A DNA stretch of 64,000 nucleotides, from contig CM059431.1 of NCBI GenBank assembly GCA_030390025.1, positions 113,710,001 through 113,774,000 on the forward strand, in the 5' to 3' direction. Source of the DNA: Squalus acanthias. Its lineage: Eukaryota. A model generated the notes under the pieces. The model had not been told where the DNA came from. It made no database searches and saw only the letters and a list, made by a program, of their open reading frames with translations. Every line of letters starts with the position of its first letter. Positions within the stretch are counted from its first letter, which is position 1. Below are positions 1-64,000 of the stretch, piece by piece. The translations under genes and the position numbers were made by a program.

Positions 1-615
1 TGAAAGAGAACACTGCCACCTATCCACAGATTGTGGGAACTTCACTTTGGAAAAAATACGAAAAAAAGAAACTGTTTTTGCATTTGCCCGGATTTTGCAG
101 TCAGCGGCGAAAGAACGACGCTCGCCGTTCACTACGCTGACAGCTGCCCACAAAGTTTTTGCGGGCTTTAGAGCGGAGACTTGCTCTAATCCCCCATCTG
201 ATCCAGCTTGGGAAAGACAGATGGGGATTAAGAGAGAGAGATAAAAGAGACAGACAGAAAAAGTTAAAAAAAATTCGGGGCCAGGGAGGTTGTTTGGCAG
301 TAATTATCACTTAAAATGCTATTAAAAATTCACTTACTCCTGAATGCACCAGCCGTAACCTTTTCTGGCGTGTTTAGTGTGGAACTAGTGGGCAAATACC
401 CCAACTTCACGCCGTTGCATTCATTTTAGTGCCTAGTCTATCGGCGAGGACTGTCACAGTGCACCCTATGGAGGAACAGGGTATCTCTGATGGCAACTTC
501 CGAATTTCCACGTGTAACTGCTCATGTGCAGACGCCAGAAGTTGCTGTCCGATTTACTCCATTATAATGGTGAGCATTTCAGCCTCACCGTCATTATCTA
601 CGCAAAATCTGGGCC
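1..615. mobile_element. Right part of a Harbinger-type non-autonomous element (left end outside window)
   Basis: Ends in AAAATCTGGGCC followed by AAT, matching the GG(G)C..AWTTT terminal pattern of the other TIR elements here. Confidence 0.5.
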
Positions 616-975
616 AATGTGTTTTGCCGGTAGGCCAGATAACAATAGATATTTTCAGACTGCAGAAATGGTAATAGAATTCTGCTGTTAAATTTCGCCA
701 TCTAAAAATAAAGTTCTATTGTGGCTGTAACACAAGTACGTCTGCAAGTCCATCAATACTACGTGATAAAAACTCTTCACTGTTCCAGGAAAAAAAAATC
801 CCACAATTATTTTCTTGTATTCATCGGCTGAAGGATTCAACTCTTACATCAGAGGCTTGTTTCCTGCAACAGGATTGGGACATTGTCCCAAATTAGATAC
901 TCTCAGAATTTTCTGCTCTCCCTAATTTCCCATAATAATAAAAAGTAGGAAAGCTGAAACAAAACCAGAGCCCTC

Positions 976-1072
976 TAGAATCATAGAATCCTACAGCACA
1001 GAAGGAGGCCATTCGGCCCATTATGCCTGTGCCAGGTTTTTGAAAGAGCTGTCCAATTAGTCCCCCTGCTCT
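976..1072 (-). mobile_element. CR1 LINE 3' end fragment
   Basis: TAGAATCATAGAATC tail repeat (rc GATTCTAT) followed by the CR1 3'UTR motif GGAGGCCATTCGGCCC. Confidence 0.75.
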
Positions 1073-1164
1073 AATGCTTACTTCGGCTTGCAGTCCTTGG
1101 AAAACGCAGTGAAAATGTTCTGATACATTATTTTCTTTCCAGTTGCCAATGGACAAAAAAAATT

Positions 1165-1923
1165 GGGCCAGAAATTAGGCACTTGCCGGGTGAGTACGCA
1201 CTGTGTACTCACCCGTAAGGCCTCCTGAAGTGCCGGTTTCCTGCATGCACTGCGCATGTGCGGGAAACCGGAACTTCCGGTTTCGTGAAGGGAGTGGTTC
1301 AGAGGTGAACCGCATGCACGGTAGAGGCTGCGCGCACGCAGCAAATTTAGTTTTTTTTCAGGTTTCTCCGTGAAGGTAAGTATTGAAGAAGCTGCGCTTT
1401 TAAAAAGGAGGCGCAAGACCTGTTTTTAACAAGGTAAGTGGTTAATTAATTACAATTTAAATTTTTTTTTAACAGGTTTATCTTTTTTAGATACTTTAAA
1501 GAAAGGTAAGTTTATTTTTAGCACTGTTAAAAAGTATTTTAATTTTGTCAAAAATTTTAATTTTTGTTTAAAGTAGTTAATTTATTTAACTTATAGTTAT
1601 TTTAAAAATGTGATAGTTTTTAAAAATTTATTTGAAGTTTAGGTGTTGTTTTGGGGCCGATTTCAATTCATAGATTTGACAGGTCTGTCAAATCTATGAA
1701 TGAAAGATGGTCTGCTGCCATTGGCTCTCCATGGCCCACGTGATCCCAGGGGACGCATTGCACTAACTACGCCCCTGGGATACACAAGCACTGAGCGCCG
1801 GCAGCTGCAGGAGGCCCAGGAGCTGAAGTCCCCGTGGGCCCAGAGGTCAACGGCAGCCGCGGTAGGTAGGTGTGCGCGCGAACATTGCACCCGCGGGAAG
1901 CCAGGGAGCCTAATTTCTGGGCC
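1165..1923. mobile_element. Harbinger-type MITE, 759 bp
   Basis: TIRs GGGCCAGAAATTAGGC / GCCTAATTTCTGGGCC; 3-bp TSD ATT on both sides; internal hairpins. Confidence 0.85.
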
Positions 1924-2065
1924 ATTGAATATTAAAATAACATTGCTTACTTAAATTAGGAAATTTTGCAGCACTGTTGTCTTTCTTAAGTTTGAGTAAT
2001 TTTTTTCCTGACCAAATTAGCTACTTTGTTTGTCCCATGTTAATATTAGGTGCCTTGGGTACAAG

Positions 2066-2177
2066 CGCCCTGAAATTCCGCAAGGGATCTCTGGCGGGAG
2101 ATTGTAGGAACTCCCGCAGGCAAAACGTAAACAGCTAAAAATGTTTGACCAGGAGAACGTCATGGAATTTCCAGGCA
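2066..2177. mobile_element. Short degraded MITE
   Basis: Imperfect TIRs GCCCTGAAATTCC / GGAATTTCCAGGC; AAG on both flanks. Confidence 0.45.
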
Positions 2178-2354
2178 AAGTTATTTTTTGGTTTGGGCAT
2201 TCGTTGTCCTGACCAGCTTTATGAGATTGTTCAACCTTTTGTGAATATACTTATGCACTTTTTAACTACCGTAAGCACTGAAAAGGAACTCAACTCCCCA
2301 CTCCCTCCTACAGCACTAGTCCTGCTGCTGCTGTTGGAATGAAACACTGTTATG

Positions 2355-2683
2355 GGTTTCTTCGACAGAACCTCCCAAATCCGTGACCTCTACCACCTAG
2401 AAGGACAAGGGCAGCAGGCGCATGGGAACACCACCACCTCCAAGTTCCCCTCCAAGTCACACACCATCCTGACTTGGAAATATATCGCCGTTCCTTCATC
2501 GTCGCTGGGTCAAAATCCTGGAACTCCCTCCCTAACAGCACTGCGGGAGTACCTTCACCACACGGACTGCAGCGGTTCAAGAAGGCGGCTCACCACCACC
2601 TTCTCAAGGGCAACTAGGGATGGGCAATAAATGCTGGCCTTGCCAGCGACGCCCACATCCCATAAAAACAAATTAAAAAAAAA
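2355..2683 (+). mobile_element. CR1-group LINE family B, 3' fragment
   Basis: Homologous to the 3' end of the 40065-43356 LINE; ends GCCAGCGACGCCCACATCCCAT plus A-rich tail. Confidence 0.85.
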
Positions 2684-3028
2684 TATACCATTATAATTTA
2701 GATGGGGGTTCCGTGATTACTAATCGATTTGAAAAGGGGTCCTTCAACTAAAAGTTTCGGAACCACTGGTCTACAGGGTGAATGGTTTCAGCCTGAACTA
2801 GGGGGAGGGGCGTGGAACTTGTCGGCAGGAACCAAAGGGACTGGGGTGAAAGGTTCCAACTGGAACGGTGAGGGGAGAATAGAAAGAGCCCCATTAGAAC
2901 TTGGGAGAAGAGTAGAATGCTTGTGTGAATTGAGGAAGAGGAGAGCCAACACAAACTGGGGGAAGAGGTTAAAGAGAGGGAGTTCATGTGTGAATTGTGG
3001 GGGAGATGATTCGAGTGGGGGGAGATGA

Positions 3029-3136
3029 TTAGAGGGAGGGAATGTTCTTGTTAACTGGGGTAATGGATAAAGGGAGGGGTATGGTGCTGTGAGAGGGAAG
3101 AAGAACTGTTGAGGTAACCTTTGCAGCATTAATGAC
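3029..3136 (-). CDS. Candidate terminal exon of an unidentified minus-strand gene (VINAAKVTSTVLLPSHSTIPLPLSITPVNKNIPSL*)
   Basis: Acceptor TTTGTCAG; phase 0 fits the 4657-4798 exon; weak polypyrimidine tract. Confidence 0.25.
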   Translation of the reverse strand, partial: VINAAKVTSTVLLPSHSTIPLPLSITPVNKNIPSL

Positions 3137-3394
3137 CTGACAAATTTTTTGAATATGAATAAGCCAAAAGTCACTTTTTTATCTTTTTTTTTTACATTAA
3201 AATCTATCATTTGTGAAGTTAACAACTGTTTACGATTAATCAGAATGCACAATTTTTAATGCAAAAATTTAACATTTCTTACGGGATTATGCTCCCGGGA
3301 CCCTCCCCACAATTTAAATATTTAAATGTGTGCCTCGGTGAGGGGGGAAGGGAGATGCTATTTGGCATCATAAAAGTTCTGATTTTGCTGTCTA

Positions 3395-3545
3395 CACACT
3401 TTGATTTCTGGTCTGTGCTGAGTTAACTGATCTCAAAAAGGTGGCAACAGGGCTACTACAATTCACCTCAGTGCCCCTGGATTAGGGAAGAGGTAAAACC
3501 AGACACCCAAGTCATCCTGATTACGATCCAGTGACTCCTGCTGGT
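3395..3545 (+). mobile_element. Fragment of an unclassified SINE family (S2)
   Basis: GGTCTGTGCTGAGTTAACTGATCTC...ATCCAGTGACTCCTGCTGG is similar to copies at 24740, 25770 and 30380. Confidence 0.6.
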
Positions 3546-4570
3546 TGTGGTTGTTGGAGACCAATCATCTCAGCCCCAGGCCATCACTGCAGGAGTTCCT
3601 CAGGGCAGTGTCCTAGGTCCAACCATCTTCTGCTGCTTCATCAATGACCTTCCCTTCATTATAAGGTCAGTAGTGGGGATGTTCGCTGATGATTGCACAC
3701 TGTTCAGTTCCATTCGCAACTCCTCAGATAATGAAGCAGTCCATGCCCGCATGCAGCAAGACCTGGACAACATCCAGGCTTGGACTGATAAGTGGCAAGT
3801 AATATTCGTGCCACACAAGTGCCAGGCAATGACTAACTCCAACATGAGAGAGTCTAACCACCTCCCCTTGACATTCAACGGCATTACCATCATTGAATCC
3901 CCCACGATCAACATCCTGGGCGGGGGTCACTGTTGACCAGAAACTTAGCTGGACCAGCCACATAAATATTGCGGCTACAAGAGCAGGGTATTCTGCAGCG
4001 AGTGACTCACCTCCTGACGTCTCAAAGCCTTTCCACCACCTACAAGGCACAAGTCAGGAATGCGATGGAATATTCTCCACTTGCCTGGATGAGTGCAGCT
4101 CCAACAACACTCAAGAAGCTCAACACCATCCAGGACAAAGCAGGCCAATTGATTGGCACCCCATTCATCACCTTAAGCATTCACTCCCTGCAGCACCGGC
4201 GCACCGTGTCTGTAGTGTATAGCATCTACAAGATGCACTGCAGCAACTCGCCAAGGCTTCTTCGACAGCACCTCTCAAACCTGCGACCTCTTCCACCTAG
4301 AAGGACAAGGGCAGCGGGCGCATGGGAACACCACCACCTCAAGTTCCCCTCCAAGTCACACACCATCCTGACTTGGAAATATATCACCGTTCCTTCATCG
4401 TCGCTGGGTCAAAATCCTGGAACTCCCTCCCTAACAGCACTATGGGAGTATCTTCCCCACACAGACTGCAGTGGTTCAAGAAGGCGGCTCACCACCACCT
4501 TCTCAAGGACAAATAGGGATGGGCAATAAATGACAGTGATGCCCACATCCCAGGAGTAAATTTTAAAAAA
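3545..4570 (+). mobile_element. CR1-group LINE family B, 5'-truncated RT to 3' end
   Basis: GVPQGSVLGP and MFADD RT motifs with frameshifts; family B tail GATGCCCACATCCC. Confidence 0.9.
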
Positions 4571-4656
4571 TGCATGTCTGTTTGTAACTACAGGTGAGAT
4601 CAGGATCAAGCTTGGCTGTGAATCCTCATGTGGTTGAATAGCCTGCTCATACTCAC

Positions 4657-4798
4657 TGTTAAAAGTTGCATGTTAAATAATGGTGAGCTACCAAAAGGTG
4701 TCTTTAGAACTATATCCCGATGAGTCAACAGCTTCAGCAGAGGAGAAAATTGGTCAGGAACACAGCCTTTGTGGTAATACGACCCCAGCATTACATTT
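4657..4798 (-). CDS. Candidate coding exon, 142 nt (NVMLGSYYHKGCVPDQFSPLLKLLTHRDIVLKTPFGSSPLFNMQLLT)
   Basis: Acceptor CGTTTAG, donor GTGAGT, open in only one frame, not recognisably repetitive. Confidence 0.45.
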
Positions 4799-5024
4799 CT
4801 AAACGATTGTGAAAATCGAGTTTCCTTCACTTGTATGCGTAGTATTTACCCTTTACTCCTGCACAGTTGCTTAATCTGGGATTAAAGAAAGTTAGATATT
4901 GGCCTACATACGCAAACTTTAATATTCTGCACATCTTCAGTCCCAGTCTACTTTCTCCTCTGTTTTAATTTGTTAGTGCATCTGCTGATGATGTGAAGGG
5001 AAACCTTAAAAGAAAAATACTTAC

Positions 5025-5040
5025 AGGTGGACGATTTCTT
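5025..5040 (-). CDS. Candidate 16-nt microexon AAGAAATCGTCCACCT
   Basis: TGTCTTGCAG acceptor and GTAAGT donor; restores frame between the 12817-12880 and 4657-4798 exons. Confidence 0.4.
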
Positions 5041-5504
5041 CTGCAAGACATGTGTAGCAAAATTGTAGATATATAAAGGAGTACGTTTATGATTTTGCAA
5101 CTCATAGCACTCAAAAGGAATCTTCCCTGTCGGTTTTGGAAAAACTATACAACTTAGACCCTCAATTGTCTACGAATTGCCTTCCTATTTTGATAAACTA
5201 TTCATTGGTGTATCTGGTATTTGACATTTCCTGCACACACACCGTTGCTTGTAAGCCACAATAAAAAAATAATTAATAGCGTGCCAAACCCAGGACAAAC
5301 AGTAGGTGGCAGCACTAACCCATGAAATGGGAAAGATTTATTAGCTCTGTGGTGAAACCGTTCCTTTCACCACACCAACGTCCTGTTAAGTGCTGTTTTG
5401 GGAAACCAGACAAAAAGCATGCTACGGAAAAGGGCGTGAAATAGAGAAAGTATTTTGCATGGATTCCATTCAGGATAACTTTGTGGATAAATTTGGATTT
5501 CAGT

Positions 5505-8500
5505 TCTAGAGGCTGAGACAGGAGAAATTATAATCAGGAATAAGGAAATGGCAGAGACTTTAAACAAATATTTTGTAACTGTCTTCACAGTAGAAGACAC
5601 AAAAAGCAAAACAAAAAATAGTGGGGAACCAAGGGGCTAATGAGAGTGACGAACTTAAAGTAATTAATATCAGTACAGAAAAAGTACTTGAGAAACTAAT
5701 GGGACTAAAAGCCAACAAATCCCCTGGACCTGATGGCTTACATCCTAGGGTTCTAAATGAGGTGGCTGCAGAGATAGTGGATGCATTGGTTGTGATCTTC
5801 CAAAATTCCCTAGATTCTAAAATGGTCCGAGCAGATTGGAAGGTAGCAAATGTAACCTCGCTATTCAAGAAAGGAGAGAGAGAGAAAACAGGGAACTACA
5901 GGCCAGTTAGCCTGACATCAGTCATCGGGAAAATGCTGGAATCCATTATTAAGGAAGTGGTAACAGGGCACTTAGAAAATCATAATATGATTAGGCAGAG
6001 TCAACATGGTTTTATGAAAGGGAAATCATGTTTAACAAATTTATTCGAGTTTTTTGAGGATGTAACTAGCCGGGTAAATAAAGGGGAACCAGTGGATATA
6101 ATATATTTGGATTTCCAAAAGTCATTCGATAAGGTGCCACATAAAAGGTTTCTATGCAAGATAAGTGCTCATGAGGTTAGGGTAATATATTAGCATGGAT
6201 CGAGGATTAGTTAACGCACAGAAAACAGAGAGTAGGGATAAACGGGTCATTTTCAGGTTGGCAGGCTGTAACTAATGGGGTACCGCAAGGATCTCAGCTT
6301 AGGCCTCAGCTATTTACAATCTATATTAATGACTTAGATGAAGGGACCGAGTGCAATGCATCCAAGTTTGCTTAGAATACAGAGCTAGGTGGGAAAGTAA
6401 GCTGTGAAAAAGACACAAGGAGCCTGCAAAGGGATATAGACAGGTTAAGTGAGTGGGCAATAAGGCGGCAGATGGAGTAGAATGTGGGGAAATGTGAGGT
6501 TATTCACTTTGGTAGGAAGAATGGAAAAACAGAATATTTTTTAAATGGTGAGAAACTATTAAATTTTGGTGTTCAGAGAGATTTAGGTGTCCTGGTCCAG
6601 GAAACACAGAGAATTAGCATGCAGCTACAGCAAGCAATTAGGAAGGCAAATGGTATGTTGCTCTTTTTTGCAAGAGGGTTGGAGTACAAGAGTAAGGAAG
6701 TCTTACTGCAATTGTACAGGGCTTTGGTGAGACCACACCTGGAGTACTGTGCACAGTTTCGGTCTCCTTATCTGAGGAATGACATATTTGCCTTAGAGGC
6801 AATGCAACAAAGGTTGTCTAGATTGATCTCTGGGATGAGAGGGTTGTCCTATGAGGAGAGGTTGAGTAGATTGGGCCAACACTCTCTGGAGTTTAGAAGA
6901 ATGAGAGGTGATCTCATTGAAACATATAGGGCTGGATTTTTCCAACCTCGGCGGGTGGGCGAAGTCCGTGGCATGTGGAGACCCCGCATCTGTCTCGATC
7001 CCAGCCTCCAACAAGATTTTCCATTGATGGGGCTTGTTCAGCTCGACCTGCGAGGTTCCCAGCCAATTAATAGGAAGCAGGTCTGAAGACGTCATTTGAT
7101 GACACGTCATCAGCCGGTTTCCTTAAAGGGACCATGTCCACATTAATTTTGACAGTTGTGCTGTCAGTGTTCTGCAGGGCACAAGCAGGGATGTTGTCAG
7201 GAGGACCAGGCTGCAGTGGTGCAAACCCTTCAATGATCTCAGTAGATTACAAAACGTTAGTGCAAAGCCACACTCAGCCTCATCCTGCTGTGCCTCTTAT
7301 CACATCCTCATCACTCTGCTTTCCCTACCCTACTCCTGAACATCCTTACTCACACCAACTTACTTTGCACCTCCACCCATCCCTCTCTATCTACATTATC
7401 ACTTCCCCATCTCACTAGCCACCCCTCACAATCATCCTCATCCTTGTCCAATCATACCAACTAACAACACACAAGGGTAGGCAGTTGGGTGTTATCACCA
7501 ATGTTCATGTAAAGTTTCTGTTAATGTGTTGTCAAACATTGAAATCTTTATTTTCAACACTTTGCCTTCTTGGACAGATCTGTGTGCACCTTTGGAACTG
7601 GCTTAGTGAGTTCCAGTGAATGGTGAGACATAACGGTACCTCCCCCCCTCCCCCTCCCAATGGTGATGAGTGTCAAAGGAATAGCTTGGGCATTGTAGGG
7701 ATGCTTTATGGTGTTGCTGTGGGGTGGTGCCAACCTGGCGCATCATGTGGCAGCCAGGGTGTACAGCGTCAAGTGAAGTAAATGTGGCCATGGTGAGGCC
7801 ATCCCATGCCTCCCGGGCAGCAATGTGGTCGGGTACTGATGCCCTGTGTCCTGTGCAGCATCAGGTGATTGCGGAGAAGGTTGGTGCTGTTGTTGGTGCT
7901 ACTGGTGTGCCTGGTGAGGCTGGTGTGCCTGGTGCTGCTGGTGTTGGGGCTGATCATGGTGGGATTCTGAGGACCAAGGTGAGATTTCTTCAAGGGCACC
8001 GATGCTGATGGAATAGATGGCAGCTGAAGTTAAGATGACAGAAGCGATCTGTCAATGGTGAGAGAAGTTGCTCCAAGGAGGTGACACTGGATAGAGAGTT
8101 TGCTCCAAACACTTCAAATCTCCATAAAGCTGAAAAGTGTAATCCAAATCTTGAAGGCTCCAACTTCTAAGATTGGAAATTGAACAGCTGTGAAATGGTA
8201 GCTTTTATATCACTTTTGCAGCTGTCAACTATTAACAGCAATGGAGAGTCATTGAGAACATGACACACTTACCTGACGTGATCCCTGAGTGCCGGGAACC
8301 TCGTGGAAACAAGGAAAAATCATTAGGACCTGGTAAAATGCTGCTTAAATACTTTTAAGCAGCTTCTTAACTATCTCACTTGCCTGACCCGCTGCTTAGT
8401 GCCGGTTCTGCAAACCGCAGGCACAGCCGACACTTGAGAAATTAACAAGGAGGCGGTTTCAGAGCGGACTTCCACCTCGCTGTTAACCACAGCCATTTTG

Positions 8501-8918
8501 ACAGCAGACCCGCCTCCAAACCCGCTCTCTGAGTGCTGGCAAAATTCAGCCCATAAGGTTCTGAGGGGGATTGACAGGGTAGATGCTGAGAGGTTCTTTC
8601 TCCTGGCTGGAGAGTCCAGAACTAGGGGGCATAGTCTCAGGATAAGGGGTCGGCTATTTAAGACTGAGATGAAGAGGAATTTCTTCACTCAGAGGGTTGT
8701 GAATCTTTGGAATTCTCTACCTCAAAGGGCTGTGGATGTTGAGTCATTGAGTATATTCAAGCTGAGATAGATAGATTTTTGGACTCTAGGGGAATCAAGG
8801 GATATGGGGATCGGACGGGAAAGTGGAGTTGAGGTCGAAGATCAGCCATGATCTTATTGAATGGCGGAGCAAGGCTCGAGGGGCCGTATGGCCGACTCCT
8901 GCTCCTAATTCTTATGTT
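5505..8918 (+). mobile_element. CR1 (L3-type, family A) LINE, 5'-truncated, degenerate ORF2, interrupted by a DNA element at 6929-8552
   Basis: KSPGPDG, NYRPVSLTS, QHGF, YLDFQK, KCEVIHFG and RRMRGDLIETY motifs; 3'UTR ending ACTCCTGCTCCTAATTCTTATG. Confidence 0.95.
6929..8552. mobile_element. Non-autonomous Harbinger-type element, 1624 bp, inserted in CR1
   Basis: TIRs GGGCTGGATTTT / AAAATTCAGCCC; TSD ATA; removing it restores CR1 frame ETYKVLRGID. Confidence 0.9.
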
Positions 8919-9129
8919 TTCAGAGGTCTAAAATTTGGATCCTCTCAATCTGAAGTTTCAATAGTGAGCTGTACCGATAGAGCAGCTATTTTCCCTCACT
9001 GCTAAAGGTTCATTAGAGTGATAGGGACTGAATAGATACACATTCATCACAAATGAATACTGCCTCCCCCCACCCTGCCCAATCGAGACCCAGTTATTGG
9101 ATGGATACAAACTGTTCACAACTATATGC

Positions 9130-9418
9130 AAGTGTGCCCAGCGATCAGTGATGCTGTTCTCAACGTATATATATATATATAAATGATCTGAAGTTAGATG
9201 TGAGGCACAATATCAAAATTTGTGAAGAAGACAGCAAGCGACTTCAGGAGGAGATAGACAGGCTTGGATAAATAGATGTCAAATAATGCAGAGAAATGTA
9301 AGGTGACAAATTTTGGGAGGAAGAATAAAAAGAAGAAGCATACAATAAATGGTCAAACTTTAGAAGGAGGAGAGGGTCAGAGACAATTAAAGGTACTGAT
9401 ACACAACTCTTTAAATGC
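9130..9418 (+). mobile_element. Old decayed CR1 RT fragment
   Basis: Remnants of IYINDL, LQEEIDRL and EKCKV..FGRKN. Confidence 0.65.
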
Positions 9419-9424
9419 ATGAAG

Positions 9425-12150
9425 CGCCGTTCCAAGGACCAGGCAGCAGTATCTAAAAAAATTCAATGATTTGACCAGATCTGCTAAAGTAAGAGTCCTA
9501 TATACACCATCTGCAGCCCTAGCACTCACCAGCGTCCGCACCCCCCCCCCACTCTCCTCCAATCACAGCAAAACTGTATCTCCTTCTGCTGCCACTTGCC
9601 ACACACACTGAACCTGCTACTGCCCTCACAATTGCACCCCTCACCTCCCCACACCTTCTGCTTCTTTCACACACCATCCAAACCTTAACTACCCTGACAC
9701 ACACATCTTCAGGATAAGCTGGCACACGATAAAAGGGAACAGACACACACACAGGAGGAGTGTCACCATCTACCCAAGTGCTCACGTCAATCGAAGGAGC
9801 TGCCACAGATGTAATGGGCAGAGGGTGGGCCAGACGCTTGGCGAGTGATGATGCCGGAGCAAATATCCCGCAAGTTGTTTGTCCATCCTATCGTCTTCTT
9901 TTTCTCACTGAATTCTCTCCCTCACACACTCTGCATGACAACCTGATGCTGCATTGAGCTGCCACTTATCTGTTACTGCTTACCCTTGCTGCTAACTGAT
10001 AACCCTTGACCCTCTCTTCACTTTCCAGGTCCACGGCAAGCCACAGCAGAAGAAGATGAAGACAGTCCTCCAGAAGATGCACGATCACTCACTCTCACCC
10101 TTGCAAACACCATCTCAGATACCCACTCCCATGTACAGCAGAGGCTCAGCTAGAGGGGTCCGCAGTGGATAAATAACTGAGCATAAGTGAGCAGGATCAA
10201 GGGCAGGGGGTAAGGACTACCCAGAAACTAGCTCTCCGGAGGGTAAGCTCACATCCTAGCCCTGCTGTAGAGGGCACAGATGAACACTTCCAGGGCCCAG
10301 CCTATAAAAGAAGTCTGATAGCTGTAGGCTTCGCAAAATGCCCCAGAAACTCGAATAGAACCCTAAAGGGGGCGATGAAGGAATTTGAGGTCAAAGCCTC
10401 AGTTTTGAAGATATTTTGAAAAGAATCAAGGAAGGAAAAAAAATCCTGAGGTAAATGACTTTGGATGATAAGATACCTTTTTAAAAGGGCCATTGGGTAA
10501 ACCTGCAGTCACAGAAACACAGGCTGCGGGAAGGGGTGTGGTGAGGCAGTGGACAGCTTTCGGGTATTGGGACCAAGCCAAGCTGTCTGGGAGATGTTTG
10601 CACTGCAATCCAATCAAGGAGGAAGAGCCTCATCCAAAACCTCACAAACACATTCAAAAATGAATAAACCAAGACCCCTTTTGAAATCCCCAGGTCCAGA
10701 CAGGATACTGGAAGTCTGAAAACAATTCCTAACAAATAAAACTGCCAGTACACAGCTTCATAGCCCATCATCCCATCAAAAACCGATTAGCCAAGTATCG
10801 ACAGGAACAGTTTAACAAGCCCGCCAAAACCTAAGACAAAAGAAGCGAGATTTGGCGGGTAGATAGAGGCCCTGTCTAAATGGAAGACATCGGTAGCCAT
10901 CAGGACAAGTTAACACTAAGTTAAAGTCATCAGACTTAACGAGCCCGCCAAAACCTAAGACAAAGGAAACGAGATTTGGCGCGAAGATAAACAGGCCTCA
11001 ACTGAAACCTAAATCATTTTAATGCGAAATCGATTAGTAAAGCAGTTTTGGCGCGAAAAACACAATAGACCTGAACAGTATAATTGAGGGCCTAATCCCC
11101 CAAGAAACCCAGTTCAACACACACGACACGAGGGCGACACCAGAGCCAAGCAACAAGGAACGAGTCACAAGAAGAACCTTCGGAAGGCAGGCAGGCCTAA
11201 AGCCACGGGCAAGACGACACGAGGAACCCGAGAGACACTGTGGTGGTGTCTGTTCAAGCCATGCGGTTTGTTACAACACTATACTAAAAGTTAGTTCAAG
11301 ACTGTCCAGAGAGGCAGTTTAAAGTTAGTAACAGTACCGAGGCACGCAAGGACAACACGCCACAGTAAGGGGGGTCATCGACGGACCCGACTGGGAAAAA
11401 GGTTCCCAATGCCTCGCAGCAACCAAGGCCCCACGAACCAACCAACACAACGCCACCGACCAACCAGGTGCGAACCAGGCCGTCGCGACCACCGAAAGAC
11501 CAACACCAGAAAAAACCGAAGACACGCAAGTTTCCACACTACAAACTATTCCTGACTTACCCCTGGGTAAGATTTTTCCTTAAAAAATTCTAAACCCTAC
11601 CTCTAACAAAGAAAAATTGGGTACTCAACTGATAGATCCACATGCGCACCTTACCGCATCAACGGACAGACCCAAACTGACTTGGAGTGCAGCTGAAGTC
11701 TTCTACCACGTCCGGGGTACGGCAGGCCCCAACAACCAAAAACCCCAGTGAACCCCGAAATCGCGAAATACCTCAACTGTCAAGAACTGTCATTTGGTGA
11801 GCATTATCCCTGATCCTCTGGAATCAAACCTAGCTAGGCAGTGGGATTGGGAGGGATAAGGGGTTTTGTATACTGTAATTCTCCCTCACCTGTACTGTGT
11901 GTTCCCCAACCTGTGTTTAAGAATTAAGTGTGTTTTAAGATTGTTTGTGTTGTATTTACCTTTTCTTGAATAAAAGTTAAAGTTCTTTCATCAAAACCTG
12001 TTGTCTACTGCACCTTTGTTCACGACCCCCAAATAAGTCCAAGGTCCAGAACCAGGGATGTGGGAGCGATTCGAACCGCTCACTGAAGTCAGAGGTGAAG
12101 CTGACCCTACCACACCACCCCCTACATAGCTGTGCACCAGCAACTACTCA
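9425..12150 (+). pseudogene. Decayed Harbinger Myb/SANT gene relic, split by a solo LTR
   Basis: RTRQQYLKKFNDLTRSAK|gt intron, then DKLAHDKREQTHTGG and an acidic exon 3; frame continues LIAVHQQLL once the LTR is removed. Confidence 0.75.
10323..12126 (+). mobile_element. Solo LTR, 1804 bp
   Basis: Termini TGTAGG...CCTACA; 4-bp TSD TAGC; AATAAA at 11969; internal ~60-bp direct repeat at 10814 and 10938. Confidence 0.85.
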
Positions 12151-12169
12151 AAAATGATGGCAAAATAAA

Positions 12170-12400
12170 TAGATGGCAAAACTAAAGGGCAGGTAGGAAA
12201 CAGAACCGCCTGTTTGGTGGCTGGTGAAGTGGAGGTAGTGCTGCATGAGGTGGCTGTGAGGAGGAGGATTATGTTATTTGACACTCGAGGGCACCCTCCA
12301 CAAATGACAGTAGTCCAGCATGTCTGACAGGAGATGGCAGCCAAGACATACTGCCCACAGGACCTGGGAACAGATGCACATCCAAGGGAAGAATACCCAA
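12170..12400 (+). pseudogene. Decayed Myb/SANT (Harbinger ORF2-like) exon fragment
   Basis: EVEVVLHEVAVRRRIMLF...QEMAA...RTWEQM resembles exon 1 of the better-preserved copies. Confidence 0.5.
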
Positions 12401-12816
12401 CAGCACCATTTCCCAAGTAGATGGCTCAGGTCAGCTTAGCACAAAATGTTGCCTGCCAGCTTGTTCCACTGTTACTGCTGGCTGATACCAAGCCCTCACA
12501 TAACCATACAGCTCTTCTGTTATTTACCATGAATACCCATATGACAGCCCATGTTTAGACTGCAACTTAGTACACTGGTAACTACCAAAAGGCTTTCCAC
12601 ATAAAATCATTTTAACATGGCCACTTACTGATACACAGAATGGGCTGCAAACAGTCTGCACAGTTTGTCCTATTCACTAGCCACTTTGCCAGCTTATCAG
12701 GATGCAAAAGGCAAATAATGCAGATACATAGAGATTTGTCAAAATACTTTCAATAAGCATGGCAGACTGCTGAAAAACAAAGGAACACTGCTGTGGGGCA
12801 TTCCACTGGTACTTAC

Positions 12817-12880
12817 CTTTGAGATAAGGGCGATTAACCCATTCTCCCAACAAAACAGGAAAATAAGGACAAGTATTGAT
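12817..12880 (-). CDS. Candidate coding exon, 64 nt (INTCPYFPVLLGEWVNRPYLK)
   Basis: Acceptor TTCCTAATAG, strong donor AAG|GTAAGT; phase 1 end fits the microexon. Confidence 0.45.
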
Positions 12881-12922
12881 CTATTAGGAAGTCTGGCACA
12901 TGAAGCTGTGATTCTTTAAGTT

Positions 12923-13418
12923 AAACAACAACAACTTGCATTTATATAACGCCTTTAACATGGTAAAACATCCCAAGGTGCTTCACAGGAGCGTTAGCAA
13001 ACAAAATTTGAAACTGAGCCACATAAGGAGATATTAGGACATGGGACCAAAAGCTTGGTCAAAAAGGTAGGTTATAAGGAGTGTCCGAAAGGAGGAGAGA
13101 GAGGTAGAGAGGTGGAGATGTTTGGGGACAGAATTCTAGATATTAGGGCCCAGGTAGCTGAAGGCACAGTCACCAACTGTGGAGCGGTTAAAATCGGGGA
13201 TGCGCAAGAGGCCAGATTTGGAGGAGTGCAGAGATCTCGAAGGCTTGTAGGGCTGGAGGAGGTTACAAAGATGGGGAGGGGCGAGGCCATGGAGGGATTT
13301 GAAAACAAGGATGAGAATTTTAAAATTGAGCTGTTGACGGACCGGGAGCCAATGTAGGTCAGCGAGCACAGGGGTGATGGGTGAACGAGACTTGGCACGA
13401 GTTAAGCTACAGCAGAGT
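12923..13418 (-). mobile_element. L2 LINE 3' part (continues at 17214-17300)
   Basis: LADLHWLPVRQQLNFKILILVFKSLHGLAP C-terminal motif; tail TATATAAATGCAAG(TTG)n. Confidence 0.9.
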
Positions 13419-16400
13419 TACATAGGATTACATAGGATATACGGCACAGACCAGTCTATGCCGGCATTTATGCTCCACTCAAGCCTCCTCCCGTCTTTCC
13501 TCATCTAAATCTATCAGCATAATCCTCTATTCCCTTTTCCCTCATATGCTTGTCTAGCCTCCCCTTAAATGCATCTATACTATTCGCTTCAACCACTCCC
13601 TGTGGTAGCGAATTCCACATTCTCACCACTCTTTGGGTGAAGAAGTTTCTTCTGAATTTCCTATTGGATTTCTTGGTGACTATCTTATATTGATGGCCTC
13701 TAGTTATGCTCTTCCCCACAAGTGGAAACATCCTCTCTGTGTCCACTCTATCAAATCCTTTCATAATTTTAAAGACCTCTATTAGTTCACCCCTCAGCCT
13801 TCTTTTTTCAAGAGAAAAGAGACACAGCCTGTTCATGCTTTCCTGATATGTATACCCTCGCATTTCTGGTATCATCCTTGTAAATCTTCTCTGCATCTTC
13901 TCCAGTGCTTCTATATCCTTTCTTTAATATGGCGACCAGAACTGTATGCAGTACTCCAAGTGTGGTCTAACCAAGGTTCGATACAGGTTTAGCATAACTT
14001 CCCTACTTTTCAATTCTATGGGCTCAATTTTCACCGGCCCGTGGAGGCGGGTTTGGAAGCGGGAGTGGTGTGAAAATAGCAGATTCAGGGGTCCCGAACC
14101 CATCCCGCCCCCAACCTGCCTCCATGCCAGTTTCCCCAAGGCGGGAAGGGGATTAGTGCCAATAAACTGCCTGTTAAGAGGTAGTTAACAGGCAGTTTTT
14201 TGCCTAATCCCTATTTTTAGCCCTGAATTGTGGGCTTCCTGACAGGTCCGAACCACGCCGATTTAGCGAGGCGGACCGTCGGTCTGGAGGGCTTGGAAGA
14301 GTCGAGATGTCCGGTGTGCAGGTGAGTGATGGGTGCATGAGTACAGAGGTAAGTGTGTTTGGTGTGTGTAAAGTGTTTTAAGAACTTTTACTTACCTTAA
14401 CTTTGTCCTGCAGGCTAGCTTCCTTAAGGTGTTGGGAGTCCCTCACATCCACGGCACAGAAAGCAGAATGGCCGCGGAGCTGTCAAAAGCTGCAGTCTCT
14501 GCTTTCTGTGCTGGATTGATTTCTAACTGAGTCTAAGTACAGGGACTCAAGTTAGAAATCATATTGTCAGTGTTTGACAGCTTCACAGAGCTGTCAAACG
14601 CTGAAATTTCATCTGTCAAAAGCTCTTGACAGATGAAATTTCAATGGCTGACGTCACCTGTATCCAAGGGACCCTTGATTGGCCTGCTAAGCCCGCTGGG
14701 CGGGCTTAACAAGGTCAATCAAGGGAAAATACAGTGGGTTGGCCACAAGTCGATGGAGGCGGGACTACAACCCAAAAAGTGGGAGTCCCGCCTCCATCAC
14801 GTCCCCATTTACAAAATCCAGCCCTATAACTCTAGAAATAAATCCTAGTGCTTGGTTTGCTATTTTTATGGCCTTGCTACCGTGTCGCAACTTTTAGTGA
14901 ATTGTGTATTTGTACTCCGAGATCCCTTTGTTCCTCTACCCCACCGAGACTCGCACCCTCCAAGTAATAAGTGACCTCCCTATTCTTCCTACCAAAATGT
15001 AATACCTCACATTTATCTGTGTTGAACTTCATTTGCCAATTATATGCCCATTCTGCAAGTTTATTAATGTCCTCCTGTAATTTGTTGCAGTCCTCCTCAG
15101 TATTGACTATCCCACCCCCCGCCCCCGCCCCCCACCCCTGCAATTTGGTGTCATCTGCAAATTTAGAAATTGTGTTTTTGATTCCAAAGTCTAAATCGTT
15201 AATATAAATTGTGAACAACAGTGGTCCCAGCACTGATCCTTGTGGAACACCACTACCCACCTTCTACCACAGTGAATAGCTACCCTTTATCCCTACTCTC
15301 TGCTTCCTGCCTTGAAGCCAGCTAGCTATCCATTCTTCTACTTGTCCCCTGACTCTGCATTCTCTGACCTTGTTCATCAGTCTATTATGGGGTACCTTAT
15401 CGAAGGTCTTTTGAAAATCTAGATAAATTACATCTATTGCATTACCATTGTCTACTCTCCCTGTTACCTCTTCAAAAAATTCAAAGAGGTTGTTCAAGCA
15501 AGACTTTCCCTTTTGAAATCCATGCTGACTATTCATTATGATGTTTTTTGTTTCTAGATGTTCTTCTATTTTCTCCTTTAGTAGGGATTCCATTATTTTT
15601 CCTACCACCGATGTTAAGCTGACTGGTCTATAATTCCCTGGACATGTTCTATCCCCCTTTCTTAAATATAGGTATTACATTAGCTATCCGCCAGTCCTCT
15701 GGCACTACACCTTTTTCTAACAAATTATTAAATATGTGTAATAATGCCTCTGCTATCTCTTTCCTAAATTCTTTTAAAATGCATGGGTTTTATCCTGTTT
15801 GATTTTGATTAGTTTATTTAATATATCCCCTCTTTTTATTTTAATTGCACTTATCACATTACTAATCTCATCATCCAATGTCATTTCCATCTGTTCTATC
15901 TCCCTGGTAAATACTGAAGCAAAATAATGATTTAATATTTCTGCCATCTCTCTATTGTTACCTATGGTATTATCCTGTCTATCCCTTAATGGCCCTATTC
16001 CCATCCCAACCTTCCTTTTTTTATTGATGTGCCTGTAACATATTTTAATTTTTTTGTTTTATGTTCTTTGATAATTTAATTTCATAGTTCCTCTTTGCCT
16101 TCCTAATTGTTTTTTTGACTTCTCTTCTAATCTCTTTATATTCTCCCTTATCATGCACTTCCCTGCTGTCTATGTACTTAATGTATGCCTCTTTCCTTAC
16201 CCCCAATTGTTCCCTTATGTCTTTATTCATCCATGGGGTCTCATTAGTGTTTAGTTTGTTCTTTCCTTTTAGTGGAATATATTTTTCCTGCACTCTGTTT
16301 AACACCATTTTAAATGTTTCCCATTGCTGTTCTACATCGTTGTTTGCCAATATTGTTGCCCATTTTATTTTCCCAAGTTCTATTCTCAGCCCCTCAAAAT

Positions 16401-17213
16401 CAGCTTTTCTCCAATATATTACCCTGGTTTTCGTCATACTTATGTCCTTCTCAATTATCATCTTAAAGCGTATTTTATTATTGTCACTATTGCCTAGATG
16501 TTCCCCTACTTTTACTTCTCTTATCTGATCTGGTTCATTCCCCATTACCAGATCTAATAGTGAATCCTTACTTGTTGTTTTTTTTACATATTGGGTTAGA
16601 AAGGAGTCCTGTAGACATTGTAGGAACTCCATTCCCTACCTCTTCTGTCCAATTAAGATCGAGGTAGTTGAAATCCCCCATGATTATTATTCTATGTTTT
16701 TTACTCATTTCCCTAATTTGTCTGCATATTTCTTCCTCCACCTCCATTCCACTAGTAGATGATTTGTAGGCTACACCTATTAGTGTGATTGATCATTTAT
16801 TATCTTATATTTCTATCCATATGGATTCTATTTTTGTCTTGCTGATAGCTGCGTCACTTTTTTCTATTGCCATTATGTTATCCCTAATAAGTACAGCTAC
16901 TCCACCTCCCCTTTTCCCCCTCTATCTTTTCTAAATATGTTATACCCTGCAATGTTTAATTCCCAGTCCTGATTTTTCTATAGCCATGTCTCAGTAATCC
17001 CTACTATGTCTGGTTCCTCGCAACGCATGATTGCCTCCAACTCCCCTGTTTTATTACGGATACTATGTGCATTGCTGTACAGACAGTTTAGCTAATTTTT
17101 AATAGGATTTCCTCTCACTTTATGTTTAACCATCTTTTTAAACTCCTGTTCCATAACTCTATTTATTCCCTTGCCATCAACGTCTCCCTTACTTTATTCT
17201 TTCCTATGCTCTC
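13419..17213 (-). mobile_element. CR1 LINE with near-complete degenerate ORF2 (EN+RT), inserted in L2
   Basis: EN N-terminus LNCLYSNA near 17080, LDLVM..HLGNSD, GVPQGSVLGP, FADD; tail TCCTATGTAA repeats. Confidence 0.95.
14020..14824. mobile_element. Harbinger-type MITE, 805 bp, inserted in CR1
   Basis: TIRs GGGCTCAATTTT / AAAATCCAGCCC; TSD TAT; removal restores GFISRVIELKSRE. Confidence 0.9.
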
Positions 17214-17300
17214 TTTTGGATGAGCTCAAGTTTATGGGGGGTTGAAAATGGGAGGCCGGCCAGGAGAGTGTTGGAATAGTCAAGACGAGAGATAAACATA
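17214..17300 (-). mobile_element. L2 LINE, upstream continuation
   Basis: SRLDYSNTLLAGLP...KLELIQ joins to the sequence at 13418. Confidence 0.75.
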
Positions 17301-19257
17301 GGGAATTGCTACTCTGTTCTTACACTTAGCATTGTTTGTACACCATGCTCAGGGATACCAGGAAATAAACTACATCAAAATAATTAATTGTAGGCAGAAC
17401 ACACAAGTATATCAAAAGAAACATAGATGCTGCTCGGCTTCTCTGAGTTATGTATTGCAACAGTTATCTTTTCTTTTAATATCCCAGTTCGCATCTAGAA
17501 GCCAAATGTAGGCGACCATCAAACTGCCACACTGCGAAATTAATCTCCTCCTACACAGAATTCATCAACAGGTCCTTTCAGATTCTCAGTTTACCATTTA
17601 CAAATCCCTGTTTGCCTTCCTAAACATAAAGCTTGTGATATTATTCCCACTCGATACTCCACCAAGATTTTCCTATTGGCATGAGTGTTGGGCTGAATTT
17701 AACATCAGGGGGGAATTTTGGGTTGAGGTGAGTGGTAAATTGATAAAATTATTGCTAGTCGAATTCTCTGCTCTGCATTAATGATCACCCATATGCTAAC
17801 CCCCAGAATTGTTAAAAGCCAATTAACTTCATTGCTGAGAAACGTACCAGCAGGAAAATTACCCATTGACAATTTTTAATCACAAAGTTCAATGGTAACC
17901 ACAGGCACTATTTAGTTCAAATTGAAGTTAGCCTTAATATTGCTCGGAAAATCTGCTCTCAGAGGCGCATCCCCTCAGAAATCATAATTGCAACTGTAAA
18001 GAAGGAGTGGGGAAATTGCCAATCCTCACGGCCTCAAGGATTTTCATCATTCCAGTTCGTAGACATTTCCCTGAATAGAATATGTTCACAAATGCAAAGT
18101 ATATGAACATATCGTCGCCAACGACTGGTATGCTAATAGCTCCATCCAAACACATACTTCACATTAATCAGGTATTGGGCACTACTGTATCTAGATACAT
18201 GCAGCAAACTTAATGAAGCACCTAATAAAAGGCACATAATTTTGACAGAACTCAAATGAAAGTGAAAGTCAGTATAGTATGGACATTTCACAACCAGCTA
18301 TCTCTATCCAAAAAGATTACTATAATTGCAATATGAATAAAATATACCTGTAAAGCTCCTTAAAATATTAATCATTGAACAATATTGCAAAAGGTCTGCT
18401 TTTTACATTATCTAAAAAGAAATAAGACCAATAGTTTGTCTTGTGTATTGCCTTGTTGAAGATAACAATTGTGGCTACTTGGAATAGATCTGTACGAGGG
18501 AGAATCAATGCTGAGAACTCATAGGTTTGGTCTCAGCAGCAGTTGCATTGAACATTCCCAATAGCAAGGCTATCTGATGCAATATGTCAAGGTTGCTACA
18601 GACCTGAGGTCAGTTGATAAAGGTATTGAAGAGATGATTTATTTCATTAGGTTCCCCACTAAGCTAACCTGCTTGTTCAACTGCTCGCAGCTAATTTGTA
18701 AGGTGGTATGCGTGTTTTTCACGTGTTTATCAGCTAAGTAAAGCTTGTATGGGGAATCTCTCCCATATCTGAAATCTAATGAACTTTTTTTTATACCTCC
18801 TGGAGCCTCAGGAAGTTTGAAGAAAATAACTGAAGTACCCATCTCTCTTTTACAAATGATACAATGGAGCTCATCTTCCTTTCACATATTGCTTGCCCTT
18901 TGGAGACTCCTGAGACTGATTCCTTCTTCTGTTGGCTATTTGCAATGTCAAACTCTTCAAGTTCATCCTGACATCTTGTTGGTAGTGCCATTGCCACCAT
19001 GTCTGTCTCCTTCGTGTCAGAGACCAGGTTGATGGCTCACTTGTAGGTGTTTAAGATTCAAGGAACATTGAACATTGCAGCATTACCTGCAAGAATTTCA
19101 ACTATCAGCGTATTGCTGTGAACACTGGATGCTTCCCATGGTCTGAACTAAAAGGCTTCTATGAACATTTATATGAAGTATTATATTGAAATGATTGCAA
19201 AGCAACAATATGCATTAGGTATGTCATGGAATATTAGGAATATGTAAACATCTTAAC

Positions 19258-19429
19258 CAATGTTCCCTCTAAGCTGCGCGGCTGCATGGCCGTGCAACTG
19301 TCTGCCGGTCCCGCGCAGCCCGGGACCGACTTTTCCAACGTGAAATTTCGCGCATGCGTGAAACTTTGAATGGGCCATGCAGCCCGTTAAAGGGACCGCG
19401 CACCCAAATTTAAAATTAGGGGAGCATTG
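19258..19429. mobile_element. hAT-type MITE, 172 bp
   Basis: TIRs CAATGTTCCCTCTAA / TTAGGGGAGCATTG; perfect 8-bp TSD ATCTTAAC. Confidence 0.9.
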
Positions 19430-19525
19430 ATCTTAACATAGCTACATAGTCCACTACCTATAATTTTTAATAATTGTTGTCAATTTTGAAAGATGCAAAC
19501 TCCTTTAAAATAGTAGGTTACATAC

Positions 19526-19811
19526 CTATCAGCATCTTCATGCTCAGTGGAGCAGCTCTCCACCTCCATCCTGAACAGCCCTCCCACCTTCTGCTCCACA
19601 GGTACAAGTGCTCTTCAGGCCGATGTTCCCCTTCCAGCAGCATATTCCTGTTAAAGAAAATCTTCTCTCCGGTATCCCTGTTCACATCATTAAATCTTTT
19701 GCTATACTTGGCAGATTCTCCAGTCCTGCCACTGAAGTGGTAGGACCAGAATGCTGCTAGCTTCAGACTTTTCCGTTGTCAAAATCTTTAAGTTTCGCAC
19801 GCACCTTGTCC
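19526..19811 (-). pseudogene. Very old Myb/SANT (Harbinger ORF2-like) relic
   Basis: RT...KRFNDVNRDTGEKIFFNR...LVPVEQKV resembles RT..QC.KRFNDL.R..EK.AHNR...LT..E; stops and frameshifts. Confidence 0.45.
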
Positions 19812-20149
19812 TGAAACTTGGTTGGCAATGACATTGCCAGCATATGTGTCTCCTTCTTACCAGAGACCACAATAGTGGGTCACATGGAGGTATTTAGGAT
19901 TCAAGGAGGACTAAACACCCCACAACTACCTGCAAGAGCAACTATCAGCTTATCAGTGTGAACTCTGTGGCTGCCTCCTGAGGTTTGAACTGAAAGCCTT
20001 ATATGAAGGGTTGTGTTGAAATAATTAAATTGAAAGGATATGCAGGAACAGCTATGCAAAGCAAGCCTTTGACCTGAATTAGACTTGACACTGGAGCCTT
20101 GCCAAAGAGGGGGGAAATCAGGAAGTCCCATGTATCATCTGTCCTTGAA

Positions 20150-20340
20150 GGTCTGCAAGCCAAATTTAAAGGGGTATGGTCTATATGAGGAAGGTTTCCC
20201 TCTTTGGTACTCCAAGGCCACCCCCTCCAGAGGACAGCAGTGGGACATACCTAGCAGGAGCTAGCAGCACTGACCAATGCTGAGTATACTACCAACAGGT
20301 CCTGGGAACAGATGCAGAAAAAGATGGCACACCTTAACAA
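20150..20340 (+). pseudogene. Decayed Myb/SANT exon fragment
   Basis: LFGTPRPP...NRSWEQMQKK, similar to 12170-12400. Confidence 0.4.
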
Positions 20341-20344
20341 AGTC

Positions 20345-20432
20345 GAGAAGTCGCACAACACCAGGTTATAGTCCAACAGTTTTATTTGAAATCACAAGCT
20401 TTCGGAGCTGCTGCCCCTTCGTCAGGTGAAGT
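20345..20432. mobile_element. Penelope-like element terminal fragment
   Basis: CACAACACCAGGTTATAGTCCAACAG..TTTATT..AGCTTTCGGAGC..CCTTCGTCAGG recalled as a Penelope-type end; no ORF support. Confidence 0.5.
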
Positions 20433-20637
20433 AAAGGAATACGAATCGACAAAGCATATATAGTAACAAAGTCGCCAAGGTAAGACTGCCCAACAGTACC
20501 TGCAAGTCTTTTCAGTTTCAGTGATGCACACAGATAGACTGGTTGAACATGACATTTCAAAAAGAAGTGCTTGATATTAGTTACAAGGCAATCTAATAAA
20601 TCAAGACATGGTAAAACCAATGGAGCACAGAGACATA

Positions 20638-21527
20638 GGGGGAAAAATTCAGTATCGCCCCGTTTGGGGCGCAATTATCGGCCGGGCGCAAAGCTTAGCG
20701 CCTGGCGCTAATTATCGCCTCCGACTGCAAACTTGACTTTCATCGCCCCTGGAGGTGATTGGAGCGCTAAATCAGCCGCTACACATCTGTCTTAAGGCGC
20801 AAAGGCTGAGGAGCGAGGCGCTAACTCAGAGCGCTGGCGAAGCTCATGTGATGTCAGTCAGCAATGGAACACAGACACAATGGCGCGGGCCAGTTCTTAA
20901 AGGGGAGGGTTGATCTTGCTTTCCATCCACATCCTGCTCATTGCAGCCTTGAATCTCAGCCTGGAGAGACCTGTACATCAAATCTGCTGGAAAGAACAAT
21001 GGAGAACCCCAGAGAAAGAGCTCAGAGTGCAGCCCCCACCGTCTCTTCTAAATCGATACAAGGAAGGGCAAATCAAAATGAACCTGCAAAGTGCGGCTCA
21101 ATACCCGAAACTCCTTCACACAGCGTTGAATCTCTCCAGAAGTCTCTCTCCCTCTCAGAATGCGTGGTTCAAAAATGTCGCCAACAAAAAAAGGCAGGAA
21201 GCGGTCGCCTTTAAATAGCGCTCCCCCAGTCCCTTCCTGACTGCAAAACGCTCCCCTCAACCTGTCATTGCTAGCGGCAGGCGGTAAGGCAGGGGGCGCC
21301 ACTCAATATCCGCTCCGGGGCGCTACCGGGGCGTTGCGCACTCGACTGACGTCACAATCTGCTGGCGCAGGAGATCGTGGCGGTAATGTTTAACGCCGCC
21401 TGCAAAATGTCTAGTTAATTTCACGAGCGGCACAAACATCGCCGCGCATGGGCGCTAGTTGCTTTGCGCCCCATTAGCGCCCTCTTAAGGCGCTAACAGG
21501 AGGCGCAACCAACTGAATTTTTCCCCC
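20638..21527. mobile_element. Non-autonomous Harbinger, 890 bp, termini related to the two-gene copies
   Basis: Perfect 16-bp TIR GGGGGAAAAATTCAGT; TSD ATA; GGCGCTAA subterminal repeats shared with the 45429 and 59524 elements. Confidence 0.92.
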
Positions 21528-22104
21528 ATAGATTCATACAGATACATCAATTACAGTAACAATCACCAAGTAGATGGCCCAGGTAGACCTGACACAAAGT
21601 GTTGTGTTGTCAACCTGTCTCATATTTGGTCTATGTCAAGCCTTCACACAACCTTACTGCCTATGCATACTCATACTCCAACAAAGCACATATTCAAACT
21701 GCAATTTACAATTGAAAGACTTGGCACACTGACATCTTCAAAGGGCTTCACTAGTAAAATCATAAAAACACAACTTAGTTACATGATGTATGGTGACTCA
21801 CTGACATACAGGGTGGGTTGCAGGTGGGTGTGAGATCCTAGCAGCTGGAAATCTCCCCTTTCATTTGCTGAATTCTTGCTTGGTGGAATATCATGAGACA
21901 AATATTACTCCGAGCTATCTGAGGATATTCTTCTATAAGAATATCCAGCTCAGTCTCTTGAAATCACAGCCTTTCTCCGGCTATATTTCTCCACCATTTT
22001 TCAGTTCTTGTTACCAACAGAAACAATGTTAGACTCATTCAAAAAGAGAAATTATTCATTTCTGTGTCATTAATGTGATTAACATATATACCTTGCAACA
22101 TATC

Positions 22105-22213
22105 CTGCCGTACAACATTGACTACACTTCTAAAGTATTTCATTGGTTGTAAAGCGCTTTGGGACGTCCTGAGGTTGTGAAAGACGCTATATAAATGCAA
22201 GTCTTTCTTTTTC
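22105..22213 (+). mobile_element. Deu-domain SINE 3' tail fragment
   Basis: TTCATTGGTTGTAAAGCGCTTTGGGACGTCCTGAGG...TATATAAATGCAAGTCTTTC as at the end of 28087-28536. Confidence 0.8.
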
Positions 22214-22917
22214 ATTTTTAATTGAAAGATAAACTTACCACCAGGATAACCAGAAAACAGAATGTAAATTGTTACCATTTTGCCAGTAAATCACTGGATG
22301 TGCTGCCAAAACATCTCAAAACCTTTAGTTCTATCGCTGAAGATGTCCCTTAAATTATTTTCTTTAGAAACAACTCAAAATATAAGGGATGGTTTTTGTT
22401 TTAAATAACCCAAAGGCATTTACATCACATCTTTGAATTCATTCTCTGATGTAAGTTTACAGTTACATTCAAAGTATTCTATGCGGTGAAAATATAGATG
22501 TTTAAATTGAATACTTGTTGGAATGAAGAAATGTCTGTGCTGCACAGTTGCCACTAGGAGGTGCAATACCCATTCACATTGGCAATCAGCATGGAACAGA
22601 AAATTGTGAAGAATATCTTCATTTTCATTGCTTCCCACTGGGATACAGCAAGTAATCAATTGAACCTTGATTGGTCATGACGGTAGCAGATTAAAAAAAT
22701 TATTGTAGCTAACTGAAAACATAAATGTCACCTTTTTCCTTCGTTCCCTTTGGCTGTTACCAACAAGACTGTATAAATTGATACTTTGTTAAGGCACAAT
22801 GCTGATCCAAGGTAGGAAATTCAAAAAAAACATCCAATTTGCTCCTATTATACAGCATCCTGACTCAAGCACCAACCCAATTCAAGGATTTGACTGTATG
22901 AGCGATAACCTCAACAG

Positions 22918-23155
22918 ATTCTCCTCCAAGTCACACACCATCCTGATGTGGAAATATATCGGCCGTTCCTTCATTGTTACTGGGTCAAAATCCTGGAACT
23001 CCCTCCCTAACAGCACTGTGGGAGTACCTCCACCACACAGACTGCAGCGGTTCAAGAAGGCGGCTCACCGCCACCTTCTCAAGGGCAACTAGGGATGGGC
23101 AATAAATGCTGGTCTTGCCAGCGACGCCCACATCCCATGAATGAATTAAAAAAAA
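22918..23155 (+). mobile_element. CR1-group LINE family B, 3' fragment
   Basis: SKSWNSLP coding end plus tail GCCCACATCCCATGAATGAATTAAAA. Confidence 0.85.
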
Positions 23156-23489
23156 GATTTTTCAATTTCTGCCAACAAGAGAAATTAGTTGTGTGATCAA
23201 GTTTGCTGCATTGTGATACATCCAGGGCTAACCCTTAGTTAGAATTGATTGATTATAAATGTTCTTCGTGTTTTAGGAACACACGAAGAGCAAACAATAA
23301 ATGGAAATACCCTGTACACCAGTAGTTAGTACGGGAATGCCAACATCATCACAATCTAAGACCATTTCAAAATATCTGCCTCAACTGAAAGAATATCTTT
23401 GTTCTTTTTTTTGATCCCTAAGGGGAGAGGCCTGCAGACCTCCTAAAGAGGGCTCCTACTGATAATGAAGATGCATAGACATCTGACCA

Positions 23490-24466
23490 ATGGGCGGAAT
23501 ATTTGAGCCAATTATTTTCTTTAAAAGGACACTGCTGATGTGCAGGAGTGGCAGCATTTATAGACGTAAAAGCATGGCTATGGATCGGAAAGTCCGGCCT
23601 AAGTTTGCATGTCTCGTTCACATCACGCCATATTTTCTGATAGGTAGTTTAGGGCTAAAATATGATGCCGTGCTACTGGCATGAACTGACCTCATTTCAA
23701 TATTTCAATTATTTGAAACAGGTCCCATGCTGAGTCTTCTGAATCCAAGTGCAACTCTACCTTATAAACAGGGTGCATGGGAATCCTGGGATTTTGCCTG
23801 CTCCAGTAGGCAACTTAAAGGAGGACACTTTTAGTCCTTGTTAAAAGTGTATTTCTCATTTTTAATTATATTTTTCTGCATTTGTCTCCTCATATTAGAC
23901 ACTTATGTCAGATAGTCTTCCATTTTTGCATTGGGGCTTTTTCCTGCTTCCTTTCTTTTCTTGGTCGCTGCAGGCATTTAGATCATAATGTACAAAGTGA
24001 TGAGGTTGTATATTCTTTCTGAAGATAGATATACCTTTGGGGATTCCAAATAGAAAGAGTAGTTCATGAGAGGTCAACAAATGCAGTCACAGCAACACCT
24101 GAGGTGTTTGGTCCGCACCAATCACTGCCCATGGAGCCATGTTTATAGACCTCTCCGTGCCTATATGTCAGCGGAGACTGGTGTTTTTTGCCTTCACTTC
24201 ACAAGAATGGCTGCCACCGAGTTCTGCCATCTGCCCCAGACAGCATCTGGAACACAAGGTGGCTTTTCCTGAAGAAGCTTTCATGCACTGCATTCTTTCA
24301 ACCCATCACATGGACATCCGGCACGCCGGAAAATCTGCGCTGCACACCCTACATCAAGCAAGTGAGAAATGCCACCTTCATCACTTTTCCTGTGGAAAGG
24401 AAGTATCAATAGGATGGATGCCCTGTTTCACCGGGGACTTTTTATGTTTTGGAATTTTTACCCCCC
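23490..24466. mobile_element. Degraded non-autonomous DNA transposon
   Basis: Right end GGAATTTTTACCCCCC resembles a Harbinger TIR; internal palindrome near 23680-23730; left end uncertain. Confidence 0.35.
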
Positions 24467-24739
24467 TATACTGATTTGACTTTACTTTAAACATTTTATG
24501 TTGACATGCCCAATTTTGGATTTGGATTGGGGAGGACATAAATAATGTTACCAAATATGAGAATATTGGTGATTTGAATATTCACAGGATTATGCAAAGT
24601 GCAATAAAGTCCCTCTGAAGTTTAAGATTATAGGTTGAATCGGGTCAGCACCACATTCATAAACTCCCTTGTGTTTTAATTATATGCTGAAATGCTGTTA
24701 TTTTTAATTCTTCCAATTATTTGCCATTAACCTTGATCC

Positions 24740-25130
24740 CGACTGTTCCCTTCCTTGATGCATACAGTGTTGCAGGCAGTGGTTGTCCTCTGGTGCCTTG
24801 CTCAGGTGGCCATTATTCTCTGGTGAGCGTCAAGCAATGTGTATCAGCAGACTATTTAACTGAGGGAAGCATTATAATCTGGCCCAACTCTGTCCTTACC
24901 CAACTGACCACACAGACTCGCTTCCAGCAGAGGTCACTAAATAGCAATTGAGAGCAGAAATATTGACGACTATTCTCTCCATTGCCTGAGGCACTGAGAT
25001 CGCTGAAGCGACCCTACCACTCCCAAGGCTGAGAACAGCTAACTCAGCACAGAGCAGAGATCGAAACAGTGACCTTTCCAGCCTGTCTTTTTCAGCTATC
25101 ACTTGGATAAACTTACTGAGCCATCAGGGA
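24740..25130 (-). mobile_element. SINE family S2
   Basis: Reverse complement of the S2 core (GCTAACTCAGCACAGA) with a tRNA-like head near 25115-25130. Confidence 0.65.
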
Positions 25131-25223
25131 ACCCCCACAGTATTATTTAAGCTATGTCTTTTTGTGTATTTGTAGGCTCCACAAAAAAATACAAAATCTA
25201 TCTCAACCCCTCACAATCACATA

Positions 25224-25387
25224 GGGGTAGGTTTGGGCCTTCACCGTCTGTGTTGTAATCTAGAGAAGCCGATCGCTTGCTCTTTAGAGAACCTGCCCGA
25301 TTATCATTCATTTGATGGGTCCGATCAGGGACGGATGATCCGGTCCAGCAGATTACTGCCCAGGCAGCGAAGGCGAAACTCTATCCC
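25224..25387. mobile_element. Short MITE
   Basis: Imperfect TIRs GGGGTAGGTTTGGGCCTTC / GAAGGCGAAACTCTATCCC; flanks ATA and TTA. Confidence 0.55.
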
Positions 25388-25537
25388 TTAGTATTTAAAT
25401 AACTAGAAAAAAAATTATTGCCTTAAAAAGTCATTCTACTCTAAATACAAAATAATACTGAACTGAAACCAGCTACATAATAAAAGTTTTGAAGATTTCA
25501 TCATGAAAAGAATTTAAGCGCCTGGGGACGCTTTTCT

Positions 25538-25726
25538 AGGGGTCATTTTAACCTAACGCGCCGGGTGGGAATCCCACGGGATCGGGTGGAACGCCGGTTT
25601 TACACCCCGCCCAATATTCCTCTCTGCTGTCTTCAATGGAGAGTAAAACCGGGTGGGATGCGAAACCAGCATGGCACCCGATCCCGTCAATTTCCCGACG
25701 GGGCGGCTTAGGTTAAAATTGCTCCC
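25538..25726. mobile_element. Short palindromic MITE
   Basis: ATTTTAACCTAA...CGGGATCGGGTG mirrored by CACCCGATCCCG...TTAGGTTAAAAT. Confidence 0.7.
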
Positions 25727-25769
25727 GATATAAATATAAGTTGTTGCTACGGTGCTGGAATTATTATCC

Positions 25770-26110
25770 TATTTTTTTTTCCTCCTGCAGTCGATGACTC
25801 TTGTTGGTCTGTGGTTCCATGGACCTTAGCTGCTTTTGGGTACCTCACCCAAAATGGATATTCTTGACGTGTGGGTCGATACAATGGGAATCAGCAGGCT
25901 ATGAGACCGTCGAGGGGCACTTTCCAATGCAAGTCAGTGAATAGCCACAAGGAGCAGCAACTCTTGCTGATCTGCTTTCCACCTGTGGCCCAGTAACATT
26001 GAGACCAATTGTGTAGCTACTGCTGCAGTCACAGGCGAAATCGTCTAACTCAGCGCAAACCAGAGACAGAACCAGGGATTTTCCTGGTTTGTAGGCCTCA
26101 ATTCCTCATG
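25770..26110 (-). mobile_element. SINE family S2, decayed
   Basis: CTAACTCAGCGCAAACCAG core, collinear with the 24740 copy. Confidence 0.55.
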
Positions 26111-27102
26111 ATGCACCAACTATGTTATTGAAGACTCTTTTTATTAAGTTATTTTAAAAAGAATTGTGACAGTGCAGCACTTCAGAATTGTTAATTTATT
26201 AGGATTATTTTATCACAATGTGAACACCAGGTCATTGACCTCATTGATTAACTATCAGTATTAAACTCTTTTTTTCTCACCTACCTCTATTGTGACATGA
26301 GACATGTAGTAATATAGATCTTTCATTTACTGTGCCATTGTTTTGACATGGTTCAGCGACCACCTAAATAGGTTTTAAGTGTACTCATTTAAAAAGTGGG
26401 CTGTTCCATCCACGTTAAAAATAGATCTTTCTCTCAGATCTTCAGAAAATTTACAGAATCATTCTGCTGAATTAAATTAATCTTGAGCAAGGTAGAATCC
26501 CTGTAGATATAATTGAGCTGCAGCTGTTTGAATTTATGTGGACTTCAGGTCAAAGCAACATAATCAATATGCAGATCATACATCTCTTTGACAGAGATGA
26601 TAATGCAACTCAAAGCTTGGTATATTTCAAACCATCTCTTTGGATTGAGAGATCTGAAAGAATACTTCACCTATGGATTATATTTTCTTTGAAAAAAAAA
26701 ACTCTTTCTTTTTAATAAGTGGTAGAAAAGGTCAGTTTTGACGCTGTATTAATGTGTAAAGAGATTTAAAGATTGAATTTAAAACCACAGTACTCATATT
26801 TAAAGTTTACAGAGGACACAGTTACTGCTGTTATCACCACAGCCCACTAATCAGTTGTTATTCTGTACATTTCTTCACAAAGTTTAGGTTACTTTTTAAA
26901 TTAAACCCCTTTGAGGAATAATAAATGTTTTCAACTTTTTAAATGCATGTTGTTTATTTTCATAGACCACTTATTAAAATGACTCTGTTTACATTTCTGA
27001 AAGAGAATATTATAGAGCAGAATAGAGACCTAACAAAACCAAATCATGGCTCTTTAAGTTAGAATATTCTTGGCAAAAGCCTTTTTACATTTTAAATACT
27101 AA

Positions 27103-27972
27103 GGCCGTGATTTTGCAAATGGATGCGGCTTGGGTCAGCTGGTTTCCGGGTTCCAGTCCCACCCCCAACTGCATCCAGCCCACGGACGTTATTTTACATC
27201 GATTGGCCTTGTTAAGCCCGCCCTGCAGGCTTGCCGGCCAATTAAGAGAAAGCCGGTCAGATGACGTCATTTGATGATGCATCATCTGCTGGCTTTCTTA
27301 AAGGGGCCACGAACAATTGTTTTTTGACAGCTCATTTCTCAGTGTTTGACAGCATTGAGGTGCTGCAAACACTGACAATGACTGTTCACAGGTGAGCTCT
27401 TGCACCCAGGCTCTCCAATGACCCCCTTCATAGGCTAGAACAGATGGCAGCTGCAGGTGAGGTTACAGAAGCGATCTGTCACTGGTGAGAGAGGTTCTCC
27501 CGATGAGGTGGGACTAGACAGCCAATTCAAAACTTGTTACCTACAGAAAAGTGTAAATGCAATAAAAATGATTTTCTCAACATTTTCTTACTTCTGAAAC
27601 TCACCAGTGCACCATTGGATCCTTCACACCACTTCTGCAGCTGTCATCAATGCAGAAACATTACATCAGACTCACAACACGCCACACTTACCTGGCGTGG
27701 TGTCCGGGCATCGGGGAACCTGAGGCAGAAGTGGCAAAATTGAAAAAGAGCCTGTTAACAAGTATCAAGTACCTGTTAACAGCCAGGTAAGTGGCTATAA
27801 TCCTCTTCCCGCTGCTAGGTGTCGGGTCCATGCGCAAATTGGGGACCCAACACTTGGGAAGATTGATTGGAGGCGGATTGACAGAGGGTTTCCTACCCGC
27901 TGTCGATCTTTGCGATTTTGACAGCGGTCCCGCCTCCAATCCCGCACTCTGAAGACCGGCAAAATTCCGGCC
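27103..27972. mobile_element. Non-autonomous Harbinger-type element, shorter relative of 6929-8552
   Basis: TIRs GGCCGTGATTTT / AAAATTCCGGCC; flanks TAA and TTA; shared blocks GACGTCATTTGATGA and ACAGAAGCGATCTGTCA. Confidence 0.8.
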
Positions 27973-28086
27973 TTACATTTTTTGATTTTGGAATAAAGTA
28001 CAAAACTGCCCATTCTTGTGTAGAGTTCTTGTAATTATGTACAGAGAGTAAGTTCTGCACCAAGACTGTCTCACCAAGATTGTGTC

Positions 28087-28536
28087 AGCCGTGGCTCAGT
28101 TGGTAGCACCCTTGCCTCTGAGTCAGAAAGTTGTGGGTTCACAGTCCCACTCCAGAGACTTGAGTACAACAACCTAGGCTGATGCTCCAGTGCAGTACTG
28201 AGGGAGTGCTGCACTGTCGGAGGTGCCGTCTTTCGGATGAGACGTTAAACTGAGGCCCCATCAAAAGATCCCATGGCACTATTTTGAAGAAGAGCAGGGG
28301 AGTTATCCCCGGTGTCTTGACCAATATTTATCCCTCAATCAACATCACTAAAACAGATTATGTGGTCATTATTACATTGCTGTTTGTGGGAGCTTGCTGT
28401 GTGCAAATTGGCTGCTACGTTTCCTACATTACAACAGTGACTCCACTCAAAAAGTACTTCATTGGCTGTAAAGCGCTTTGGGACGTCCTGAGGTCGTGAA
28501 AGGCGCTATATAAATGAAAGTCTTTCTTTCTTTTTT
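28087..28536 (+). mobile_element. tRNA-derived Deu-domain SINE (SacSINE1/AmnSINE1-like)
   Basis: A box TGGCTCAGTTGG, B-box-like GGTTCA, Deu core GGAGGTGCCGTCTTTCGGATGAGACGTTAAAC, L2-like tail. Confidence 0.88.
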
Positions 28537-30214
28537 CTCTAACAAGCAGTTCTAACAATAGGTAACTGGCAGACACTGCCTCATAGCTATAATTTTGTTA
28601 TATCTTTGTTTCTACTTTTGTATTGACATAATGCTGTAGATGGTAAAGGGTACAGATAATTTAGTGTATTTGCTTATCCCAATTGAATTTTAGCTATCTC
28701 AAAGATAACTGAAATGGTGCACAGCAGGGACAGGTATCCGGTAATTGTGCCGCTTCAGCCATGATTTCCCAACTATTATGGATGAAAACTCATGGGCTGG
28801 GTGTGCACAATCTCTCACTCCAGGCAGGTGGCGGTTGCCTCAAAGCAGAAAATCTCCCTTTTATTGTACGCACAGTAATGCTTCCAAATCGGTTAGTGTA
28901 TTGCCTTCTTGAAGCGAAGTACCAAAATAACACCAGGCCTATAAAACTGAGGGATACTAACATAGAAATCTTTATTGTATTTGTCTGAACTTCTTCTCTC
29001 TAATTTAGCAGAGGCATTAGCCCATTTATTATCTATAAGTTGATTAATGTTTCCACTAACCTAACAGAGAGAAGAATTGCAGGCAACCATACTAAGCTTC
29101 CTTACGTTAGTATCCCACAGAGCAATCTCTGCACCGCAATGTATTAGTTACACTAGCTGGCATTAATTTGATGGTGTATAAGTCATACCCCCAATTTCTC
29201 TGGTCCTAGACATCTGCATAAAGGTGTGACTTATGCAACAAATGTTATGGTAAGTTTTTTTGTGTTACTACAATCTTGATTTAGAATCTTGAGTTCCAAA
29301 AGACATTGGTTTGTATCTGTAATAATGGAGTTTCTCAGTGTTGTATAGATAAGGTTTTATTAAAGAGAAGGTACTGAACAGAAGATCATTTCTGAATTCT
29401 TACTTTTCTTGCAATAAATCAGATAATTGTAATCATTTTGCACATTTCTAAATTCTGGTCTAACGTTCCTGTTATTTGGAAAGGCAAAAGACCTTTACGT
29501 TCATTTCTGAATATTAATGTCAATCAATGGTAGTTAAAATCAGTCAAAATACTGCTGGTTTAATTAAATTTTTGTGTGTTTTCATTTCCAATGTTTATTG
29601 ATTCCATCAAACAGTGCACACTTTAAAGCACACTGAATTCATTGTGAATTAGTGTAACCCATGCATACTATGCAAAACTCTTTCACTGTCTTCTTCTTTG
29701 TCCAAAAAAACTGTACCACATACATCACTGATCATTAATATAGGTCTAATCATACAAAGGTGTTGCATATCATGTACTACATGCATTACATAGACGTTAT
29801 CCAACACAAAAGAAAGAAGGGTGACAATAAGTTCCTTAAATAATTCTCATTTAACTCTTTGAGTACTGAATACCCATTGCAGCTTTCAACATTCCTGTAT
29901 CATATATCTACACAGGAGGGTTTTGTCTAAATTTTTAATACTAAGTATCATGAAGTTGCATTTCAGAAACAGAAGCCATAGAATATTTATTTATGTATTT
30001 ATTTATTAAAGATATTTATACAGGCTATCAAGCAGAGCAGCTTACAGAAGCCACAAAGTACAAAAGATAAAATGAATATAACGCAAATCAAATCAGTCCT
30101 TTCATTGACATGTCTAACTGTTTAGTTAACCACTAACACAGTCATTCCTTGGTGAAGTCTATTATAATAGTTGTGAATGGTCTGGGAACTGTGGAAATAA
30201 ATAAGAATAAGACT

Positions 30215-30365
30215 GCGATCGATAGATTTTTGTTAGATAAGGGTATCAAGGGATATGGAACTAAGGCGGGTAAATGGAGTGGAGTTACAGATCAGACGTA
30301 ATCTAATTGAATGGCGTAACAGGCTCGAGGGGCTGAATGGTCTACATCTGTTGATATGTTTCTAA
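30215..30365 (+). mobile_element. CR1 family A 3' end fragment
   Basis: ATAGATTTTTG..AAGGGTATCAAGGGATATGG..TTGAATGGCG..GGCTCGAGGGGCTGAATGG. Confidence 0.8.
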
Positions 30366-30379
30366 AAACCCCAATACGC

Positions 30380-30775
30380 AGTGGTTAAAGGCAGCATGTG
30401 AGCCAGACAGACGAAAAGATCACAGGTTTGATTCCTCGTCTGTCTGAGTTAGTTGATCTTAGTCTGTGCAGCAGTAAGAGCACTAGAATTGACTTCAGCA
30501 CCTTTGTGCTCGAGGAGGGAGAATCAGCCAGAGTTCTTGCTCCCATTTCGCTATCTAGTGCCTCTGAAGGAAAGCGCACTAAATAAATGTCAGATAAAAA
30601 TCAGACTGAGCTGTGATGAACCTCCCCACCCCTCCCCGACCTGTCAAACAACCTGCTAACACTCTCCGTCGACATTCACACATGAAGAATGGTCGCTTAG
30701 AAAAGGTACCCTTCCCGCTTCAAAATCTAATGCTTTGGAGAGGGGACGAGAGGAAAATTGGAAAGAATAAAATAA
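30380..30775 (+). mobile_element. SINE family S2
   Basis: GGTTTGATTCC B-box-like motif, CTGAGTTAGTTGATCT core, A-rich end. Confidence 0.6.
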
Positions 30776-32865
30776 ACAATTTCAATAGTTACCACATCAT
30801 CTGCCAGTGTACCAGTGCTATTTATCCACCAGATATCATGCCTAATAATCAAACATTCCCATATAACCCCTCTCCTTCCTGTCACCAAGTATGTTATAAA
30901 TGCAACAATGAGAGGTAACAGCTGCTTTTACGTAGAGGCAGATGGTAAATTTGAAAAGTTATTTTAATTTGTTTGTGTGTTTGAGTCATGCAGCTAAGTG
31001 CTCATGTGACCATTCAATGCTGTATTCCAAACTTCGCTAATCTACCAACCCTGACGACTGACATAAATTTGATGTAAACAACACTGAGAGCAAAAAACAG
31101 TGGGTTTGTTTCCAATATAACTTCACCTTGATAATCAGCCCAAGGTCAAAGTTCAACAGTAACTCAGAATGTACATATCATGTAAACCTGATGGTGAGTT
31201 CACCAAATCACTGCAAATGAGGCGTGGAACAGGAAAAAAATAAACAGGTGTATCCCATTAATCCATCAATCATTGGCCATTTTGTTTCTGTCATGAATGG
31301 GGTCAGATTAATAATGCGTAGCTCTATAACTGATTAGCGAAGGCTCCGTGAATTTAATGATTGATACCCAGGGCTTTCCTAAAAGTAGTCAGTAACCTCT
31401 GATAAAAGGCAAGCGCAGTTCATAGGACATAACAGGGAAAACTAAAACATTTAACACAATTAAAACTAAAAATGTTGATTAATAATGTGTGCTAACAAGC
31501 ATGTGATTATAATGTTATAAACAGACAATACTGTTGAGGCCTTTGAAATATGAAATTATTGCTACTTTTACCACAGCCTATAAATCATTCCTGTTTTCAT
31601 TGTTCGTGAGTTACCTAATCTAAATTATTGGTGAAAATATATATCCCTGCCCTCCATATCCTGTTATATTTCTTATTTTTTTTCACATTGATAAGATTGA
31701 GTTGTGTCCATATATTAGCATGGAGCAAACTGAGTAGATTCTCCCCTTATGTAAGAATGGGTCTTTATCATAGTTCATTTTTACCTTAAGCATATATAAA
31801 TTGCCTCTGCAGCTATCTCTTCTGCGATTTGCATGAATTGATCTTAACGAATTAGTTACTTTTATCTGTTAGTTAATTAGAAGCTACATCTGTGGTTTTA
31901 TTAATAGAATGAAGGTCTTCTCTCGTGCACAGTGGCACTTACCTGAGTTTCAAAAATGTTGGCTTTTTTCATTTTAGTTTCCTGCATGCAATTTCATATT
32001 ATTCCACTTACTTTATATTCCAGCTTTAGTTTCTCCCGTATCTTACTGTTTCAGCATTATCTTCAGACACTCCCAAATTGGAGTGAGACAAAATTAGCAC
32101 ATCATTATTATTATTAATAAATTCTGCATTAAAAAGTAAACTAAGTGAATGGGCCAAGACCCAAAGCGCAGGGCCCATTGAAAAGACGAGAGAAGATGAG
32201 GTAAATCAAGAAGTAGCAGATCGGTATCAGCAGGCTTGGGTTCTAAAGCCCATAGATTGTTGGAGGAAGAGAAGACAAAGGAAGATAAAAGTTCCACTAA
32301 GATAAAGAATTCGGGGGTGGGGGGGGAATGGACAACCAGCCAAGGAACTAAACAGGTGAAGAGAGGAAGTATGGGAGACCAGGTAAGTTTCAAAGAGTAA
32401 GATTAAAAGTTGATTAAGTCAAAAATTGTAGGTAAAAAAAAAATAGAAAAAGTAAGTAAGAATCTGGAAACTACACAAGGCAAGAATTCTTTGCAGTATT
32501 AGAATAGTAGGATTTTAAATAAAAACTGAAATCTTTATCCAGCTCAGGCATACACACCATACAATCCCAGGTTATATCCTTAATCTGTGATCTGTTATTT
32601 TAACTGAGACAGGGCAACAGTAAGCATGCTACAATTAGCCCCTGAGTTACAGGAGGGTAAATTCATCAAGGTCCCCATGCCTGATCGCAAATCCAGCGGC
32701 CTCTGCTGAAAGCCCACATGTGTGAGTGCCAGGGATGCCAGGATTGGATTTGGCGGGATAATCCACGCCAAATAGGCTGCCAACTCTTACCATAAAAGTT
32801 CACACTTGAATAAGATGCCAGAGCGTTCCAGGTGCCTGTGTAACCGTACTATGACTAAGAGTCAA

Positions 32866-33469
32866 AGGCGGAATTTTCAATTCTGCTAAGCCCACCTGAA
32901 GGCAGCAGCAGGAGGTGTGAACCATTTTCATGTTCGGATCTCAGCTGCATAATATCAATGAGCGCTGACAAGCAGCTCGCTAGTCTGGGATGGGCAGGGA
33001 TATGGCGGCTTCTCTGCAGAGCCAAGCCAAAAGTATGTGCTTAAAGTGGGGAGGAGGGAGTAGGCAATTCTGGGGGGATGGGCACTGAAGGATGGGCAGC
33101 GAGCCGGAAGATTTTTGTGAGGCCAAGAAGGGCATTCATGTTTCTCCTGACCCCACACAAATCATTTAGAAAACTTACTCATGCTATTTCCAGAAGAGCC
33201 TCGAGCAGTCCCTTTAAGGCTGCAGGTTAGGCTGCCCCACATCCGGTATCAATAAGCGGCACATCCACTATGCCCATTGATACCTAATGGTGTCATAGGT
33301 ATCCTACCACCCTATAGGACCGGGTGGGAGAGATAGCTGCCCAGGCCCAGGAAAGTCGAGTCGAGTGGGCTGCAGGCAGCCAGTGGGCAAGAGGTTTTTG
33401 TTTTACCATTTTCATCTTCCTATCACTTTTCACCATGAATGGGGCAATACGCAGATTAAAATTACCCCC
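32866..33469. mobile_element. Degraded Harbinger-type MITE
   Basis: Ends AGGCGGAATTTT / AAAATTACCCCC; TSD not preserved; shares a GCCAAGAAGGGCA..CTCCTGACCC-like block with the 34890 element. Confidence 0.45.
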
Positions 33470-33709
33470 AGTATCTTTAGGAGAGCAGCAGAGGAGACAA
33501 AAATTGAGAGAAAATTTGCAGTAAAAAAATGAAATCTATGGCATTTTTATATTGATGGTCTGCCATTGGCACCAGATGCACATTAATGCTGTTGCTAAAG
33601 TTACACTAGAATATAAAGAGAGTTAACTCTGTCACTCTGCTGGCAGTTCCGAACATATGTAAATGACAGACAAGAAAAGACTATTCGCCCCATATAGTTG
33701 TGATGCCTT

Positions 33710-34647
33710 ATCATAGAATCATAGAATGGTTACAGCACAGAGGAGGCCTTTTGGCCCGTTGAGCCCGTGCCGGCTCTCTGCAAGAACACTTCAGCTAGTC
33801 CCACTCCCCCGCCCTTTTCCCGTAGCCTTGCAAAATTTTTTCCTTCAGGTACTTATCCAATTCCCTTTTGAAAGTCACGATTGAAACTGCCTCCACCACC
33901 CTCTCAGGCAGTGCATTCCAGATCATAACCACTTGCTGCGTAAAAAAGTTTTTCCTCATGTCGCCTTTGGTTCTCAACCCTTCCGCCAATGGGAACAGTT
34001 TCTCTCTATCTACTCTGTCTGGACCCCTCATGATTTTGAACACCTGGATCAAATCTCCTCTCAACCTTCTCTGCTCAAAGGAGAACAACCCCAGCTTCTC
34101 CAGTCTATCCACGTAACTGAAGTCCCTCATCCCTGGAACCATTCTGATAAATGATTTCTGCACCCTCTCTAAGGTCTTCACATCCTTCCTAAAGTGCGGT
34201 GCCCAGAACTGGACACAATACTCCAGCTGAGGTCAGACCAGTGTTTTATAAAGGTTCATCATAACTTCCTTGCTTTTGCACTCTATGCCTCTATTTATGA
34301 AGCCCAGGATCCCGTATGCTTTTTTAATGGCTTTCTCAACCTGCCCTGCCACCTTCAATGATTTGTGCACATATACTCCCAGGTTTCTCTGTTCATGCAC
34401 TCCCTTTTGAATTGTACCCTTTAGATTATATTGCCTCTGCTCGTTCTTCCTACCAAAATATATCACTTCACACTTTTCTGCGTTAAATTTCATCTGCAAC
34501 TTGTCCGCCTATTCCACCAGCCTGTATATGTCCTCTTGAAGTCTATCACTATCCTCTTCACTGTGCACTATACTTCCAAGTTTTGTGTCATCTGCAAATT
34601 TTGAAATTGGGCCCTGTACACCCACGTCCAAGTCATTAATATAAATC
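33710..34647 (-). mobile_element. CR1 LINE, 5'-truncated
   Basis: MKFNAEKCEV and RRLRGDLIQVFKIM; tail ATAGAATC repeats. Confidence 0.92.
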
Positions 34648-34889
34648 AATAATATATATATTATGCACTACAGTACATACAACTCCGTATTTGGCCTTCA
34701 TTGGTACCAAAAGGGGTCAGCAGCACAGTGATAAATGCAAAAAGTACTGGATCAAGCAGATCTCCGCTTGAGTGTCATTCTCCTGGTGCCCAACATCAGT
34801 ATAAATACACTTCATTGGTTTACTTATGTAGCCCTTAAAGGACTGGATTTTATCTCACTGTGTGCCAATGAATTTTACAAAACTATGAT

Positions 34890-35477
34890 CCTCAGAAAAA
34901 ACGGGTTTCTTGACTGTACCTTTAAGTGGGGTTCCCGCCCACAGACAGCCTGATTGACAGGCTGGAGGTCTTTCTGGCGGGAAGCCTGCTTCACAAGCCG
35001 ATGGGAGCAAGTAGGTGTAATTGGGGAGTGAAAGAAATTGTGTGTGGTGGTGAGGGGGGAGTCCGGATCGCGGGGGGTCCGAATCACGGGGGGAGTCCAG
35101 ATAGCAGTGGTGAATCCGATGGTGATCTGGGGGGAGGGTCCCGATTGTGTGGGGGTAGGGTTGTTTAATGGTACTCTGGGGGTCCTGATTGTGGGGGGGG
35201 GAGGGGCGGATGGCGGTTGGGGAGGGCAGATGGTGATCAGTGGGGAAGCAGACAGATTGCCGGGGGTGGGGTGGGGGGGATTACTGCGTAGCTTGCTGGG
35301 CCTAGAGGAAACACTCCTGCTCCTCCTGGCCCAAAAGCAGTCCTGTAAAGGCACTTACCTTGTGGATTCAGCCCATCTCACCTCCTTTAAGCTGCTGGGT
35401 TTCTCGAGGCCTGGGAAACCTGGCCACCTGTGGTTAAAAATAGAAGGCAGGCAGCCTCATTATAATATTTAAATAAC
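34890..35477. mobile_element. GC-rich non-autonomous DNA element fragment, cut by CR1 (probably resumes at 37076-37130)
   Basis: G-rich interior, CAGCCTGATTGACAGGCTG hairpin; a non-CR1 55-bp spacer lies between the two flanking CR1 copies. Confidence 0.45.
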
Positions 35478-37075
35478 CATAGAAACATAGAAAAATAGAA
35501 GCAGGAGTAGGCCATTCGGCCCTTCGAGCCTGCTCCGCCATCCAATATGATCATGGCTGATCCTCTATCTCAATACCATATTCCCGCTCTCTCCCCATAC
35601 CCCTTTGACGCCTTTTGCGTCTAGAAATCTATCTATCTCTTTCTTAAATATATTCAGTGACTTGGCCTCCACAGCCTTCTGTGGTAGAGAATTCCACAGG
35701 TTCACCACCCTCTGAGTGAAGAAATTTCTCCTCATCTCAGTCCTAAATGTCCTACCCCATATCCTGAGACTGTGACCCCTCGTTCTAGAGTCCCTAGCCA
35801 GGGGAAACATCCTCCCTGCATCCAGTCTGTCTAGCCCTGTCAGAATTTTATACGTTTCAATGAGATCCCCTGTCATTCTTCTAAACTCTAGTGAATACAG
35901 GCCTAGTCGACCCAATCTCTCCTCATACAACAGTCCTGCCATCCCAGGAATCAGTCTGGAGAACCTTCGCTGCACTCCCTCTATGGCAAGTATATCCTTT
36001 CTTAGGTAAGGAGTCAAAAACTGCACACAGTACTCCAGCTGTTGTCTCACCAAGGCCCTGTATAACTGTAGTAAGACATCCTTGCTCCTGTACTCAAATC
36101 CTCTTGCAATGAAGGCCAACATACCATTTGTCTTCCTAACTGCTTGCTGCACCTGCATGTTTGCTTTCGGTGACTGGTGTACAAGGACACTCAGGTCCCT
36201 TTGTACATCTACATTTCCCAATCTATCACCATTTAAATAATACTCGGCCTTGCTGTTTTTCCTACCGAAGTGGATAACTTCACATTTATCCACATTATAC
36301 TGCATCTGCCATGTATTTGCCCTTTCACTCAACTTGTCTAAATCGCCTTGAAGCCTCTTTGCATCCTCCTCACAACTCACAATCCCACCTAGTTTTGTGT
36401 CATCAGCAAACTTGAAAATCATTGATATATATTGTGAATAGCTGGGGCCCAAGCACTGATCCCTGCGGTACCCCACTAGTCACCGCCTGCCACCCCAAAA
36501 AAGACCTATTTATTCCTACTCTCTGTTTCCTGTCTGTTAACCAATTTTCAATCCATGCCAGTATATTACCCCCAATCCCATGTGCTTTAATTTTGCACAC
36601 TAACCTCTTCTGTGGGACTTTATCAAAGGCCTTCTGAAAATCCAAATACACCACATCCACTGGTTCTCCCTTATCTATTCTACCAGTTACATCCTCAAAA
36701 AACTGCAGTAGGTTTGTCAAACACGATTTCCCTTTCACAAATCCATGTTGACTTTGCCTAATCCCGTTGATATTTTCTAAGTGTCCTGTTATCACATCCT
36801 TTATAATAGACTCTAGCATTTCCCCTACTATTGATGTTAGGCTAACCTGTCTGTAGTTCCCTGTTTTCTCTCTCCCTCCTTTTTTAAATAGTGGGGTTAC
36901 ATTTGCCACCCTCCAATCTGCAGGAACTGTTCCATAATCTATAGAATTTTGGAAGATAACAACTAATGCATCCACTATTTCCATGACTACCTCTTTTAGT
37001 ACTCAGGGATGCAGATTATCAAGCCCTGGGGATTTATCAGCTTTCATTCCCATTAATTTCTCCAGCATTATTTTC
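35478..37075 (-). mobile_element. CR1 family A LINE, 5'-truncated
   Basis: RT motifs in ORFs 36403-36984 and 35565-36476; tail CATAGAAA repeats. Confidence 0.95.
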
Positions 37076-37130
37076 TTCCAGCGAGCGGATTGGTCACCCG
37101 CCCCTTGTCTGGCCTTTGTTAAAACCGGAA

Positions 37131-38483
37131 ACCAGATCCCTCTGTACCGCAGCATTTTGTAGTCTCTCTCCATTTAAATAATAATTTGCTTTTTTATTCT
37201 TCCTACCAAAATGGATAACCTCACATTTTCCCACATTATACTCCATCTGCCAAATTTGTGCCCACTCACTTAACCTATCTAAATCCCTTTGCAGATTCTT
37301 TGTGTCCTCCTCACAACTTGCTTTCCAACCTATCTTTTTATCATCCGCAAATTTGGCTACATTACACTCGGTCTCTTCATCCAAGTCATTAATATAGATT
37401 GTAAATAGTTGAGGCCCTAGCACTGATCCCTGTGGCACCCCACTAGTTACAGTTTGCCAATCTGAAATTGACCCATTTATCCCGACTCTCTGTTTTCTGT
37501 TAGTTAGCCAATCCTCTATCCATGCTAATATATTACCCCCAACCCCGTGAGCTCTTATCTTGTGCAGTAACCTTTTATGTGGCACCTTATCGAATGCCTT
37601 CTGGAAATCCAAATACACTACATCTACTGGTTCCCCTTTATCCACCCTACTCGTTACATCCTCAAAGAACACTAGCAAATTTGTCAAACATGATTTCCCT
37701 TTCATAAAACCATGCTGACTCTGCTTGATTGTATTATGATTTTCTAAATGTCCTGCTATTACTTCCTTATTAATGGATTCCAGCATTTTCCCAATGACAG
37801 ATGTTAAGCTAACTGGTCTATAGTTTCCTGCTTTCTGTCTCCCTCCTTTCTTGAATAGGGGCGTTACATTTGCGGTTTTCCAATCCGCTGGGACCTCTCC
37901 AGAATCCAGGGAATTTTGTAGATTACAACCAATGCATCCACTATCTCTGCAGCCACTTCTTTTAAGACCCTAGGATGCAGGCCATCAGGTCCAGGGGACT
38001 TGTCTACCTTTAGTCCCATAAGTTTGCCTAGGACTTTTTCTCTAGTGATAGTGAATGTTTTAAGTTCCTCCCTCCCTATAGCCCCTTTATTATCTATTAT
38101 TATTGGGATGCTTTAAGTGTCTTCTACCATGAAGACCAATACAAAATATTTGTTCAAAGCCTCTGCCATTTCCCTGTTTCCCATTACTAATTCCCCAGTC
38201 TCATCCTCTAAGGGACCAACATTTACTTTAGCTACTCACTTCCTTTTTATATACCTGTAGAAGCTCTTACTGTCTTTTTTTTATATTTCTTGCTAGTTTA
38301 CTCTTATAATCTATCTTCTCCCTCTTTATTATTTTTTTAGTCATCCTTTGCTGGTTTCTAAAAATTTCCCAATCCTCTGGCCTACCACTAATCTTCACAA
38401 CATTGTATGCCTTTGTTTTCAATTTGATACCATCCTTAACTTCCTTAGTTAGCCATGGATGGTTCATCCTTCTCTTAGAGTCA
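37131..38483 (-). mobile_element. CR1 family A internal fragment
   Basis: HPWLTKEVK, QHGFMKGKSCLTNL, GVPQGSVLGP, FADD. Confidence 0.92.
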
Positions 38484-38494
38484 CTGGAATAGTC

Positions 38495-39700
38495 GGGCTC
38501 AGTCCTCAGCATATAAAAATATTTGAGTGTGAAAACACTTTAGAGAGGTCATTTAACATAACAAAGGTGGATGTAAAGACAGACCATTGAGGGATTCCAA
38601 TAAAATCTATGCAGAAATCAGACAAGGTATTTTAGATGCAGACCTTGATGTCTGTTTCTTGCTATGAGTGAAATAATGGTGCGAACATGTCAAACTAACC
38701 GAGCCCCTTCAGTCTGTTATGTAAAGTGTTGTCATTTACTCTATCAAAAGCTTTCTTAAGCTCCATAAGCAGAGTGCCACATATTTTCAATACCATTCCT
38801 AATTTGGTTAAGGAACTCAAGTAAACTGCGGAGGGAGAATGTTCAGGACAGAATCCTGGTTGGTGTTCATCAATTAATCAATGATTCATTAGGTAATCAT
38901 AGAGTTGTTGATCCACAGCTTTCAATACCTTTGATGGAAGAGACAAGCAATGTCCTGGTGTGTAGTTTCCATAGATTGCTTAGGAATCTGCGACTATTGT
39001 GGTAACTCGTTGGCAGCTTTCTAAACCAAAGGAAATGAGGCTGTAGTAAAGACAGGTTATGGTGTATAGTATAGCCTTATTACAATGTAGCTATTGGGAT
39101 ACTGCCAAATAGCACATTATAATGATGATAAGGCATATGAAGACCTCATTAACTGCTACACAATGATGGAATATAGCAATCCTGTTTATCAGGCTTTACG
39201 GGAAAGTCATCCTTGTTCCTGGACTCAATACATTCCAGCATCATTAAATTCATTTGACTCGATAAGGTTACCCTACTCCAAGCTAGTGCTCATCCTCGAC
39301 AACACCACAGAGATGTAGCCAGGCTGCCTGTCTTCTACAAGATCAGACTAGAACAGCAGCATAAGTCAATGCATAAACCAGGTCTCTACCCTTATGCCAT
39401 GCATGCTAGAGCTGTTGTCGCTGCATCTCAAACTTGAGTAAATCCATTAAATCTATACGGAATAAACAGCTTTACCTACTTCTGCTCTTGTCTCTGAAAC
39501 TCTGTGGGAATGCTACCTGGAACTCTGTCATTAATTTGCAGAAGTTCTCAAAGAGCAGACAACCTTTTGTTTCATCAGTGTTATTGGAGCAGCCTTTAGG
39601 CCATGGAAATTCCCTGTTCACGTTCTTGGCAACCTGGCTTACATTTATCCAAGCTTTTATGCTTTCAACAACCATCCAGCTTAATATTGTGAAACATCAA
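38495..39700 (-). mobile_element. Ancient decayed LINE RT (L2/Crack-like, clade uncertain)
   Basis: Manual translation across frameshifts gives SKVLKAVDQQLYDYL..HQPGF..KAFDRVN..GIPQWSV..NDL..YAED; upstream limit uncertain. Confidence 0.65.
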
Positions 39701-40064
39701 CCCTACTACATCCTTTCATTATGCTACTTAATATACAAAAAAATACCTCCGTTAGATGCAATGCCTTCAGCTGGGCAGAAGGCAGCTTGGGTTGCAACCA
39801 AAAGCCCAATCCTCTGAATCCTCTGAACTTGTTTATGCTTCATCAATGGTAGAAAATGAAAGCCCAATCAGCAAAAATGAATTTGCATACATTTTTGCCA
39901 GTGGTCTCATACCATTTGAACTTTCATGGACCAGTAACCCTTTCTGTTGTTAAAAGAGTGCAGTATCTACAAGTGGAGGAATGGTGACGTGAGTGCAATT
40001 TACTGGTACCTTGTGATCAGAGAATGTCACTTGATTACTAAAATTGCCTGCAGCATGGTGATGG

Positions 40065-43000
40065 TTTTTTTTCATTCGTTTTTATGGGATGTGGGCGTCG
40101 CTGGCAATGCCAGCATTTATTGCCCATCCCTAGTTGCCCTTGTGAAGATGGTGGTGAGCCAACTTCTTGAACCGCTGCAGTCCATGTGGTGAGGGTACTC
40201 CCACAGTCCTGTTAGGGAGGGAGCTCCAGGATTTTGACCCAGCGACGATGAAGGATCGGCGATATACTTCTAAGTCATGATGGTGTGTGACTTGGAGTAG
40301 AACTTGGAGGTGGTGGTGTTCCCATGAGCCTGCTGCCCTTGTCCTTCTAGGTGGAAGAGGTCGCGGGTTTGGAAGGTGCTGCCGAAGAAGCCTTGGCAAG
40401 TTGCTGCAGTGCATCTTGTAGCTGGTACACCCTGTAGCCACGGTACACCAGTGGTGGAGGGAGTGCCAATCAAGCGGGCTGCTTTGTCCTGTATGGTGTC
40501 GAGCTTCTTGAGTGTTGTTGGAGCTGCACTTGTCCAGGCAAGTGGAGAGTATTCCCTCACACTCCTTACTTGTGCCTTGTAGATGGTAGAAAGGCTTTGG
40601 GGAGTTAGGAGGTGAGCCACTCGCCACAGAATACCTAGCCTCTGACCTACTCTTGTTGCTACAGTATTTATGTGGCTGGTCCAGTTAAGTTTCTGGTCAA
40701 TGGTGAACCCCAGGATGTTGATGGTGGGGGATTCGGTGATGGTAATGCCATTGAATGTCAAGGGGCGGTGGTTAGACTCTCGCTTGTTGGAGATAGTCAT
40801 TGCCTGGCACTTCTGTGGCGCGAATGTTACCTGCCACTTATCAGCCCAAGCCTGAATGTTGTCCAGGTCTTGTTGCATGCGGGCATGGACTGCTTCATTA
40901 TCTGAGGAGTTGTGAATGGCACTGAACACTGTGCAGTCATCAGCGAACATCCCCATTTCTGACCTTATGTTGGAGGGAAGGTCATTGATGAAGCAGCTGA
41001 AGATGGTTGGGCCTAGGACACTGCCTTGGGGAACTCCTGCAGTGATGTCCTGGGGCTGTGATGATTGACCTTCAATCACCACAACCATCTTCCTTTGCGC
41101 TAGGTATGAATCCAGCTAGTTTTCCCCCCGATTCCCATTGACGTCCATTTTACTCGGGCTCCTTCATGCCACAACTGGTCAAATGCTGCCTTGATGTCAA
41201 GGGCAGTCAATCTCAACTCACCTCTGGAATTCAGCTCCTTTATCCATGTTTGGACCAAGGCTGTAATGAGGTCAGGAGCCGAGTGGTCTTGGCGGAACCC
41301 AAACTGGGCATCAGTGAGCAGGTTATTGGTGAGTAAGTGCCACTTGATAGCACTGTCGTTGACATCTTCCATCACTTAGCTGATGATTGAGAGCAGACTG
41401 ATGGGGCGGTAATTGGCCGGGTTGGATTTGTCCTGTTTTTTGCGGACAGGATATACCTGGGCAGTTTTTCACATTGTCAGATAGATGCCAGTGTTGTAGC
41501 TGTACTGGAACAGCTTGGCTAGAGGCACGGCTTGTTCTGGAGCACAAGTCTTCAGCACGATAGCCGGGATGTTGTCGGGGCCCACAGCCTTTTCTGTATC
41601 CAGTGCGCTCAGCTATTTCTTGATATCACGTGAAGTGAATCGAATTGGCTGAAGTCTGGCTTCTGTGATGGTGGAGACCTCAGGAGGAGGTCGATATGGA
41701 TCATCCACTCGGCACTTCTGGCAGAAGATGGTTGCAAACGCTTCAACCTTGTCTTTTGCACTCCCGTGCTGGGCTCCACTATCATTGAGGATGGGGATAT
41801 TCATGGAGCCTCCTCCTCCCATTAGTTGTTTAATGGTCCACCACCATTCATGACTGGATGTGGCAGGACCGCAGAGCTTTGATCTGATCCGTTGATTGTG
41901 GGATCGCTTAGCTCTGTCCATAGCATGCTGCTTCCGCTTTTTAGCATGCATGTAGTCCTGTGTTGCAGCTTCCCCAGGTTGGCACCTCATTTTTTTTAGG
42001 TACGCCTGGTGCTGCTCTTGGCATGCTCTTCTACACTCCTTATTGAACCAGGGTTGGTCCCCTGGCTTGATGGTAATGGTAGAGTGAGGGATATGCTGGG
42101 CCATGAGGTTACAGATTGTGGTGGAATACAATTCTGCTGCTGCTGATAGCCCACAGCACCTCATGGATGCCCAGTTTTGAGCTGCTAGATCTGTTCTGAA
42201 TCTATCCCATTTAGCACGGTGGTAGTGCCACACAACACGATGGAGGGTGTCCTCAGTGTGAAGACGGGACTTCATCGCCACAATGACTGTGTCACTGCTA
42301 CCAATACAGTCATGGACAGATGCATCTGTGACAGGTAGATTGGTGAGGATGAGGTCAAGTAGGTTTTTCCCTCGTGTTGGGTCTCTCACCACCTGTCGCA
42401 GGCCCAGACTGGCAGCTATGTCCTTCAGGACTCGGCCAGCTTGGCCAGTAGTGGTGCTACCGAGCCACTCTTGGTGATGGACATTGAAGTACACCCAGTG
42501 TACATTCTGTGCCCTTGCTACTCTCAGTGCTTCTTCCAAGTGGTGTTCAACATGGCGGAGTACTGGTTCATCAGCCGAAGGAGGGCGGTAGGTGGTAATC
42601 AGCAGGAGGTTTCCTTGCCCATGCTTGACCTGAAGCCATGATACTTCATGGAGTCTGGAGTCAATGTTGAGGACTCCCAGGACCACTCCTTCCCGACTGT
42701 ATACCACTGTGCCGCCACCCCTGGTGGGTCTGTCCTGCCGGTGGGACAGGACATACCCAGGGATGGTGATGGAGGAGTCTGGGACATTGGCTGAAAGGTA
42801 TGATTCTGTGAGTATGACTATGTCAGGCTGTTGCTTGACTAGTCTGTGGGACAGCTCTTCCAATTTTGGCACAAGTCCCCAGATGTTAGTGAGGAGGACT
42901 TTGCAGGGTCGACTGGGCTGGGTGTGCCGTTGTCGTCTCAATAGTCGGTGCCAAAGTCGATGCAAGGTGGTCCATCCGGTTTTATTCTTATTGTTTTTCG

Positions 43001-43356
43001 TAGCATTTTTTTTACAACTGAGTGGCTTGCTAGGCCATTTCAGAGGGCAGTTAAGAGTCAACCACATTGCTGTGGGTCTGGAGTCACATTTGGGCCAGAT
43101 CAGGTAAGGACAGCAGATTTCTTTCCCTAAAGGACATTAGTGAACCAGATGGGTTTTTATGACAACCCAATAGTTTCATGGTCACCGTTACTGATACTAG
43201 CTTTTTATTCCAGATTTATTTAATTAACTAAATTTAAATTCCCCAGCTGCTGTGGTGGGATTTGAACTCACGGTTTTTTGAACTCACGTCTCCGGATCAT
43301 TAGTCGAGGCCTGCTGGATTACTAGTCCAGTAACATAACCACTATGCTACCATTCC
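40065..43356 (-). mobile_element. Near full-length CR1-group LINE family B (tRNA-like head, EN+RT, no ORF1)
   Basis: EN motifs TNIWGL, DIVILTESYL, YRPP, LDLIL; RT motifs QFGFR, GVPQGSVLGP, FADD; several frameshifts; A/B boxes at the 5' end. Confidence 0.92.
43258..43349 (-). promoter_or_regulatory. Pol III type-2 promoter of the LINE head
   Basis: A box TAGCATAGTGG (43339-43349); B box GAGTTCAAATCC (43258-43269) with a local duplicate GTGAGTTCAAA. Confidence 0.7.
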
Positions 43357-43830
43357 TGGTAAGTTGCTGCCCTTCCACGATATGATCAATGAAATAAAAC
43401 CTCCTCTTCAAAATCTCAAAAGTATGCTCTATCACTGAACATGTAGCACGGCATGCCTTCCATATTGATTCTTGCTCAGGGTTTTGAAGATGTGGCACAG
43501 AAGTCATTAGTTAGAGCTTCAGGCAGAAACCATGGTCACCTACCAAAAACAATTCAAGTGAAATTGTAAACAGCATGTTCAGAATGAATACCCCAGGCCT
43601 ACAGCTAACACCTTTCAACCAGCCAGCCCTTGGTTATTTCTATTGCTCTTAAGCAGTCTGCACAGGGAACCAGCAATCAGGGCAAATGGCACTTTGTAAG
43701 CATGTCTGTAATAAATTTACTGGCACTACGTACCATCTGGGCATTCGCAAAATTAAATCCTTTCCTGTTGCAGATGTGATTCAGTATGAACCAGTCTTTC
43801 AGTGGGGCTTGTGGGCAACATTTTTCTGGC
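43357..43830 (-). pseudogene. Ancient Harbinger transposase relic
   Basis: CNRKGFNFANAQMV and TCSVIEHTFEILKRRFYFID match [13 protein letters not shown] and [24 protein letters not shown] motifs. Confidence 0.7.
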
Positions 43831-44409
43831 AGTATTTTCTCTCCTCTTCTGCCTCTCATTTTTTCTTAATTTTGCCCAAAGTAAGAAACCTGTACCTGAC
43901 CAAGCAAAAACCACATTTGATTTTGTTAAACAGGGCACGAAATAGGAAGCAGTGGTTTGGACACATAACCAGTAGAGACGGGACAATTTAATGGTAAACC
44001 CAATTCAACTATTTGTGTTTGATGTCTGACCTATTGACTTCATATTCTTTTATAGTTGGTTGTCCCTTGTTTTTCCTTACATATTTAATTTCTTGACCTT
44101 TTTAAAAGGACAGCTCAACCCTAATTATAATTGTGGATCAGCAGAAAGTTCACTCACTATTGCATCTACTGGAGGTTCTGTTTGGTTCCAGCTGGGCAAA
44201 GCTGCTGGTGTCAGAAATCGCCGAGATAAACTGGGTTCTTAAAGAACTGCTTTAACCCTTTTACTTCTGAAGGAATAATGCAGATACATTTATACCGAGG
44301 AGGTAGAGTCATATCCTATTCATTTAAAAATAAGTTCGGGTATGTTGGTGCAATAAAGCTGCAGCATCATTTTTCTTTCCTTCCCAAATTTCATGAGTGC
44401 ATCAAAAAA

Positions 44410-44762
44410 TATATAATTCTGTCAATAAAAAGCTGGTGCCAGTAAAAGTGACCATGAAGCTGTCGGATTGTCATAAAAACCCAACCAGTTCACTGATGTC
44501 CGACAGGGAAGAAAACTTGCTGTCCTTACCCGATCGAGCATATACGTGGCTCCAGTCCCACACCAATGTGGTTGACTATTAACTGCTCTCCGAATAGGTC
44601 GCGCAAGACGTTTGTTTGTATCAAACTGCTACAAAGAATAACAAGCACCGCACGGACTACAGTGTTTCAAGAAGGAGGATCAGCACCACCTTCTCAGGGC
44701 AACGAGGGATGGGTTAGAAATGCCGACCTTGCCAGTGGCGCCCAATCCCGAGAATGAATTTA
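44410..44762 (+). mobile_element. Short bipartite element: LINE-B 5' leader joined to LINE-B 3' tail
   Basis: GTGACCATGAA..TAAAAACCCA..GTCCTTACC..AATGTGGTTGACT matches the rc of about 43030-43230; CACCACCTTCTC..GGGATGGG..CTTGCCAG matches the LINE tail. Confidence 0.8.
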
Positions 44763-45787
44763 CGGTTCCACAAATGACGATTGCCCTCCAGTACCACCGC
44801 CCAAGTGTCCTTTCTTCACTTTTACGGCTGGCAAAGAGTCTTTGTGGGTTATCTAACTGTCTGAGCACCGCAATGGAGCCTAACCCAGGGAACATGCAAT
44901 GCTGCTCTCCTTGGTTATGGTAACTGGGCATTTTTATTTTTAATTCAGGGAGAGCACAGGCTGGTAGAACATTTACAGCTCATATAAGTCCTGTGTCGAG
45001 GGCCTAAGGTAACTGTTAGCAATTGTGTTGACATTCACCTCAAAACAGAAGTGTTCTCTCCCATCCCTGCACTTTTCCCTTGTGACTAAACTAAAGTGGC
45101 AGGAAAGCTACCTTGATATTGATGCTGAAGATAGATCTAGAATCCTTTACATTATAACAGAGTTTAATATTAATTACTAATATTACCAATTCTTTGCTTC
45201 CCTTCCTAACTTGCTGAAAATTATTGCAGAGTTTATTCTAGATATATTAATTTTGATAAGAGTGAGGGCATAACAAAGCTTCATTGGTATGAGGTGACAT
45301 CATTTTGGAATTTTACACAATTATGTTTGGGGAGAAAGGAGAATCTTTTCCTAACTTTCCCCCATGCACATAAATAAGTCTGGTGGAGTCCATGAAAGGG
45401 CAAATTGAACATGGTTTATGGAGACATGGGGCTAGAAATTCATTATAGCCCAGGAATTGGTGGTATAGTTAGAAAAGTTGGAGAATTAGCGCCAGGCGCT
45501 AATGCTTTAGATTGCATGCAAAATTCATGCTCACTGCTCAAAGAAATGATTGGAGCGCTAATTCAAGTCTTTAAGCCCAAGCTGATTGCTGTTATACTCA
45601 AAGGGTGGATCAATATCAGGTGCAGTCCAATCGCAGGTCATGATTGTCACAGGCTTTTTCCAGTTCTTAAAGGGAAGGTTCATTGATGCTGCAGAACCTC
45701 ATTCTCAGCATTACTGGCTGTGCAGCTGCCTCAGCAAGCAGCAGCAGGTCAAGGAGAAGGAGCCAGAGGACTGAAGCAGCTGTACTC

Positions 45788-47680
45788 ATGGCAGATCCAC
45801 GCCCCAGGGAGAGAGCCCGCAGAATCTGCGATCAAGCATTGGAGGCACTGGTGTTCGCTGTGGAGAGACGGAGGGCGGTGCTCTACTTGGCAAGTAGCAG
45901 GAGGCCCTCGCTGCAAGTCTTCCAGACCATGTGCAGAGAGGTAGCACAGCACATCTCGGACAGCACTGTGGTCCTCCGGACCCATACACAGTGCAGGAAG
46001 AAATTTAACGACCTCACTCGGGTGGTCAGGGTGAGTCAATGCTTCAACAAATGCTACATACCACCATCTGTACCACAATCTTCACACACTGTCCAAAGCA
46101 CAACATCCCCAGCACTCACCCACCAACTATCTCTACCTACCAACACTCACACCCACATCTCACACCTTGCACACAATGACAGCTATTCAACTATGACCTG
46201 CACATCACCCAAACACATTGCTCCACACTCATGCACACACTTTCCTTTCTCTTGAAGACTAAGGTGGCTCATAACAGGAGGGAGCAGGAGCGCATAGGCG
46301 GGGGACAAGCTGACACCCAACCACTGTCTGCGCTGGAGAATAGAGTGCTGCAGATTATTGGGCGCCATGACCACTGGCAACGTTGACCCCCTTGGGGACA
46401 AAAACGGTATGTTCATCCCTACTCCTTCTTCTCACATCCCACTTCCGCCTCACCCCACAAGCGTTTCGCACTTTCCAGCTAATCTTGCTGTATGCATGCA
46501 TTTCTCCCTTCCTGCCCCCCTCCCCTCACCTTAACCTGACTCTTGTGCCTTTATGCATTCAGATAATGAGCAAGCACTGGAGCAGCCTATCCCTGAGGGC
46601 ACCGTTGAGAGTGAGGCAGGAGAAGATGAGGAGGAAGAACACACTGCATCACTGCATGTCTCACCCGCAGGCACCAGCTCAGATACTGGCACTACGCGTT
46701 CTTTAGAGGCTAGTATCGTAGCAGGATCTGCACAGGGTGAGGCACCAGGAACAAGTGGGCTGCAGCAAGGCCAGGGGGAAAGGGTAGCTCGGGAGCCAGC
46801 TTGCCGGAGGGCAAGTTCGCGCGCGAGTTCTGCTGCACAGGACTCAGATGAGGACCTCGATGGGGAGGCCTTTAGAAGAAGGGTGATGGGCATGCACACG
46901 GAGATGATAGGTGCAATGGCAAGGATACCCGAGAGCCTCTCGGCAATGATAAGGAGCGTGGAGGAGTCTGCCTCCAACATTGCACAAGGCTCTGTGCACA
47001 CCATGGAGCCCATCATTTCCAGTCTGCAAAGGATGGTGGACTCCCAGAGAGACTGTGGCAACCCAGACCTGATGTTGCGTGTGATGGGCGATCTGGCAGC
47101 TTTCATTGCAGCACAGGCGGAAGTGACGCAACATCTTAGTGCTGTAATGCAGTCTATGCTTGGTGGCATCCAATCTCAGACTGCTCTCATGCAGTCTCAG
47201 CTTGATGCCACGCAAGCTCTGACTGCTGCCATCGTGGCTGGGTCTACCACCGTCAACGGGGTCTTACACGGTGTCGCAGCAGGCCAGCAATCTGTGCTGC
47301 AACAGATTGCTAGGGATGCTGAGGTACTGCCCCGGGGGAGTGTCAGTGGGTCAGTGAAGCAGGAAGCAGCTGTCCTCTCTCAGGATGACAGCATTCCTGC
47401 TCCCACCACTGCCACTCCGCCATTGCCCTTGTCGCTGCCTGTCATCCAGCCAGTCCAGACTGCTGCCGCCCATGCTGAGGTGATGCAGTCTACAGCCGGG
47501 CCTTCCAGGCCCAGAGCTGGTTGAAGGCGTCCTGCAAGGCCATCTGACGTCTCCCGCACGGACACTCAGCAGCCTTCCACCAGCCGTGCTGCAGCCACCA
47601 GGCCAACACTTCATAGGAGCACTAGAGTAGGCAAAGGCGCAGTAATGAGGGGTACTAAGGGATTGCACAAGGGTGAATAG
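45788..47680 (+). pseudogene. H1 Myb/SANT DNA-binding gene; exons 45788-46030, 46258-46406, 46563-47680
   Basis: RERARRICDQALEALV...RTHTQCRKKFNDLTR; GT-AG introns; exon 2 shortened and frameshifted; premature TGA at 47522. Confidence 0.85.
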
Positions 47681-47832
47681 TTAATATTTTTGTTGTAAGT
47701 ATGTGTTCACTGATTTTTGATAAATTTATTAATTCAGTTTGGATTCGTTTGTGGTGTCTCTCATTTCAGGTTCGCGCTGTGATATGGCCTATGATGGGGA
47801 TGTGGTGGGCAATGGGGATCTTGGGTTTAATT

Positions 47833-50148
47833 CTTTCGAACCGCAGTCTGATGAGGCGATCACGGACCGCCCTTCCGGAAGGACTATTGAGTGGCTGCCT
47901 CCTCCCTCACTCCTGTTCCTCCTCCTCCTCGTCCTCCTTGTCTTCCTCATCCTCCTCTTCCTCCTCTCCCTCTTCCTCCTCCTGAGGTGGTCCCACAATC
48001 CCTGGTGGCAAGGGCTGGGCCCTCATGATGGCCAAGTTGTGGAGCATGCAGCAGACCACCATGAAATGGAACACCCGCTCCGGCAAGTACTGGAGGGCTC
48101 CTCCCGAGCGGTCAAGGCAGTGGAACCATTGCTTGAGTACCCCGATGGTCTGCTCGATGATGTTCCTGGTGGCGGCATGGCTCTCATTATATGAGTGCTG
48201 GGCAGGAGTGTTGGGGTTGCAGAGGGGACTCATGAACCAGGTGGAGAGCAGATAGCCCTTGTCTCCGACCAGCCAGCCGCGAGCTCGATGTGGTGGCTGG
48301 AAAGGTACTGGCACACCGATCTGGCGCAGGATGAAGGCATCGTGGCTGTTGCCAGGATAGCGGGCATTCACATTGAGGATTCGCTGTTTGTGGTCACACA
48401 GCAACTGCACATTAAGTGAGTGGTAGCCTTTGCAGTTATGGAAGAGCCCAGGATTGTTATGAGGTGCCCGCAAAGCCACGTGTATGCATTCAATGGCGCC
48501 CTGCACCACGGGGAATCCCGCTAAGCTGGCAAAGCCACATGCACCCTCGTCCTGCTTCTCTCTGGTGATGGGGAAGGAAATGTAGTCCCTCCCCTACTGT
48601 AGAGAGCCTCTGTGACCTCCTGGATGCAGCGATGGATGGCGAACTGCGAGATGTTAGCTATGTCTCCTGTTGCAGACTGGAAGGATCCGCTGGCGAAGAA
48701 ATTGAGGGTGACGGTGACCTTGACTGCCATTGAGAGAGCCGTGGTCGTCCTGATCTGAGGCTCGAGGTCTGGCTGCAGGAGGTGGCAGAGTTCTTTGACC
48801 AGCTCCTTGGTGAAGCAGAGCCTTCTAATACACTGCTCCTCGTTTAATTAGAGGTCGGAGACGTGCTCTTGGAATACCTTCGGAGGGTAAGGCCTCCTGT
48901 TGAGAGCCCTGATTGAAGGGTTAATTATTAGTCCTAGCCCCTTTAGGGCTACCCCGGATCAAGCGTATTCCTCAGATGTTCACTTTCAACTAAAGTTTGA
49001 GGTAGCCGAATCCTAAAGACGCTTAATTGGGTCTAAAGGTCCGGACCATCTCTCCCTAAAGGAAAGGAATAACCTGAAAATGTTACTGTCCTCCAGATAG
49101 CACTTTTAATAAGTTTAGCTAGACTGTAACGTTTCGGATATTATGAGGGTCCGGAAAACTGCCCCAGAATTCTGCAACTCCTCACCAAAGAGCGTACAGA
49201 GATTGAGTTTGCGAGTTTGATACAGAAGTATTATGTGAGACAATTCTTAAAATATATAGATTTATTAAAGAACCGACATGTAATTTACAGTTGGTGAGTC
49301 AATCGCAACATTAACAGTTCCAAAAAGAGAAAGCTTTGCAATCTTATTATCAGAGATCTTTATTCTCAAATCTTAACTTCGCTACAGTTTTACAGTTCTT
49401 AGTCTTATTCAGGATATCCACCAAAATCAGTTCCTTTTGATCCCCGAGGTACAAAGAGTTGTAGACTTACAGAGCCACCTCTGAAGCCTGAGAATCGCTT
49501 TGCCCCTTTTCAGCGAATCTATTATCCTATTTGAGAGTTCAATATTTATACCCTTTTCCAGTGGTATTCCCTTTAAGATTTTCTGCTGATGTAAGCTAAT
49601 TATCTCTAGTCATTTTTCTGCTGACTTCTGCAATTCTTAGTCACCTCAGCTGGTAGCAATACAGACTCGTGTCTCCTCTAGGTGTTCCAAGCTTACCATA
49701 AAAAATGGTGTAACAGCAGGTGCATTTTATTTGATGTCATTTTTACTAAGGCCTTCTGTTTGTGCCTCTTTACGAAGTGTAAATTAGATCACCTTGTACA
49801 GGGTCACCATTGTCTGCTCCCAAAGATTCAGACTGTCGGGATCCTTTAACCTTCTGTTTCAATAAGGTTATTGATTCAGTGTCAACAACTATCTTATCTC
49901 TATTGCCAGAATGCTACTACAGCTTTTTCAGTTAGGTTTCCAGATTTCCAGACCCAGTTTGTCATGCTTTAATAAGGCCAGAATTCTTTCATAGTATGGT
50001 GTATTTTTCTGAATAGGTTTTATGGCTTATTCCTTCACATGATGGCCCTCCTCCTCCCTCTGGCCACATGTTCCACTCTTTCTCATTGCCTCCGCTCCCT
50101 CTGCCGTACATCCTGGAGGGTGAGGTCGACTGCCAGTACAGCCCCCAT
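47833..50148 (-). pseudogene. H1 Harbinger DDE transposase, split by the LTR
   Basis: [43 protein letters not shown]; frameshifts and stops. Confidence 0.92.
48914..50039 (-). mobile_element. Solo LTR, 1126 bp
   Basis: Termini TGAAGG...CCTTCACA; TSD TGAT; minus-strand TATAAA (49545-49550) and AATAAA (49261-49266); removal restores RAIRALNRRPYPPKVF. Confidence 0.88.
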
Positions 50149-53024
50149 TAATGTAACCAAGTGCAGTAGATGTTTTTTTAAGAATAAATGTAGCTACTTT
50201 TTTGTTGCCACAACACTACTGATACTAAATAACCTTGAAATTACGGAATAAGACTGTTGCACTATGTGAAACTGAAAAGAAAGCACTGAAACTCCACTAA
50301 CCTACAGCTGCAACTCATTACTGATGATCCCTTTAAATAACGTCCCTGGAGCCGGCTTCCTGTTGCTTCATGCCAGCTCTCCCTGTTGCTGTTTCCTCCC
50401 GGTGCTCAGGTAGGTGGCGACAATCAATTTTGCAGATCGGGTGGCCAGTGAACGTTGCACACTCACTGATATCATGATTCACCTGGCGTTGAGGCTCCCG
50501 GCGATAACTGTTAGCGGCGCGCTGCGGGTGGGGGGGTGGGGGGGGCGGGAATTGGCACGCGCCGTTGGATTTGCCTCGCCCTGGTGATAATGCTCTAGCA
50601 CCCTGTTAGCACCATCTGCTGGCGCTAACAGGAGGTGCTAAGGTACCAAATTTTTCCCCCATGGGCTTAATGAATTGCATAATCTGTTTAGTGACGTTCC
50701 TTTAGTCATATATTCTAAAGGGGTTATTGGACAATGTATGGCACAGTTTCTTTTAATCAGACCTTCAAGTGTAACCAGGAAGGCCTTATATATGAGAAAT
50801 TACCTTTTAACTATCCTAATTTCAGGAACAAATGTTAAATTATGCCTTTAGGCATGATGTTAACACCACTGAACTGTGAGGGAGGATATGTCTTCTTGCA
50901 GTAGTATTCCAATCTTGTAACGTATTAAAGATATTTTCTGCACACAAAAATTCGTCTGATTATTTTGCCAGATTGTATTTGTGGGAGTAGATCTATAAAC
51001 TTCTTAATAATGCACAACTACTTCCCATCTGGAGACATCTTAAATTTCCCTCAGTAATATACTTGCCCACTTTTAGGAAGTTGCCAGAAGGCCCTCACTA
51101 TATTTATAATCTTGTGCATAATAGTGTGGACCAGACGTATGATCAACTTTACATGCCACATACACTGACTCAGATTGATCACAAATATGAAACCTACATT
51201 CTTTGCAGGCCAACATGTGGCCTGCAGGCTAAAATAGAACTATTAATGAGAAGAAGTCGATTTGGACTATAGCTCACTCAACGTTTATTTGTAATAGACC
51301 AAAGACGACCGTGCAAGAAACTATTACGGTGGTGTTATTGTACTTCATCCTTATAAACTCTCATATTTCTAAAAGAACTATAGGACATAATTTTTCATCA
51401 TCATACTTTCTGAAGCTGCCTTCAAGTGAATTTTTATTAAGCGCATGAAGAACTATACAAAGCCAATAGACTTCCCATTAGAAAGTGCCTGGCCCCAGCT
51501 GATCAGCTCAATACACGCTGTTATTACACATTGGTATATCCCCACTACCCCACACCCCCCATCCCCCTCCAACTATCACAACAGGATTTGAAATATGCAT
51601 TAAGATAAGGTACCAGGGACTATGGTTAGACATTTTAATGTGTACTAGGGGTTTAACGTCATCAGATCTAAATACATAGCTTAACTGTATGCGTTCAATT
51701 CTGTTCTAGTAGATGTTATGACCCCAAGTTCGGATTGACAGCCACTTACTTCAATAACAATGGATTTGATATTAAGCTGTACAAATATTCGCATATGAAT
51801 GCTTAATGTTTCTGTTAAAATCGCAGGTAAAGAAGTATCATACGGCGATGTTAACCAATTTAAATTAAATGCCAGTGTGTATTACACACAGGTTTCCGCT
51901 TTCTCTCTAGATACAATGGTTATTTTGCTAATTTCATGATCAATATATTTTTTAATAAAATATAAAAATGGAAAATAACTTATATGTCCCCTTTTCTTTG
52001 GAACACATGCAAAATGTCAGACAGTGTGAATGCCATGCAGTAATGACATTCTGGTTTCTCTTGTGTGTGTATATATAGGGAATGGTGTCTGTACTCCATA
52101 TAGTATTCTATAGAATTTCAGGTTTCCATAACCTCTGAATGGTGCCTACATTTAGTCAAAACTCTGTTAACTAATCCATGGTGATTTAGAGTGTTTTATC
52201 TACCTCCCTTGACTGATGCTTTTGGGGATTAGAGGCCTTGGCCTGGTTTTGCCTGGTAACAGAAACAGGATCAAATGCAAGTTACAACCAAAAATCAATG
52301 TAGTGCAGCTAAGTAAATCTGAACGGCTGATGCTTAGGTCATGATAGACAGCTCATCAAGCTGACCCCAGCTAGTGCAGGTTATCCGATCATCACTCAAG
52401 GGTAAGGTATACTGAACCCTGTGTAAATCCTGAACACAAACCACAAGTCCTGGAATCTTCTTTTGCTTTCCCCAAAAGATCAGCGTTAATGTGGAGTATG
52501 TGCTATAAGGGATCTGCCTCGTTGCAAACAAAAAATATGTTATTCTAGAGTGTTGATTTTCACTTGTGCAGCAAGGGAGAATGTAAGGGTAGCATTGTAA
52601 CATAACCTATGACTCTGATGAGAAAGTGACACCACAAAAAGCAGCTGATACTACATTGAAGAGTAGGCCAAGGGTATTTCACAATAGGACAGGACATGCA
52701 CAACAAGCATGCATCAAGATTAGTAATGCTGGCTTAGACTTCTGGTAACGTGGGGGCGATTTTCCCATTGGAGGGGGGTTTCAGTTTGGGTGGGTTCCGA
52801 ACCCGCCTCCACTGTCAGGTGGGAAAAAGTTGCGATTTTCCCCTAATTGGCCAGTTAATTTCAGAGGTGTGGGTTCCCCTGGGAAAATTAGTCCTTTGGG
52901 ACTGAAACTCGCCTCTGCTGACATCACTTCTCCAGCTTCATTTCAGGGCTGCTTGCTGCCTTGGCTCATTCCACTGGTTTTTGGTCGATGCTGCACCACT
53001 TCCAAACTTTCATCACAGAGAAGA

Positions 53025-55035
53025 ATGGCCAGCTCCAAGGCAAGGGCCTCCCCGAGGTTCTCGGATGAGGCGCTGGGTATCCTGGTTCAGGGGGCGAGAG
53101 CCAGCAGGGAGGTGCTCTTCCCCTCATCTGGGAGGAAGAGGCCTCCCAAAGAAACCAAGACTGTGTGGGTCCAGCTGGCAAGGGATATAACCTCCAGATC
53201 TGTGTGCAGCAGAACATGGCTGCAGTGCCATAAAAGGTTCAATGACCTTGTAAGATCAGGCAAAGTGAGTATACCTTCAGCTTGACCCTCCTTCTGCTCC
53301 CCTTCTCCTCTCATCACCAGCATTCTGCATTTTCAACCTCCTCCTCCACATCCCACTTTACCCTTACAACCCTTGCACCCTTCACCATCCCTCTCACTCT
53401 ATGAACCCAATCACTTCACTATTCGACTATGCTGCCCTCACGCTCCCTTTCAATGTTATGCAATGACAACGACTAACAACGCACAGGGAGGGCCCTTGGA
53501 CATGGAACCTCACTCCATCTTTGTCTCCTTCTAAGCATCTATGCTCTGGACTCTCTACACTCACTCCATCATTCTCACTCCAACTCCACTTGTCTCCCTC
53601 ACTGCAGGAAAAGAGAGCCCACAATAGAAGGGAAAGGGCAAAGACTGGAGGAGAGCCACCTTCCCTTGCCCTTCTCACCCAGGCTGAAGAGGCGGCCCTG
53701 GACATCACTGGCCCAGAGGTGGAGGTGGAAGTGGGGGACGGACAGACGGGCGATGCAGAGCAAGCTGGTGACAGAATAGTTTTGCCTCTCTCTCATTTAC
53801 ACTGCTTGAGTGACTGAAATGGTTGCTGGTGTACATTATTAGAATGCCACTTGAGCATCTGCACTATTGCATGTGCATGCCAGACTTCCGTCAAATGTCT
53901 AACCCATGCCTTTACTCCCCCACAGGACCATCCACAGAGCCCCCCCTCCACTGTCGACGAGGGAGAGGCTGAACCGGAAGACTCCTCAGAGGAACCTGCA
54001 ACCTCTGAGGACACAGCGTCAGCAGATGTAAACGCACCCAGCACCAGTGCAGAAACGCACACCTCGGAGGGACTTTCGGGACATCGAGTAGTGTTGTCAC
54101 CATGTGTATTACAGCTCACAGGTGAGCATCAGCAGGTGGTGGAGACAGGGACAGCAGTGGAGAGTCCTTGTCGGAGGTCGCAGGACTCTCCTAGCTCTGC
54201 TCAGCTGCATGTGGACCCTGTGCCTCTGGGTCCATCCAGAAGGAGAGCGGTGTTGGAACTCCAGAAGCAGGTGCAGGAGTTTCTGGCAGGTTTTGTCTTC
54301 AGGGTCACTGCGAGTGTGGAGAGGATGGAGTAGTCCAACTCTAACATGAGCAGTGCCTTTGTGGAGGCAATGGCGCATGAACGCACCACCACGGAAAGGA
54401 TGGCAACCTCCGTGGAAAGGATGGCTACCTCCGTGGTAATGATGGTTACCTCTCTGGAAAGGGTGTCTATGGTCGAGGAGAGGATGGCTATGGCCATGGA
54501 GGACCTAAGTCACCAGAGTCTGGAAAACATGGTGAATGTTCAGAATAGACTGACATCTCTGGTGGAGCGATGGGCAGCTATTGAGCAGAGAAACCAGAGC
54601 TTCATGCAAGTCCTCTTGAGTAGGACTGCCAGTGCAGATATGGGTCCCCATGGCCCCCCTGATGTGCAGCAAGGTGCTCTCAAGCCACTTGCAAGTGCTG
54701 AGGTGGACCTGACCCATGAGGGGGAAGTTGGTGGCAAACAACAAGGAAGTGGGGGCTCCTCTCCAAGCGCTCACACTTCCATGCCACTGCGTAGCCCTTG
54801 GTCAGAGCCCCACCAGAGTCTGCACCCAACTGAGATGGGCGTCTCAGCCCCTGCACTGCCGTAGGATGAGCAGGCACTTGGTGAGCCCTCACAGGCTCGT
54901 AAACCCAGAGGACGCCTGCCAAAGTTGTCGAAGCAAGAGCAGCATGAAAGTGAGAAAGGGGCTTCCACTTCTGCTGAAGCCACAGGGGGAGCACCACGTA
55001 GGAGCACGCATAAGAGAAAAATAAAGCACAATTAG
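53025..55035 (+). pseudogene. H2 Myb/SANT gene; exons 53025-53264, 53608-53767, 53926-55035
   Basis: PRFSDEALGILV...RTWLQCHKRFNDLVR; EKRAHNRRERAKTGG; +1 frameshift in a C-run near 53940; stops at 54331 and 54862. Confidence 0.82.
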
Positions 55036-55282
55036 TCACACGGGTAGGCACTTGGGTGATTGTTTCTGTTTATTGATGAAATGCCATCCCTGTGTGAATG
55101 TATTAAAATGAGGTGATGGCAAATTGTTGGCGTGATGGCATCTGTTATTTCGGCTTAGGCAGCTCCACATGCGGGCTCCGCGACACTTGTGTGGTCAGGT
55201 TGGTGGTCAGAGTGAAAGGAAGCATGTCCATTGTCTATCATGTGTTAAGAAGGAGCCAAGCACATGAGCCACAATGGGCAAC

Positions 55283-56524
55283 CTATGCAAATCTGGCCAG
55301 GATGAGTGCATCCTTTGCATCACGGCCAGCAATGTGCTTGCGTGCTGCCGCTGCTGCTGGTAGATGCGCCGGCGCTCGAACCTCCTCCTCCTCCTCCTCC
55401 TTCTCCTCCTCATCCTCATCCTCATCCTCATCTGAGGAGGCTATGTACTGAGCCACTTGCTCATCAGGAAGCTGCAAGCCATGACGCTGTGCCATGTTGT
55501 GCAGTGCACAGCAGACCATGACCATTCTAGAGACCCTGGCTGCTGAATACTGCAGGGCTCCACCTGATCTGTCAAGGCATCAGAATTGCGTCTTCAGCAA
55601 TCCAATGGTTTGTTTGATGATGGATCTGGTCAAAATGTGGCTGACGTTGTAGCGCTCCTCAGCCTCGTTAGCTGGCCTCCTGATAGGCGCCATTAGCCAC
55701 TTCTTCAGGGGGTAGCCCTTGTCACCAAGGAGCCATCCGTTAAGTTGGTTTGGTGGATTGAAGAGCGGAGGAACACTAGACTGCTGCAGGATGAAAGATT
55801 CATGGCAACTACCACAGAACTTGGTGCAAACATGTAAAATCTCCTTCTTGTGGTTACACACCAGCTTTACGTTGAGGGAGTGGAAGCCCTTGCGGTTGAC
55901 AAAGATAGCTGGGTTGTGATGGAGTGCCCTAAGGGCCACATGTGTGCAGTCTATGACGCCCTGAACCATTGGCAAGCCTGCCATATTTGCAAAGCCAACC
56001 GAACGTGCGGTTACACTTGCTTGATCCCTTGAGAAGTGGATGTAATTGTGCTCCTTTGCAAAAAGGGCATCGGCAACCTGCGTGATGCAACTGTGGGCGG
56101 CCGACTGGGAGATGCCACTGATGTCTGCTGATGATCCCTGGAAGGAGCCTGAGGCAAAAAAGTTGAGTGCGGTGGTGACTTTGACAGCCACTGTTAAGAG
56201 GTGTCCACCTCTGGGCTCCAGGTTTGGTTGCAGCAGTGCGCAGATGTCTCCGACAACCTCTCGCGAAACTCTCAGCCTCCTTTGGCACTGCTGCTCACTC
56301 ATGTTGAGGTAGCTCATCCTCTGTCTGTAAACCCTGAGAATGGGGGTATCTCCTGCAGCGACGTGCTTCCATGCGCTGGCGCCTTCTGCCCTGTGCATCA
56401 GGTGGGTGAGCAGGAGGTTGGCGCTCCTGCTGCTGTTGCTGCTGAGCTGCCTGGTTCTGCCGCTACCGTGGCTGCTCCTCATTCGAATCTGAGGTCCATG
56501 ATGAAAGAAAATAAATAGTCCCAT
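55283..56524 (-). pseudogene. H2 Harbinger DDE transposase
   Basis: [29 protein letters not shown], in-frame TGA at 55580, CCALHN, acidic tail. Confidence 0.92.
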
Positions 56525-56717
56525 GCTGCTGGCAGATACCTCCGTTGGGGAAGCGCTCAGTCCAAGCGGGGAGAGGGTTTTCCAAGGAGGTCCCACAGTT
56601 GAGAGATAGAAGCTGCAGCACCTCTGACTTCGGTAGGACTGCTAAAAGTGCTGAAAGACCTGTGCAACAAAAGTTCTGCCACCTGCAACTGATCCCTGTT
56701 GAAAGCGCCAGACCACC

Positions 56718-57123
56718 GGATGTCTCAAAGCGCTTGACAGCCAATGAAGTACTATTTGAAGTGTAGTTACTTATGTAATGTAGGAAACGCAGGAGCCAAT
56801 TTGCACACAGCAAGGTCCCACAAACAGCAATGTGATAATGACCAGATAATCTGTTTTTTTGTTATGTTGGTTGAGGGATAAATATTGGCCAGGACACCGG
56901 GGATAACTCCCCTGCTCTTCTATCGAAATAATGCCATGGGATCTTTTACGTCCACCTGAGAGAGCAGATGGGGCCTCGGTTTAACGTCTCATCTGAAAGA
57001 TGGCACCTCTGACAGTGCAGCACTCCCTCAGACTGCACTGGAGTGTCAGCCTAGCTTTACGTGGGACTTGAACCCACAACCTTCTGCCTCAAAGGCGAGT
57101 GTTCTACCAACTGAGCCACAGCT
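56718..57123 (-). mobile_element. Deu-domain SINE
   Basis: Reverse complement of 28087-28536, tail slightly truncated. Confidence 0.88.
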
Positions 57124-58010
57124 CCCAAGATGGTGCATAATCAGCCCCTTTAATGTTTTATTCTGCTTTTCTCCCCCAAGAATGTTCCATTCAATATCTT
57201 TGAATTAATGATTTTTGATGAACCTTTCAGAGCCTTACACTTTATTCAAACATCATAGATAACATTAATGGGTTGTTCATTGTAATCCAGCATTCTAATT
57301 GATTATCTTCTGGGACTGATTCCCCTGATGATGTTTGAGGCAGAAACGCAATGTGGGCAAATTTTAAACTGCTTTTCGGGAAGAAGAACAATACAGGCCA
57401 TCATCTACCACAATCCGCCAGCTGAAAAATAAGACATTCAATCAAAGGTCGCCGGTAATAAGACAAAATAACCATCTTAAATACTGGCAGTCAGCCACTT
57501 GACCTTTGAAGATGAAGTGATCGACATTGGCAAGAAAACGTAGAAAATAGCACTGAGTGTAAACACAGTGGAAGTTTAAATTTTCATCCGTAGCACTCAG
57601 AATGTTTATTTTACGTGAAAAACACATCAAATACCAAGTGACAGCCATCGTCTTTCCTGCATTAAGCAAAAAAAAGGCAGCGAAAGTACTAAAATGGTAT
57701 ATCTGAGAACTGCAGGAAGCCCATCTTACTCACCTGAAAGGTAAACAAAACATTATACAGATTTAATGAAAGCTTGCTGTGCTAGACCCACTGCTGAGGT
57801 CTGCTGCTCTGCTCTCGGCAGCCTACCATTTCACCCCCAATTCATTTTAACGAACAGGAGAATTGCAGGCAAACAGGAGCAGGAGTGGGAAACTCTGGCC
57901 CATATCCTTACTGAGTCAAAAATTGCCATGGAAAGAAGGTTGTCCAGAGCTACCATCTTGTAGAATAGTCATCTGAACTGTTCTTCCGGTTGAACTGGTT
58001 CTGACGAAGC

Positions 58011-58025
58011 AGCTGTGGCTCAGTT

Positions 58026-58056
<31 letters not shown>

Positions 58057-58480
58057 GTGGGTTCATAGACCCACCCCAGAGACTTGAGCACAAAAATCTG
58101 GGCTGAAACTCCAGTGCTGTACTGAGGAAGTGCTGAATTGACAGAGGTGCCGTCTTTCGGATGAAATAATAAATTGAGGCCCCGTATGTTATCTTAGGTG
58201 GATGTAAAAGATCCCATGGCACTATTTCGAAGAAGAGCAGGGGAGTTATCCCCAGTGTCCTGGCCAATATTTATCCCTCAATCAACATAGCAAAAACAGA
58301 TTATCTGGTCATTATCACATTGTTGTTTGTGGGAGCTCGCTGTGCGCAAATTGGCTGCCGTGTTTCCTACATTACAACAGTGACTACACTTCAAATAGTA
58401 CTTCATTGGCTGTAAAGTGCTTTGGGAAGTCCTGAGACCGTGAAAGGTGCTGTATAAATGCAAGACTTTCTTTCTTTTTT
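58011..58480 (+). mobile_element. Deu-domain SINE, full length
   Basis: tRNA head, Deu core and L2-like tail. Confidence 0.9.
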
Positions 58481-58511
58481 CATTGTGTTATGAAAACATC
58501 TCTATATCTCC

Positions 58512-58969
58512 AAAAGAGAAAGACTTGCATTTATATAGCACCTTTCATGACCTCAGGACACCCCAAAGCACTTTACAGCCAATGAAGTACTTTAGAAATG
58601 TAGTCATTGTTGTAATGTGGGAAACGCGGCAGCCAATTTGCACACAGCAAGATTCCACAAACAGCAATGTGATAAATGACTAGATAATCTGTTTTAATGA
58701 TGTTGGTTGAGGGATAAATATTGGCCAGGATACCAGAGATAACTCCCCTGCTCTTCTTTGAAAAGTACCAGGGGATTTGTTACTTCCACCTGACAGGGCA
58801 GACGGGGTCTTGGTTTAACGTCCGGAAGACGGCACCTCCGACAGTGCAGCACTCCCTCAGCACTGCACTCGAAGTGTCAGCCTAGATTTTTGTGCTCAAG
58901 TCTCTGGAGTGGTTCTTGAACCTACAACCTTCTGACTCAGAGGCGAGAATGTTACTACTGAGCCACGGT
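58512..58969 (-). mobile_element. Deu-domain SINE, full length
   Basis: Reverse complement of the adjacent copy. Confidence 0.9.
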
Positions 58970-59825
58970 TAACACCATATTGTTACATATTGCATAATAT
59001 AGGCACTGTAATATTTATTTTACTATTTTTTGTAGAATATATACATTATTAGTTTCCCAAAGTAAAGAGATTCAAGACAGTATCGGGGCAAATTCATGTT
59101 CTAGACTCCACTGTGAAGCTTCGCCCACAGGGAACGCTCTGGAATTTAGGTGTGGAGGTCAACAGGTTCCACAGAATTTTCCGTCCACAATGGACAGAGT
59201 TCTGTTAGCAGGGGTCGTGTTGCTGTATGTATTGGCAATGAATCTCCTCCAAGGACCTGGTATGAAAATACCATAATCTGGGCAGGCGGGGCAGGAACTG
59301 GAGCAGGGCTGCATTGTGCTGGGTCCCTTTCCCCTTTCCCACCTGCCAAAATATCCCTTCAGTCTTGAGGCAGGCGCATAAATGATGCCCAGCAAATGAA
59401 GGAAATGTAGCGTACAACATATTTCCCTCACTCGCGCCTTTCGTAATGCTGTGTGTAAGGGACGTCTGTGCGTCCTAACATCCATCATTTCTCAGGGCCT
59501 CAAAGGTAGAATTTAAAAATGAAGGGGGAGAAATTCGGCATGTTTGGCAAAATTGACTGTCGCCCCCTGCCTTAGCGCCTGGCCTGAACAACGGCAGGAA
59601 GAGGAGGCGTGATGCATTCGGACGGCCGCTGTAGGAGTGGTATTTAAAGGGATCAATATCCGGTTTGATTTTAGTGGCCAATCAATGCTGCCTTCTCAGT
59701 TTCACATTGCGAAACAGCCGTTTTCAGTGAGTTAAACGTTTCTTACTTTCAGGAGTGTTCTGGCTGCTACAAATTTGTCACTTTCATTCTGCTAAGATTT
59801 CAAAGTCCTACATTTGGTTACATTA

Positions 59826-61024
59826 ACAGGGGCTATACTGGCACTCGAACTTGCCCTCCAGCATCAACGCGGAGGCAGCGGAGGCAGAGACAAAGATTAG
59901 AAAATGTGACCAGAGGGAGGAGGGCTAACAGGGCATTCAACAGGAGGCCTTACCCTCCCAGGGTATTCCGGGAGCGCTTCTGCGACATAAATTTAACTGA
60001 GGAGCAGTGTCTTAGAAGGCTCCGCTTCAGCAAGGAGGTGGTCACAGAGCTCTGCCACCTCCTGCAGCCAGACCTCGAGCTTCAGATCAGGACCACCACG
60101 GCTCTCTCAGTGGCAGTCAAGGTCACCGTCGCCCTCAATTTCTACACCAGCGGATCCTTCCAGTCTGCAGCAGGAGACATATCTAACATCTCGCAGTTCA
60201 CCATCCATTGCTGCATCCGGGAGGTCACAGATGCTCTCTACAGAAGGAGAAGGGACTACATTTCCTTCCCCATCACCAGAGAGAAGCAGGACAAGCGTGC
60301 ATGTGGCTTTGCCAGGATAGCGGGCTTCCCTTTGGTGCAGGGTGCCATTGACTGCACCCACGTCGCTTTGCAGGCACCCCATAGCAATCCTGAGGTCTTC
60401 TGTAACTGCAAAGGCTACCACTCACTTAATGTCCAGTTGGTGTGCGACCACAGACAGCGAATCCTCACCGTCAATGTCCGCTATCCTGGTAGCAGCCACA
60501 ATGCCTTCATCCTGCACCAGACCGGTGTGCCAGCTCTGTTCCAGCCACCACGTCAAGCTTGTGGCTGGCATGTTTGAGACAAGGGCTATCAGCTCTCCAC
60601 CTGGCTCATGACTCCCCTCCGCAACCCCAACACTCCTGCCCAGCACTCATATAATGAGAGCCATGCTGCCACCAGGAACATCATCAAGCAGACCATCGGT
60701 GTGCTCAAGCAATGGTTCCACTGCCTTGACTGCTCGGGAGGAGCCCTCCAGTACTCGGCTGAGCGGGTGTCCCTTTTTGTCGTGGTGTGCTGCATGCTGC
60801 ACAACTAGGCCATCATGAGGGCCCAGTCATTGCCACCAGACATAGATGGACCACCTCAGGAGGATGACGAGGGAGAGGAGGATGGTGGGGAGGAGGAAGA
60901 GGAGGAGGAGGAGGAGGAGGAGGAGGAACAGGGGGAGGAACAGCAGCGAGGGAGGAGGCAGCCACTCAATCGGCCTTCCGGAAGGGCTGCCCATGACCGC
61001 TTCATCAGCCTGCGGTTCCAATAA
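59826..61024 (+). pseudogene. H3 Harbinger DDE transposase
   Basis: GAIDCTH, KGYHSLNVQ, IKQTIG; start codon appears mutated to ACA; stops at 60575 and 60806. Confidence 0.92.
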
Positions 61025-61186
61025 ATTCTACCCCACATCCCGGTTGCTCACCACATCCCCATCCCATCCATTTCACTTGCCATATCACAGCGCAAAGCTG
61101 AAATTAGAGACAGCACAAATCCTGCAAAATTCAATTAATAAATTTATCAACATTCAGTAAACACATATATACAACAACAATATTAA

Positions 61187-63438
61187 CTAATCACCCTTGT
61201 GCAAACCCTTACTTCCCCTCTTTACAGTGCCTTTCCCTAATCTACTGCTCCTATGTAGTCTCTCCCCATTGGCTGCAGCAGGGCTGGTGGAAGGCTGCTG
61301 AGTGTTGGTGCCAGAGACTACAGATGGCCTTGCAGGACACCCTCGACCAGCTCTGAGCCTGGAAGGCCCAGCTGTACACTGCGCCACCTCAGGCTGGACG
61401 GCGGCAGTCTGGGCTGGCTGGATGACAGGCAGCGACAAGGGCAATGGCGGAGTGGCAATGGTGGGAGCAGGAATGCTGTCATCCTGAGAGAGGATGAAGC
61501 ATGAGAGCAGTCTGAGACTCGATGGCAGCAACCATTGACTGCATTACAGCACTAAGACGTTGCGTGGCTTCCGCCTGTGCTGCAATGGATGCTGCCACAT
61601 CGCCCATGACACGGGGCATGAGGTCTGGGTCCCCACGGTCTCTCAGGGAGTCCACCATCTTTTGCAGACTGCCAAGGATGGGCTCCATGGTGTGTGCAGA
61701 GCTCTGTGCAATGTTGGAGGCGGACTCCTCCATGGTCCTTACCATTGCCGACAGGCTCTCGGGCACCCTTGCCATTGCACCAACAGTATTGGTCTCCTTA
61801 TTTAAGGAAGGATGTAAATGCATTGGAAGCAGTTCAGAGAAGGTTTACTAGACTAATACCTGAAATGGGCAGGTTGTCTTATGAGGAAAGGTTGGACAGG
61901 CTAGGCTTGTATCCGCTGGAGTTTAGAAGAGTAAGAGGTGACTTGATTGAAACATATAAGATCCTGAGGGGTCTGGACAGGGTGGATGTGGAGAGGATGT
62001 TTCCACTTGTGGGAGAATCTAGAACTAGGGGTCACTGTTTAAAAATAAGGGGTCGCCCATTTAAGACAGAGATGAGGAGAAATTGTTTTCTCAGAGGGTC
62101 GTGAGTCTTTGGAACTCTCTTCCTCAGAGGGCGGTGGAAGCAGAGTCTTTGAATATTTTTAAGGCAGAGGTAGATAGATTCTTGATAAGCAAGGGGGTGA
62201 AAGGTTATCGGGGGTAGGCGGGAATGTGGAATAATCGGATCAGCCATGATCTTATTGAATGGCGGAGCAGGCTCGAGGGGCCGAGTGGCCTACTCCTGCT
62301 CCTAATTCGTATGTTCATATGTATGTATGTTCGTATCTCTTGTGAACGCCTCCCCATCGAGGTCCTCATCTGAGTCCTGTGCAGCAGAACTCACACGTGA
62401 ACTCACCCTCTGGGGAGCTGGCTCCCGAGTTTCCCTTTCCCCCTGGCCTTGCTGCAGCCCACTCATTCCCGGTGCATCATCCAGTGCAGACCCCTCTACT
62501 AAACTTGCCTCTAAAGATCGCGTTGTCCCAGTATCTGAGGTGGTGCCTGCGGGTGAGATATGCAGTGATGCGGTGCTTTCTTCCTCCTCCTCTTCTCCTT
62601 CCTCACTCTCAGTGGGGGGTTCAGGGACAAGCTGGTCAGCTGGTTGCTGATTACCTGATAGCATAAAGACAAAAGACTCGTGTTAAAGTGAGAGCAGTGG
62701 GGCAGGAAGGGAGCAAGGAATGCAGACAGTATAATGAGCTGGAAAGTGGGAAAGGCTGTGGTGTGAGGGAGAAGTGAGATGAGAGAAGGGGAGGGGATGA
62801 ACATACTGTTGTTGCCCCCAAGGGGGTCGACATCACCGATGGCCACGGTGTCCACCACCTGGCGCCCAATGACTCTCGGCACTCGCTCCTCCAGGTCTGT
62901 AAGCTGTTGGATGTCTGCTTCACCCCCGCCTGTTCGTTCCTGCTCCCTCCTATTGTGGCCCAGCTTGGCCTGCAAGAGAAAGAAAAGTGTGTGCGTGAGT
63001 GTGCAGCTATGTGTTTGGGAGATGTGGCTGCCATAGTTGAATAACTGTGATTGTAGGCAAGGCGTGAGATGTGGATATGAGTTTTAGTAGGTGGAGAAGC
63101 TTGGTGGGTGAGTGGTAGGGGTGTGGTGGTTTGTACAGTGTGTACAGACTGAGGATCAGCTGGTGGTATGTAGGACTTGTTGAAACATGTACTCACCCTG
63201 ACCACCTGAGTGAGGTCGTTGAATTTTTAAGGCACTGTGTGAGAGTCCTGAGGACCACACTGCTGGCCGAGACGTCCTGAACCACTTCCCTCCACATTGC
63301 CCTGAAGACCTGGTGCAATGGCCTCCTGCCAGTGGCCGGGAACAGCGCTGCCCTCCTTATTTCGACTGCCGCGACCAATGCCTCCAATGCCTGGTCACTG
63401 AAATGGCGAGCTCTCTCCCTGGGACTGGGATCAGCCAT
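61187..63438 (-). pseudogene. H3 Myb/SANT gene; exons 63438-63197, 62969-62807, 62654-61187, split by CR1
   Basis: MADPSPRERARHFSDQALEALV; AKLGHNRREQERTGGG; homologous to the H1 gene. Confidence 0.85.
61783..62336 (+). mobile_element. CR1 family A 3' fragment inserted in H3
   Basis: QYWSPYLRKD...RRVRGDLIETYKIL; tail TTCGTATG repeats. Confidence 0.93.
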
Positions 63439-63858
63439 AAGGATAAGAGGTGTAGCTGTTGAGTTGCTTGGAGGTCACCTTCAGAGCCAGCAATGTTGAG
63501 AAAGAGGTTGTGCAGAATGATTGAACCTCCCCTTTAAGAGCTGGAAGGAGCCAATGTGAATGATGAGTCCCGATTGGAGTGCACCTGAAATTGGTTATCG
63601 CCCTGCGGGTAGTGCCCCGCTCTCTATGTGTAGCGCCCTAAGTTAGGTGATTAGCGCTTGATTTAGCGCTACAGTTCTTACAATTTAGCGGGAGGTCAGA
63701 AGGATTAGCTCCTGGCGCTAATTCTCCAACATTTTAAAATTTAGCGCCCCAACTGGGGTGATACCGAAGTTTTAGCCCATTGAAACTGTTTTTTCGAAAA
63801 GCTATTCATCACAGAGTGATGGATTACCTTCAGGAAATCAGCCTACATTAAACTGCCA

Positions 63859-64000
63859 GGGGGAAAAATTCGGTTGCTTTGCGCCTCCCGTTAGCGAGGG
63901 CGCTAATGGGGCGCAAAGCAACTTGCGCCCGGGCGCGGCAATCTTTGCGGCACTCACGAAATTGACCAGACATTTTGCGGTGGCGCTAAACACTACCACC
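63859..64000. mobile_element. Start of a Harbinger element related to 20638-21527 (runs off window)
   Basis: GGGGGAAAAATTCGGTT; similar to the reverse complement of about 21380-21527. Confidence 0.8.

Follow-up and report, generated by a model that had tools for sequence, protein, structure and literature searches.

A stretch of 64,000 nt of Squalus acanthias DNA (the window) contains a tRNA-like sequence with an A box and a B box directly in front of a LINE. LINEs are taken to be RNA polymerase II (Pol II) elements, and retroelements that RNA polymerase III (Pol III) transcribes are taken to be non-coding. The locus raises two questions: whether head and LINE are one element or neighbours by chance and, if they are one element, which polymerase makes its RNA.

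Head and LINE together form one retroelement, a full-length Zenon copy of 3,292 nt (Table 1). By its sequence, the element is a copy of the elasmobranch Zenon LINE, in the CR1 group: its 5′ 400 nt resemble SquAca_Zenon-1, the closest of the Zenon consensuses compared (by eye), and an exact 16-nt motif from it is matched in two rows of the supplement of PMC13343379. This supplement gives ten vertebrate Zenon consensuses, of which the first 400 letters of each were compared by eye; placement of the clade relies on the reverse transcriptase (RT) tree in that paper, with the window copy assigned by consensus likeness. Five of the seven elasmobranch consensuses have lengths of 3.24–3.31 kb (PMC13343379). 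As in Zenon, the APE endonuclease and RT lie in one ORF (Pfam, tblastn), and single-ORF relatives span 42887–40145 by tblastn, one of them, of 934 aa, aligning along this whole interval. The 3′ UTR contains AATAAA (40121–40116), a short hairpin recognized by eye (40114–40100) and a terminal A8 (40072–40065), and A-rich ends recur in sibling copies and contig loose ends; the loose ends listed cluster at 43351/43356 and at 40084–40086. Unlike canonical CR1, which has an esterase ORF1 (or close kin with one) and a tail other than poly-A, the element has no ORF1 and its tail is poly-A, and BLAST between it and the CR1 copies of the window found no DNA similarity.

This copy is dead. Its frame is interrupted by stop codons at 41615, 41471 and 41378 and by frame breaks near 41105 and 40470, its CpG observed/expected ratio is 0.36, and any target-site duplication is at most 4 nt, no longer than chance. 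The insertion is common to a second species, because a contig from that species (set X14) crosses from the flank into the head (43326–43700, 20 differences in 375); it predates the split between the two and is a potential phylogenetic marker. The named close protein matches of the window DNA are Heterodontus francisci gene models, and the DNA is of shark type. Pieces of the Zenon LINE also occur within predicted shark host proteins (P0156, P0160, P0161, P0043 and P0015), where they are probably gene-model artefacts or exonisation.

Table 1. Features of the Zenon copy and of other repeats in the window (window coordinates)
Feature	Position	Strand	Evidence or remark
Zenon copy, full-length, decayed	40065–43356	-	Consensus match, contig ends, tblastn
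tRNA-like head (D arm, anticodon arm 43330–43314, T arm)	43254–43356	-	Rfam
A box TAGCATAGTGG	43339–43349	-	At +8, its place in tRNA genes
B box GAGTTCAAATCC	43258–43269	-	Sequence
Leader body (5′ UTR), conserved	43013–43253	-	76% identity to 44407–44645
A-rich spacer and basic N-terminal extension, endonuclease frame	42906–43012	-	Loose-end consensus at 43013
APE endonuclease domain	42309–42905	-	PF14529 E 6.6e-7, PF03372 E 1.4e-4
Reverse transcriptase domain, frame break near 41105	40699–41354	-	PF00078 E 8.5e-9 and 5e-18
3′ end: stop 40132, 3′ UTR, tail	40065–40132	-	Sequence
Short derivative, 5′-truncated, leader joined to LINE tail	44407–44759	+	BLAST
5′-truncated sibling (RT end and tail)	3542–4552	+	85–91% identity
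Shorter 3′ pieces of the same Zenon LINE	2355–2691, 22919–23155		85–91% identity
Deu-domain SINE copies, ~460 bp (n = 4)	28086–28537, 56711–57123, 58010–58481, 58512–58982	+, -, +, -	
GC-rich repeats	45611–49076, 59905–64000		Related, opposite orientation
Canonical CR1 pieces, decayed	5621–6933, 13543–17073, 33846–38548		Controls for T-run counts

The original prediction was that this may be an autonomous SINE-headed LINE rather than a chance neighbour, to be checked by looking for another 5′ end or an ORF1 in relatives. It held: the head–endonuclease structure belongs to the family, a conclusion that we regard as next to certain and that three lines of evidence support. First, and decisively, this head and leader stand at the start of all seven shark and ray Zenon consensuses, from five species (PMC13343379), two of which reach the endonuclease start within the visible 400 letters; unlike these and the window element, three other Zenons (two hagfish, one coelacanth) show no such tRNA head within their 400 available 5′ letters (PMC13343379).

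Second, contigs of three organisms (X5, X11 and X14) were mapped on 39850–43700. Summed word depth, which is not copy number, is 13–41 in the upstream flank and, in X5, X11 and X14 respectively, reaches 0.52, 0.61 and 2.1 million in the head bin, 0.46, 0.94 and 2.5 million in the bin over the junction, with 0.97, 0.27 and 2.1 million at the endonuclease start, so that the three depths are of the same order with no gap between them. Among the loose ends listed for X11, 444 contigs stop at 43351 and 483 at 43356; these hundreds of ends lie in unlike flanks and therefore mark a common 5′ end. Among the 21 rows of loose ends listed, with 15,325 further rows in the set, none lies at the endonuclease start. 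Record 23 of X5, which differs from the window at 50 letters and so represents another copy, bridges 42779–43037. By their contigs, elasmobranch Zenons are highly abundant in the three species.

Third, a translated leader or spacer precedes the endonuclease in 4 of 150 proteins by tblastn (P0003, P0009, P0028 and P0145) and, by eye, in P0001, P0007 and P0151; these junction-bearing proteins are predicted gene models that may be spliced, and most close matches begin inside the endonuclease, where they carry no information on the junction. We discarded P0020, P0086 and P0123 (28–34% identity), three of the seven proteins reaching above 42960, as alignment run-on. Raw reads of a distant organism (X22), uninformative on this point, gave 159 placed reads, 150 of them partly placed, with none on the head. 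Nothing usable came from protein searches of metagenome and viral contigs or from DNA-motif searches of viral and prokaryote ones, and one metagenome match (L001) was a chance match in unrelated sequence. The family structure is thus a head, a leader of ~240 nt, an APE–RT frame and a poly-A tail, without ORF1.

The element opens, as predicted, with an A box and a B box, and the predicted ~450 bp between the boxes and the endonuclease is confirmed by the TNIWGL motif, whose start at 42890 lies 459 nt beyond the A box. The resemblance of the head to a tRNA is partial. Its acceptor stem is not evident, the Rfam tRNA match at 43350–43254 is weak (20.9 bits, E 0.38, below the 29-bit cut-off) and ARAGORN called no tRNA at the head of this copy. 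Paired A and B patterns are nonetheless rare by chance: the 64-kb window has two pairs, whereas 200 block shuffles average 0.015, and the second pair, near 57075, belongs to the head of another SINE. In the window copy, a local 16-nt duplication creates a second B-like box at 43285–43274 that is absent from the published Zenon consensuses compared. Within the head of this subfamily, an anticodon-like arm also appears to be tandemly duplicated (43330–43291), and other species have a different insert between the two boxes. Across five elasmobranch species, the A and B boxes are retained while the intervening sequence differs (seven consensuses, by eye), with the B core intact in six of the seven. 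That the boxes are kept despite changed sequence between them suggests that selection acts on the A/B-box promoter. The tRNA-related head with both boxes is that of a SINE2 element; the element is not short and non-coding as SINE2 elements are, being 3.3 kb long with an APE–RT frame.

Between the head and the APE endonuclease, the window copy has a leader of about 350 nt. The 466 nt between the 5′ end and the endonuclease leave no room for an ORF1, as had been predicted, and the ATGs of the leader open short frames only. The lack of ORF1 had also been presented as a departure from the group. It is real and ordinary: every Zenon surveyed lacks ORF1 and ends in poly-A, all Rex1 and many L2 elements likewise lack ORF1, and the absence, already published for Zenon, is therefore unsurprising (PMC13343379).

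The predicted opening of the reading frame at 43067 applies to this copy, in which an ATG there is in frame with the endonuclease; the start is not conserved. In the seven elasmobranch consensuses, the frame opened by this ATG is closed by a stop ahead of the endonuclease in five and is one base out of register in two (by eye), the latter presuming no indel in the few letters beyond view. The in-frame register is thus probably particular to the window copy, judging from these alignments. The A-rich stretch after this ATG is variable and the register between ATG and endonuclease varies between copies; contigs clipped at 43013 have 7 letters versus 8 in the window. A second ATG, ~100 nt upstream of the endonuclease, is present in six of the seven consensuses, although the window copy has lost it by mutation. 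Its register differs too, being in frame in SquAca_Zenon-2 but not in the ray consensus. The window copy also has an ATG-GCC-TAG mini-ORF at 43038–43030 on the minus strand, a possible site of re-initiation or read-through. In the consensuses of three species, ATG-GCC-TAG stands in the endonuclease frame just before the long frame, with no later ATG in view. Without a conserved in-frame upstream AUG, a non-AUG start, re-initiation or a frameshift is needed. Non-standard starts are known for several LINE ORF2s.

The leader itself may be a native Zenon 5′ UTR or the body of an unnamed SINE. Its predicted folding in the window copy is not unusual (z −0.83). We rejected its identification as a Deu domain or SacSINE1, as the published Deu alignment is unlike the leader (by eye). 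The Deu motif occurs in the window at 28223, 56991, 58147 and 58820, with no occurrence within 43356–42900, and BLAST between the window Zenon and the Deu-motif repeats gave no match. Against MetaSINE and UCON3 alignments, no likeness beyond a 9-nt word was seen by eye.

We propose that Zenon is an autonomous single-ORF element whose 5′ end was replaced by a tRNA-derived head before sharks and rays split. The A and B boxes would form an internal type-2 promoter from which Pol III would make a 3.3-kb RNA starting at +1, and this promoter would be carried along in every new full-length copy. Purging of T-run terminators from the sense strand would let Pol III reach the end of the element and stop in flanking DNA. 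The uncapped RNA would then be translated via a non-standard start, which we propose because the upstream AUG is not conserved in the endonuclease frame, and its protein product would use target-primed reverse transcription, beginning at the 3′ hairpin and A tail, to copy it. It has been argued that SINEs cannot encode protein and that Pol II cis-elements conflict with Pol III transcription (PMC5786205); in R2, uncapped LINE RNA is translated through a 5′ structure (PMC6765202). To this whole account, in which an autonomous, protein-coding and Pol III-transcribed Zenon captured a tRNA promoter, had 3 kb of coding sequence rewritten to avoid Pol III terminators and has its uncapped RNA translated by way of the leader, we assign a probability of about 0.5. 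For its central element, transcription of the coding Zenon RNA by Pol III, the sequence evidence gives somewhat better than even odds.

For Pol III to read the whole element, TTTT and TVTTT, which were its shortest terminators when assayed in mammalian systems (PMC8466645), have to be missing from the sense strand. The sense strand of the window Zenon has no run of four or more Ts (T4; 4.6 expected) and 9 runs of three or more (T3; 22.8 expected). Counting T4 or TVTTT, the sense strand has 0 versus 8.3 expected, a count that none of 400 shuffles equalled; on the antisense strand there are 25 versus 27.1 expected. Taking both strands of the window, the longest stretch free of T4 runs from 43395 to 40044 and coincides with the element, and the first T4 downstream lies 30 nt past its end. 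A second copy of the Zenon LINE has one T3 in 1,011 nt, where 7.8 are expected; six canonical CR1 pieces of the window have 26 runs of T4 or longer in 7,543 nt, and their phenylalanine codons TTT/TTC number 52/29, versus 3/16 in the window Zenon. None of the seven elasmobranch Zenons has a T4 in its published 5′ end, and all three others do, with at least 7, 1 and 5 runs in their first 400 letters (by eye), although these head-bearing and head-less ends are untranslated regions of unrelated origin. A terminator-free sense strand fits Pol III transcription, as far as sequence can indicate.

The strongest competing explanation, which we consider possible but doubtful, is that Pol II makes the RNA, from a leader promoter or by host read-through, with the head a passenger or a helper (the tRNA part clearing nucleosomes or binding TFIIIC) and the scarcity of T an inherited codon bias. 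The codon usage itself lends this some weight, in that the window Zenon has a general preference for C-ending codons. The T4 statistics are also marginal under strict nulls (for T4 absence alone, P 0.09 by dinucleotide shuffle and P 0.06 by third-base control), and the CR1 pieces fall somewhat under their own third-base null (76 versus 90.7). A GC-rich, Harbinger-type DNA transposon is likewise poor in terminator motifs, with 1 versus 7.6 expected in a stretch chosen for being T4-free. Two old copies of Deu-SINEs, which are Pol III elements by class, contain 5 and 6 terminator motifs. The AATAAA and A tail are equally compatible with Pol II, and translation would be simpler with a capped RNA. 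Against Pol II stand the strand specificity of the T3 depletion, which survives the third-base control (5 versus 16.4 expected, 0 of 2,000 resamples), the T4 runs in the three head-less Zenons, the conservation of the A and B boxes in five species despite the altered sequence between them, and Zenon 5′ ends that fall at tRNA +1.

A division of labour, in which the Pol III RNA is copied as a very long SINE and other copies supply the protein through capped Pol II transcripts, would account both for the terminator purge and for an in-frame AUG not being conserved. We think it unlikely: a full APE–RT frame is more easily kept for long when the RNA served by the protein is the one that encodes it, and intact ORF2 copies are on record for some families. 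Less likely by a good way is that the head is a processing signal, with RNase P cleaving at tRNA +1 in transcripts that read through. This would explain the exact 5′ ends at +1 and has a precedent in the HDV ribozymes that free R2 and L1Tc RNAs, but ARAGORN, Rfam and folding found no intact cloverleaf, and the T-run purge would go unexplained. Chance adjacency of a SINE and a 5′-truncated LINE at this locus, to which the decay of the window copy and its want of a convincing target-site duplication might have pointed, is already refuted by the same junction in published consensuses, other contigs and gene models.

The Pol III account extends to a short form, made of leader and tail, that would depend on the same enzyme. 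One such copy lies head to head with the full Zenon, ~1 kb away, and matches it at 76% (43225–42987) and 79% (40191–40086). Leader and tail are joined on the 6-nt word ACGGAC, common to the leader consensus and the tail majority, and each of the three contig sets has leader-to-tail joints, with the depth listed for them being low. This copy alone is short and non-coding, as SINE2 elements are, and its head is missing. Its divergence (76–79%, versus 85–91% for the LINE pieces) leans slightly towards the short form being older. The short form may have donated the head by template switch, or it may have been excised from a headed LINE.

Other repeats surround these elements. The four Deu-domain SINEs are probably SacSINE1-like, a name inferred here; those at 58010–58481 and 58512–58982 form an inverted pair, and the copy near 57075 retains its A and B boxes. 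The GC-rich repeat at 45611–49076, also poor in T runs, encodes a DDE_Tnp_4 transposase (47910–48593, E 1e-30) and a weak Myb/SANT-like ORF (45788–46252), which fits a PIF/Harbinger DNA transposon. Two of the CR1 pieces lie in tandem at 35634–38548.

Zenon elements have been described from elasmobranchs, coelacanth and hagfish (PMC13343379), and the window element does not differ in kind from SquAca_Zenon-1/2/3, CarCar_Zenon-1, RhiTyp_Zenon-1, ScyCan_Zenon-1 and HypSab_Zenon-1, of which it is a copy: these have the same 5′ sequence, ~3.3 kb and a single APE–RT ORF, and share the absence of ORF1 and the poly-A tail (PMC13343379). Hagfish, coelacanth and lepidopteran Zenons are also ORF1-less with poly-A (PMC13343379, PMC6740152). 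The head is printed in a table of PMC13343379 without description there. In the text available, tRNA, promoter and polymerase III have no mention and SINE appears in a reference only; tRNA has no match in the supplement available, and the preprint is alike. In the literature searched, which takes in few subscription papers and neither Repbase nor Dfam, we found no description of a tRNA-headed Zenon or of a coding LINE transcribed by Pol III. Both the family and its consensus have been published; within that literature, the head and the terminator purge appear to be new.

Several known systems share parts of this architecture. The moth SIDE Persaeus is, like the short derivative, an internal-deletion derivative joining Zenon 5′ and 3′ parts, and its breakpoint carries a short direct repeat; unlike the window element, it is stated to have no tRNA homology and no Pol III promoter (PMC6740152). 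Bov-tA, SINE2_Gav and SINE2-1_EC combine a tRNA head, a LINE 5′ part and a LINE tail, as at 44407–44759, but they derive from RTE and Vingi rather than the CR1 group and carry the head on the non-coding derivative only, whereas in Zenon it sits on the coding LINE (PMC5786205). RTE-1_DAn and relatives are LINEs said to hold a tRNA-like sequence and, unlike Zenon, belong to the RTE clade (PMC5786205). SacSINE1 and the DeuSINEs are tRNA-headed shark SINEs (PMC5499810, PMC4824008), headed as Zenon is; they are a different family, since the Zenon leader lacks their Deu motif, which the window has in four other repeats. R2, like the proposed Zenon, is an ORF1-less LINE translated from uncapped, non-Pol II RNA; it differs in Pol I co-transcription, ribozyme cutting, site specificity and a different endonuclease (PMC6765202).

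Shark repeat annotation will cut Zenon copies into a SINE and a LINE. If the proposed account is true, Zenon would provide a natural 3.3-kb coding Pol III RNA, an exception both to the rule that LINEs are Pol II elements and to the rule that Pol III retroelements are non-coding, and this RNA would require an unusual cap-independent translation start. It would also record a module exchange from a SINE-type head to a LINE and offer a direct route to SINE birth by deletion; with a short partner that is the same element minus its ORF, the boundary between SINE and LINE would be removed. The head-bearing Zenons of sharks and rays and the head-less Zenons of hagfish, coelacanth and arthropods form a natural comparison, which makes the question testable.
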